Part shown: piece after piece, positions 1 through 43,852 of the stretch
How the letters are laid out: every line of letters starts with the position of its first letter
Position numbering within the stretch: position 1 is the first letter of the stretch
NCBI GenBank assembly: GCA_039815185.1
Contig: JBCBZT010000059.1
Span: 1 to 43,852, forward strand
Length of the DNA: 43,852 bases
Reading direction: 5' to 3'
DNA from: Cyanobacteria bacterium P01_A01_bin.123
GTDB lineage: Bacteria > Cyanobacteriota > Cyanobacteriia > Phormidesmidales > Phormidesmidaceae
Notes under the pieces: model-generated
The model's database searches: none
The model's input: the letters and a program-made list of their open reading frames with translations, nothing else
Told to the model about the DNA's origin: nothing
Made by a program: the position numbers and the translations under genes

Positions 1-96
1 CGGCGGGTGTTGATAGTGCGGCCTTCGGCGCTTGGTGATGTTGCGCGGTCGGTGTGTCTCGCGCACAGCATCAAGCGTGTGCAGCCGGGGTGTGTT
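1..96 (+). other. Fragment resembling the N-terminus of a GT9 (heptosyltransferase-like) glycosyltransferase; probable chimeric contig end
   Basis: Frame 1 reads RRVLIVRPSALGDVARSVCLAHSIKRVQPG, matching the GT9 N-terminal motif (R-h-L-I-h-R-x-S-A-L-G-D-V). It then switches abruptly into TPR repeats at 97. Confidence 0.6.
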
Positions 97-438
97 GCCT
101 ACAACAACCGGGGAGTTGCCAAGGGTGCATTAGAAAATTACCAGGGCGCGATCGACGATTACACCAAAGCCATCGAACTCAACCCGGACTATGCTTTTGC
201 CTACAACAACCGGGGAATTGCCAAGCGTGCATTAGGCGATAACCCGGGCGCGATCGACGATTACACCAAAGCCATCGAACTCGACCCGAACTATGCTTTT
301 GCCTACAACAACCGGGGAGTTGCCAAGCGTGCATTAGAAAATTACCAGGGCGCGATCGACGATCACACCAAAGCCATCGAACTCGACCCGAACTATGCTA
401 ATGCCTACAACAACCGGGGAATTGCCAAGCGTGCATTA
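97..438 (+). repeat. Tandem 102-bp near-identical repeats encoding TPR units
   Basis: Units start at 97, 199, 301 and 403, each with GCCTACAACAACCGGGGA. Confidence 0.95.
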
Positions 439-552
439 GACGATAAGGCTGGCGCTATTCAAGATTATCAAAAGGCAGCAGACTTATATGAGCAGCAGGG
501 CAATACTGAACAATATCAAAATGCCTTGAATCAAATTCAGAGTCTTCAATAG
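97..552 (+). CDS. Tetratricopeptide repeat protein, C-terminal part (true start not present)
   Basis: 34-aa TPR units AYNNRGxAKxALxxxxGAIDDYTKAIELxPxYAx, then a capping helix (DYQKAADLYEQQGN); stop TAG at 550-552. Confidence 0.9.
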   Translation, partial: AYNNRGVAKGALENYQGAIDDYTKAIELNPDYAFAYNNRGIAKRALGDNPGAIDDYTKAIELDPNYAFAYNNRGVAKRALENYQGAIDDHTKAIELDPNYANAYNNRGIAKRALDDKAGAIQDYQKAADLYEQQGNTEQYQNALNQIQSLQ

Positions 553-560
553 ATGCAATA

Positions 561-826
561 GATGCAGTTGTTTTTCTGGAGAAAACTCGGTTTGGCGATC
601 GCTACGAGATTCGCGGACAACTCACTGACATCAATGGCACAGTACTATCTGTAGTAACAATATGGATGATTGAGAAGGATAGGAAGATGGCTACAGCCTG
701 GAAATTTTCAACGCTATTGGTGACACCATCGCAGTGGTTACCGTATCTGAACCTCAGATCGAGCCTCTTGCTAACGATGAAGTCTTGCACGTTAGAACGC
801 TGGATGGCGTTGCATCAATAAACTAG
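561..826 (+). pseudogene. Fused remnants of a DUF6883-like gene (561-~680) and a DUF4926-like gene (683-826)
   Basis: 561 frame: DAVVFLEKTRFGDRYEIRGQLTDINGTVLSVVTIWMIE. 683 frame: EDGYSLEIFNAIGDTIAVVTVSEPQIEPLANDEVLHVRTL...*. Both lack start codons. Confidence 0.65.
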
Positions 827-905
827 ATCTTTGTGTTTTTCCCAAGCCTTTGTCAGCGAACTGCCAAACTAAGACTCGCACAATATTCTCTCTAATATTT
901 CATTT

Positions 906-1103
906 TCATTTTTGAACTCTCTGTCGAATTAAATTTTCAATCGCCTCAATCTCAGCTTTTGATTGTGGCGCATCGAAAGTTTCTGGGGAGGCATCGGCAG
1001 TAAAGCGATCAACAAACATGCGGAATGCAGTTTTATCGTCAGGGTGAGCAACGACATAGGCTCTCAGCTCAGATTTCGTTGCATTGTTGAAGTCAGGCTT
1101 CAT
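906..1103 (-). CDS. Small DUF6887-like protein (putative antitoxin-type cyanobacterial protein)
   Basis: MKPDFNNATKSELRAYVVAHPDDKTAFRMFVDR pattern; ATG at 1103 with GGAG upstream. Confidence 0.7.
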   Translation of the reverse strand: MKPDFNNATKSELRAYVVAHPDDKTAFRMFVDRFTADASPETFDAPQSKAEIEAIENLIRQRVQK

Positions 1104-1130
1104 CACAAAAATCTCCAACGCCCATTCTTA

Positions 1131-1279
1131 GGATGCATCCCAATTTTGCAGCTCTCACCCTAAATCCCTCTCCCGCCGGGAGAGGGACTTTGAATCAAGT
1201 TTCCCTTCTCCCCTCGGGAGAAGGGGCTAGGGGATGAGGGGCAAGGCGGAAACGGCAATTACAGAAGTGGGATGCACTA
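1131..1279. mobile_element. 149-bp MITE with 8-bp target-site duplication
   Basis: Imperfect terminal inverted repeats GGATGCATCCCAATTTTGCA / TACAGAAGTGGGATGCACTA. Direct repeat CATTCTTA at 1123-1130 and 1280-1287. Internal palindromes TCCCTCTCCC-GCC-GGGAGAGGGA and CCCTTCTCCC-CTC-GGGAGAAGGG. Confidence 0.85.
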
Positions 1280-1288
1280 CATTCTTAT

Positions 1289-4054
1289 CTAAACCGATCG
1301 CTCCACGAAGATCACGTTTTCAGTCACCTTTTCAAACGTATCATCATGACTGATCACAAACAGTTGCTTAAAGCTCTTAATCCGTGCGATCGCTTCGGCT
1401 AAACTCTCCCGCCGGGGCCGATCCATATTCGTTGTCGGTTCATCAAAAAAGGCAATGTCAATATCAGCTAAAACCTTCAATAACGCCAACCGCACCGCCA
1501 ACGCTGCACACATTTGTTCGCCGCCAGAAAGGTTAATAAACCGACGATTGTGCTGCCCCTCCTGCACCAAAATTTCGTAATCCCGCGTCCACTGCAACGC
1601 CACATTTTGCCGATTTAGCAGTTCACGAAACAGCCGATCCGCCTCCCGCGACACCGTGTGCACATAGCGTTCCGTAATGCGAGGCCCCGCGTCGCGGTAA
1701 ACCTTACGGGCAAAATTGATAAAGCGCTTGACCCGTTCTTTTTGCTTTAGTTCAGCCTGAGCCACAGTCCTCTGGTCGGCGGTTGCCTGCAAACTATCGA
1801 GGCGCTGATCCAGTTCCACAAGGCGCTGACGCTGTTGGGGCAAACTCCCCAGCAGTTGGTCGGCTTGAGATTTAGTTTCGCTGTAGCGGGCTTCAATCGC
1901 TTGCAACTCCTGTGGATCAAAGGCTTCCGTGTGCTGTTCGATCTCTGCTTGCAGCGCTTGTTGTTGGGTGTTGAGGGTATCGAGGGCCGCGATCGCCTCA
2001 GACAGTTCAGCCTCTAACTTGGGGTGCGCTGCAGCCGCCTTTTGGTTTTGCAGCACTTGCAAGTAGCCAGCCTGGTGGGTTTGCTGCTGCTGGCGCTGGT
2101 GGGTGATTTGGGCTTCTAATTCAGCAAAAGGTTCGAGCTGTTGATCAAGGGCCGCGATCGCAGTTTGAATCTCTCCCTGAACCTGTTGCCGTTGGGCATA
2201 TTGGGCTTCTATTGCAGCCTGCTGGTCGAGGCTGCGCTGCAACAGCTGACTGCGTCCCCTCGGATCGTCTAACGTCTGAAGTTTTTGAGTCAGCTCAACC
2301 TGCTGGGCCTTAAGTTGGGCGTCAGCCTGGAGTTGGATAGCCAATGCACTCAGACGCTGGTTTAACTCAGTTTGCTGGTTTTGTAAGGCTTCCTGCTGGC
2401 GCTGTTGCTGATCGAGCGTGGCATATTCGGCTCGGTGACGATAAGCCTTTTCGAGATCCAGACGTAGGCTATGGAGTTGCTGTTTTAGGGCCGCAACAGA
2501 AACCTGACCCGAGAGATCTTCAAGGATTTGGCCGAGGCTAGACAGGGTGGACTGACTCAACTGCACCCCGGTTTCGATCGCGGTACGGACTGACTCCACC
2601 GATGCCGTGGCTAACAGCGGCATTTGAGCTTGCAGCGTTTCCAGATGTTGCAGGGCTTCAGCGGCTTGCTTTTGATAGCGATCGCCATCGGTCTGTCCTT
2701 GTTCCACCAGGGCCATGAGTTCTGCCTGAAACTGTTTAGCCGCATCAACTCGGCTGAGTTGAGCCTGCAAGCGATCGCGGGTTTGTTCTGTCTCAGCGAT
2801 GGCTTCGACAATGGGTTTGAGATTTTTAAGGCGATCGCAGGTTTGCTGGCACTGTTGGATCTCCTGGTTGAGCCGTTGACCCCGCTGTTGCAGGCTGTTG
2901 TGCTCTAGGGTGAGCTGGTGTAGCGCCAGTCCTTGTTGTGCCAACCGCTGTTGTTCCGCTTCCAAGGCAACCTGCTGCTGAATCTTGGGCACGAGCTGGG
3001 CTAACTCAGCTTCCGCCTGTTTGAAACTGTCGCGTTGTAGTGCCAGTCGAGTCAACGCCGTTTGCTGCTGGGCGAGTTGCTGCTCGTGGGTTTGGCGTTG
3101 GGACAAGAGTCGCTGACGCTGCTGTTGTTGGGTTTCTAAGGTTTTTAGCCCAGCCGCCGCTGCTTGATAGGCATCGTAAGCGCTTTGATGGGTCTGGCAT
3201 AGGGCTACAGTGCGGGCAGCCTCTGCTAGGGATTGCTCTAATCGACGGTTCGTTTGCTGTTTGGCTTCGATTTGAGTCGTAATTTGTTGGTGTTGGGTTT
3301 GCAGTTTCCCTAGGGTTTGGGCACGAGCTTGAATCGCATCCCGTTCTTGTTGCAAAGTGGCTAGGGTGGTTTGCCACTGCTGGAGTTGGGCTTCATCGGT
3401 GGCGATCGCCTGGGCTAAGGTCAACCGCTGGGTTTTGAGGTCATCCCACTGAACCAGTATGTCGTCGTATTGCGCAATCCGCTGTTGCAACGACGCCACC
3501 AGACCTTCGGCATACTTACGCAACCCATTGGACTGCTTATACACTTCCCGGTATTCCTCGACTTTTAAGATCGTGTCGAAAATCGGTTTGCGTTTGTCGG
3601 CGCTGAGCAAAAAGTCAGCAGTGAACGTCCCTTGGGGAACACCAATGGTGTTGGCAAACAGTTGCCCCAAATCAGTCCCGGCTGGCACGCCGAGCTGCTG
3701 CCGCAACCACGGCATCACTTCATCTTTGATACGCGTGTAGGGTAAGCGCTGATCCAGCTGCGGATCGTAGAGGGTATAGCCTCGCTGGGTACAGCGCTGC
3801 ACTTCGTAGGTGCGACCATCACGGCTGGAAATAAACGCGACGGTGGCTTGGGCACTGCCGCTACCGTTGCGAATCAGATCTTCTTTGTTGTAGTTGCCCT
3901 GGTAGTTAAACAGCGTCCAGGCGATCGCTTCTAGAATGCTCGTCTTACCCGCCCCATTTTCACCGCAGATAGCGTTGGTGCCCGGTTGAAACTCAAAAAA
4001 GCGATCGCGGTGGGTTTTGAAATTTTTGAGCGTAACTGAAAGAATTTGCACCAT
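1289..4054 (-). CDS. sbcC: SbcC/Rad50-like SMC-family ATPase (nuclease subunit C)
   Basis: N-terminal Walker A GENGAGKTS, long coiled coil, signature LSGGEQ, Walker B FFDEPT, terminal ISH motif. Confidence 0.9.
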   Translation of the reverse strand: MVQILSVTLKNFKTHRDRFFEFQPGTNAICGENGAGKTSILEAIAWTLFNYQGNYNKEDLIRNGSGSAQATVAFISSRDGRTYEVQRCTQRGYTLYDPQLDQRLPYTRIKDEVMPWLRQQLGVPAGTDLGQLFANTIGVPQGTFTADFLLSADKRKPIFDTILKVEEYREVYKQSNGLRKYAEGLVASLQQRIAQYDDILVQWDDLKTQRLTLAQAIATDEAQLQQWQTTLATLQQERDAIQARAQTLGKLQTQHQQITTQIEAKQQTNRRLEQSLAEAARTVALCQTHQSAYDAYQAAAAGLKTLETQQQQRQRLLSQRQTHEQQLAQQQTALTRLALQRDSFKQAEAELAQLVPKIQQQVALEAEQQRLAQQGLALHQLTLEHNSLQQRGQRLNQEIQQCQQTCDRLKNLKPIVEAIAETEQTRDRLQAQLSRVDAAKQFQAELMALVEQGQTDGDRYQKQAAEALQHLETLQAQMPLLATASVESVRTAIETGVQLSQSTLSSLGQILEDLSGQVSVAALKQQLHSLRLDLEKAYRHRAEYATLDQQQRQQEALQNQQTELNQRLSALAIQLQADAQLKAQQVELTQKLQTLDDPRGRSQLLQRSLDQQAAIEAQYAQRQQVQGEIQTAIAALDQQLEPFAELEAQITHQRQQQQTHQAGYLQVLQNQKAAAAHPKLEAELSEAIAALDTLNTQQQALQAEIEQHTEAFDPQELQAIEARYSETKSQADQLLGSLPQQRQRLVELDQRLDSLQATADQRTVAQAELKQKERVKRFINFARKVYRDAGPRITERYVHTVSREADRLFRELLNRQNVALQWTRDYEILVQEGQHNRRFINLSGGEQMCAALAVRLALLKVLADIDIAFFDEPTTNMDRPRRESLAEAIARIKSFKQLFVISHDDTFEKVTENVIFVERSV

Positions 4055-4140
4055 AGGGTGATCTGATGTCCTCGCTTAACAGGAGGCTAGGGTAAGGAGG
4101 CCATTCACTATTATCGTAGGATAGGCCAGCAGCGAGCGCA

Positions 4141-5106
4141 CTAGCTGTGTGTTTTGTTTGGCAAGGTAGAGCGCTGGTAAAGAACAGCGATCGCCACACC
4201 CAGGATTACAATCACACCGCCTAGCAAAACTCCCACAGATGGAATGGTTCTAAACGTCAAATATCCCAAGCCGCTAGCCACAATTGGCTCCATTAAGAGC
4301 ACTGCTGATAAAAGGGTCGGCTTTACCCATTTCATCAACCAATTCAAACAGGTATGTCCCAACATCTGTGTGATCAATGCCATCAGCGCCATCCAGCTAT
4401 AGGCTCGCCAGGTATGGCCTGTGTAATGGGTATGCAATAGCAACGGCGTGGGTATCAAAACCAGTGCCGCAGTGCTATACACCAATACCATGTGGTGTTG
4501 GCTGCTGATCTTAGCTTGCTGGGCAGTATGTCCAAATAGGATGTAGGCTGCAATTGAGAAGGAACCCACCAGCGCTAGCCCGTTGCCAACCGAGACGCTC
4601 GCCCCACCGCCAAGTTGAGGGGATGCTGCGGCACCACTAATCAGAGCTGCGCCAAGGATGGCAATACCAATTCCCCAGAGGGTGAGCGTTGTGGGTTTGT
4701 GGCGTAGCCAGAGCCAAGATACCAGCAACACCCAAAGGGGATTCAGATTCACCAACGTGGTTGATACTGCGATAGAGGTGAAATTAAGGGACGTGATCCA
4801 GGTGGCAAAATAAAGCGCCAGAGCAATGCCTGCTACCAAGGAAGCCCATACGTCACGCCTGCTGTAGTTTGCCTGGCTGAATCCGCGCCAAGCCGGGATG
4901 CAACAGACCATCGCGATCAACATGCGAGATGCAGCCAAAAAGAAACTAAACCCAACTGTAGGGGTCTGGTTGTCGCAAATAGCCAGGCGAATAAAAATGG
5001 CACCCGATGAATAGGCGACGAGTCCAACAGTCAGTACAGATGCAATTTTCCAAACCGATGGTTGCTGGACGCGACAGTTTAACGCGGGTGATAATGCCTT
5101 CGTCAT
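4141..5106 (-). CDS. DMT/EamA family transporter
   Basis: About 10 hydrophobic segments; WITSLNFTSIAVSTTLVNLNP and GHTCLNW...LLMEPIVAS motifs; likely ATG at 5106. Confidence 0.85.
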   Translation of the reverse strand: MTKALSPALNCRVQQPSVWKIASVLTVGLVAYSSGAIFIRLAICDNQTPTVGFSFFLAASRMLIAMVCCIPAWRGFSQANYSRRDVWASLVAGIALALYFATWITSLNFTSIAVSTTLVNLNPLWVLLVSWLWLRHKPTTLTLWGIGIAILGAALISGAAASPQLGGGASVSVGNGLALVGSFSIAAYILFGHTAQQAKISSQHHMVLVYSTAALVLIPTPLLLHTHYTGHTWRAYSWMALMALITQMLGHTCLNWLMKWVKPTLLSAVLLMEPIVASGLGYLTFRTIPSVGVLLGGVIVILGVAIAVLYQRSTLPNKTHS

Positions 5107-5519
5107 AATGTTTCCTAAGAAGCGTTGACGATGAGCAGTCGATTGCATCGACGCGACAAAGTCGCCCCAACCCTAAAAACTGCACACCGCACTTTGGCAC
5201 CAACGGGATAGATGCCCAAGTGCTGAATATGAATCAACATTGCAGCACAGCTAGCGCTGTGCCTCTACAGGAAACGCTTGTCTAATAAAGAGATCTCTAA
5301 TATCTCTGTTTAACTAAAAAGAAAGATGCAAAATTGGGACACAGGGAATCCCCCAAAAACTATATGCCACGATGGAGAGAACAAGTCTCGACGGAGACGA
5401 AATGTAATGTTTTTTACAATTTGGTGCGATCGCGTCAAGCAGCCAAAACGTCAATCACTTCACCTCTGGACAACTATGGCTCGCTCGAGTTCACGAGTAT
5501 CAGGGTTGGTGCGAAGGAG

Positions 5520-5655
5520 GTTTTTAAGGAAACAAATATCAATCCTATTTAGCCTCATTTTACGGCCCTGACTGCCCAAATTGTGGTAAACACTTCGCTC
5601 AGCAAACGCTACCTATTGTGCTGCCTGTGGTTCAAGGGTTAAGCTAACTCCCTAA
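5520..5655 (+). pseudogene. Degraded C-terminal zinc-ribbon gene fragment
   Basis: FKETNINPI* then YGPDCPNCGK / frameshift / LRSANATYCAACGSRVKLTP*; two CxxC pairs split across frames. Confidence 0.55.
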
Positions 5656-5693
5656 GGCTCAATTCAGTCACTCTCATGTCTATGTCCAGCAAC

Positions 5694-6035
5694 TTATGGA
5701 GCAGAACTAATTTCTACAACCATTTCTCCTTCATTCAACTTTTCTAGAGCAACGGGCAAAGTTGCTGTTAGTAGTTGCTGTAAATTCCGATTTGTGACGT
5801 TACCACAAGTGAACCACAAAATTTGAGGCGGTGTTCCTAAGCGACAGACAAGGTCAACGAAGTCACTATCCTTAGTCATCAGGACAGCATTTTCGGTACG
5901 TGCTGCATCAAAGATTTCGATATCTAGAGCATCCCTAAGTCCTAAATCTCTTAGCGCAGAAGCATCTAAGCCAAAGTTGATATGTAGCCAATTGGCTAAT
6001 GTTGGAGGGAGTTGAGCATCAACCCAAACTTTCAT
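5694..6035 (-). CDS. DUF5615 family PIN-like toxin
   Basis: MKVWVDAQLPP...D.EIF..AR....VLMTKDSDF...PPQILW.TCGN motifs; ATGA overlap with the upstream gene. Confidence 0.9.
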   Translation of the reverse strand: MKVWVDAQLPPTLANWLHINFGLDASALRDLGLRDALDIEIFDAARTENAVLMTKDSDFVDLVCRLGTPPQILWFTCGNVTNRNLQQLLTATLPVALEKLNEGEMVVEISSAP

Positions 6036-6265
6036 GCTGTCAATCGAGGAAAGTCAGTGCGTTTTGCTGCAAAGAGAAGACAGGCTTGAATATCAGCTAG
6101 CTCTAGATCTGGGAAATCAGTAAGGAGCTCTGTGATGCTAACGTTCTCAGCTAACATCTCTAAAATGTCAGTCACTCTAATCCGCATGCCTCGGATGCAA
6201 GGACGCCCTCCACACTGACCAGGCGTTTGGGTAATGCGAGTTAACAAGCTAGTTGCTGAGCTCAT
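6032..6265 (-). CDS. DUF433 domain antitoxin
   Basis: RITQTPGQCGGRPCIRGMRIRVTDILEMLA...DFPDLELADIQACLLFA; ATG at 6265. Confidence 0.9.
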   Translation of the reverse strand: MSSATSLLTRITQTPGQCGGRPCIRGMRIRVTDILEMLAENVSITELLTDFPDLELADIQACLLFAAKRTDFPRLTA

Positions 6266-6327
6266 AGATTTTGCGTAAGTTTTGTTATCTAGTCCCATCT
6301 TACAGAGCTAGACTATCAGCAACTGAC

Positions 6328-6415
6328 ACCTAACTTTTCGTTGATGCGGACAGCCTGCAGATCTCGGTTGAGTATTCAAGGACATCTGCTGCTGCACAAC
6401 TCAAAGCCATTATGC
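6328..6415 (+). repeat. Degenerate integron attC-like site
   Basis: ACCTAAC (RYYYAAC)-5 nt-GTTGATGC ... GCAGAT/ATCTGC stem ... GCACAAC-8 nt-ATTATGC (degenerate GTTRRRY). Confidence 0.45.
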
Positions 6416-6605
6416 TGCTGTAAGTGAAGAGACCTTGAGTGCAATCAGATGAACGAAAAATCAAATTGTTGCGATTAACATAGCCTGCATAGACCTATGG
6501 TCTAGATGTAGATTGTATTGAGGCACAGAATCCAACAATGCATTGGATTAAGTTGTCACTTTTCTCCGTGCCATAGGCCATCCCCGAACACAAATTTTCG
6601 CGATA

Positions 6606-8099
6606 TTACAGCTGACCAAATCCCTTCTTTTTCTTCGCTTTCTTTTTCTTTTTGCCACTAGGGCCGCTATAGCCGCGAAATCCGGGTTGAGGGCCACCGC
6701 CCATCCCTAGCATGCCACCGCCCATTCCCGGAAAACCGCCGCCCATCCCTGGGAAGCCACCGCCCATACCGGGCATACCGCCACCCATACCGGGAAAGCC
6801 ACCTTGGCCCATCTGCTGCATCATCGTGCGCATTTTTTGGAAGTCGCTGACCAGCTTGCCCACATCCTTATCTTTGTAGCCCGCTCCCTTAGCAATGCGG
6901 GTGCGGCGACTGGGAGACTTAGAGAGCAGTTCTGGATTTTTGCGCTCCTCTCGGGTCATGGAGTTGATCATCGCTTCACAGCGTTTAAGCTGAGTTTCTC
7001 CTTGCTCTAGCTGTTCGGCGGAAATTTTGCCAGACATGCCCGGAATCAGCTTCATGATGCCGCCCAAGGAGCCCATGTTTTTCATCAACCGGGTTTGCTT
7101 CAAGAAGTCGTCGAAGTCAAAGTTGGCTTCGAGGATCTTGGTTTGCAGCTTTTCGGCATCGGCCAGATCCACCTCTTCTTGGGCTTTTTCCACCAGGGTA
7201 AGCACATCCCCCATGCCCAAAATCCGGGAGGCCATACGTTCTGGGTAGAAGGGTTGCAGCGCTTCAACCTTTTCTCCTACCCCAATAAATTTGATCGGCT
7301 GACCTGAGATACGGCGCACCGACAGGGCCGCCCCGCCCCGCGAGTCACCGTCCATCTTGGTCAAAATCGCGCCCGTAATTCCGATCTGCTCGTGGAAGGT
7401 GCGGGTCAGGTTGGCAGCTTCTTGACCTGTCATGGCGTCAACCACCAGCAGCACCTCGTGGGGCTGCACCTGATCTTTAATTTGGGCCAGTTCGCCCATC
7501 ATCGCCTGATCAATTTGTAGGCGACCTGCCGTGTCAATGATCACCGTGTCAACACCGTCGGCTCGGGCCTGGGCAACCCCTTGCTTGGCAATTTCTACTG
7601 GGTTGGCATCGCTGCCCAGTTCAAACACGGGCACGTCGATCTGTTTACCCAGGGTGATCAGCTGATCAATCGCCGCCGGACGATACACGTCAGTTGCCAC
7701 TAATAGAGCGCTGCGGTCTTGCTTGCGCAGATGCAGGGCCAATTTAGCGGTGGCGGTGGTTTTACCCGTCCCCTGCAACCCAGCCATTAAAACGATAGTG
7801 GGGGCTTGATCGGCTTTAGCCAGGGGCTGGTTGGTTTCACCCATGACGCTGATCAGTTCATCGTTAACGATTTTGATGAATTGCTGATCGGGGCGAACGC
7901 CGCTGACAACTTCGGCCCCAACGGCCTTGGTTTGGACTTCAGCGACAAATTCTTTTACCACTTGCAGGTTGACGTCCGCTTCGAGCAGGGCACGCCGTAC
8001 CTCTTTTAGGGCCTCCTGGACATTGGCTTCAGAAATTTTGTCCTGGCCACGGAGCTTTTTCCAAGCGCCTTCTAAACGGTCTGCAAGGGCGTCAAACAT
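6606..8099 (-). CDS. ffh: Signal recognition particle protein Ffh
   Basis: MFDALADRL N domain, GLQGTGKTT, DTAGRL, TKMDGDSRGGAALS and M domain with Gly/Met-rich tail. Confidence 0.98.
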   Translation of the reverse strand: MFDALADRLEGAWKKLRGQDKISEANVQEALKEVRRALLEADVNLQVVKEFVAEVQTKAVGAEVVSGVRPDQQFIKIVNDELISVMGETNQPLAKADQAPTIVLMAGLQGTGKTTATAKLALHLRKQDRSALLVATDVYRPAAIDQLITLGKQIDVPVFELGSDANPVEIAKQGVAQARADGVDTVIIDTAGRLQIDQAMMGELAQIKDQVQPHEVLLVVDAMTGQEAANLTRTFHEQIGITGAILTKMDGDSRGGAALSVRRISGQPIKFIGVGEKVEALQPFYPERMASRILGMGDVLTLVEKAQEEVDLADAEKLQTKILEANFDFDDFLKQTRLMKNMGSLGGIMKLIPGMSGKISAEQLEQGETQLKRCEAMINSMTREERKNPELLSKSPSRRTRIAKGAGYKDKDVGKLVSDFQKMRTMMQQMGQGGFPGMGGGMPGMGGGFPGMGGGFPGMGGGMLGMGGGPQPGFRGYSGPSGKKKKKAKKKKGFGQL

Positions 8100-8379
8100 A
8101 GATCAAGGGAGATTGCGTTAAAGATTTGGATTAGATCACAGCAGCTGTTAGCACACTGTGATAATTGTGAAAGCTAAGCGTGGTCATGGGGGCTCAGACC
8201 CCCCACGGCTAATCTCAGCCTAGTTTGCCTAAACTCAGTTCAGCTTAAAGACCGGCACTTTTGCTATACGAGTACTCGTCATGGCAAAAGTGAGCGGCCT
8301 GACACTGGGTCAGGTTGACTCACACGGTTTATCTATTCTAGATGCTTTGGCTAAGGAGCTAAACCCTTTTATCCCCTGA

Positions 8380-10761
8380 GTGTCTTATCCCCCTCTGGAG
8401 CATCCTATGCATCCGTCATCCTCACAGACCTCCAATCTGCCAATTTCTAACCTTGCTGGAGAGGCTGCTGGTTTGTCGGCAACCCAGTCTTCTCCGCATC
8501 TAGAAACCGTTTCAGAACAGCCGATTGCAATTGCTGCTGAGTCAGCAGTCAAGCTTGAGCCTGGGCAGACAGATCACCCCAACGCCATCCCCCCGACTCC
8601 ACCACAACCCATTGAAGCCTGGCTGGATACGCTCCAACACCAAAGTAGCTTGCCGTTGGCCCTAGTGACGGTCAAAACCTTGGCGGTGCAGTTCGTTAAT
8701 GATGCCTTTCGGAAAATTTTGGGGTTGACTGAAGGGGCCGCGATCGCGGCCCCTTCAGCAGGATTAAAGCTACTGGGATTGCTGCAACCCAGCGATGAAG
8801 CCAAGCTGAGAATGCTGTTTCGCCGGCATATCCTGGCCCGTGTGTTGGCTGATTACTATCAAATGCCTGATCTAGTTGATGCCCACTTGCTGACTGAGCC
8901 AATTTTGGTGCAGGGGCCGCGCTTTCACCAGACTGAGACCCAACGGGCAATTGAGCTGCATCTCTCTAGCGATCGCGTACGGATTGTCAGTCTTAGCCCT
9001 AATCTAATCGCCGATTTACAAGCTTGCTTTGCCCAACCGCCGACTACTGCTGAGGTCATGGCCCAGTTGCTTGATCCAGACTCGGCTTTGACTCGAGTGC
9101 AACACACCCTAGAACGCGATCGCTACGTGGCCGAAGGACTGATGTTGATCGAAGGGGCTGATGTCACCGAACGGGAAACCCTACAAATCTTAGCCGAACT
9201 GTTGCTCAGCCCAGAGTCGGTACTGCAACCGCAAAAATTCAACCAGGCAAATCAGTTAATGAAAGCACTGTTTCGCGCCGATGACAGCTTGATTCTCAAT
9301 GCCGAACACGACCACGCGACTTTGTTTCTGAGCCTAGACCAGCCGGATTGGGAGCCTCACCCCTACTCCAGCGAGCAATTTGAACAGTCGGTTTTTTGCC
9401 GCGCAGCTCAATTGGGCCAGGTGCTCAACGTTCCTGATCTAGAGATGATTGAGCGTACCCCGATTGAACAACTGTTGTATCGCCAGGGACGCCGATCGCT
9501 GCTGCTGATTCCGTTAGTCGTCAAAGCCCTATCTACAGAAAACGCCCAATGCAATCTGCTAGGGATGGCCGGGTTGATGAGCGATCGCCCCTATGCCTTC
9601 CATCCCCAGGACCATCGCCACGCCACCGCCTTAGCGCCAGCCTTGGCTGCCGCCATGCGCAATACCATGCGCGATCGCTTCACTAGCATTCACCCCTCCG
9701 TCCGCTGGCGGTTTGAACAAGAGGCCGAGCGGCGCAGTTGGGGCCTCCCCCCAGAACCGATCGTGTTCACAGAAGTGTTTCCGCTTTACGGGATTTCTGA
9801 CATTCGGGGCTCATCTGACGAACGCAATCGCGCCATCCAGAGCGACCTGCTGGCTCAATTTCAGCTAGCGTTGGCAATCTTGGATGCGGTGTGCGAGGCC
9901 CAACCCAATGCCTACGCCCAGCAGCTCAGGCTCGACTTGATCAACCAAAAAACCACCCTCGAGGCAGGCATCACCGTCGAGGCCGAAGTCACCTTTGTGC
10001 GATATCTACAGGACAACCTTGAAATTCACTTTGCCACCTTCGCTCGGTGGGGAGATCCGGTCAAGATCGCCATTGAAACCTACCAAGCGGCCTGCAACAA
10101 CGAACAGCAGTGCGTTTACACCGCGCGAGGCATCTACGATCACACGATTCAGCAGATCAACAGCTTACTGCGAGAAACCTGGGGCCACTGGCAAACGACG
10201 ATGCAGGCGATCACCCCCCACTACTGCGATGTGGAGGCTACCGACGGCATCGATCACATGATTTATGCGGGCAAGTCAATTGATCCAAACTTTTCGGCGT
10301 TTCAACTCAACAGTTTGCGCTACGAGCAGCTCCGGGCCGTGTGCTTTTGTGCCCGCATCTGCTTAAACCTGCCACAGCGCTTCAATACCCAGATGGAAGT
10401 CACCCACCTAGTGCTGGTGCAAGACTCTACAGTGGACATCACTCACAACGAAGATACCGAACGACTCTTTGATGTCCAAGGCACCCGCGACACCCGCTAC
10501 GAGATTGTTAAGAAACGTATCGACAAGGCAGTGGATACTCATAACCGCGATCGCATTACCCAACCCGGCATGCTCACCATCGTCTATTCCACTCCGACCG
10601 AATGGGAAGCCTATCAGCAATATTTGCACTATCTCCACCGCGAAGGCTGGGTTACCGCTGACATCGAGAAAGGCGCAGTAGAGCCATTACAAGGGGTTAA
10701 CGGTCTCAAGTTTGCTCGCGTTCGAGTCCTACCCGACCCAACCGACGTAATTGCCGATTAG
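8380..10761 (+). CDS. PAS-like/GAF domain-containing protein with conserved C-terminal domain of unknown function
   Basis: PAS-like LPLALV...VQFVNDAFRKILG; GAF-like QVLNVPDL...GRRSLLLIPL...LAPALAAAM; 793-aa ORF (start may be ATG 8407). Confidence 0.75.
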   Translation: MSYPPLEHPMHPSSSQTSNLPISNLAGEAAGLSATQSSPHLETVSEQPIAIAAESAVKLEPGQTDHPNAIPPTPPQPIEAWLDTLQHQSSLPLALVTVKTLAVQFVNDAFRKILGLTEGAAIAAPSAGLKLLGLLQPSDEAKLRMLFRRHILARVLADYYQMPDLVDAHLLTEPILVQGPRFHQTETQRAIELHLSSDRVRIVSLSPNLIADLQACFAQPPTTAEVMAQLLDPDSALTRVQHTLERDRYVAEGLMLIEGADVTERETLQILAELLLSPESVLQPQKFNQANQLMKALFRADDSLILNAEHDHATLFLSLDQPDWEPHPYSSEQFEQSVFCRAAQLGQVLNVPDLEMIERTPIEQLLYRQGRRSLLLIPLVVKALSTENAQCNLLGMAGLMSDRPYAFHPQDHRHATALAPALAAAMRNTMRDRFTSIHPSVRWRFEQEAERRSWGLPPEPIVFTEVFPLYGISDIRGSSDERNRAIQSDLLAQFQLALAILDAVCEAQPNAYAQQLRLDLINQKTTLEAGITVEAEVTFVRYLQDNLEIHFATFARWGDPVKIAIETYQAACNNEQQCVYTARGIYDHTIQQINSLLRETWGHWQTTMQAITPHYCDVEATDGIDHMIYAGKSIDPNFSAFQLNSLRYEQLRAVCFCARICLNLPQRFNTQMEVTHLVLVQDSTVDITHNEDTERLFDVQGTRDTRYEIVKKRIDKAVDTHNRDRITQPGMLTIVYSTPTEWEAYQQYLHYLHREGWVTADIEKGAVEPLQGVNGLKFARVRVLPDPTDVIAD

Positions 10762-10865
10762 AGATTTGATTAGAAATCCTGATGGGTTTGAGCAAGGATG
10801 GCGAACTTTACAATTCTTTACATTTCCCTTAGATTTTCCCTACCTAGATTGGAGTTTTCAACCGC

Positions 10866-10928
10866 TGTGGAAAACTTTTCCACAGGTTGAGGATGAGTTT
10901 TATCGATCCCCGCTGTTTCTGTGGAAAA
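10866..10928. promoter_or_regulatory. Cluster of cyanobacterial-type DnaA boxes (TTTTCCACA)
   Basis: TGTGGAAAA 10866-10874, TTTTCCACA 10876-10884 and TGTGGAAAA 10920-10928, all intergenic. Confidence 0.55.
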
Positions 10929-11226
10929 GTCTTGGTAGTTCAGACTACAGTTTCATCTCCGACCTCGATTGAAGCAATGTAGCCCAATTATCCCGGAAAG
11001 CCTAATACCTTCGTGATTCTAAAATTTTTGTAAACTGCAGCGGGTCGGAAAGGGCAATTGACAGATCTCCCCCACCTTGAGGCACAATGATGCGACCAGC
11101 AAAAGCGCTCTGGAGTAACGCTCACACCCCACCCCGACAGCGGGGCGGGCGAGGTTCGACTTCCATGGGTGCAGGTTTATTGTGCGCATTTGCTGTGCTG
11201 TCTTTGAAGTGAGGAACTTGCCCGCC

Positions 11227-11430
11227 ATGACAACACAAACCATTAGCCTATCGGTAGAGATTCCGGAGGAATTGCACGAGTCCTTAAGTGACTATTTGAG
11301 AACCCATTCGACCTGGGGCCAAGATCGGGCTTTTTGTGCTGCCCTCTCGCTGTTTTTGATGCAAAACGGCACCAGCGATCGCCAAATCAACCGGATTTAT
11401 CTCGATAGCGTTTTTGGGATGTCGGCATAG
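11227..11430 (+). CDS. DUF2811 family small protein
   Basis: SVEIPEELHESLSDYLRTHSTWGQDRAFCAALSLFLMQNG...RIYLDSVF pattern; ATG at 11227. Confidence 0.8.
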   Translation: MTTQTISLSVEIPEELHESLSDYLRTHSTWGQDRAFCAALSLFLMQNGTSDRQINRIYLDSVFGMSA

Positions 11431-11540
11431 TCGTCGACCAAGCTTGCCCCTATCCCCCGATCCCCTGCTCTGATAGACTTTTAGACTGAGGTTGGTTTTA
11501 AAGAAGCAACGAGAAAACGGCAGTTTGGAGGATTAATCCC

Positions 11541-12578
11541 GTGGAAAGTACCCTTGGTTTAGAAATTATTGAGGTGGTTGAAAAGGCCGCGATCGCATCT
11601 GCTCGCTGGATGGGGAAAGGCGAGAAAAACATTGCTGACCAAGTTGCCGTAGAGGCCATGCGGGAGCGGATGAACCAGATTCATATGCGGGGTCGCATCG
11701 TCATCGGTGAAGGGGAACGGGATGACGCACCGATGCTCTACATCGGGGAAGAGGTTGGCATCTGTACTCAGCCCAATGCTTCTGAAGTCTGCACCATTGA
11801 CGAACTGATTGAAATTGACATTGCTGTTGACCCCTGCGAAGGGACCAATCTTGTCGCCTACGGCCAAAATGGGTCGATGGCGGTACTGGCGATTTCTGAG
11901 AAGGGTGGGTTGTTTGCCGCACCTGACTTCTATATGAAAAAGCTGGCAGCGCCTCCCCAAGCGCATGGTCATGTTGACATCAACAAGTCTGCTACTGAAA
12001 ACCTGAAGATTCTCTCTGAATGCCTTGATCGCAGCATTGATGAGCTCGTGGTTGTGGTGATGAAGCGGGAACGTCACAATGATTTGATTAAAGAAATTCG
12101 TGACGCAGGAGCTCGGGTCAGTTTGATTAGCGATGGTGACGTGTCTGCCGCTATCTCCTGTGCCTTCTCGGGAACCAACATTCATGCGCTGATGGGCATT
12201 GGTGCCGCCCCTGAAGGGGTGATTTCGGCTGCTGCTATGCGTTGTTTAGGCGGTCACTTCCAAGGCCAGCTGATTTATGACCCCGCTGTTGTAAAAACGG
12301 GTTTGATTGGGGAAAGTAAAGAAAGCAACCTGGCTCGTCTTAGCGAAATGGGCATTAATGACCCCGATAAAGTCTACGATGCCGAAGAGTTAGCCTCTGG
12401 GGAAACCGTTTTGTTTGCCGCTTGCGGCATTACCCCCGGTACCCTGATGCAGGGCGTACGCTTCTTCCATGGCGGTGCTCGGACTCAAAGCCTGGTGATT
12501 TCTAACCAGTCCAGCACGGCTCGTTTTGTAGACACCATTCACATGGTAGAAGCCCCGAAGTATCTGCAACTCAAGTAA
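11541..12578 (+). CDS. glpX: Class II fructose-1,6-/sedoheptulose-1,7-bisphosphatase
   Basis: [31 protein letters not shown] and GIGAAPEGV motifs; GGAGG RBS before GTG. Confidence 0.97.
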
Positions 12579-12707
12579 GTTGAGTCTGCACAACTGGCCA
12601 CACTCAGCTTCCCTGTGGCTTTGGATTGGGGATGTTGGCATTGTGGCTGGGCTGACCTGCTGAGAGAATAATCTCCCTGAGACGGGTTGATTCAATCAGC
12701 GCTAATT

Positions 12708-12745
12708 CTAGGGACGTTGTCTAGCGGCGTCCCTAGTTTATGTTT
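12708..12745 (+). terminator. Rho-independent terminator after glpX
   Basis: CTAGGGACGTTG...CGGCGTCCCTAG stem followed by TTTATGTTT. Confidence 0.7.
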
Positions 12746-12777
12746 AAAGCGGTTTCAATCGGGGGGAGGGCTTGCCG

Positions 12778-13782
12778 ATGCCCATTTATCTCTTTTGGGG
12801 CAGCGACGACTTTCGTCTTAATCGAGCGGCGACTGAACTCCGCGATCGCGCCCTAGATGCCAACTGGGCAAGCTTCAACTTTGACAAAATCGATGGTCAG
12901 GCCGGCGATGCGGCCATTCAGGCGCTCAACCAAGCCATGACGCCCCCCTTTGGCCTGGGCAGTCGCTTTGTTTGGTTGCAAGAGGCCACAATCTTTCAAC
13001 GCTGTCCCGATCCGGTTCTAGCCGAGCTGGGTCGTACCCTACCCGTCGTACCTGAGCAAACTGTTCTGCTATTTACCCAGGGTAGCAAACCGGATGGGCG
13101 GCTAAAATCCACCAAGCTGTTGCAAAAGCACGGCAAAGTTCAAGAATTTTCTACCATTCCCCCTTGGAAGCCAGACTTACTGATTCAGCAGGTGAATCAG
13201 GCGGCTAAAAGCCTTGACCTGACTATCACCCCAGAAGCCGCTGAGCTACTCGTTGATGCGGTTGGCAACAATACCCGCCAACTCTACAACGAACTGGAAA
13301 AGCTCAGCCTCTACCACCCCGGTGGCCCCCAAAAAACCGCAGGGAACCGCAGTCAAACGCTTACCGCAGAGGCCGTCTCTCAACTGGTGGTGGTGAGTAC
13401 CCAAAGCAGTTTGCAACTAGCGGCCGCCCTACGCCAAGGCCATACTGCTCAGGCATTAGGACTGGTGACTGATTTGCTCAACCGCAATGAACCTGCCCTG
13501 CGCATCGTTTCTACCCTAGTGGGTCAGTTTCGCATTTGGCTGTGGGTGAAGTTGCTAAGCGATCTAGGGGAGCGCAACCCTCAAGCGATCGCCCAAGCCG
13601 CAGAGGTCAACAATCCCAAACGGATCTATTTTTTGCAAAAAGAAGTGCGCCCCCTGGGGCTAGCTCAACTGCGTCAAACCATGGCGTTGTTACTCGAATT
13701 AGAAACCGGTTTAAAGCGAGGGGCAGAGCCGTTGTCAACCTTTCAGACAAAAGTCGTAGAAATCACGCGTTTATTTCAGTAA
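12778..13782 (+). CDS. holA: DNA polymerase III subunit delta
   Basis: MPIYLFWGSDDF, QAMTPPFGLGSRFVW, KPDGRLKSTK, VGNNTRQLYNELEKL, NEPALRIVSTLVGQFR. Confidence 0.92.
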   Translation: MPIYLFWGSDDFRLNRAATELRDRALDANWASFNFDKIDGQAGDAAIQALNQAMTPPFGLGSRFVWLQEATIFQRCPDPVLAELGRTLPVVPEQTVLLFTQGSKPDGRLKSTKLLQKHGKVQEFSTIPPWKPDLLIQQVNQAAKSLDLTITPEAAELLVDAVGNNTRQLYNELEKLSLYHPGGPQKTAGNRSQTLTAEAVSQLVVVSTQSSLQLAAALRQGHTAQALGLVTDLLNRNEPALRIVSTLVGQFRIWLWVKLLSDLGERNPQAIAQAAEVNNPKRIYFLQKEVRPLGLAQLRQTMALLLELETGLKRGAEPLSTFQTKVVEITRLFQ

Positions 13783-13910
13783 AGTAGGAACCCAGACATC
13801 AGTGTGAAACTTACTCTGATTAAAATAGTCGGATGTTTCAAGGGTTGTCTGCCCCCGTCACCCAATAATTGAATTTTTACACTATTAATCATCTTTGCTT
13901 GTCCATCCGC

Positions 13911-14426
13911 ATGTTTGAAAAAACCATGATATTTGCTCGTTCTAGGGCTAACACCCAATTTCGCCCTTTCCTGAGTCGGTTTCTGCTGCTCGGGGCCTTA
14001 ACCTTAACCAGCACGCTTTCGGGGATCACGTTCTCGTGGCATGGGGCACCTACCCTACATTCCAGCGTGGTTTATGCGCAATCGTCGATCACCGATGAGG
14101 AAGTGGTCAGCTATGCCCGCTCAGTGTTGCAAATGGAAACCAACCGCAACAATGCCTACACTGAAATTAAAAACATGATGGTCGAGGTCGGCTTAAACAT
14201 TGGCGACTTCGAGATTTCCTGTACAAATTCTGGCCTGTCAGAGATTCCTCGCAGCATTCGTAGGCAGGTGCGGCGAGTAATCGTCGACTATTGTAATAAC
14301 GCCGCCACCATTGTTGCGGACAATGGTCTAGAGGCAGAGCGATTTAACAACATCACATCTGCGCATCGCCAAAATCCAGACCTGGCTGAACGCATTCGCC
14401 AAGCTATGATCGAGTTGCAGCAGTAA
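13911..14426 (+). CDS. DUF4168-like exported protein
   Basis: Signal/TM segment, then [17 protein letters not shown]...YCN...IVADNGL...RFNNIT...; start uncertain (13911 or 13926). Confidence 0.7.
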
Positions 14427-14436
14427 TTTTTCCGTT

Positions 14437-15471
14437 ATGCAGTTTATCGACCAGGCTGAAGTTGACGTCATCGCAGGCAACGGCGGGGATGGCATAGTTG
14501 CCTTTCGTCGCGAAAAGTATGTCCCTGCCGGGGGGCCTGCCGGCGGCAATGGTGGGAATGGGGGTTCGGTTGATTTCGTTGCAGCGAACCATTTGCAAAC
14601 CCTGCTCGACTTTAAATATGCTCACCAGTTCAAAGCCGACAATGGACAGCGGGGGGGCAATAAAAACTGTACGGGAGCTTGCGGGAGCGATCGCGTGGTG
14701 GAAGTGCCCTGTGGCACGGTGGTCTATGATGCCGATACTGAGGAAATACTGGGGGATTTGGTCACCCCTGGTCAAACCCTACGCGTTGCCCAGGGGGGCA
14801 AAGGTGGCCTGGGCAATAAGCACTTTTTGAGTAACCGCAACCGTGCCCCAGAAAAGGCATTGCCGGGTCTACCCGGCGAAATCCGACGGATTCGCCTAGA
14901 ACTGAAGCTGTTGGCCGAGGTCGGCATTATTGGGTTGCCAAATGCAGGTAAATCGACGCTGATTGCGGCTCTCTCGTCTGCCCGACCCAAGATTGCCAAC
15001 TATCCGTTTACGACATTGGTGCCCAATCTCGGGGTCGTGCGGAAGCCCACGGGGGATGGCACGGTGTTTGCTGACATTCCAGGATTAATTGAAGGCGCAC
15101 ACCAGGGCTTAGGGCTGGGCCATGAGTTTTTGCGCCATATTGAACGCACCCGATTGTTGTTACATTTAGTGGACGCCACGGCGGCAGATCCAATTGAGAA
15201 CTATCGCACGATTCAAGCGGAGTTAATGGCTTATCGTGGGAACCTAGCAGAGCGTCCTCAGTTGGTTGCGCTGAATAAAATTGATGCTGTGAGTGAAGCG
15301 GATTTGGACGCGATCGCAGGTGAATTGGAAATCGAGTGTCAAGCATCGGTGTTTCGCATCTCAGCAGTCGCTCAGATGGGAACGGATCCGTTGTTGCAGA
15401 AAATTTGGCAGCTTTTGGATCAGCCCCAGGTAGAGACCCTAAGCGTTTTTCATACCCCATCGGTGGTGTAA
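14437..15471 (+). CDS. obgE: GTPase ObgE/CgtA
   Basis: MQFIDQA...[18 protein letters not shown] glycine-rich Obg fold; [34 protein letters not shown]. Confidence 0.98.
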
Positions 15472-15592
15472 ACAGAGTTATACAGAATAAGACGCTATAT
15501 ATCCTCCCCTTGCTTCTAGCGCTTACGCAGTCAAATGCCTAAGGCAGAAATTATTTTGTGAAGCAGACTCCAACACAGGCAGATAGCAAGCA

Positions 15593-16453
15593 TCAAGTGC
15601 ACACAGAACGCTGAGGAACCTGACATCCTTTAGCCGCTAGAAGCGGCTGACTAATCCGATAAGCAGTTTGATAGCGGTACCAAGGGATAGATACCCATAA
15701 GTGATGTATCAGATGATAGTTTTGCCCTAGTAGAATCCAGTTCAACCAAGTATTGGGATACGCCCTAGTATTTTTCCATCGATCACGCTCACCAAAAGGA
15801 TGATGAGAGAGATAAGCAATTATTCCCAGAATCAGACCCACAAAGAAAGCTGGCAAAAACCACAAACCCATCAAGAGTCCTAATAATTTGAAATAACAAG
15901 CGAGGCCAACAATACCTACGATCGCTAAGCGATTGAACAACCATTCAATCAAATCATTGCCACGCCAAAGATGATGCTTGAAGAAGAAAACCTCAGTAGC
16001 AGCGAATCTAATTGGCATCAGCCATGGTGGCCCTCCCTTTGATACAAAATAGTCCGGATCGTAAAGTGGATCGTTCACATGGGCATGATGTTGAATATGA
16101 ACTCGTTTAAAGACTGAAAAGGAGAAACATAATAAGAACGCACTAATATACCCTAACGTATCATTAACCCATCGATTTGGATGTGCGGTTTGATGCGCTG
16201 CTTCGTGCAAATTGGTGCCGAGAAAATAGAGTGATAGTAAGTTTATGCAAAAGCATTCCCCTTGAAACCACTGCCAACACCAAAATCCATATGTTGACAA
16301 GATTAATAGAAAGATGGATGCCCAAAACAGGAAAAAAGTCGGATTGAGATTGTTTAATACTTTTAGATCTCTTAGAGAAATCATTAGATCTTTTTGACTA
16401 ATAACTAAAGAGGTTCCACCTTTTTTTGTTTGAAACTCTAGATTCATATTCAA
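15593..16453 (-). CDS. Beta-carotene hydroxylase CrtR-like membrane di-iron enzyme (fatty acid desaturase family)
   Basis: His boxes HEAAH, HIQHH and HLIHH; CrtR-like HVNDPLYDPDYFVSKGGP and ILLGQNYHLIHHLW.SIPWYRY. Confidence 0.8.
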   Translation of the reverse strand: MNMNLEFQTKKGGTSLVISQKDLMISLRDLKVLNNLNPTFFLFWASIFLLILSTYGFWCWQWFQGECFCINLLSLYFLGTNLHEAAHQTAHPNRWVNDTLGYISAFLLCFSFSVFKRVHIQHHAHVNDPLYDPDYFVSKGGPPWLMPIRFAATEVFFFKHHLWRGNDLIEWLFNRLAIVGIVGLACYFKLLGLLMGLWFLPAFFVGLILGIIAYLSHHPFGERDRWKNTRAYPNTWLNWILLGQNYHLIHHLWVSIPWYRYQTAYRISQPLLAAKGCQVPQRSVCT

Positions 16454-16580
16454 TTCTCGTTCTACAGCTAAGCGGGTGCTTTAAAGATGCTTGGACTCTT
16501 CCTATCGTCGCGAAAATTTGCAGCAGAAAAAATCCCGAAAACTTCAGGTTTGTTCAGATTTATTCAGGTTTTTCTTCAGG

Positions 16581-16685
16581 TATAGCCGTAGCCACAAAGC
16601 TTTGTGCAATACAGCAAGCCAAATTACTTGTGGGCTGAACATCCCAGCGATACTCGGTGCACTAAGCAATCTGGCCAGCGCTATA
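16581..16685 (+). mobile_element. 105-bp MITE, copy 1 (TATAGC...GCTATA ends)
   Basis: Imperfect TIRs TATAGCCGTAGCCACA / TCTGGCCAGCGCTATA; homologous to 31546-31650 and 33251-33355. Confidence 0.9.
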
Positions 16686-16973
16686 TATCTCTAACGCCCT
16701 AGATTAGGGATAGACCGTGCAGAAGCGAGGTAGGTATTGAAAGCCAAGAGAAGTATTCTTGTAGAGAACAATGGATTTCCTAAAAGCGTCTTGAGGATCC
16801 TAAATTTGTCAGGCTTGGGCAAACATTGCAGTTTCGGGATCAATGTTGCATTTTATATCTTTCATCAAAGCAGCGACACACCCTGGGCAATCTAAGGCGA
16901 ACCCAGAAGGAATGCCTTAGCACACCCTAAGGGCATCCTTGGTTTTCAATCAGTACCCATTGGAGAAAAGCTT

Positions 16974-17177
16974 ATGAAAGGATGTCCTTGTTGCTCTACA
17001 GCCTTGTTGCGCCACATTCGCCAAGGCAGCGTGTACTGGTATTGCAACAACTGTCATCAAGAAATGCCTAACTTCGATGAGCGCATAGAGAAAAGAATGG
17101 AAATGGTCAACCCCCACCGACTTAAACAGTTTTTGGGCGTTTCTACCACCCGTGAAGTCTTGCAGCACATGCGTTGA
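16974..17177 (+). CDS. Small cyanobacterial zinc-ribbon protein
   Basis: CPCCS..LLRHIR...VYWYC..CHQEMP motif; GGAGA RBS upstream. Confidence 0.75.
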   Translation: MKGCPCCSTALLRHIRQGSVYWYCNNCHQEMPNFDERIEKRMEMVNPHRLKQFLGVSTTREVLQHMR

Positions 17178-17521
17178 ACGCAGCCCCAATCAACTACCCA
17201 ATCGACTGCACCTACAGGGCGACAATTTTTGCAGAGTCCACTCCTGGCCCCTAACAGAACGAGCCCACCGCGAATCACGCTAAGCTGGCAAGAGGTTAGC
17301 CACATCCGTATTTGAAAAGCCTCTGCCTGCAAGGGATTTGGCGCACCAGCAAAACAAGCTATAGGATTAAAAAAGACCCCCTATACCCTCAATAACTAGA
17401 TGGGTGCGTATCACCGTATCAGTGCACCGATTTAAAGAACTGTCCCAATTCTGAGGAAGGGTGGGGGCAACGATATCATCATGAGGCATTGATATCCCCG
17501 TGGCACGTCCCCCCCTCCACC

Positions 17522-20500
17522 ATGCCCCCCGCCAATCCCGATCGGCCAATCAAACTTGAATTAGAAATTGCCGCCAACCATCCTTCCCTACTGGACGGAT
17601 TGGAAACCTGGCTCAAATTAGGCCTAATCAGCGATCGCCAAGTCAGAGCCTTCTGCCAGCGATCGCTCACCTGCCCTGTCCCAGTCATTACCCTCTCCTC
17701 CCCCTCCCGCCAACCCACCAGGACAACAGTTGCAAACACCAATGCAATCCCCACCCCATCACCCCATCGCACCCCCACCTCATCACCCCCCAAACCTTCC
17801 AAACCCAGCTTAGTCAACACCACCCTCAGCCGCCTCGTCGCCGAACTCAGCGTCGTCTGGCTACTCTGCCTCGGCGTCTTCCTCGTGGTCGTGTCGTCAG
17901 CCTTGCTGGCAGCAGCCCAATGGAGCATTTTTTCGCCCACAGCCCAGTATTTGGTGCTGTTTGCCTACACTGGCGTATTCTGGGGGATTGGCTTGTGGGC
18001 CAGTCGCCAATCCCGCTTAGCACTGACTGCTAAAACCTTGCAAACTGTGAGTTTGCTGCTGGTGCCCATTAATCTTTGGGCCATGAACGGCTTACAGATT
18101 ATCCAGGCCAATTTGGGATTACTCGTGGCCATTGGGGCAACGCTATTACTGGGATTAGCCAGCTATCGAAATTTCAAATTCTATGACGATCCAACCAGAG
18201 GGATAGCCGGAGGGTTCCCAAAACTCAGCCTGCTCAATTTCCTAGGGTTAGCGGGGCTGCATTGGTTTTGGCATGGTGAAACCCTCCCCCTATGGGTGGT
18301 GTATGGCGGCACGATTGCCACCGCAATCGCACTTTTAAGCCAATCTCCTTTACGTCGACAGTGGCACAGTAATACTCCAGCAGATTCACCCATACTCAAT
18401 GGCCCCAGACTATTAGTGCTCTATGCTCTGGGCATTGTCATGATGCGGGGGTTGGCCAATCCAGCCATCGAACCTCAGGCCCTAGGCTTAGCCGTGGGCA
18501 TTTGTGGCGCAATGTTGTGCGCCCTGGCCCTTGAGGCTTGGTCTCCCCGCTTAAAGAGATCTAGTAAACCGCGTCTAAGCCAGGCATCAGCAACTAATCA
18601 AACAACCCCCAATCCGTTTGGAGAAGGCCCCCTCACGCCCAACGTCGAGTCCCGCGAGACCACTGAGCCAGGGGATACCCCACCGATAACACCCACACCA
18701 AAACCGTCATTCACCCAGCTTTGGATTGTGATCGGTCGGGGGCTGATGGTGATCGGTTGGCTAATGGCCGTTGGCACTCTACCTGTCCAGGCTTTGGGGG
18801 TCAGTTTACTGGGCTTATCCCTACGAACCCATCGTCTCAGACGACTGTGGTTGCGGCGAGATTTAGTCGTGGCCTTGGGTCTTGGGTTGCAGTTGATTTG
18901 GCTGGGCTGGCGGGGACTGCCTGAGACAATGCGGCAACCTGCGATCGCCCTAGCCACCAGATTAACGGGCACAGCAGGGATGGACTGGGTGCTGCTGGGC
19001 ATTGCCTATTTCCCCTATGTAGTGGCGATGGTCGCGATTGCTGACTGGCTGGTTCGGCAACGGAAATCACCCTTAGCCAAACTGACCTATGGCTTAGGGT
19101 TAGTGCTGGGCATGTATCTGACTTTGATCAGCGCATTTGACACCACTGTCCTAGCACTCAATCTGATTGCCTCGACAATCACGCTTTTGATTGTGACCCT
19201 GCGGCGACGTCAACAAGCTGCTGGGATTTCAGCTTTAGTCTATAGCACCCACGGGTTGGGCTTGTTGACGATATTTGTCGCGATCGCGGATGCCTTCCCA
19301 ACGCTATCAATCGAATCGGTTTTAGCCCTCTGTTTTGGCAGCACGGCAGTGGAGTTGGGGCTGAGCGTTGGGCCTCGTAACCCCTGGCGACGCAGCGCTT
19401 GGCTGTTGGGCAATGGACTGCTGGGCTTGAGCGATCTGCTGTTGCTGGGCTATGGCTTGGCCCAAGGATTCGAGGCAAGCTGGATGCTACTGGGCTTTGT
19501 ACCGCCCTTAGTGTTAACCCTCATCAGCACGCGTCCAGCACTGCAACGGCGACAGGCAAGCCATACCCTAGCCGTCATCACACTCTTGTTTGCGACCCTG
19601 CTTTGCCTCTTTACCCCCGCTAATCGACTCATGGGCTTAGGCACTGCCACAGCGCTCATGGGGAGTTTGAGCGTGATGCGTTCCCGTCGCCTCACCGCTG
19701 GCTTAACGGTTGGGTTAGGTTTGGGGCTGGTTGCCAGCCTGATTCACGATTTGCCGTCTCCGATATCGCCCCTGACTCGAATGCAGTGGTACCTGATCGG
19801 CGCGATCGCGTGTGGCATTCTCTGGTTGATTTGGCATGGGTTGCGACGACACAGGGCTGAAGATCGGCAGTCGCTAGTATCGGCCTATCAGATTGCTGTC
19901 AACGGTTGGGGATTTAGCCTCTGCTTCGCCTTACTGATCGTGATGAGCTTAGAAGCTTACCTGCACTACTTAGATCTACGGGCGTTTCAACCCACCTTTG
20001 CCTTTGCCGCTGGGGGACTGGTGTTAGCCGGATTAATTCGCAATGGGCGATCGCTCAATGACTCAGCCCTGCTGGCGATCGGCTGGGCTATAGAGTTAAC
20101 GGTTGCAGAAGTTTTGGCGCAGCAGAGCCCGGATGCGCTCACGCTGGCGATCGCCAATATTGTTCTTGGTGCGCTTAGTTTGGGCCTAGGCACGCTGTTG
20201 TCGCGGCGATTCCGCCCCCTCCCGGTGAGTTTACAAGCCTGGCCAATCCTATATAGTGCCCTGGCACTCATGCTGCGGGTTGCTCAGTTCAACAGTTGGA
20301 CGGGATTCCTAACGTTGTCTGCTGGCCTCATTGCCCTAGAAGTGGGTCGCCAACAGCGACAAGGTTGGCTACGGGCGATCGCGTTCATCATTATGTCTAT
20401 TGCTTGGTATGAACTGGTGATTTACCAGATGCTCCAAGCGCCAGAAGGCAATCCGGCTGATGGCTGGGTGATTTTGGCTGGGGTAGCGGCGGTGATTATG

Positions 20501-21667
20501 GGAGCCTACCAGCTCTTCGCCCGCTTACTCAGTTCGCGCGTTGGATCACACCTTGGATTACCGCCCGCAGAATTTCGCTGGGCCGCCCACTTCCACTGGT
20601 TCATCGGCACCGGGTTGTTGTGGCAGTCGGCATTCTTGATCAATGACGCATTGCAGACAGCGCCCCTGGCCTTTGCGATTGGGGTGGCCTTGGTCGTCTA
20701 TGCCCTCGCCCACGGTCGATGGTCTAACCAGAGAGGGGGGACCGCAGCAATATCGGCCCCAGTTGCTACCGACAACGGCGGTGCAAATTCTACAGCGACA
20801 AACCAGACAAGCCCCCAGTCAGCGCCACGTCGAACGATTCGCCCCGGTACTGGCGAGAAGGTTGCTTGGACCTGGGTCGGCATTAGTCAACTGCTGGGCC
20901 TGGCGGTTTATGCCCGACTGCTATTCCCTGGACTGCAAGTATTAGGTGGCTGGATAGGTGTTTTGGCCTCTGTTGTTGCATCACTGTTTTATTACGGGGC
21001 TTGGACCCGCTGGGGCTGGCCCCAGCGTCCGTGGCGTCAAACTGCGATCGCGTTGCCGATTACAACCGCCATTTACGGTCTTTGGGCCGGCATCAACGTC
21101 GTCAATCTTTGGGTAATCGCCGGATTTTATGGGGGGTTATCATGGCGATCGCGCCGCATCCGCCTCTCTTATCTCAGTGGTCTGTTAATCTTAATCGCAA
21201 TTTATCAGTGGCTGGTTGAACAGCGGATTAGTGATGTCATGGCGTACATCCTGCCGTTGGGTCTGCTCTTGCTGTATATCGCCCAGGTTGATCCACGGTT
21301 TCAGCAACGTCAGTCTTCTGGTCAACGACACGCACTCAGGCTGTTGGGTACAGGCTTAATTTTGGGCATTGCCCTCGTGAGCGATCGCTGGACGGGTATC
21401 CCAGTCGGGTTGATGAGCTTGGGCGCGATTGCCCTTGGCCTAGTCATGCAAGTCCGCGCGTTCCTCTATGTGGGCACCGCGATTTTGGTCTTCAACGTGC
21501 TCAACCAATTGGTCTTGCTCAATGGCGAATACCCCCTGACGAAATGGGTGGTGGGCATGGTGGTGGGTGTGTTGCTCATCTGGATTGCTGCCGATTTTGA
21601 ACGCCGTCGCGAGCAGTGGTCGTCCTTGGCCCAGCGATGGCAGGCAGCGTTGAGCCAGTGGGAATAA
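17522..21667 (+). CDS. Very large polytopic membrane protein (DUF2157-like, cyanobacterial conserved hypothetical)
   Basis: LLDGLETWLKLGLISD N-terminus, ELSVVWLLCLGVFLVVVSS, dozens of hydrophobic segments, C-terminal RAFLYVGT...WIAADFERRRE. Confidence 0.75.
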   Translation: MPPANPDRPIKLELEIAANHPSLLDGLETWLKLGLISDRQVRAFCQRSLTCPVPVITLSSPSRQPTRTTVANTNAIPTPSPHRTPTSSPPKPSKPSLVNTTLSRLVAELSVVWLLCLGVFLVVVSSALLAAAQWSIFSPTAQYLVLFAYTGVFWGIGLWASRQSRLALTAKTLQTVSLLLVPINLWAMNGLQIIQANLGLLVAIGATLLLGLASYRNFKFYDDPTRGIAGGFPKLSLLNFLGLAGLHWFWHGETLPLWVVYGGTIATAIALLSQSPLRRQWHSNTPADSPILNGPRLLVLYALGIVMMRGLANPAIEPQALGLAVGICGAMLCALALEAWSPRLKRSSKPRLSQASATNQTTPNPFGEGPLTPNVESRETTEPGDTPPITPTPKPSFTQLWIVIGRGLMVIGWLMAVGTLPVQALGVSLLGLSLRTHRLRRLWLRRDLVVALGLGLQLIWLGWRGLPETMRQPAIALATRLTGTAGMDWVLLGIAYFPYVVAMVAIADWLVRQRKSPLAKLTYGLGLVLGMYLTLISAFDTTVLALNLIASTITLLIVTLRRRQQAAGISALVYSTHGLGLLTIFVAIADAFPTLSIESVLALCFGSTAVELGLSVGPRNPWRRSAWLLGNGLLGLSDLLLLGYGLAQGFEASWMLLGFVPPLVLTLISTRPALQRRQASHTLAVITLLFATLLCLFTPANRLMGLGTATALMGSLSVMRSRRLTAGLTVGLGLGLVASLIHDLPSPISPLTRMQWYLIGAIACGILWLIWHGLRRHRAEDRQSLVSAYQIAVNGWGFSLCFALLIVMSLEAYLHYLDLRAFQPTFAFAAGGLVLAGLIRNGRSLNDSALLAIGWAIELTVAEVLAQQSPDALTLAIANIVLGALSLGLGTLLSRRFRPLPVSLQAWPILYSALALMLRVAQFNSWTGFLTLSAGLIALEVGRQQRQGWLRAIAFIIMSIAWYELVIYQMLQAPEGNPADGWVILAGVAAVIMGAYQLFARLLSSRVGSHLGLPPAEFRWAAHFHWFIGTGLLWQSAFLINDALQTAPLAFAIGVALVVYALAHGRWSNQRGGTAAISAPVATDNGGANSTATNQTSPQSAPRRTIRPGTGEKVAWTWVGISQLLGLAVYARLLFPGLQVLGGWIGVLASVVASLFYYGAWTRWGWPQRPWRQTAIALPITTAIYGLWAGINVVNLWVIAGFYGGLSWRSRRIRLSYLSGLLILIAIYQWLVEQRISDVMAYILPLGLLLLYIAQVDPRFQQRQSSGQRHALRLLGTGLILGIALVSDRWTGIPVGLMSLGAIALGLVMQVRAFLYVGTAILVFNVLNQLVLLNGEYPLTKWVVGMVVGVLLIWIAADFERRREQWSSLAQRWQAALSQWE

Positions 21668-21837
21668 TGTCAGAGAAGTTACATTTTGTGTTGGCAGCTT
21701 GTGAGTCGCCAAGGTTAACATTAGATTAAGGATCGATTAAAAGCTCTATCGATCCTCAGCAAGGCGATTACTGAAATAGCGCCAAACCCTAGCTTCAAAC
21801 CCAAGTAACACTTTTTGATTTAAAACAGGGGGTCATC

Positions 21838-22071
21838 ATGACGTCTATACATCGAGACGAATTTCTTTATAAAAAAGCGGGTTATCAAGGCAAGTTCACG
21901 CCAGACAGTCTGTTATTCAATCACAATCTACAAGAATTTTCCCAGCGCGTCGGTTACATTGCCAATCTCCAAACCGCTGGCAAACTCTCTTCAGAAGAGT
22001 CTTTCCAGCAGATTCAAACCCTTTGGAAGACCCTTAAACAAACGAAGAAAACCCTTAGACCCGACATATAG
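21838..22071 (+). CDS. Small conserved cyanobacterial protein (DUF7219-like)
   Basis: FLY....Y.GKFTP..LLFN.NLQEFSQRV.YI.NL.TAGKLS.EE....I..LW pattern. Confidence 0.75.
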   Translation: MTSIHRDEFLYKKAGYQGKFTPDSLLFNHNLQEFSQRVGYIANLQTAGKLSSEESFQQIQTLWKTLKQTKKTLRPDI

Positions 22072-22083
22072 GAGCGATCGCTA

Positions 22084-22353
22084 ATGAAGCCAGGCGATCG
22101 CGTTCAACTCAAACATCCGTTTCAACCCGAAGTCAAGCTGTTGAGACGTTATCAGTATGCAAAAGTCATCGGCATCATTCCCCCAGGCAGAGCAACCAAT
22201 AACAATCCGGGTGAGGTCATTGTGCACTTATACGACATTGACCTCAACACCTTCTACACCGATGAGGCAGGGGTAAGCCCCCTTTATAGCTTTACCTACG
22301 ACGAAGTGATTCCCCTTGAAACATCGGCCAGCCTAGATTTGGCAGATGGCTGA
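22084..22353 (+). CDS. Hypothetical protein
   Basis: 89-aa ATG ORF with AGGAG RBS, directly after the previous gene. Confidence 0.6.
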   Translation: MKPGDRVQLKHPFQPEVKLLRRYQYAKVIGIIPPGRATNNNPGEVIVHLYDIDLNTFYTDEAGVSPLYSFTYDEVIPLETSASLDLADG

Positions 22354-22368
22354 GGCGAACGTTGCAGA

Positions 22369-22584
22369 CTATCTCAAACGCTGGTCTACCCAATGACGAG
22401 CACTCCGGACGGCAGCTTGACGGGTCAACGCACAAGGGACGGCCACAGCACACCCATAGGCATAGTCAGCCCAAGCTGCATAAAGCGTTTGGCCGTCAAA
22501 GTCACTTTGATCAATCTGGATCGTAAAGCCTCGATAGCTAAACGTCAGCACAATATTGGGGTGATCTGGGTCAGCAATGATCAT
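22369..22584 (-). CDS. Hypothetical protein
   Basis: ATG at 22584 overlaps the upstream stop (ATGA), suggesting translational coupling. Confidence 0.65.
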   Translation of the reverse strand: MIIADPDHPNIVLTFSYRGFTIQIDQSDFDGQTLYAAWADYAYGCAVAVPCALTRQAAVRSARHWVDQRLR

Positions 22585-23921
22585 CCTTTCAATCGCTGCT
22601 GCCACTCGGCATCGATCTTATCGGCTTGTTCAAATTCTTGTTGCGTCAGATCCGTTTCAGTGGTGTAGGCCAAGTCTGCTTTGTCCACTACGGTTTGGCT
22701 AATGAATTTTTGGGCGTAGCTCAGCTTTTGTTGCAGAGCTGCTTTGGCATCATTCAGTGCGACCGCCCGGTTTTGGCGCTGCTCGTTACCCGATTCAATT
22801 TTTTGATTTTTCCGCTGCACCCAAAAATAGCGAATTAGCGGCAATCCCAAAAATGCCGTACCGTATCCCAGCAGTAGCCAGTAAATCGAGTTTACAAAGG
22901 CCACTAATCCACCCAATTCAGCCACTAGGGATTGATCGCGGAGTAAACTACCCAGCACTAATGCCCCAATCAGGTTGACAGCCCCCAAGCCAATGGCCAT
23001 GGTAATTTGGCCAGAGGTCGCTTCACTAAACAACTGGGGCTTCGCTTTCAAATAGGCTGACACTGACGCCCGGCCGCGCTCTTCGGCCATGACCTGCAAT
23101 TCGGGGAAGTGATAAATAATTTGACCGTCTGGACTCACCTCAGGTCGCCCGTTGAAGCGGCTCAACACAGGCAGCATATAGTCTTCATATTCGTTGGCCC
23201 AGCCTTCTCCCAGGTCATCAAGATAGGGTGCAATCTGCTCAGCAACCACCGCTCCACCATTGTTGCGAATCACGTTACCAATGGCTTTCCAACGTTTCTC
23301 ATCGAGGTCAGCATTCGGATCGCCATCCCCAAATAAGAAGGAAAAGATCGCCTCTAAAAAGTTCAGCTTGCCGTCTTGCCCTCGACTGGCTTGCCCTCTA
23401 CTGACCTGCCCGACGGCAGTTTGCCGATAGCGCCGCCGTTGGTAATAATTGGGGCTAAATAGATAGAAAGGGTTGTAGCCAATCCACAGCCGGGGCAGAA
23501 AGACCATGCCGCCACCCCCATAGCCACGATCGCGGTTATTGTTACTGTCGCCACGGGAGGAACTAGCGGCGATGACGATGATGGCAATTGCCACCACAAT
23601 CAGCAAAATCGACACCAGCAGCAAAATCCCAAAGGAAATGCGAATCAGGTAAAACAGAACGTCCCACACCTTCTGCCAAGCCTGCTGAAACCGCAACCGC
23701 CAGTATTTGCTTTGCAAAATACCGCGAAAATTTTTGGGGAACTGGTAGGCAATTTCGCCCACCTCAGACACCTGTAAGTGGGCCTGAGTTTCCGATGCCA
23801 GGGCCAACAACCCCTGCTCAGCCACTTTGATATCTAGACCCGCCTGGGCAGCCACATCCCCAACCGTAACGCGGTAATCTAACTGCTCCACTGCTTTCAT
23901 CACAGCAGGTTCCAAGGCCAT
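22581..23921 (-). CDS. Conserved cyanobacterial/plastid membrane protein (At5g03900-like)
   Basis: RVTVGDVAAQAGL, FYLIRISFG, NFLEAIFSFLFGDGDPNA, GGAVVAEQIAPYLD, FNGRPEVS..G.IIYHFPELQ. Confidence 0.8.
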   Translation of the reverse strand: MALEPAVMKAVEQLDYRVTVGDVAAQAGLDIKVAEQGLLALASETQAHLQVSEVGEIAYQFPKNFRGILQSKYWRLRFQQAWQKVWDVLFYLIRISFGILLLVSILLIVVAIAIIVIAASSSRGDSNNNRDRGYGGGGMVFLPRLWIGYNPFYLFSPNYYQRRRYRQTAVGQVSRGQASRGQDGKLNFLEAIFSFLFGDGDPNADLDEKRWKAIGNVIRNNGGAVVAEQIAPYLDDLGEGWANEYEDYMLPVLSRFNGRPEVSPDGQIIYHFPELQVMAEERGRASVSAYLKAKPQLFSEATSGQITMAIGLGAVNLIGALVLGSLLRDQSLVAELGGLVAFVNSIYWLLLGYGTAFLGLPLIRYFWVQRKNQKIESGNEQRQNRAVALNDAKAALQQKLSYAQKFISQTVVDKADLAYTTETDLTQQEFEQADKIDAEWQQRLKG

Positions 23922-24165
23922 AATCCCTCCCCGTTGACTAACCCCTGGGGGCGTCTTTTAATGTTCTCTCTCTAGTATAGGAACGCCGTCTGTCCAATGA
24001 CTTTACAAATAACCGATCCTCAGAACTAAGCGCTGCTTCAAACCAGATGTGGTTTAAAGCAGCGCTCACAATCTCTAATCCCATCACCCACTCAGACCGA
24101 TGCAGGTTATTGTCTCTCTTCAAAAGACTAGGCTTGGAGGTTGGGGTCACCAGGGTCGATGATCG

Positions 24166-24603
24166 CTAAGCCTTATTGCCAAGCACTTGATCTTTTAAGC
24201 TGTTGAAATTTTCCACCAGCTCTTGGCGGTTTGCAGCCCGCCACAAATAGCGATAAACGAACCACGCAGTATAGCCCAGGCCAATCAGCTCGAGTAGGGC
24301 GGGCAACAGCGGAATACCATTGAGCGCGCCAAGGATGGCTAGGGTCAACCGTACTGCGATCGCAGCAGACGCAACTACCAACACGGCAATAATGTATGGC
24401 CGATAATTTTTGAAGAAATCTGTCAAGTAGTCGATTGGGGCAGCAAGAACTTCAGAAACCTTGCCCCAAATTTCCTGGAACTGTTCATTCCCACCAGATT
24501 TACTGGTGGATGACTCTAACGGGTTAGCGGTAGTGCTGGTATCCACATCGGGGAGTGGAGGATCTTGGTGTATTTCGGTGCTCATAGACGTCATCTGAAT
24601 CAC
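24166..24603 (-). CDS. curT: CAAD-domain thylakoid curvature protein (CURT1 family)
   Basis: AILGALNGIPLLPALLELIGLGYTAWFVYRYLW.A.NRQEL CAAD signature. Confidence 0.85.
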   Translation of the reverse strand: MIQMTSMSTEIHQDPPLPDVDTSTTANPLESSTSKSGGNEQFQEIWGKVSEVLAAPIDYLTDFFKNYRPYIIAVLVVASAAIAVRLTLAILGALNGIPLLPALLELIGLGYTAWFVYRYLWRAANRQELVENFNSLKDQVLGNKA

Positions 24604-25288
24604 GACCTAGACTAGTTATGCTAAATAATTTCCCAATGGGCATTATCAATAGCAGAGTTATAGTCTGAATTGATCTGTTTTTCAAACTGACTGGCCCAAA
24701 TGGGTTGCTATTGTTGTCAAAGTTTATCTAATTCAATCTGACTCTAAGGCAGAGTTTTGATCCTGACAAGGTGTTGAGTCAAGAAAAATCGGGGATCAGG
24801 GGCAATTCTGAATGCCCTCTCCGATGTTCTTCATTTTGCACTTAGCGCGGTATGTATAGATTTATCTAGCTTGCTGCTAAACGGGAAAAAATGACTACTC
24901 TCCAGAAAAGCTTTCTAGTGCATCGAGGGAATGGTGCAGCCGATCGCGATCGATAACAACTTCCGGGTCACAGGTTGTTAATCGGGAACAGGTTGACGGG
25001 TTGCAGACACTGATGACACATCTGCGAACTTGAATAAATCCCGAGCGATTTTGGGGATGACGCGACTGTCTACTGCCCATTATTGAATTGTCTCCATAGA
25101 TCGAGATCGCTAATTAAACAAATTTGAGATGTAGCTTTTTTAACTAGTCCATAAGTTCTATCCTGACGTGGGTGGGCAACAATGTCCATTTCTGTAACGG
25201 ATGATTAATCAACAGGCTTGCCTCTGTAAAGCAGTCTTAAGTATTTTGAGGCGTCACCTTACAATAGGGACAACCTATCTGATTTGTC

Positions 25289-26986
25289 TTGCATCGCGTG
25301 TCAATCGAGACTATCTACGGCCCACTCAAAGGACTCAAATCTAGTCAGCTCAAGCAACTTCAACGGCTCTACCATCAGCGGTTACCGGGCAATCGCATCA
25401 CAACGGCTGAATTTGCTCAGCGCCTAGCTGCCATCAGTACCGATATCAATCAGCCCATCTGCGCTTACCTCAACCGCCGGGGCCAAGTGATTCGGGTGGG
25501 GGTCGGTAGCCTGCATCAAACCCGCATCCCTCCCCTGGAACTGCCGCGCTATGGGGCAGAACGTCTCTGTGGCATTCGCTGTATAGCCACCCAACTCAAG
25601 CCCAAAGTGCCCAGCGACAGCACGTTAACCAGCATGGCCATGCAGCGGCTTGACGCCTTAGTCTTGCTGACCCTGACTGGACAGGGATTTGAGCGCCGAG
25701 GCGGGGGAGCCACAGGCTACATCCAAGAAACCTATCTGGCTCATTTGGTGCCCCATCCAGAAGCACAATGGACGGTTTCGCCGCCATTGAGTCTGGATGT
25801 GCTTTCAAAACAAGACTTTTTGGATCTGACAGAAGGGCTAGAAGCCGAGTTTCGGCGAGAATATGTAGCCCAGCAGGTCGATCTAGATCATGACCGAGTG
25901 CTGCTGGTGGGGCTGATGACAGCCACACTGAGAAAGGGGCAGTTTGACAATACCCTACAAGAACTCCAGCGGCTGGTGGAAACGGCTGGGGGTGACGTCC
26001 TGGAAATATTAAACCAGCGGCGATCGCGGCCCCATCCCCAAACTGTTGTCGGTGCCGGTAAGGTGCAAGAAATTGCCCTAACGGCTCAGACCCTTGGGGT
26101 TAACCTCATCGTGTTTGATCGCGATTTATCCCCCGCCCAGGTGCGCAACCTGGAGGCTCAAATTGGCATCCGGGTGGTGGATCGAACCGAGGTGATTTTG
26201 GATATTTTTGCCCAACGAGCCAAAACCGGGGCTGGAAAACTCCAGGTAGAACTCGCCCAGCTTGAATATCAACTGCCCCGTCTCACTGGCCGGGGTCAAG
26301 CCATGTCTCGACTAGGGGGTGGAATTGGCACCCGTGGTCCGGGTGAAACCAAATTAGAGACCGAACGCCGCACCATTCAAAAGCGGATCTCGCGGCTGCA
26401 GCAAGACGTGAACCAACTCCAAGCCCACCGGGCTCGGTTGCGACAACAGCGGCAAAGCCAGCAGGTACCCTCTGTGGCAGTTGTGGGCTATACCAATGCA
26501 GGCAAGTCTACCTTGCTGAATGTGCTGACCGACGCCACTGTGTACGCCGCTGACCAGCTATTTGCCACCCTCGACCCCACCACCCGACGTCTGACAGTAA
26601 TCGACCCCGAGAGTCAAACGCCGCGCAGCTTAGTGCTCACGGATACGGTTGGATTCATCCATGAGTTACCTCCCTCTCTGGTAGACGCCTTTCGCGCCAC
26701 CCTAGAAGAAGTAACCGAAGCCGACGCCTTAATACATGTGGTGGATTTGTCTCATCCAGCTTGGCAGAGTCAAATTCGGGCGGTGATGGGAATTTTGGGC
26801 GAGATGCCGATTACGCCAGGGCCGATTTTGCTGGTGTTCAATAAGCTCGATCAGGTGGATAGTGAGACGCTGGCGATCGCCCGTGAAGAGTTTCCCCAAG
26901 CTATTTTCATCTCAGCCCAGCTGAATACCGGTCTTGAAACGCTGCGGCAACGGTTAGTGAAGTTGATTGACTACGCGATCGCGTAG
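25289..26986 (+). CDS. hflX: GTPase HflX (cyanobacterial long form)
   Basis: DRTEVILDIFAQRA, GGGIGTRGPGETKLE, VGYTNAGKSTL, LFATLDPTTR, DTVGFI, NKLD; start codon uncertain. Confidence 0.95.
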   Translation: MHRVSIETIYGPLKGLKSSQLKQLQRLYHQRLPGNRITTAEFAQRLAAISTDINQPICAYLNRRGQVIRVGVGSLHQTRIPPLELPRYGAERLCGIRCIATQLKPKVPSDSTLTSMAMQRLDALVLLTLTGQGFERRGGGATGYIQETYLAHLVPHPEAQWTVSPPLSLDVLSKQDFLDLTEGLEAEFRREYVAQQVDLDHDRVLLVGLMTATLRKGQFDNTLQELQRLVETAGGDVLEILNQRRSRPHPQTVVGAGKVQEIALTAQTLGVNLIVFDRDLSPAQVRNLEAQIGIRVVDRTEVILDIFAQRAKTGAGKLQVELAQLEYQLPRLTGRGQAMSRLGGGIGTRGPGETKLETERRTIQKRISRLQQDVNQLQAHRARLRQQRQSQQVPSVAVVGYTNAGKSTLLNVLTDATVYAADQLFATLDPTTRRLTVIDPESQTPRSLVLTDTVGFIHELPPSLVDAFRATLEEVTEADALIHVVDLSHPAWQSQIRAVMGILGEMPITPGPILLVFNKLDQVDSETLAIAREEFPQAIFISAQLNTGLETLRQRLVKLIDYAIA

Positions 26987-27009
26987 TCAATCAGCCCAAG
27001 CGACGCAAC

Positions 27010-27041
27010 AAAAAAATCCAAGAGTCCATGGACTCTTGGAT
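27010..27041 (-). terminator. Rho-independent terminator between convergent hflX and the PEP-CTERM gene
   Basis: Perfect palindrome ATCCAAGAGTCCATGGACTCTTGGAT (27016-27041) preceded by an A-run (U-tail on the minus strand). Confidence 0.8.
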
Positions 27042-27079
27042 GTCGCATTCAAAATTCTGTAGGTGTCTTTTGCAAGAAC

Positions 27080-28114
27080 CTAAGCAGCTTGCACATTGCG
27101 CTTACGACGAGATTTCACAAAGAACGCACCGATTACACCTAGACCCAGCATAGTCGTAGGCTCGGGCACATCTGCAGGTATATCGGAGTAGTCACCCATC
27201 TCAACGATACGGGCATAAATGCTAGCCTGGCTGGTTCCTCTCTCTTGGGAGATAAACTGTGTCGTAGGCGCAAAGTTATCTAACGTATTCGCATCAAACT
27301 CAAAGTCAGGATTGTCGCTAAAGCCGACAAGCTCAAGGGTGTACTGCGTACCCTCATACTCAAATGAATTTTGAGAATTCATGGCAAAATCCCAAGTGAT
27401 TTTGTCAGAACAGCCATGGCCAGTTGTCTCATAAGGACATACGCCCCCGGCATGAGCGCTGGCAGCGTTGTTAGTTTCATCAACGCTTAGTGAGAAGTCA
27501 AATTTCTGTTGCCCAATGCTGGCATCATCAAAATCCAGATTAAGACTAAATTCAGCCTTGGTGGCATCGCGACCGCTACCATCCCCCCAAATTGTGTTGT
27601 TGTAGTGCTTGAGCGTACCAATATTGAAGACCTGACCCACAGTGAGATCTAAGCTGTTGACCCCGGCAAAACCCAGACCGCTCTTGTTAGCCGTGAAGTC
27701 AACGTGGTCATCGTGGTAGAGAGTGTGGTCACTACCGTTGAGGTGCACATCACCATAATCCCAGGTGTAGCCATAGCCACCCTGTTGGGTATCAACATGG
27801 GTGTAGTCCCACCACCCGCTATTGAAATTGTAAGAGCTGTAAACCGGATCACCCCAGCGTACTTGGGTGACGCCGTTGACTTCGATAAACTCAACGTAGT
27901 TGTCATCACTGTAATTGGAGGCAGCTTGCTCGTAGTTACCGAAGGCATCGTTCGTAGCTGCTTTGCCTACGGTTGTCCCGTTCGACAGTAACGCATTGTC
28001 AAAACTGGCCGATGTGCCATTAAGGCTGAAAGCATAGCTTGGCGTCGCAACACCCCCCATTGCTGTAATCGCAACAGCGGAGCTCAGTATCAGGGAAAAT
28101 TTTGAATGTCTCAT
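27080..28114 (-). CDS. PEP-CTERM surface protein (choice-of-anchor K-like domain)
   Basis: Signal peptide; QVRWGDP...SGLGFAG...GTLKHYN...VDETNN...CPY...GCSDKI; C-terminal VPEPTTMLGLGVIGAFFVKSRRKR. Confidence 0.85.
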   Translation of the reverse strand: MRHSKFSLILSSAVAITAMGGVATPSYAFSLNGTSASFDNALLSNGTTVGKAATNDAFGNYEQAASNYSDDNYVEFIEVNGVTQVRWGDPVYSSYNFNSGWWDYTHVDTQQGGYGYTWDYGDVHLNGSDHTLYHDDHVDFTANKSGLGFAGVNSLDLTVGQVFNIGTLKHYNNTIWGDGSGRDATKAEFSLNLDFDDASIGQQKFDFSLSVDETNNAASAHAGGVCPYETTGHGCSDKITWDFAMNSQNSFEYEGTQYTLELVGFSDNPDFEFDANTLDNFAPTTQFISQERGTSQASIYARIVEMGDYSDIPADVPEPTTMLGLGVIGAFFVKSRRKRNVQAA

Positions 28115-28469
28115 TTTTATCTCTCTAGCCAAGTTCCTCTATTTCATATTTCGCGTTAAATTTCGCACCTGTCCTAATACGAATTTAGTGGTTAACGCCC
28201 GAAGAACCCTGCCAGCAAACACGTATCTTTCAGTAAAGATCCACTTTATTTTGTGCCTTAAGATACTTAAATCCGATCCAGTGGTTTCCGAAGCGCAGGC
28301 ACTTTCCTGACGGCCACTAGTCATAATTCCTGAGGATGCGAGTCTTATCTGTATGTTGAGTCAGGTTGGACGATGCGCCCCTTCATCGAGCGCAACTGTT
28401 ATAGTGTGCGTCAGCGCTAGCCTAAATCTGTGCTCAACTCTCGTGAGATAACCTTCTTGAAAGAGGCTT

Positions 28470-28964
28470 ATGAAAATGAAACCGTTCATTTTTGGTTCGA
28501 TCCTGTTCCTGGGTTTAGTTAGCAGTCCAGGACGTGCCCTCGCCCATATGATTGAAACCGACTATCAACTGATTTATGATTCACTCGAAATTCAGTCGTT
28601 AGAAATTCAATCAGTCTTTAGCACTGGCGAAGTTTTCCCGAATGCGCCCATTGTCGTTTACTCACCCGAGGATCCCACCACACCTTGGTTGGAAGGGACA
28701 ACTGATGAAAGCGGTAAGTTTGTCTTTGATCCAGATCCAGCCATTGCCGGGGAGTGGTCTGTTGAGATTGGGGAAGACAGCCATTGGGATCGCTTAAGAA
28801 TTCCAGTGGGCGATCGCGGCATTGATTTTGACGCTATTACCTATCTGGATGGGCATACGCCCCATCGCCATCATCCTTTTGCCGATCAACTGATCGTGGC
28901 AGGTGCAGCTATCTGTAGTGCCATTGGTGGCCAATTTTTAGGTCACAAGCTGAAGCGGAGATAA
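28470..28964 (+). CDS. Exported carboxypeptidase-regulatory-like domain protein (CbiL/NikL-like), C-terminal membrane anchor
   Basis: Signal peptide ending ALA-H; FSTGE...A.I.VYSPEDP..PWLEGTTDE.GKF.F.PD...GEW motif; His-rich linker. Confidence 0.65.
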   Translation: MKMKPFIFGSILFLGLVSSPGRALAHMIETDYQLIYDSLEIQSLEIQSVFSTGEVFPNAPIVVYSPEDPTTPWLEGTTDESGKFVFDPDPAIAGEWSVEIGEDSHWDRLRIPVGDRGIDFDAITYLDGHTPHRHHPFADQLIVAGAAICSAIGGQFLGHKLKRR

Positions 28965-29235
28965 ATCCTGATTTCGGGCTAGCGGATCAGCTAACGCCCG
29001 TACACCAATCCTTGAGATAGACCGTTAAATCATTTGCCTTAGGAACAGCAGGCACCTGATACATCATGTCGCTGACTAAGCCTCGATGATAGGTACCATG
29101 ATTCACGACGTGGAGAATCATGTCATTGCATCACATCATCCCTTTACCACCATCAACAAATTGAAAGTTGACGACATCTAGCAACGCCTCTTCACAGAGT
29201 GCTAATTCTCTGGGGCCAGACAATGCATTTTGCAC

Positions 29236-29262
29236 GGAGCGTGCGGCTGCACGCTCCATTTT
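29236..29262. terminator. Stem-loop between convergent genes, possible terminator
   Basis: GGAGCGTGC-GGCT-GCACGCTCC followed by ATTTT. Confidence 0.55.
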
Positions 29263-29271
29263 GAAAATTGA

Positions 29272-29640
29272 TTAGGACTGGATTCGTTGCACGACATCGA
29301 CACCAATCCCGTTAGGATCGACGAGAGCAAAATGGCGATCGCCCCAAGGTTCATCCCGCAGTTCAACCTCAATCGGCATCCCTATGGATTTAATGCGATT
29401 GTACTCAGCATCCACATCATCCACATCAATCGTTACCCATAGCCCTTGCCCCTGAAACGCCGAACGAAAGAGGGGAGCCTGAGCTTCTAAACCCGGTAGC
29501 ATAAAGCCTAATTCACTACTACCGAGTCGCAGCAAAACAAACCAGTCCGCCTCGAAAAGCACGTCACAGCTAAACAAACGCACGTAGAAATCCTTTGACT
29601 GCTTGATATTTTCAGTCACAACACCAGACCAGAGTTTCAT
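29272..29640 (-). CDS. VOC/glyoxalase family protein
   Basis: SKDFYVRLF, IDVDDVDAEY, LRDEPWGDRHFALVDPNGIGVDVV. Confidence 0.9.
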   Translation of the reverse strand: MKLWSGVVTENIKQSKDFYVRLFSCDVLFEADWFVLLRLGSSELGFMLPGLEAQAPLFRSAFQGQGLWVTIDVDDVDAEYNRIKSIGMPIEVELRDEPWGDRHFALVDPNGIGVDVVQRIQS

Positions 29641-29684
29641 GGCAAATCTCCTTGAATTCGCGTAAAGGAGACTCCAGTATCTGG

Positions 29685-30452
29685 CTAATGGCCGTGACGG
29701 TCTTGTAAGAAAGCGACACCCTCACTCATGAACCGGGCAGGTGAGACATTGGCTAATCGCTTAAACTCATGGCTCATGTGGCTTTGGTCGGTATAGCCTA
29801 GTTCTGCCGCGATCGCGGCTAAAGATAACCTAAAAGGGGGTGTCATTAAAGCCGTGGCCTGTTGAAACCGCATCACGGTGGCAAAGAACTTGGCCGATAC
29901 CCCAACGGTTTCTAGAAATACCCGCTCAAATTGGCGACGGCTTTTGCCAAACAGTTCTGCCGCTTCACCCACACTGACCCGACCATGATTTATGGCAATC
30001 CAGTGAATCACATCATCAATCCGATGATGACTGGGCTGTTGCTTCGCCAAATGACTTTCTAATAGATGATTAAGCCGATCGGCTAAACTACTATCCGTTA
30101 AATGTTCAGGAACCTCTCCTAATCCGAACTGGAGCAGGCCATCGGTAATTTCAGCGCGATCAGTCAACTCGCGAGCGCTGGCGTTGAGAAAGTGGCGGCT
30201 TTGCCCCGCCTTAAAGCGAATCCCCAAGTAGTAGCAGGGCTGCGCCAGGGTGATGTCCACCCGAGCCGTAGTTGTGCCGTAAATCCAACTGCCTACAGAC
30301 GCGCCATTCACCTGAATGACTAAATCCACCGCACCATCGGGCAAGGCCACATAGGTGGTATTGGGATTATCCAAGCTCAACCAATAGTGGCTGATGAAAT
30401 CCCGCAGGGATAGAGATGGTGTAACGGTTTGATATCTCGACTCGCTTGCCAT
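29685..30452 (-). CDS. AraC family transcriptional regulator (DUF6597-type N-terminus)
   Basis: LPDGAVDL, YLGIRF, SRRQFERVF..VG, LAAIAAELGYTDQSHMSHEFKRLA; ATG 30452 with AGGAG. Confidence 0.9.
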   Translation of the reverse strand: MASESRYQTVTPSLSLRDFISHYWLSLDNPNTTYVALPDGAVDLVIQVNGASVGSWIYGTTTARVDITLAQPCYYLGIRFKAGQSRHFLNASARELTDRAEITDGLLQFGLGEVPEHLTDSSLADRLNHLLESHLAKQQPSHHRIDDVIHWIAINHGRVSVGEAAELFGKSRRQFERVFLETVGVSAKFFATVMRFQQATALMTPPFRLSLAAIAAELGYTDQSHMSHEFKRLANVSPARFMSEGVAFLQDRHGH

Positions 30453-30491
30453 TGCTCCTGATAACGCGTGGCTTCTAAGCAGTGTACTCAA

Positions 30492-31481
30492 TCAGTTCAC
30501 GCCCACTTCGGCCCGAAAAATTTCTTGGGATTGGGGCATAGCGTCAGCCCGCGTAGCTCGGAACATGCCAAATCGACACAGCCCTGCACCAAAGGCAAGT
30601 CGCATTAACAAGATGGTAGGCACTTCTCTCAAAGATTTGATCAACCCAGATATTCCAAAGCGCACCAAACCGCTGGGTCGGGCCACCCCCTGCCAAATCG
30701 AATCCAGCCAAGACGGTAAAGTTTGCACTGTCCAGTCTGCTGTCTCCACATCGCCCGAAACCAGCCCTGTTTCCGCCAACAGTTCAGAAAACCCTTCTAT
30801 GCTGGCAAATTCAGGGTGAGACCACTGATCCAGGAGTTGTCGCATGACTGGACGCTCCCAAAAGTTCAGCGGTTTCTGCCGATCGTCTCGCTGATTCCAG
30901 TCGGCAAGAACCAGTACTCCCCCAGGTTTGAGCACACGCAACAGCTCACGGGCAAATACGGCTTTATCTGGCATGTGAGGCCCCGCTTCAACCGACCAGA
31001 CCACATCAAAACTCTCGTCTGGGAACGACAACGCCATCGCATCATCCACCTGAAATTTTGCATCGAGTGACTCTGGAGTCAGCTGTTGAGCTCGTTTGAC
31101 CTGGTTAGGACTGATGGTGATGCCGGTGACTGAAAACCCATAATCCCGTGCCAAAATTCGAGCACTGCCGCCAAACCCACACCCCACATCCAAAACCGTT
31201 GTCCCCTTAGGGAGTATGTCTAACCCACCCCAACGCACCATTTCATGGACAAAATCGGTTTTAGCCGCTCGAAAATCTTTCCGCCGTGGGGGAAAACCAT
31301 AGTGCCCCAAGTGGATGTGGTCGCCCCAATAAAACTCCAAAATGCCATCTTCAGTCCACTGGTCGTAGGCGTCAGCGACCGAGGTTGATGATTGATAGGT
31401 ACGGGCTGAGATCAGATAGAGTGCGACACAGGCCGCCAGCACCGCAAAGAAAAGTCCGACGATTAAAAAGATGCTCGACAC
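30492..31481 (-). CDS. MPBQ/MSBQ methyltransferase (tocopherol/plastoquinone pathway, Sll0418-like)
   Basis: YDQWTEDGILEFYWGDHIHLGHY, VLDVGCGFGGS, WSVEAGPHMPDK, ADWNQRDDR, QLLDQWSHP. Confidence 0.85.
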   Translation of the reverse strand: MSSIFLIVGLFFAVLAACVALYLISARTYQSSTSVADAYDQWTEDGILEFYWGDHIHLGHYGFPPRRKDFRAAKTDFVHEMVRWGGLDILPKGTTVLDVGCGFGGSARILARDYGFSVTGITISPNQVKRAQQLTPESLDAKFQVDDAMALSFPDESFDVVWSVEAGPHMPDKAVFARELLRVLKPGGVLVLADWNQRDDRQKPLNFWERPVMRQLLDQWSHPEFASIEGFSELLAETGLVSGDVETADWTVQTLPSWLDSIWQGVARPSGLVRFGISGLIKSLREVPTILLMRLAFGAGLCRFGMFRATRADAMPQSQEIFRAEVGVN

Positions 31482-31545
31482 AACCGTTACGCTTCATTGT
31501 TTCTGTGACTACAGCAATCCAACGGAGGCAGGAAGCAGGTGCCTA

Positions 31546-31650
31546 TATAGCGCTGGCCAGATTGCTTAATGCACCGAGTATCGCTGGGATGCTCAGTACA
31601 CAAGCACTCTGGCTTGCCGTAGCGCCCAAAGCTTTGTGGCTACGGCTATA
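31546..31650 (-). mobile_element. 105-bp MITE, copy 2
   Basis: Reverse-complement homologue of 16581-16685. Confidence 0.9.
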
Positions 31651-31784
31651 TCTCGCTCGTATAGAGAAGATACCTGGACAACAAGCACCTATGCCCAATC
31701 TAGGATTACTTACATGGATATTCTAAAAGCTTGGCAGACAGCACGCAGGGCGATCGCGCCAAAACCAGATTTTGATCGCAGCTG

Positions 31785-32465
31785 TCATGCTTCCGGCTCT
31801 ATCCCCAAAGTCTTTAACTGCTCCGCCAACTTAGCTGCTCGGGCCTCGGCTTGCTGGGTTTGAGCTTGGGCCTGAGCTGCCGCTTCGTCAGGCGTCGGAA
31901 CCAATTCACCACTTTCTAAGAAGTAGCGCAATACCCCTTGTTGAACACCTAGATATAACCCCAGTACCTGACTCCAGAACAACCCCGACGCATTGGGGGA
32001 AATCGCTTCATACCGTTGATCCACCAATCGATAGCCCTCAAATTCCAGGGTTTCTGGCGAAAACCAAAAATACTCTGGTGTGCGGAACCGATCTTGATAC
32101 AGCTCTTTTTTGAGATTTTTATCGGTCTTAGCGGTCGAATCCGACAACAGTTCAATAATCAGGTCAGGATATTGTCCCCTTTCTTCCCACACAACCCACG
32201 ATTTACGGGGGCGCTTCTCAGTGTGGTTCACCAGAAAAAAGTCTGGGCCTCGAAAATCTCGGTTTTTGAGCTGCTCCCGACTGAAATAAATCGTCAGATT
32301 TGCACCAATAAAGAAGTCAGATCGATCACGCCACAACCATTCTAGACAGGATACTAAAAGCGCCAACTGGGCATAGTGGAGCGAACTTTCCATTTCTGGT
32401 TCATTACTCTCCAGCTGGGTTGCATCTGGCATTAAATCCGCCAGTTCTTGAGCGGTGATTGCCAT
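31785..32465 (-). CDS. Uma2 (DUF820) family putative endonuclease
   Basis: EPEMESSLH, FRGPDFF, RKSWVVWEE..YPDLIIELLSDSTA..D, TPEYFWF. Confidence 0.92.
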   Translation of the reverse strand: MAITAQELADLMPDATQLESNEPEMESSLHYAQLALLVSCLEWLWRDRSDFFIGANLTIYFSREQLKNRDFRGPDFFLVNHTEKRPRKSWVVWEERGQYPDLIIELLSDSTAKTDKNLKKELYQDRFRTPEYFWFSPETLEFEGYRLVDQRYEAISPNASGLFWSQVLGLYLGVQQGVLRYFLESGELVPTPDEAAAQAQAQTQQAEARAAKLAEQLKTLGIEPEA

Positions 32466-32501
32466 GGCTTATCTAGGTTGGGTCAGATACGCTTATTGTA
32501 C

Positions 32502-33020
32502 TTATTCTCGTAATCGGGGCATTAACTCAACTAAGTTGCAGGGCGCATGGCGAGCGTCTAACTGATCTTGGATTAAGGCATCCCAACCTGTGCGGCAGGC
32601 ACCAGACGAACCAGGCAGGCAAAACACGTAGGTGCCATTAGCAACGCCAGATAATGCTCGGGATTGAATCGTTGAGGTTTTGATCTCCTGATAGGAAATC
32701 ATCCGAAAGATTTCGCCAAATCCCTGAATTTCTTTGTCAAGTAAAGGCTGGATGGCTTCGGGAGTGCCGTCTCGTCCTGTCACCCCAGTCCCCCCGGTTG
32801 TGATAATCGCCTGGACTGTTTCATCTGCAATCCAGCGTGAAACCACGGCTCGAATTTGGTAGATATCGTCGGGTACGATGGTTTTTTCCGCCAACTTGTG
32901 TCCCGCTTCGAGCAGGCGATCGCACAACAGCTTACCCGACTTATCTGTTTCCTCAGTACGGCTATCTGAGACGGTCATCACGGCAATGTTAACGGGGACA
33001 AAGGATTTTGCGTTAGCCAT
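32502..33020 (-). CDS. moaB: Molybdenum cofactor biosynthesis protein B
   Basis: VMTVSDSR...DKSG, ITTGGTGVTGRDGTPEA, GFGEIFR, TIQSRA, FCLPGSSGAC, PCNLV. Confidence 0.93.
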   Translation of the reverse strand: MANAKSFVPVNIAVMTVSDSRTEETDKSGKLLCDRLLEAGHKLAEKTIVPDDIYQIRAVVSRWIADETVQAIITTGGTGVTGRDGTPEAIQPLLDKEIQGFGEIFRMISYQEIKTSTIQSRALSGVANGTYVFCLPGSSGACRTGWDALIQDQLDARHAPCNLVELMPRLRE

Positions 33021-33187
33021 ATCAATCGCAGATCATTTAGGGAGTAGTGGCAGTAAAGCACAGCGGAGAAAATTCTCCTTCAACTCAACTATTCTGCATC
33101 AATCCGCCAATGAACCACCCCCTAAAGAGAATCGCATTCTCCAGATCTTCTAGATAGATTGCTCCCAGGGTCAGGGGGCATCAATAA

Positions 33188-33223
33188 CGATCGCCACCCC
33201 CTTTTCCAAGGCGGTGGCGATCG
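33188..33223 (-). terminator. Stem-loop downstream of the choice-of-anchor A gene
   Basis: CGATCGCCACC...GGTGGCGATCG inverted repeat; TTATT follows on the minus strand. Confidence 0.5.
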
Positions 33224-33250
33224 CTGGGAATCTCTGATTTTGGGATTTTT

Positions 33251-33355
33251 TATAGCGCTGGTCAGATTGCTTAATGCACCGAGTATCGCTGGGATGCTCA
33301 GCACACAAGCAATCTGGCTCGCCGTAGCGCACAAAGCTTTGTGGCTACGGCTATA
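33251..33355 (-). mobile_element. 105-bp MITE, copy 3
   Basis: Near-identical to 31546-31650; abuts the stop codon at 33356-33358. Confidence 0.9.
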
Positions 33356-34447
33356 TCAGGCGCTCTGCTTAAGTCTCGTGAACCCCAGACCTAACAGACC
33401 CAAACCCAGTAAAGCAGTTGGTTCAGGGACTGATTCTTTAGGCGCTTCAGGCGTATCAGACTTAAATAGATGCAGGTGAGACTCCCCTGTCCCTTCGAGC
33501 TTGCCTGCAATCAATGTGCCGTTGATGTGGCCATTGTTAAAATCCACATCGGCATTGGGAGCCAAAATGCTGCCCATAAAGCCAACCTCTGAAATATTTA
33601 GAGTGCTGGCTCCTTCGATATTGAACAACACGTTGCGGCCCCGCTCACGACACCAAAAATGCACCGTGTCAGTCGCACCAGGGTTGCAGTCTTGATCGCC
33701 AAAGAAGATGCCAAACCCACTCAGGTCAACGGCGTTGCCTTCAATGTTGATAATCACTTTGGCTGTTTCAGGGACATCGAAAACCAGCTTTTTAAGGTTA
33801 TCTAAGGCACCCGCTTCGATGTTAAATACATTCTCGTTTTCATCGGTGCCGATCAGGGTTGCCAGGGTAGCATCATCGTACTGTTCGTAGAGAATACTCG
33901 TCGTCGCGTTGGAGATCGTGGTGGCCATGCCCCCGCCAATAGGTTCTACCAGCGTGGTGTAATTTAACCCCATTGCACTGGTGGCAATACTACTGGCCAA
34001 CGCTTTTAACGATTGCTCAAGGTCAGCAAAATCAACGGGCGTATCTTGGCGGATCTCGCCTCGGCGAATGATGGTGTTGTCGGGGGCACGAAACTCGAAA
34101 CCCACATCATCAGTCACGGTGGCGCTACCCCCATACACTGCATCACCGTAAACCTTACCGTTGCTCAAATTGACATCACCACCCACCACCAGGGTGTCGC
34201 CGTGGCCATCGCCCTGGAGCTTGGCCCCGACGCCAAAAGTATTGGCGGTGAAGTCGCCTCCGACTGCCAACTTGCCTTGGACGTCAGTGTTTGTGAGGGT
34301 GTAGTCTCCAAACACGACGACGTTATAGTCGGCGGCTTCGCCAAGGGAGTAGGAAATCGCTTCGGCTTTGAGAGCTCCCCCAAACGCGATCGCGACTGGC
34401 AACGCCGTTAGGGTCAATGTCCGCTGTAAAGAACTGCTATGACGCAT
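33356..34447 (-). CDS. PEP-CTERM surface protein with choice-of-anchor A domain
   Basis: YNVVVFGD....TDVQGKLAVGGD, LVVGGD, VIINI.G, VLFNI..A, GSILAPNA...NGHINGTLIA...GESH; C-terminal VPEPTALLGLGLLGLG. Confidence 0.9.
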   Translation of the reverse strand: MRHSSSLQRTLTLTALPVAIAFGGALKAEAISYSLGEAADYNVVVFGDYTLTNTDVQGKLAVGGDFTANTFGVGAKLQGDGHGDTLVVGGDVNLSNGKVYGDAVYGGSATVTDDVGFEFRAPDNTIIRRGEIRQDTPVDFADLEQSLKALASSIATSAMGLNYTTLVEPIGGGMATTISNATTSILYEQYDDATLATLIGTDENENVFNIEAGALDNLKKLVFDVPETAKVIINIEGNAVDLSGFGIFFGDQDCNPGATDTVHFWCRERGRNVLFNIEGASTLNISEVGFMGSILAPNADVDFNNGHINGTLIAGKLEGTGESHLHLFKSDTPEAPKESVPEPTALLGLGLLGLGFTRLKQSA

Positions 34448-34542
34448 ATAGTATCTGTGATGTCCATATAACTTACGTAGTCACACCTACGAAGTTGGCA
34501 TACATCAGCAGTAATTATTCGGATTCATTAACGTAAACTTCG

Positions 34543-35466
34543 TTACATCCTTACATGATCTAGATGAACCTCATCCGAGATGAAACCCTTCCCGTCTCGC
34601 GCTGCCCGAAAGATGCGCTCCTCTAGATTGAGGATTGTGAGTTCAAATCCCCGTTGCATCCCAGCTTGCATCATGATCCAGATCCGCTTGGTGAGGTGGT
34701 GATAGTCGATGCCGTCAGCCATTAGGTTTTCTTCGGTGCGGATCGCGTTAGGCGTGATCAGGGTTGCAGCTTTGGCAGTGGCTTGGGTGGCGATCGCAGG
34801 CGGTTTTTTAGCCGCGATCGCCTTTGCCTGATCGGTAGCCTCGCGGATATTGACCGTCAATGGGGTTTGACGCAGCAGTTTAGCTAGGGCGACTGAATGG
34901 TCAACCAGCAATCGGGCGTCTCGATTGGCGGTGACTGAATATTTGCCGTTTGCTTCGATGAAGCCTTCATTGGTGGTATCTAAGGATGGAAACCAGGCCA
35001 CGGTGTTATTGGGTGGATTGATGCAGCCAAGTTGGTTGAAGTCGTAGCAGGTCTGAGCGATACATGGACTCCCGCCTGCGGTATCTCCCACCAGCACCAG
35101 ACCAAACACTTTGTTGTAGAGCGGAGATTGCCCCGTGGCGGGATTCGCATGGGTGCGACAGATGCCATGCAGGCGCTCAATCAGCTTTTGGCTCTCTGAA
35201 GATCGCATGCCGCTGACCACGGGTGTACCTAAAACTAAAATGTCGGCTTGCTTAATGCGATCGAACACGTCGAGAAACGGGGCTCCTGGCCCTGCCGCTA
35301 GGGTTGCCTCGGGCAAAATCTGCATATCAGCGATGCGCTGCTGCTGGATTTTGCAACCCTGTTGTTGATAAAGGGGGGCGACGAGAGCCCAGAGGGCTTC
35401 GGTATTGCTAAGTTCTGGGGAGGTTTTTAGGGTGCAGTTGAGAAATAGGACGTTGAGGGAGTGCAT
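34543..35466 (-). CDS. Flavodoxin-fold/NADPH-dependent FMN reductase family protein with a C-terminal extension that appears truncated
   Basis: LFLNCTLKTSPELSNTEAL, IKQADILVLGTPV..G.RSS..QKLIERL, LYNKVFG; likely ATG at 35466. Confidence 0.75.
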   Translation of the reverse strand: MHSLNVLFLNCTLKTSPELSNTEALWALVAPLYQQQGCKIQQQRIADMQILPEATLAAGPGAPFLDVFDRIKQADILVLGTPVVSGMRSSESQKLIERLHGICRTHANPATGQSPLYNKVFGLVLVGDTAGGSPCIAQTCYDFNQLGCINPPNNTVAWFPSLDTTNEGFIEANGKYSVTANRDARLLVDHSVALAKLLRQTPLTVNIREATDQAKAIAAKKPPAIATQATAKAATLITPNAIRTEENLMADGIDYHHLTKRIWIMMQAGMQRGFELTILNLEERIFRAARDGKGFISDEVHLDHVRM

Positions 35467-35701
35467 GGGCGGCAAGAGGGCTGGGGGGAGAGGGAGCAGG
35501 GAAGGCAGGGAGGGCAGGGGATTTATGGTGTTTCTATGATTATTTCGGTTCAAGCTGGGTAGTCGGTGAGGATGGCCTGAGGAGAGTATTCAGCTTTCCA
35601 AAAAACCTCACCCTACTGTCATCTCCACCTCATTCTTGACGATACGCAATTCAGTAAACTCTTCCGTAATCTATCCACTGACACAACCCAATTCGCCCAC
35701 A

Positions 35702-36700
35702 ATGAACGAAACTCTAGATAACCATTCCAACCCGCTCAGTCCAAAGGCGATGTTGGTTGCATCCCGCGCCCTATCCGCTTCCCGCCCCGCTTTGATTGGA
35801 TTTTTGATCGCCCGGGGGTCGGAGTTGAGTGGCGGGATAATCCAGCCGATCTCGTTTTGCAACATCCTCTTTGTGGGCAATCTCTGTGCAGCACTGGTGG
35901 TGGGCTTTTGGTTTGGATTTAGCAATATTGTCAGCGATTTGAAGGCGCTCAAACCCAAGGCGCTGATTGGCTTGTTTCTCAATGGGTGTTTGGCCACGCT
36001 GCTGTCGGCGCTGATTTTTATTGGCTTGCAATATACCAGCGTGACCAATGCGGTTTTATTAGGAAGATTGGGGCCAGTATTGTTTGCCCTAGTCGGAGCG
36101 CTGCTGCTGGGTAAGCAGATTAAACGATTGGAATGGTTTGGGTTTTCTCTGATTGGAGTGGGTGTGGTCGCGATCGCGCTTAAAACCAGCAATTTTCAAA
36201 TCAATCGCGGGGACTTTTTAATCCTGCTCTCGACTGTCGTATTCGCAGTATCAGCCCTGGTCAATAAGCTGATGGTCGCGAAAGCCGCAACGTTGTCTTC
36301 AGTGGTGTTTTCGCGCAATCTGCTGTCATCGGTGATCTTTTTCTTCATTGCCATGCAGCTGTTTGGGCCTGAGCATTTTGGCGATGCATTTAGCGGCAAA
36401 TTGTGGATTTTGATGTCGATTTACGCACTGATTGTGATTGTATTTGCCCAACTGCTTTGGTATGCATCGGTTGACAATCTCGACTCCAGAACGGTAGGGC
36501 GATTGACGGTGCTATCCCCCATTTTTGGGGTGACCTATGCGTTTTTGTTGAACGGTGAGCGGCCTTCTGGGATTCAGGTGGTGACGTTAATTATTGTGAT
36601 TATCGGGGTATTAGTTGCCAGTTTAGGCGGGCAAAAGAAACCGGAATCTAAGGCGGAGATGATGATGCATGAACCTGAAAATGCGGCGTCGGCACCGTAG
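35702..36700 (+). CDS. DMT/EamA family transporter
   Basis: About 10 TM helices; ISFCNILFVGNLCA, GLQYTSVTNAVLLGRLGPV, LSPIFGVTYAFLLNGERP. Confidence 0.85.
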   Translation: MNETLDNHSNPLSPKAMLVASRALSASRPALIGFLIARGSELSGGIIQPISFCNILFVGNLCAALVVGFWFGFSNIVSDLKALKPKALIGLFLNGCLATLLSALIFIGLQYTSVTNAVLLGRLGPVLFALVGALLLGKQIKRLEWFGFSLIGVGVVAIALKTSNFQINRGDFLILLSTVVFAVSALVNKLMVAKAATLSSVVFSRNLLSSVIFFFIAMQLFGPEHFGDAFSGKLWILMSIYALIVIVFAQLLWYASVDNLDSRTVGRLTVLSPIFGVTYAFLLNGERPSGIQVVTLIIVIIGVLVASLGGQKKPESKAEMMMHEPENAASAP

Positions 36701-36843
36701 GGATAGGGTGCTTGACAAGGGAGAGAAATCAGGAATTAGTAAGAAAACTGACGTTCAGCTTCGGTACCTCTAGTCTAGACAGGAGCGGTATGGCGATCGC
36801 GAGATTCGATGCCACTTCATATTGCTGAATTCTCATCATTGGA

Positions 36844-37113
36844 CTACTGCCAAATTCGTCGGTTTAGATTCAAATCTTCGACAATGCCGATCATCATCTG
36901 TAAAGTTTGACAGTACTCCAATATTGGCTGGAAGGTAAGGATACTGGCAAAAATTGGCGGTTCAAATAAATCCTCCTCATAGGGAATCGCAATGTAGACA
37001 CTGTTATTCACAAAAGCAATGCGGATATCCTTTCCGATTTTGTGTTGTAAATCGACTAAACGTTGCATCAAGCTGGTCGAGAGCACATAGCGCGCCTCAA
37101 TTTGGTCAACAAA
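36844..37113 (-). pseudogene. C-terminal remnant of a DUF3137-like gene
   Basis: DQIEARYVLSTSLMQRL...FVNNSVYIAIPYEEDLFEP...IVEDLNLNRRIW, with an in-frame stop immediately upstream (37114-37116). Confidence 0.7.
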
Positions 37114-37312
37114 TTAGAACTGTCAAAGTCCGAATTTTTTCTCCTTTAAGGAGATTCGACTATAGTTCATATGAACTCACTTGCCATTTGCGTATATCGA
37201 ATTTAATTTCTCTTGGCATCCTCTAATCCATCAATCGGGCTATCCAAAGACTATCCTCATATTTCTGGGTTTTCATACGGATGTGCCCGACACAAATCCC
37301 AGGAATCCGCCG

Positions 37313-38740
37313 ATGTTCCAAGCCGCCGACTACCTCAACCTCCTGCAACAGATTGAGAATTTTTTTGCCGATGCTGCCACCCCCAACGCCATCACCAAGC
37401 GCCTCGATCCAGACGAATTGCGCGATCGCGTGTCCCTCGATCTCCCCACCGAAGGAACATCCCTAGAAGACCTGCAAACCGATATTGCCAACTACCTCAC
37501 CTACGCCGTCAAAACGGCCCACCCCGGTTACTTCAACCAACTTTGGGGCGGCTTCAGCGCCCCCTGCTTCATGGGAGACATGCTCACCAGCGCCACCAAC
37601 ACCTCCATGTACACCCATGAAGTTGCCCCCATCGCCACTCTGATTGAGAAAACCCTAATCGCCAAAATGGGCCAATTAGTGGGATTCCCCAATCCAGAAG
37701 GTCAATTCACCACCGGCGGCAGCAACGGCAACTTAATGGCCATGGCGATCGCCCGTCATCAAGCCCTCCCCATCCTCAAGCAAATGGGCATGGCCAATGG
37801 CCCCCAACTCATCGCCTTCATCTCCGCAGATGCCCACTACTCCTTCGCTAAAGCCGCACATCTACTCGGATTAGGCACCGCCCAACTCTGGCCCGTCCCC
37901 GTCGATCAAGCCGGAAAAATGATCGTGGCCGAATTGGAGGCGCTGATCGCCAAAGCCCATACCCAGGGGGCTCATCCCTTCTTTATCGCCGGAACGGCAG
38001 GCACCACTGTGCGCGGAGCCTACGATCCGTTTGCTGAGATCGCCGCAGTGGCCCAGCGAGAAGGGCTGTGGTTCCACGTCGATGGGGCCTGGGGAGCGAG
38101 CGTGCTGCTCAGCCCCACCCATCAGCATCTGATGCAGGGTGTTGAACTGGCTGATTCCGTAGTTTGGGATGCTCACAAAATGATGGGCATGACCCTGATG
38201 TGCTCAGTGCTGCTGGTCAAACAGCAGGGCAGAATGCTGAGTACCTTTTCCACCCACGGCACCGATTACCTGTTTCATACCGCTGAAGTAAACCCAGTTG
38301 ATTTGGGCCCCGTCGATTTAGGGCCCAGCACGATGCATTGCGGTCGGCGAGTCGATGCCGTCAAACTCTGGCTGACCTGGAAACACTTGGGCGATCGCGG
38401 CTGGGCCAGCTTAATTGACCAATATTTTGCATTGGCCGCCCAGGCAGAGGCCATCATCAATACCCACGAATCCCTAGAACTGGTAACTCCCCGCCAATCC
38501 CTCAACCTCTGCTTCCAATACATCCCCCAAAATCCCCAACGAAACCCCAACGACCTGACGCTGAAAATCCGCCAGGCCCTGATAGCAGCAGGCGTAGCAA
38601 TGGTGAACTATGCCCAAATCGGGGGCAAAGTCGTCTTTCGCCTGGTGATTTGCAACAACCAGACGCATCCAGAAGATATTGAGGCATTCTTTGAAGCCCT
38701 AATCGCGATCGGCCACCGATTAGAACAGGAGACGCTCTAA
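37313..38740 (+). CDS. Group II PLP-dependent decarboxylase, cysteine sulfinic acid decarboxylase (CSAD)-type
   Basis: HPGYFNQLW...NTSMYT.E, TTGGSNGN, AHYS, AGTAGTTV.GAYDP, WFHVDGAWG, WDAHK (PLP lysine at 38177); W-x19-S-x-Y motif at 37544-37612. Confidence 0.85.
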   Translation: MFQAADYLNLLQQIENFFADAATPNAITKRLDPDELRDRVSLDLPTEGTSLEDLQTDIANYLTYAVKTAHPGYFNQLWGGFSAPCFMGDMLTSATNTSMYTHEVAPIATLIEKTLIAKMGQLVGFPNPEGQFTTGGSNGNLMAMAIARHQALPILKQMGMANGPQLIAFISADAHYSFAKAAHLLGLGTAQLWPVPVDQAGKMIVAELEALIAKAHTQGAHPFFIAGTAGTTVRGAYDPFAEIAAVAQREGLWFHVDGAWGASVLLSPTHQHLMQGVELADSVVWDAHKMMGMTLMCSVLLVKQQGRMLSTFSTHGTDYLFHTAEVNPVDLGPVDLGPSTMHCGRRVDAVKLWLTWKHLGDRGWASLIDQYFALAAQAEAIINTHESLELVTPRQSLNLCFQYIPQNPQRNPNDLTLKIRQALIAAGVAMVNYAQIGGKVVFRLVICNNQTHPEDIEAFFEALIAIGHRLEQETL

Positions 38741-38862
38741 TGCAAACCCTAGACTTAGAAGTCCTGTTTCAGCAGTTACGCCACTATCGCGATGATCTGA
38801 GACCAGCCCTCAAGGGCCATCACACCGCAGATTTGTCGACCCTCGGGCCTTGGTTACTTTGA
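38740..38862 (+). CDS. 40-aa ORF translationally coupled to the decarboxylase (small protein or deletion remnant)
   Basis: TAATG overlap at 38738-38742 with AGGAG upstream; MQTLDLEVLFQQLRHYRDDLRPALKGHHTADLSTLGPWLL*; ends 6 nt before the next ATG. Confidence 0.45.
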   Translation: MQTLDLEVLFQQLRHYRDDLRPALKGHHTADLSTLGPWLL

Positions 38863-38868
38863 AATCCT

Positions 38869-39933
38869 ATGAAACTGCTAAGCATTTGCGATCCGACTCG
38901 ATACAGCAGTCCCCCCTTGGACGTGCCCACCTTCTATCAACACCTCGCGCGCGATTCTAGAGTGACCTTCTACCACATCCCAACGCCCAAAGTCTTTACC
39001 GGGCAATTACCCAAAGTCCAGGCAGTGCTGTCAGCGGGTGAACTCACCTATGAAGAATTTTTAGTCCTGGGGGCAGCAGCCCAAGATTGGATCAGCCTGG
39101 CAGACATTGATGTGATCTTTTGCCGCACGCTAAAACCGTTTCCACCGGGTTACCTAGATGTGTTAAACACATGGGAAAAATTTACCCGCTTTGTCAATCG
39201 ACCCGCCAGCAAAAAAGCACAAATTAAATCTGACTTCTTACTGAAAGTGGCCAAGGACTATATCCCAGCGGCAACTGTCACCTCCGACTGGACGCAGGCC
39301 CTGACCTTCTTTGAACAGTTTCAAATCATCGTCGCCAAACAAGCCAATAGCTGCGGCGGGCGCGGGGTATTCAAGATTTGGTATCAAAACGGAGCCTTTC
39401 AAGTTGACAACGTCTTGGCAAGCACGCAGACATTCCCAACCTTTCAAGCGGTGATGGGGTATCTCCAAGTTGGTCAATCTGAACCCATTCAGTTCTGCCG
39501 CTATCTCCACCGTACCCATGCCGGAGACAAACGCGTTGTCGTCGTGGATGGCGAAATTTATGGCAGTTATCTGCGCCGATCTCAAAGTGGTCATTGGGTC
39601 AATAATGTTAGCAGCGACGGGGCATGCACCCTAGCAGACCTCACCGCTGACGAGGTTGAGGCCATCCAGCATACCGTCGGGCATTATCAGGCGTTGGGAT
39701 TATACACCCTGGGTTACGACTTTTTGTTGGACGACGATGGCACCTGGCGCATCAGTGAAATCAACGCTGGCAACATTGGTGGCTTTGCTCGCCTAGAACT
39801 GCTGACCGGGCAACCCATGATGGACCGCCTGATTAGCTGGTTGATTGAATATGCCCAGCGACCTCCCCTGGATCCGATCGCACAGAGTCCGATCGCACAG
39901 ACGCCTGACTCAGCCATGATGGGAGTAACCTGA
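38869..39933 (+). CDS. ATP-grasp ligase, glutathione synthetase/RimK-like
   Basis: FVNRP, IVAKQANSCGGRGVFKI, GDKRVVVVDG, GYDFL, ISEINAGNIGG. Confidence 0.85.
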   Translation: MKLLSICDPTRYSSPPLDVPTFYQHLARDSRVTFYHIPTPKVFTGQLPKVQAVLSAGELTYEEFLVLGAAAQDWISLADIDVIFCRTLKPFPPGYLDVLNTWEKFTRFVNRPASKKAQIKSDFLLKVAKDYIPAATVTSDWTQALTFFEQFQIIVAKQANSCGGRGVFKIWYQNGAFQVDNVLASTQTFPTFQAVMGYLQVGQSEPIQFCRYLHRTHAGDKRVVVVDGEIYGSYLRRSQSGHWVNNVSSDGACTLADLTADEVEAIQHTVGHYQALGLYTLGYDFLLDDDGTWRISEINAGNIGGFARLELLTGQPMMDRLISWLIEYAQRPPLDPIAQSPIAQTPDSAMMGVT

Positions 39934-40481
39934 TGTTTAAAGTCCTGACGACAATTCCCGAACAATCCGTGTTGAACATTCGGCCAGCCAATCCGCAAGA
40001 TTACCCTGCGATCGCATCCATTTATAACGAAGCCATTGCCCATGGAGGCATCACCATGGACGGTCAACCCTACACAGTGGAAGATATTCAGGCGATCGCC
40101 CAAAAGATGAATCACCGGGAAGGCTTATGGGTGGGGGAAGTCTCTGGGCAGGCAATTGGCTGGGGGATTATCAAACGCTACAGCGATCGCATCGGGTATC
40201 AAGTTTGCTGCGAAACTTCGATCTATCTCACCTTTGCAGAAACTGGAAAAGGCTACGGTAGCGCTTTACAAAAAGCGTTAATGAAACAGGTTGCAGACTA
40301 CGGCTACCACCACATCGTGGCAAAGATTCTAGCGGCAAACTGGGGCAGTGTTCAATTTCATCAGCGGTTGGGATTTGAAATTGTAGGCACCCAAAAAGAC
40401 ATTGGGTTTATCAATGGAGCCTGGCATGACGTTGTCATCATGCAGTGTCTTTTATCGAAAATCAGAGCCGTCGTTTCTTAG
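39933..40481 (+). CDS. GNAT N-acetyltransferase (phosphinothricin/methionine-sulfoximine acetyltransferase-like)
   Basis: IRPA...D..AIASIYNEAI, ETSIYL....GKGYGSAL, N.GSVQFHQRLGFEIVG...IGF..G.WHDV; TGATG overlap with the ligase. Confidence 0.9.
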   Translation: MFKVLTTIPEQSVLNIRPANPQDYPAIASIYNEAIAHGGITMDGQPYTVEDIQAIAQKMNHREGLWVGEVSGQAIGWGIIKRYSDRIGYQVCCETSIYLTFAETGKGYGSALQKALMKQVADYGYHHIVAKILAANWGSVQFHQRLGFEIVGTQKDIGFINGAWHDVVIMQCLLSKIRAVVS

Positions 40482-40979
40482 ACAAATTTAAGATTTTTCT
40501 CAAAAGAAGCAGTGCTTCTTCAATTGTTTCTCACCTCCAACCAATCTAGCCTTGGTAACTTTAAATCAAGAGCCATTCCAAGCGTGAACAACCTGCTTTC
40601 AAGTTGACTTGATGCAGCTTATTCATACATTGCAATCGCTCCCTTTAAGGCTGTTTGGCCAAGACTATTCTTTAATTCTCCTTAAAAGTAGTCAGTCAGA
40701 CTTCAATCATTGAAAATCCCTTTTTTTAGAGGCTGCCTTAAAGGTGATTGACTTTGATATTCAGCACCTAACCCCTGCCCTGCCTAAAAAGGGAATAGAC
40801 AGCCTCAGAACCCGCCTTTATGAGAGGGGTTTAGGAAAAAAAATGTTTGGATAACAACACTAGAACTTTTCACACAGCTTTTTGCAGGAGGATGATTATC
40901 TGACGTTATTGGGACTGAGCCAAACAATATTGATTACTCCTTGTCACTTATCCCATGACTAAATTCTGAGGTTTTTACC

Positions 40980-41759
40980 ATGATCCAGACCACTTTTCAT
41001 CCGACAATGCTTAATCCTGTTAATGCTTATCCTGAGCGTCTTCAAAGGCTCATTCAAACCCTTCAACAAGCGTGCGATTTTACCCCTGGGCAAATTAGAG
41101 AGATAGTTCTAAGGGCACAGATCTCTACTGAAGACTTGATGCCTTGGGCAAATTTTGATCATCCCGTTGCAGATAGCTACGGTCGTCAGCTCGTATTTCA
41201 CGGGGGGCACTTTGAAATTATGGTAATGTCCTGGATGCCGGGAGATTTCAGCGCCATTCATGATCACGGGGCAACCGACTGGGGAGCCGTTCAATGCTTT
41301 GGAGCCGCAGAACATTACATTTATCGCTTCGCCGAAGGGGTTTTGAGTACACTCAAGACTGCCCACTATAGCCCTAGGATGGTGCATACGGTTGATCACA
41401 ACCTGATTCATCAAATGGGCAATGCCGGAGCCCGGCCCTTCCTCAGTCTCCACGTTTATGGTTGTGAACAGATTGGCGAAACCATTACTGGCAACGCTCG
41501 AATTTTTGACCTGCTAGAAGGCAGCATTCAGTACACCAATGGCGGCGTTTTCTTCAGTTTGCCAGAGGCTCAAATCAATCAACGCCTACTGGGCCTCAAG
41601 GCCGATCGAGAAACCACCCTCCGGCACCATGACCTAATGAGCGATCGCATCCGTCGCATTCTAAAAACACAACCCAACGCTGATTTAGCTCAAAAACTCG
41701 CCCTTTTGCAAACAAGGGCCCAACAGTTGAACACCTATCAATCAAGGTATCTGACATAA
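40980..41759 (+). CDS. cdo: Cysteine dioxygenase (Arg-type, cupin) with C-terminal extension
   Basis: YGR (equivalent to mammalian Y58-R60), MSW.PG..SAIHDHG, LIHQMGN, LSLHVY; 3-His iron site and Ser-His-Tyr triad. Confidence 0.85.
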   Translation: MIQTTFHPTMLNPVNAYPERLQRLIQTLQQACDFTPGQIREIVLRAQISTEDLMPWANFDHPVADSYGRQLVFHGGHFEIMVMSWMPGDFSAIHDHGATDWGAVQCFGAAEHYIYRFAEGVLSTLKTAHYSPRMVHTVDHNLIHQMGNAGARPFLSLHVYGCEQIGETITGNARIFDLLEGSIQYTNGGVFFSLPEAQINQRLLGLKADRETTLRHHDLMSDRIRRILKTQPNADLAQKLALLQTRAQQLNTYQSRYLT

Positions 41760-41814
41760 GCCCTAAAAGGGCTGTAAACGGCAGAAGCCAAAATCAAAAA
41801 TCCAAACACTAACA

Positions 41815-43833
41815 TCAGGAGGAGTTAGGAGATGATTTAGACTCATCCTGACAAAAACGGTAGAACAGATAAGCATCCTTAAAATCATGTTCATCCGTGA
41901 CATGGTGAATGATGCCGCGCATGACTAGGATTCTGCCGAGTCTCACCGCCTCTTCTCGAGATGCCAGTTGGTGCTGCATCAACCATTGCACAGCGTCACT
42001 GCCGATAAAACAGTGGCGGTAGAGGTGTAGCCCAAATCGGCGATCGCGAAGATCGACACCGTCACTGCCCCGCATTTGGGCAACCAACTCGTCGATTTCA
42101 TCGGGGGTAGGCTCATCCTTTAATTCCAGGATGTCAGACCAGTCCATCACATCGGCCAAATCAAGCGGGGTATCCGATAAAGGAGCGGATGCAGTCGCGC
42201 TACGTTGTGCTTGGTCACCGGGGTCAGCGGAAACGGGCTTGACCAACGCAGATGCCTCCCCAGTCCGTACATGTAAATCTCGCTGGGGAAAGGGAATTTC
42301 AATCTGGTAATGTCGGAGGCTCGCCTCTAGTAGATAGTACAAATCGCTTTTGATCCGGGCTTGCAGTCGGGGTTCATTAATCCAAACCAGCAGCTCAAAG
42401 TCGAGGGCACTGTCGCCAAACCCTTCAAACCAGAGTTGGGGTTTCGGGTAGCGCAGCACGCGGGGATGGCGTTTAGCGGCCTCGAGCACGACCTGACGCA
42501 CTTGCTTAATCGCTGACCCATAGGCGACCCCTAAGGGAATATGCAACCGAGAAACGGGATAACCGTGGCTCCAGTTAATCACTTTGCTGTCAATGAACTC
42601 GGCGTTGGGCACGATGATGGTGATCCGATCCAAAGTGCTAATTTCGGTACTGCGAATGCCGATGCGTTCTACGGTGCCGGTGAGATCGCCTAATTCCACG
42701 AAATCCCCGATCTGCACCGGGCGCTCTAGCAAAATAATGATTCCGCTGATGAAGTTGTTGGCGATATTTTGCAGGCCAAACCCAACCCCAACGCCGATGA
42801 CGCTAACCAAAATCGCCAGGGAGCTAATGTCTATGCCAACGGCCTGCAGCAGCACCAATACTCCCAGGGCCGTCAGGGTGATTTGAATCAGCAGCGCGAT
42901 CGCGTCTTGCACTTCACGGGCAGCTCCCACTGCCTGCAACACCCGAGCCCGAATCAGCCCAGTCATTGCCCTAACCGCCAACCAGAGCCCCAAAAGTAGC
43001 GCTAGAAGTTTGCCTAAACCCAGCACCGAGTAGCCCTGCCCCCCCAGGGTGACAATCGTGGCTGTAAACGTGTCTTGCAGAAACGTTAGCCCCTGATAGC
43101 GCACGCTACGGATCTGAGGAAACATGCTCGTTAACCCAAGGGCAAATCCGATCCAGACTCCCCACTGCACGAGCCAAAGCCCCGTCTCAACCCAACGCAA
43201 GCGCCAGTCCGGGGTGAGATTACGTCGTCGCCGCAAACGCCGTCGCAGCCATTGCAGCAGCACGTGTAAACCACCCACGCCCAACCCACCCAACAAAATA
43301 TGCCAACCCACCCGCCGTCGATAAGCTGCTGTCCGCTCATACTGGGCTTGGTTCAGAGCGGTTTGGAGTTGAGTGATCCAAAGTTCAGCCTGTTCTTCCG
43401 CAGCAATCCCGCCGATCAAATCCTCTTCTGTCAGCGTCAGGAGGTGTCGTCCAGCGACTCGCAGCGTAATTAAAGAACCCCGTTTAAACTGTCGAATCGG
43501 AATCTCCCTTTCAGCAGGGATGCGCTGCACCTGGTCTTGCAACACTTGATTGGCAAAAGCAGCCCGTTCGATCGCTGTAAACCGGGTTAGATCCCCCACA
43601 GAGAAGAGTTCCCGCCCATCCAGCACAATCGGTGCACGCATCGGCATCATTTCAGCTGGATCCTGGGCCAAAACTGTTGTCTGGAAGATCAGCAAAACAA
43701 CCGCGATCGCAGCCACGACTAGCGAAATGGCAGTTTTCAGTCGAGTCTTCCAAGGGTGACCAATGCTGTTTCCTGAATCAGTTGTCAAGATCTTCAAGGC
43801 CCCCTCTAAAAGGGCTACAGGCTCACCCCCCAA
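41815..43833 (-). CDS. MscS-family mechanosensitive channel with C-terminal DEP domain
   Basis: GVGVGFGLQNIANNFISGIIILLERPVQIGDFV, IIVPNAEF, GFGDSALDFEL, IEIPFPQRDLH; DEP-like RDRR...YRHCFIGSDAVQWL...SREEAVRLG...GIIHHVTDEHDFKDAYLFYRF. Start uncertain. Confidence 0.9.
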   Translation of the reverse strand: MGGEPVALLEGALKILTTDSGNSIGHPWKTRLKTAISLVVAAIAVVLLIFQTTVLAQDPAEMMPMRAPIVLDGRELFSVGDLTRFTAIERAAFANQVLQDQVQRIPAEREIPIRQFKRGSLITLRVAGRHLLTLTEEDLIGGIAAEEQAELWITQLQTALNQAQYERTAAYRRRVGWHILLGGLGVGGLHVLLQWLRRRLRRRRNLTPDWRLRWVETGLWLVQWGVWIGFALGLTSMFPQIRSVRYQGLTFLQDTFTATIVTLGGQGYSVLGLGKLLALLLGLWLAVRAMTGLIRARVLQAVGAAREVQDAIALLIQITLTALGVLVLLQAVGIDISSLAILVSVIGVGVGFGLQNIANNFISGIIILLERPVQIGDFVELGDLTGTVERIGIRSTEISTLDRITIIVPNAEFIDSKVINWSHGYPVSRLHIPLGVAYGSAIKQVRQVVLEAAKRHPRVLRYPKPQLWFEGFGDSALDFELLVWINEPRLQARIKSDLYYLLEASLRHYQIEIPFPQRDLHVRTGEASALVKPVSADPGDQAQRSATASAPLSDTPLDLADVMDWSDILELKDEPTPDEIDELVAQMRGSDGVDLRDRRFGLHLYRHCFIGSDAVQWLMQHQLASREEAVRLGRILVMRGIIHHVTDEHDFKDAYLFYRFCQDESKSSPNSS

Positions 43834-43852
43834 AAGCTTATCTCCCAGGTAC

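Follow-up and report, generated by a model that had tools for sequence, protein, structure and literature searches.

The locus described here, from a marine cyanobacterium, is the union of two modules of cysteine-derived metabolism. Module B, the conserved and older one, comprises an EamA transporter, a GshB-derived ATP-grasp ligase (LIG1), a GNAT acetyltransferase and a cysteine dioxygenase (CDO1), often with a membrane heme/Rieske set, while module A consists of the decarboxylase CSAD, a second CDO-like protein (CDO2) and a second ATP-grasp ligase (LIG2). On the sequence evidence, we give about an even chance to the proposal that these modules encode a non-ribosomal pathway by which small sulfinate/taurine amides, in part N-acetylated, are made and then exported.

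Organization of the locus

The window is the whole 43,852-nucleotide stretch of contig JBCBZT010000059.1 that was analysed, and the relevant features are listed in Table 1. All six ORFs that a sequence-only reading had placed on the + strand were recovered at the same coordinates and are real genes, and the families it had assigned to the cluster genes were upheld. The TGATG overlap of the ATP-grasp and GNAT genes at 39933 was verified, and a TAATG overlap joins the decarboxylase stop to the start of the 40-aa ORF at 38740. Absent from that reading were the nature of this 40-aa ORF, a remnant of another CDO-like gene, that of the divergent gene in the first row of Table 1, which belongs to the same system and encodes a second ATP-grasp ligase in truncated form, and a DUF3137 fragment on the - strand between EamA and CSAD. 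The fragment, of which none was seen in 15 related genome loci, is probably a relic with no relation to the pathway.

Table 1. Features of the locus, with positions in the window
Feature	Position	Strand	Basis
LIG2, truncated	34543..35466	-	flavodoxin-type domain and start of ATP-grasp region
EamA/DMT transporter	35702..36700	+	PF00892
DUF3137 gene fragment, 80 aa	36844..37086	-	positions 66-139 only of PF11335
CSAD, 475 aa	37313..38740	+	CSAD motif, PLP lysine, PDB matches
CDO2 stub, 40 aa	38740..38862	+	aligns with N-terminus of CDO2 proteins
LIG1, GshB-derived ATP-grasp ligase, 354 aa	38869..39933	+	profile, Foldseek
GNAT, PAT/MddA/ArsN1 type	39933..40481	+	HMM and structure matches
CDO1, Arg-type cysteine dioxygenase	40980..41759	+	PF05995

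HIP1 sites inside the cluster had been taken as a sign of long residence. The sites are there (9 in 6058 bp), but their density (1.49/kb, against 1.13/kb genome-wide) is merely genome-like. HIP1 reflects cyanobacterial composition, and the residence argument was dropped: when 24 other genomes of the family were searched at the DNA level, only one had the cluster genes, and the single same-genus genome (85% complete) did not. Promoter and terminator scans stayed at chance level (8 vs 6.6 and 8 vs 7.5, respectively), Rfam gave no match, a plasmid search returned only three distant matches (26-27% identity) and no description of the cluster was found in the literature searched.

From cysteine to (hypo)taurine

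CSAD is a group II PLP decarboxylase with the F/W-x19-S-x-Y pattern (W78-x19-S98-x-Y100) and the PLP lysine (K289). W-x19-S-x-Y is quoted as the CSAD motif in a passage of a 2026 preprint. The top PDB matches are mouse and human CSAD (E ~1e-98), and identity to P0361, the characterised enzyme of PCC 7335, is 65% over 488 columns, all of which bears out the earlier assignment. CDO1 likewise has a complete Arg-type site, with three His and the Ser-His-Tyr triad (Y67, R69, W85, H94, H96, H144, S156, H158 and Y160, whose roles we take to be those of their rat CDO counterparts). These residues are invariant or nearly so among 11 orthologues. CDO1 matches B. subtilis CDO with an E value of 1e-7 and ends in a conserved extension of ~90 residues. 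Taken together, the CSAD motif, the 65% identity and the full CDO site indicate that the conversion of cysteine to (hypo)taurine in this strain is the known bacterial CDO + CSAD pathway, that of Synechococcus sp. PCC 7335 (Agnello et al. 2013, ACS Chem Biol 8:2264).

The CDO gene at 40980 had been regarded as the partner of CSAD. Both enzymes are indeed present, but the usual partner is CDO2, a CDO-like protein of 162-192 aa with whose N-terminus the 40-aa ORF aligns and whose gene directly follows CSAD in 7 of 10 loci. No intact copy of CDO2 was found in this genome, and with a stub in its place and CDO1 lying 2.2 kb downstream there is no intact CDO directly coupled to CSAD. The stub region is bridged without an insert in the X3 and X5 contigs. 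That the 40-aa ORF might be a precursor peptide for LIG1 is ruled out by its identity as a CDO2 stub. Intact CDO2 proteins have the YxR, HxH, distal His and HxY motifs and resemble CDO clusters (Atlas features 0.95, TM 0.80-0.84). Other scores are weak (PDB profile only E 0.019, hhalign probability 4.8%, no Pfam match), and the predicted structure (pLDDT 39) was left out of the argument. In four genomes (G409, G411, G414 and G415), CSAD and CDO1 are present and CDO2 was not found, so CDO1 can plausibly stand in for CDO2; in a fifth (G508), CSAD is present and neither CDO was found.

LIG1, the acetyltransferase and their neighbours

LIG1 (model pLDDT 93) qualifies as an ATP-grasp amide ligase by its fold, its Asp/Glu-x-Asn metal site and its ATP lysine. 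The closest structure is E. coli GshB (1gsa; profile E 1e-26, Foldseek TMq 0.76), with which it shares the fold over nearly the whole chain, the metal and ATP residues and three arginines (K157, D284, E297, N299, R86, R222 and R236 are kept, and we assume for the aligned GshB substrate residues the roles they have in that enzyme). However, identity is only 22%, the TSPT loop of GshB is replaced by GNIG and there is no lysine equivalent to K125. Because of the loop replacement, the gamma-glutamyl donor previously suggested for this ligase is doubtful. LIG1 as the housekeeping GshB was ruled out, since it scores far below the TIGR01380 and PRK05246 cut-offs (58 vs 299 and 72 vs 272 bits) and falls in a separate clade, while the genome's own GshB, encoded elsewhere, reaches 417 bits. 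In a distant clade, the neighbour of LIG1 is a gene for an isoaspartyl peptidase, and none of the five genomes tested yielded a CDO1, which implies that the link of LIG1 with cysteine oxidation does not hold everywhere. Some loci of distant LIG1 relatives are non-cyanobacterial, and one Atlas cluster is Bacteroidota-rich.

The best HMM and structure matches of GNAT are the PAT/MddA/ArsN1 enzymes, alpha-amino acetyltransferases of glutamate analogues. GNAT nevertheless differs from these, as it stays under every equivalog cut-off (114 vs 170, 100 vs 210 and 84 vs 300 bits) and is ligase-fused in relatives. LIG1-GNAT fusions occur in P0049, P0076, P0126 and P0144, in 16 metagenome loci and in three complete genomes, and map to three separate places on the LIG1 tree (at least three lineages). 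In three loci that have CSAD (L202, L211 and L215), LIG1 has no GNAT beside it. Of the loci with LIG1, 13 of 15 in genomes and 38 of 74 in metagenomes have a nearby EamA orthologue, which is probably the exporter of the module product and is usually preceded by the membrane heme-b/Rieske set. Rieske-glutamate-synthase-like genes follow LIG1 in L105, L114, L115 and L126, and Rieske-TPP genes accompany it in L112, L114 and L126; in this genome, both precede the Rieske set.

Such neighbours could point to a detoxification or sulfur-overflow unit rather than to the synthesis of a useful metabolite, with CSAD as an add-on outlet. CDO1 would drain excess cysteine, GNAT would acetylate CSA (cysteine sulfinate) or a toxic glutamate analogue (methionine sulfoximine/sulfone), LIG1 would tag the acetylated compound for export by EamA, and Rieske-linked oxidases would degrade the keto acid. 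This is consistent with the MsrQ-like heme/Rieske genes in the operon, with the genes after LIG1 just listed and with resistance acetyltransferases being the closest models of GNAT. We nonetheless find it unlikely, since GNAT scores under all resistance cut-offs, and ATP-consuming ligases, of which filamentous strains have two, and a CSAD-ligase fusion fit synthesis better.

LIG2, a second ligase broken in this strain

LIG2 here comprises an FMN-reductase-like (flavodoxin) domain and, of the cyanophycin-synthetase/GshF-like ATP-grasp region, only the first ~48 residues. Its intact orthologues have 575-604 aa, so that ~295 residues are missing; the remainder was not found elsewhere in the genome. 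What is left is 56% identical to residues 1-281 of the orthologue P0121, whose C-terminus matches CphA/GshF. The X3 and X5 contigs of close strains have ~1.15 kb extra between 34575 and 34578. The X2 contig has the same junction as this strain, which makes an assembly error unlikely as the cause of the truncation, although X2 may come from the same study as this genome.

The ligase domain of LIG2 resembles that of cyanophycin synthetase (profile E 1e-51 to CphA structures) and of GshF. However, it lacks the second, Mur-like domain, reaches only 153 of the 850 bits of TIGR02068 and is fused instead to an FMN-reductase-like domain or to CSAD. The cut-offs ruled out that LIG2 is CphA or Ngg, and the genome has a separate cphA-like gene. 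The fusions to CSAD are two 831-aa proteins in which a W-S-Y CSAD is joined to a LIG2 domain (E 2e-76 to P0121), and neither matches LIG1 significantly. LIG2 tracks CSAD (12 of 13 genomes), and these fusions link the two further, so that it is the better candidate taurine ligase of the two.

Distribution of the two modules

In a sample of 150 genomes of one order, W-S-Y CSAD is found in 16, including 11 of the 14 with close LIG1 and 12 of the 13 with LIG2 (all three in 11), whereas four of the 16 have neither ligase and five lack LIG1, counts that are not independent since the genomes are mutually related and mostly drafts. Among 15 LIG1 genomes, LIG2 is present in all eight with W-S-Y CSAD and in two of the seven without. 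It is divergent from or adjoins LIG1, EamA or CDO1 in L009, L061, L202, L211, L214, L215 and L217, and contig L057 carries every part in a single run.

The ligase and GNAT are thus conserved with CSAD/CDO in other genomes, and LIG1, GNAT, CDO1 and EamA travel together. The sequence-only reading had gone further, making LIG1 and GNAT act on the (hypo)taurine produced by CSAD to yield gamma-glutamyl- or peptidyl-taurine and N-acetyl-taurine. The gene order in the window, the frequency of CSAD among close-LIG1 genomes of the order and the adjacency of CSAD, EamA and LIG1 in G512 agree with this, and strains without CSAD might import taurine. We consider it quite improbable, however. Module B is intact without CSAD in three complete single-contig genomes (G282, G304 and G354), where the group II decarboxylases are of the D-N-L type or too distant to align, W-S-Y CSAD was not found in Adonisia, PCC 7375 or Rivularia, only one of 74 metagenomic LIG1 loci has CSAD, and on the LIG1 tree the loci linked to CSAD fall together in a single subclade. 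The alpha-amino specificity of the GNAT type and the lost TSPT loop argue in the same direction. A dedicated role of LIG1 and GNAT in tailoring CSAD-made taurine is thus not supported, and it is LIG2 that occurs with CSAD and in fusion with it.

Patchiness (4 of 401 genomes of the phylum have LIG1, and 1 of 24 of the same family has the cluster DNA), many rearrangements and truncations, and a foreign gene fragment within the locus could also describe a mobile, decaying island of sulfur/amide enzymes that share no one pathway. This is highly improbable in view of the recurrent LIG1-GNAT and CSAD-LIG2 fusions, the start/stop codon overlaps and a gene order shared between filamentous genomes and those of picocyanobacterial type at ~40% identity.

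A model for the pathway

In the two-module pathway that we favour, the first steps are well founded: CDO would oxidise cysteine to CSA, which CSAD would convert to hypotaurine, oxidised in turn to taurine. Fusion and co-occurrence suggest that LIG2 then forms an amide between the amino group of (hypo)taurine and the carboxylate of a short peptide or single amino acid, and its flavin domain may set the oxidation state of the sulfur. In module B, which would depend on CDO1 and not on CSAD, GNAT may cap an acidic amino acid, or an analogue of one, by N-acetylation (CSA, cysteate, Glu or Asp). LIG1 would then use the capped compound as the donor for coupling to another amino acid, much like Ngg in the synthesis of the osmolyte NAGGN. 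The product would be exported by EamA, the membrane heme-b/Rieske set supplying or removing electrons. Where filamentous strains have the cluster intact, the two modules may act together to give N-acetyl-peptidyl-(hypo)taurine. In this strain, CDO1 would feed CSAD, and since LIG2 and CDO2 are broken only free (hypo)taurine and the LIG1/GNAT product are expected. Breakage of LIG2, CDO2 or CSAD recurs (this strain, G512, G486, G560 and L010), which suggests weak selection.

More tentatively, and somewhat short of probable in our estimate, marine cyanobacteria may make undescribed N-acetylated sulfinate/sulfonate peptides, with LIG2 as the (hypo)taurine amide ligase and LIG1-GNAT providing the capped acyl donor. 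These would serve as an osmolyte, an antioxidant or an exuded organosulfur compound of benthic filamentous strains, with a CSAD-independent version in picocyanobacteria. If the favoured pathway holds, an unknown compound class would be added to the marine organosulfur pool, along with two new ATP-grasp specificities.

Comparison with known systems

The acetyltransferase and ligase logic of LIG1-GNAT recalls NAGGN synthesis, in which, according to the portion of PMC8070244 drawn on here, N-acetylation and peptide-bond formation in one protein yield a capped dipeptide osmolyte. LIG2 is also weakly similar to the corresponding TIGR03103. However, LIG1 is of the GshB type, the partners oxidise sulfur, there is no AsnO in the locus (an Asn-synthase gene lies beside LIG2 in a single locus, L190) and scores are far under the cut-off of 569 bits (LIG2 84, CSAD-LIG2 fusion 114, LIG1-GNAT fusion 25). 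Stand-alone ATP-grasp enzymes also make dipeptides from a sulfur amino acid building block in the thiohistidine pathway (PMC13674229) and in that of LdmS, an Asp-Met ligase (PMC9486568). As far as the excerpts of these papers go, the sulfur enzymes and hosts differ from those of the cluster, and the excerpt of PMC13674229 mentions neither cyanobacteria nor CDO nor taurine.

In descriptions so far, taurine synthesis in bacteria takes two enzymes and has free taurine as its end product. The PCC 7335 pathway shares with this locus the CSAD orthologue, its motif and a CDO within the locus. Beyond these two enzymes, two ligases, GNAT, an exporter and the heme/Rieske set are found here, and there are two distinct CDO clades, the one usual for CSAD being a stub in this strain. 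The PCC 7335 records also hold LIG1 (P0081, 67%) and LIG2 (P0444, S7335_3410, 75% over the ligase region). If our reading is true, the source strain of the characterised bacterial CSAD has, in addition, two unstudied ligases by which cysteine-derived sulfur acids are turned into new small molecules. The natural LIG2 deletion among close strains offers a ready comparison, and PCC 7335, which is cultured and has CSAD, LIG1 and LIG2, makes the reading directly testable.

The CSAD and CDO1 core

The six ORFs of the cluster, from the EamA gene to the cysteine dioxygenase gene CDO1, lie where the sequence-only reading had placed them, co-oriented and with TAATG and TGATG overlaps, and its family calls are upheld by Pfam, NCBIfam and PDB: EamA, a group II PLP decarboxylase, a GshB/RimK-like ATP-grasp ligase (LIG1), a PAT-like GNAT and a CDO. 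In CDO1, residues Y67, R69, H94, H96, H144, S156, H158 and Y160, whose roles we take to be those of their rat CDO counterparts, are kept across 11 orthologues. The decarboxylase is a CSAD as originally proposed, with mouse and human CSAD as its closest solved structures, the motif W78-x19-S98-x-Y100, K289, and 65% identity to protein P0361 of PCC 7335. W-x19-S-x-Y (hereafter W-S-Y) occurs in 98 among the 120 homologues listed, and is the motif given for Synechococcus CSAD in a 2026 preprint. Marine cyanobacteria turn cysteine into (hypo)taurine, according to papers citing the original work.

The HIP1 sites of the cluster had been taken to suggest long residence. Their density, 1.49/kb vs 1.13/kb genome-wide, does not demonstrate it: in a DNA search of 40 relatives, only one of the 24 genomes of the same family carried the cluster genes, and they were not found in the sole same-genus genome (85% complete).

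The CDO1-methyltransferase fusions of Symploca and Caldora records (Table) have a similar Bacteroidota cluster in the Atlas. Records of the same names (L041, L042, L040 and L043) carry a further CSAD-like paralogue, whose motif is F-x19-T-x-H (F-T-H), adjoining sulfotransferase, PALP or TauD-methyltransferase genes. Two genomes that belong to the phylum but not to this class (L051, L052) have decarboxylases with Y-x19-S-x-Y next to a different RimK-like ATP-grasp.

Table. Coordinates of features in the window and in other loci (L)
Feature	Location	Remarks
EamA	window 35702	
CSAD	window 37313	
40-aa ORF	window 38740	
LIG1	window 38869	
GNAT	window 39933	
CDO1	window 40980	
LIG2 remnant	window 34543-35466 (-)	divergent; corresponds to residues 1-281 of proteins 575-604 aa long
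Short repeat	window 33249-33357	high-copy; recurs nearly unchanged on at least six further contigs; very high contig depth
Stretch related to the repeat	window, near 31600-31730	
ORF, 1392 aa	window 17489-21667	without Pfam match
ORF, 446 aa	window 22581-23921	without Pfam match
L037	8023-9678	CDO1-type domain fused to SAM methyltransferase
L038	7657-9174	as L037
L049 (G344:C43)	775-4654	single run: methyltransferase, opine/octopine dehydrogenase, CSAD, CDO2
L083	8661-10808	ovothiol synthase OvoA directly 3' of LIG1-GNAT and CDO1; second EamA present
L010 (PCC 7375 record)	6001-10012	LIG1 split; transposase-like ORF interrupts CDO1
L146 (own genome)	G000:C84:50046-56690	Rieske-glutamate-synthase-like, Rieske-TPP (pyruvate-oxidase-like), two small ORFs, heme/Rieske, membrane protein

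A CDO2 stub and a truncated second ligase

The 40-aa ORF lines up with the N-terminal end of proteins 162-192 aa long (CDO2, a second cysteine-dioxygenase-like family) encoded directly 3' of CSAD in 7/10 CSAD loci compared and, likewise, in L044, L049 and L057. Since no intact CDO2 was found anywhere in the own genome either, the usual partner of CSAD is here a stub, which contigs of two close strains (X3 and X5) span with no insert. CDO2 proteins group with CDO clusters in the Atlas (0.95; TM 0.80-0.84), their matches to a PDB profile (E 0.019) and by hhalign (4.8%) are both weak, and a Pfam search gave none. The L049 run is a candidate tauropine or N-methyltaurine pathway, in a genome (G344) in which neither LIG1 nor LIG2 was found.

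The second truncation concerns LIG2, a divergently transcribed ligase that in full combines an FMN-reductase-like domain with a cyanophycin-synthetase/GshF-like ATP-grasp domain; 885 nt of it are absent from the window. In two proteins of 831 aa, a W-S-Y CSAD and the LIG2 ATP-grasp domain (E 2e-76 to the LIG2 protein P0121, no significant match to LIG1) form a single chain. At the LIG2 break, where four of the ten listed runs were aligned, an X2 contig has the same junction as the window, an X8 contig continues with sequence unlike it, and X3 and X5 contigs hold ~1.15 kb of extra DNA between 34575 and 34578 that we infer to encode the lost LIG2 domain.

Linkage around LIG1

In 15 named genome loci (6 kb flanks, some ended early by contig ends), LIG1 is accompanied by GNAT in 13, EamA in 13, CDO1 in 10, heme/Rieske genes in seven, CSAD in four, LIG2 in two and CDO2 in one. 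The 74 metagenome loci, many short and some redundant, have EamA in 38, GNAT in 28, CDO1 in 25, Rieske in 16, LIG2 in two and CSAD in one; for the 17 that extend at least 3 kb upstream and at least 1.5 kb downstream, these figures are CDO1 13, EamA 13, GNAT 11, Rieske 9 and CSAD 1. LIG1, GNAT, CDO1 and EamA recur together in these loci (module B). That the genes form an incoherent island is considered very improbable.

The gene order that recurs starts with two small ORFs, continues with an MsrQ-like heme plus Rieske protein, then a membrane protein and EamA, and ends with LIG1, GNAT and CDO1. The Rieske part lies on a separate contig in the own genome, behind Rieske-glutamate-synthase-like and Rieske-TPP genes that sit after LIG1 in other loci; this operon (L146) is an uncharacterised Rieske-fusion operon tied to LIG1 elsewhere. 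LIG1 and GNAT are joined in a single polypeptide in 16 metagenome loci and three complete genomes, as well as in four listed proteins, and these fusions fall at three separate positions of the LIG1 tree (FastTree, 84 sequences, loci with <290 aligned residues excluded). In seven loci (L144, L145, L089, L090, L096, L100 and L102), the gene after CDO1 encodes a circularly permuted ATP-grasp, and glutamine-synthetase-like and PRTase-CE genes lie upstream of the module B operon in genomes G304 and G354.

Module B in genomes with and without CSAD

LIG1 is found in 4/401 genomes of the phylum sample, own genome counted. The others, G282, G304 and G354 (single contigs, 99% complete), hold the module B operon; their five PF00282 matches are three proteins of the D-N-L type, one of them the only match in G282, and two that are too divergent for alignment with CSAD. 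All 15 LIG1 genomes have a CDO1 homologue; eight carry a CSAD of the W-S-Y type (in one case interrupted by the end of a contig), three only a 45% F-T-H paralogue and four no match in a CSAD search at 1e-60. LIG2 occurs in 8/8 of those with W-S-Y CSAD vs 2/7 others, and CDO2 in 4/8 vs 0/7.

In a 150-genome sample of the order, selected independently of LIG1, 16 genomes have CSAD (complete in 14, cut in one and truncated in one), 14 have close LIG1 (11 with CSAD), 13 have LIG2 (12 with CSAD) and 11 have all three; in 4/16, CSAD is accompanied by neither ligase. These co-occurrence counts are not independent, as the genomes are related to one another and for the most part drafts. A distant LIG1 clade occurs in nine further genomes, none with CSAD, and CDO1 was not found in the five examined. 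Its loci (L092, L094, L098, L099, L103 and L109) have LIG1 divergent from an isoaspartyl peptidase/asparaginase gene, some near a PGM1_C/BesA-like ATP-grasp, with GNAT and CDO1 absent.

CSAD-linked loci form one LIG1 subclade (support 0.91), and the GNAT, CDO1, EamA and Rieske partners reach across deeper branches. Module B looks older, and module A (CSAD, CDO2 and LIG2) would have been joined onto it in filamentous strains. The direct tailoring of taurine by ligase and acetyltransferase, as first suggested, seems quite unlikely.

Proposed mechanism and comparison with known systems

CDO and CSAD signatures, fusions, linkage and two truncations are evident at the sequence level. In the scheme that we propose, LIG2 would amidate (hypo)taurine, the GNAT and LIG1 would use cysteine sulfinate (CSA) or some other acidic amino acid to form an N-acetylated dipeptide with no need for CSAD, EamA would act as exporter and CDO1 may supply CSAD where CDO2 is lost. 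As a whole, this scheme has in our judgement an even chance of being correct. Counting against it are the absence of GNAT beside LIG1 in L202, L211 and L215, the LIG1 clade without CDO1, CSAD without ligases, frequent gene decay, and genome G508, in which CSAD is present and neither CDO was found. Detoxification, as an alternative role, is rather unlikely.

The LIG1 structure model (pLDDT 93) has E. coli GshB as its nearest structure. Identity with GshB was rejected (58 vs 299 bits, a separate clade, a genome with its own GshB). D284, E297, N299, K157, R86, R222 and R236 of LIG1 are fully or almost fully conserved in 34 members. LIG1 has no counterpart of the lysine K125 of GshB and carries GNIG in place of the GshB TSPT loop. 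This loop presumably holds the gamma-glutamyl amino group, a role for which a literature search gave no confirmation. Its loss argues against a gamma-Glu-Cys donor and, by analogy, would fit an N-acetylated donor from the partner GNAT, for which NAGGN synthesis offers a precedent (PMC8070244). A full-text literature search found no paper on the cluster, although Agnello 2013, Iyer 2009 or supplements, outside its scope, could mention such neighbourhoods. The window holds, in a partly decayed copy, a known core set within a two-ligase system that is itself seemingly undescribed.
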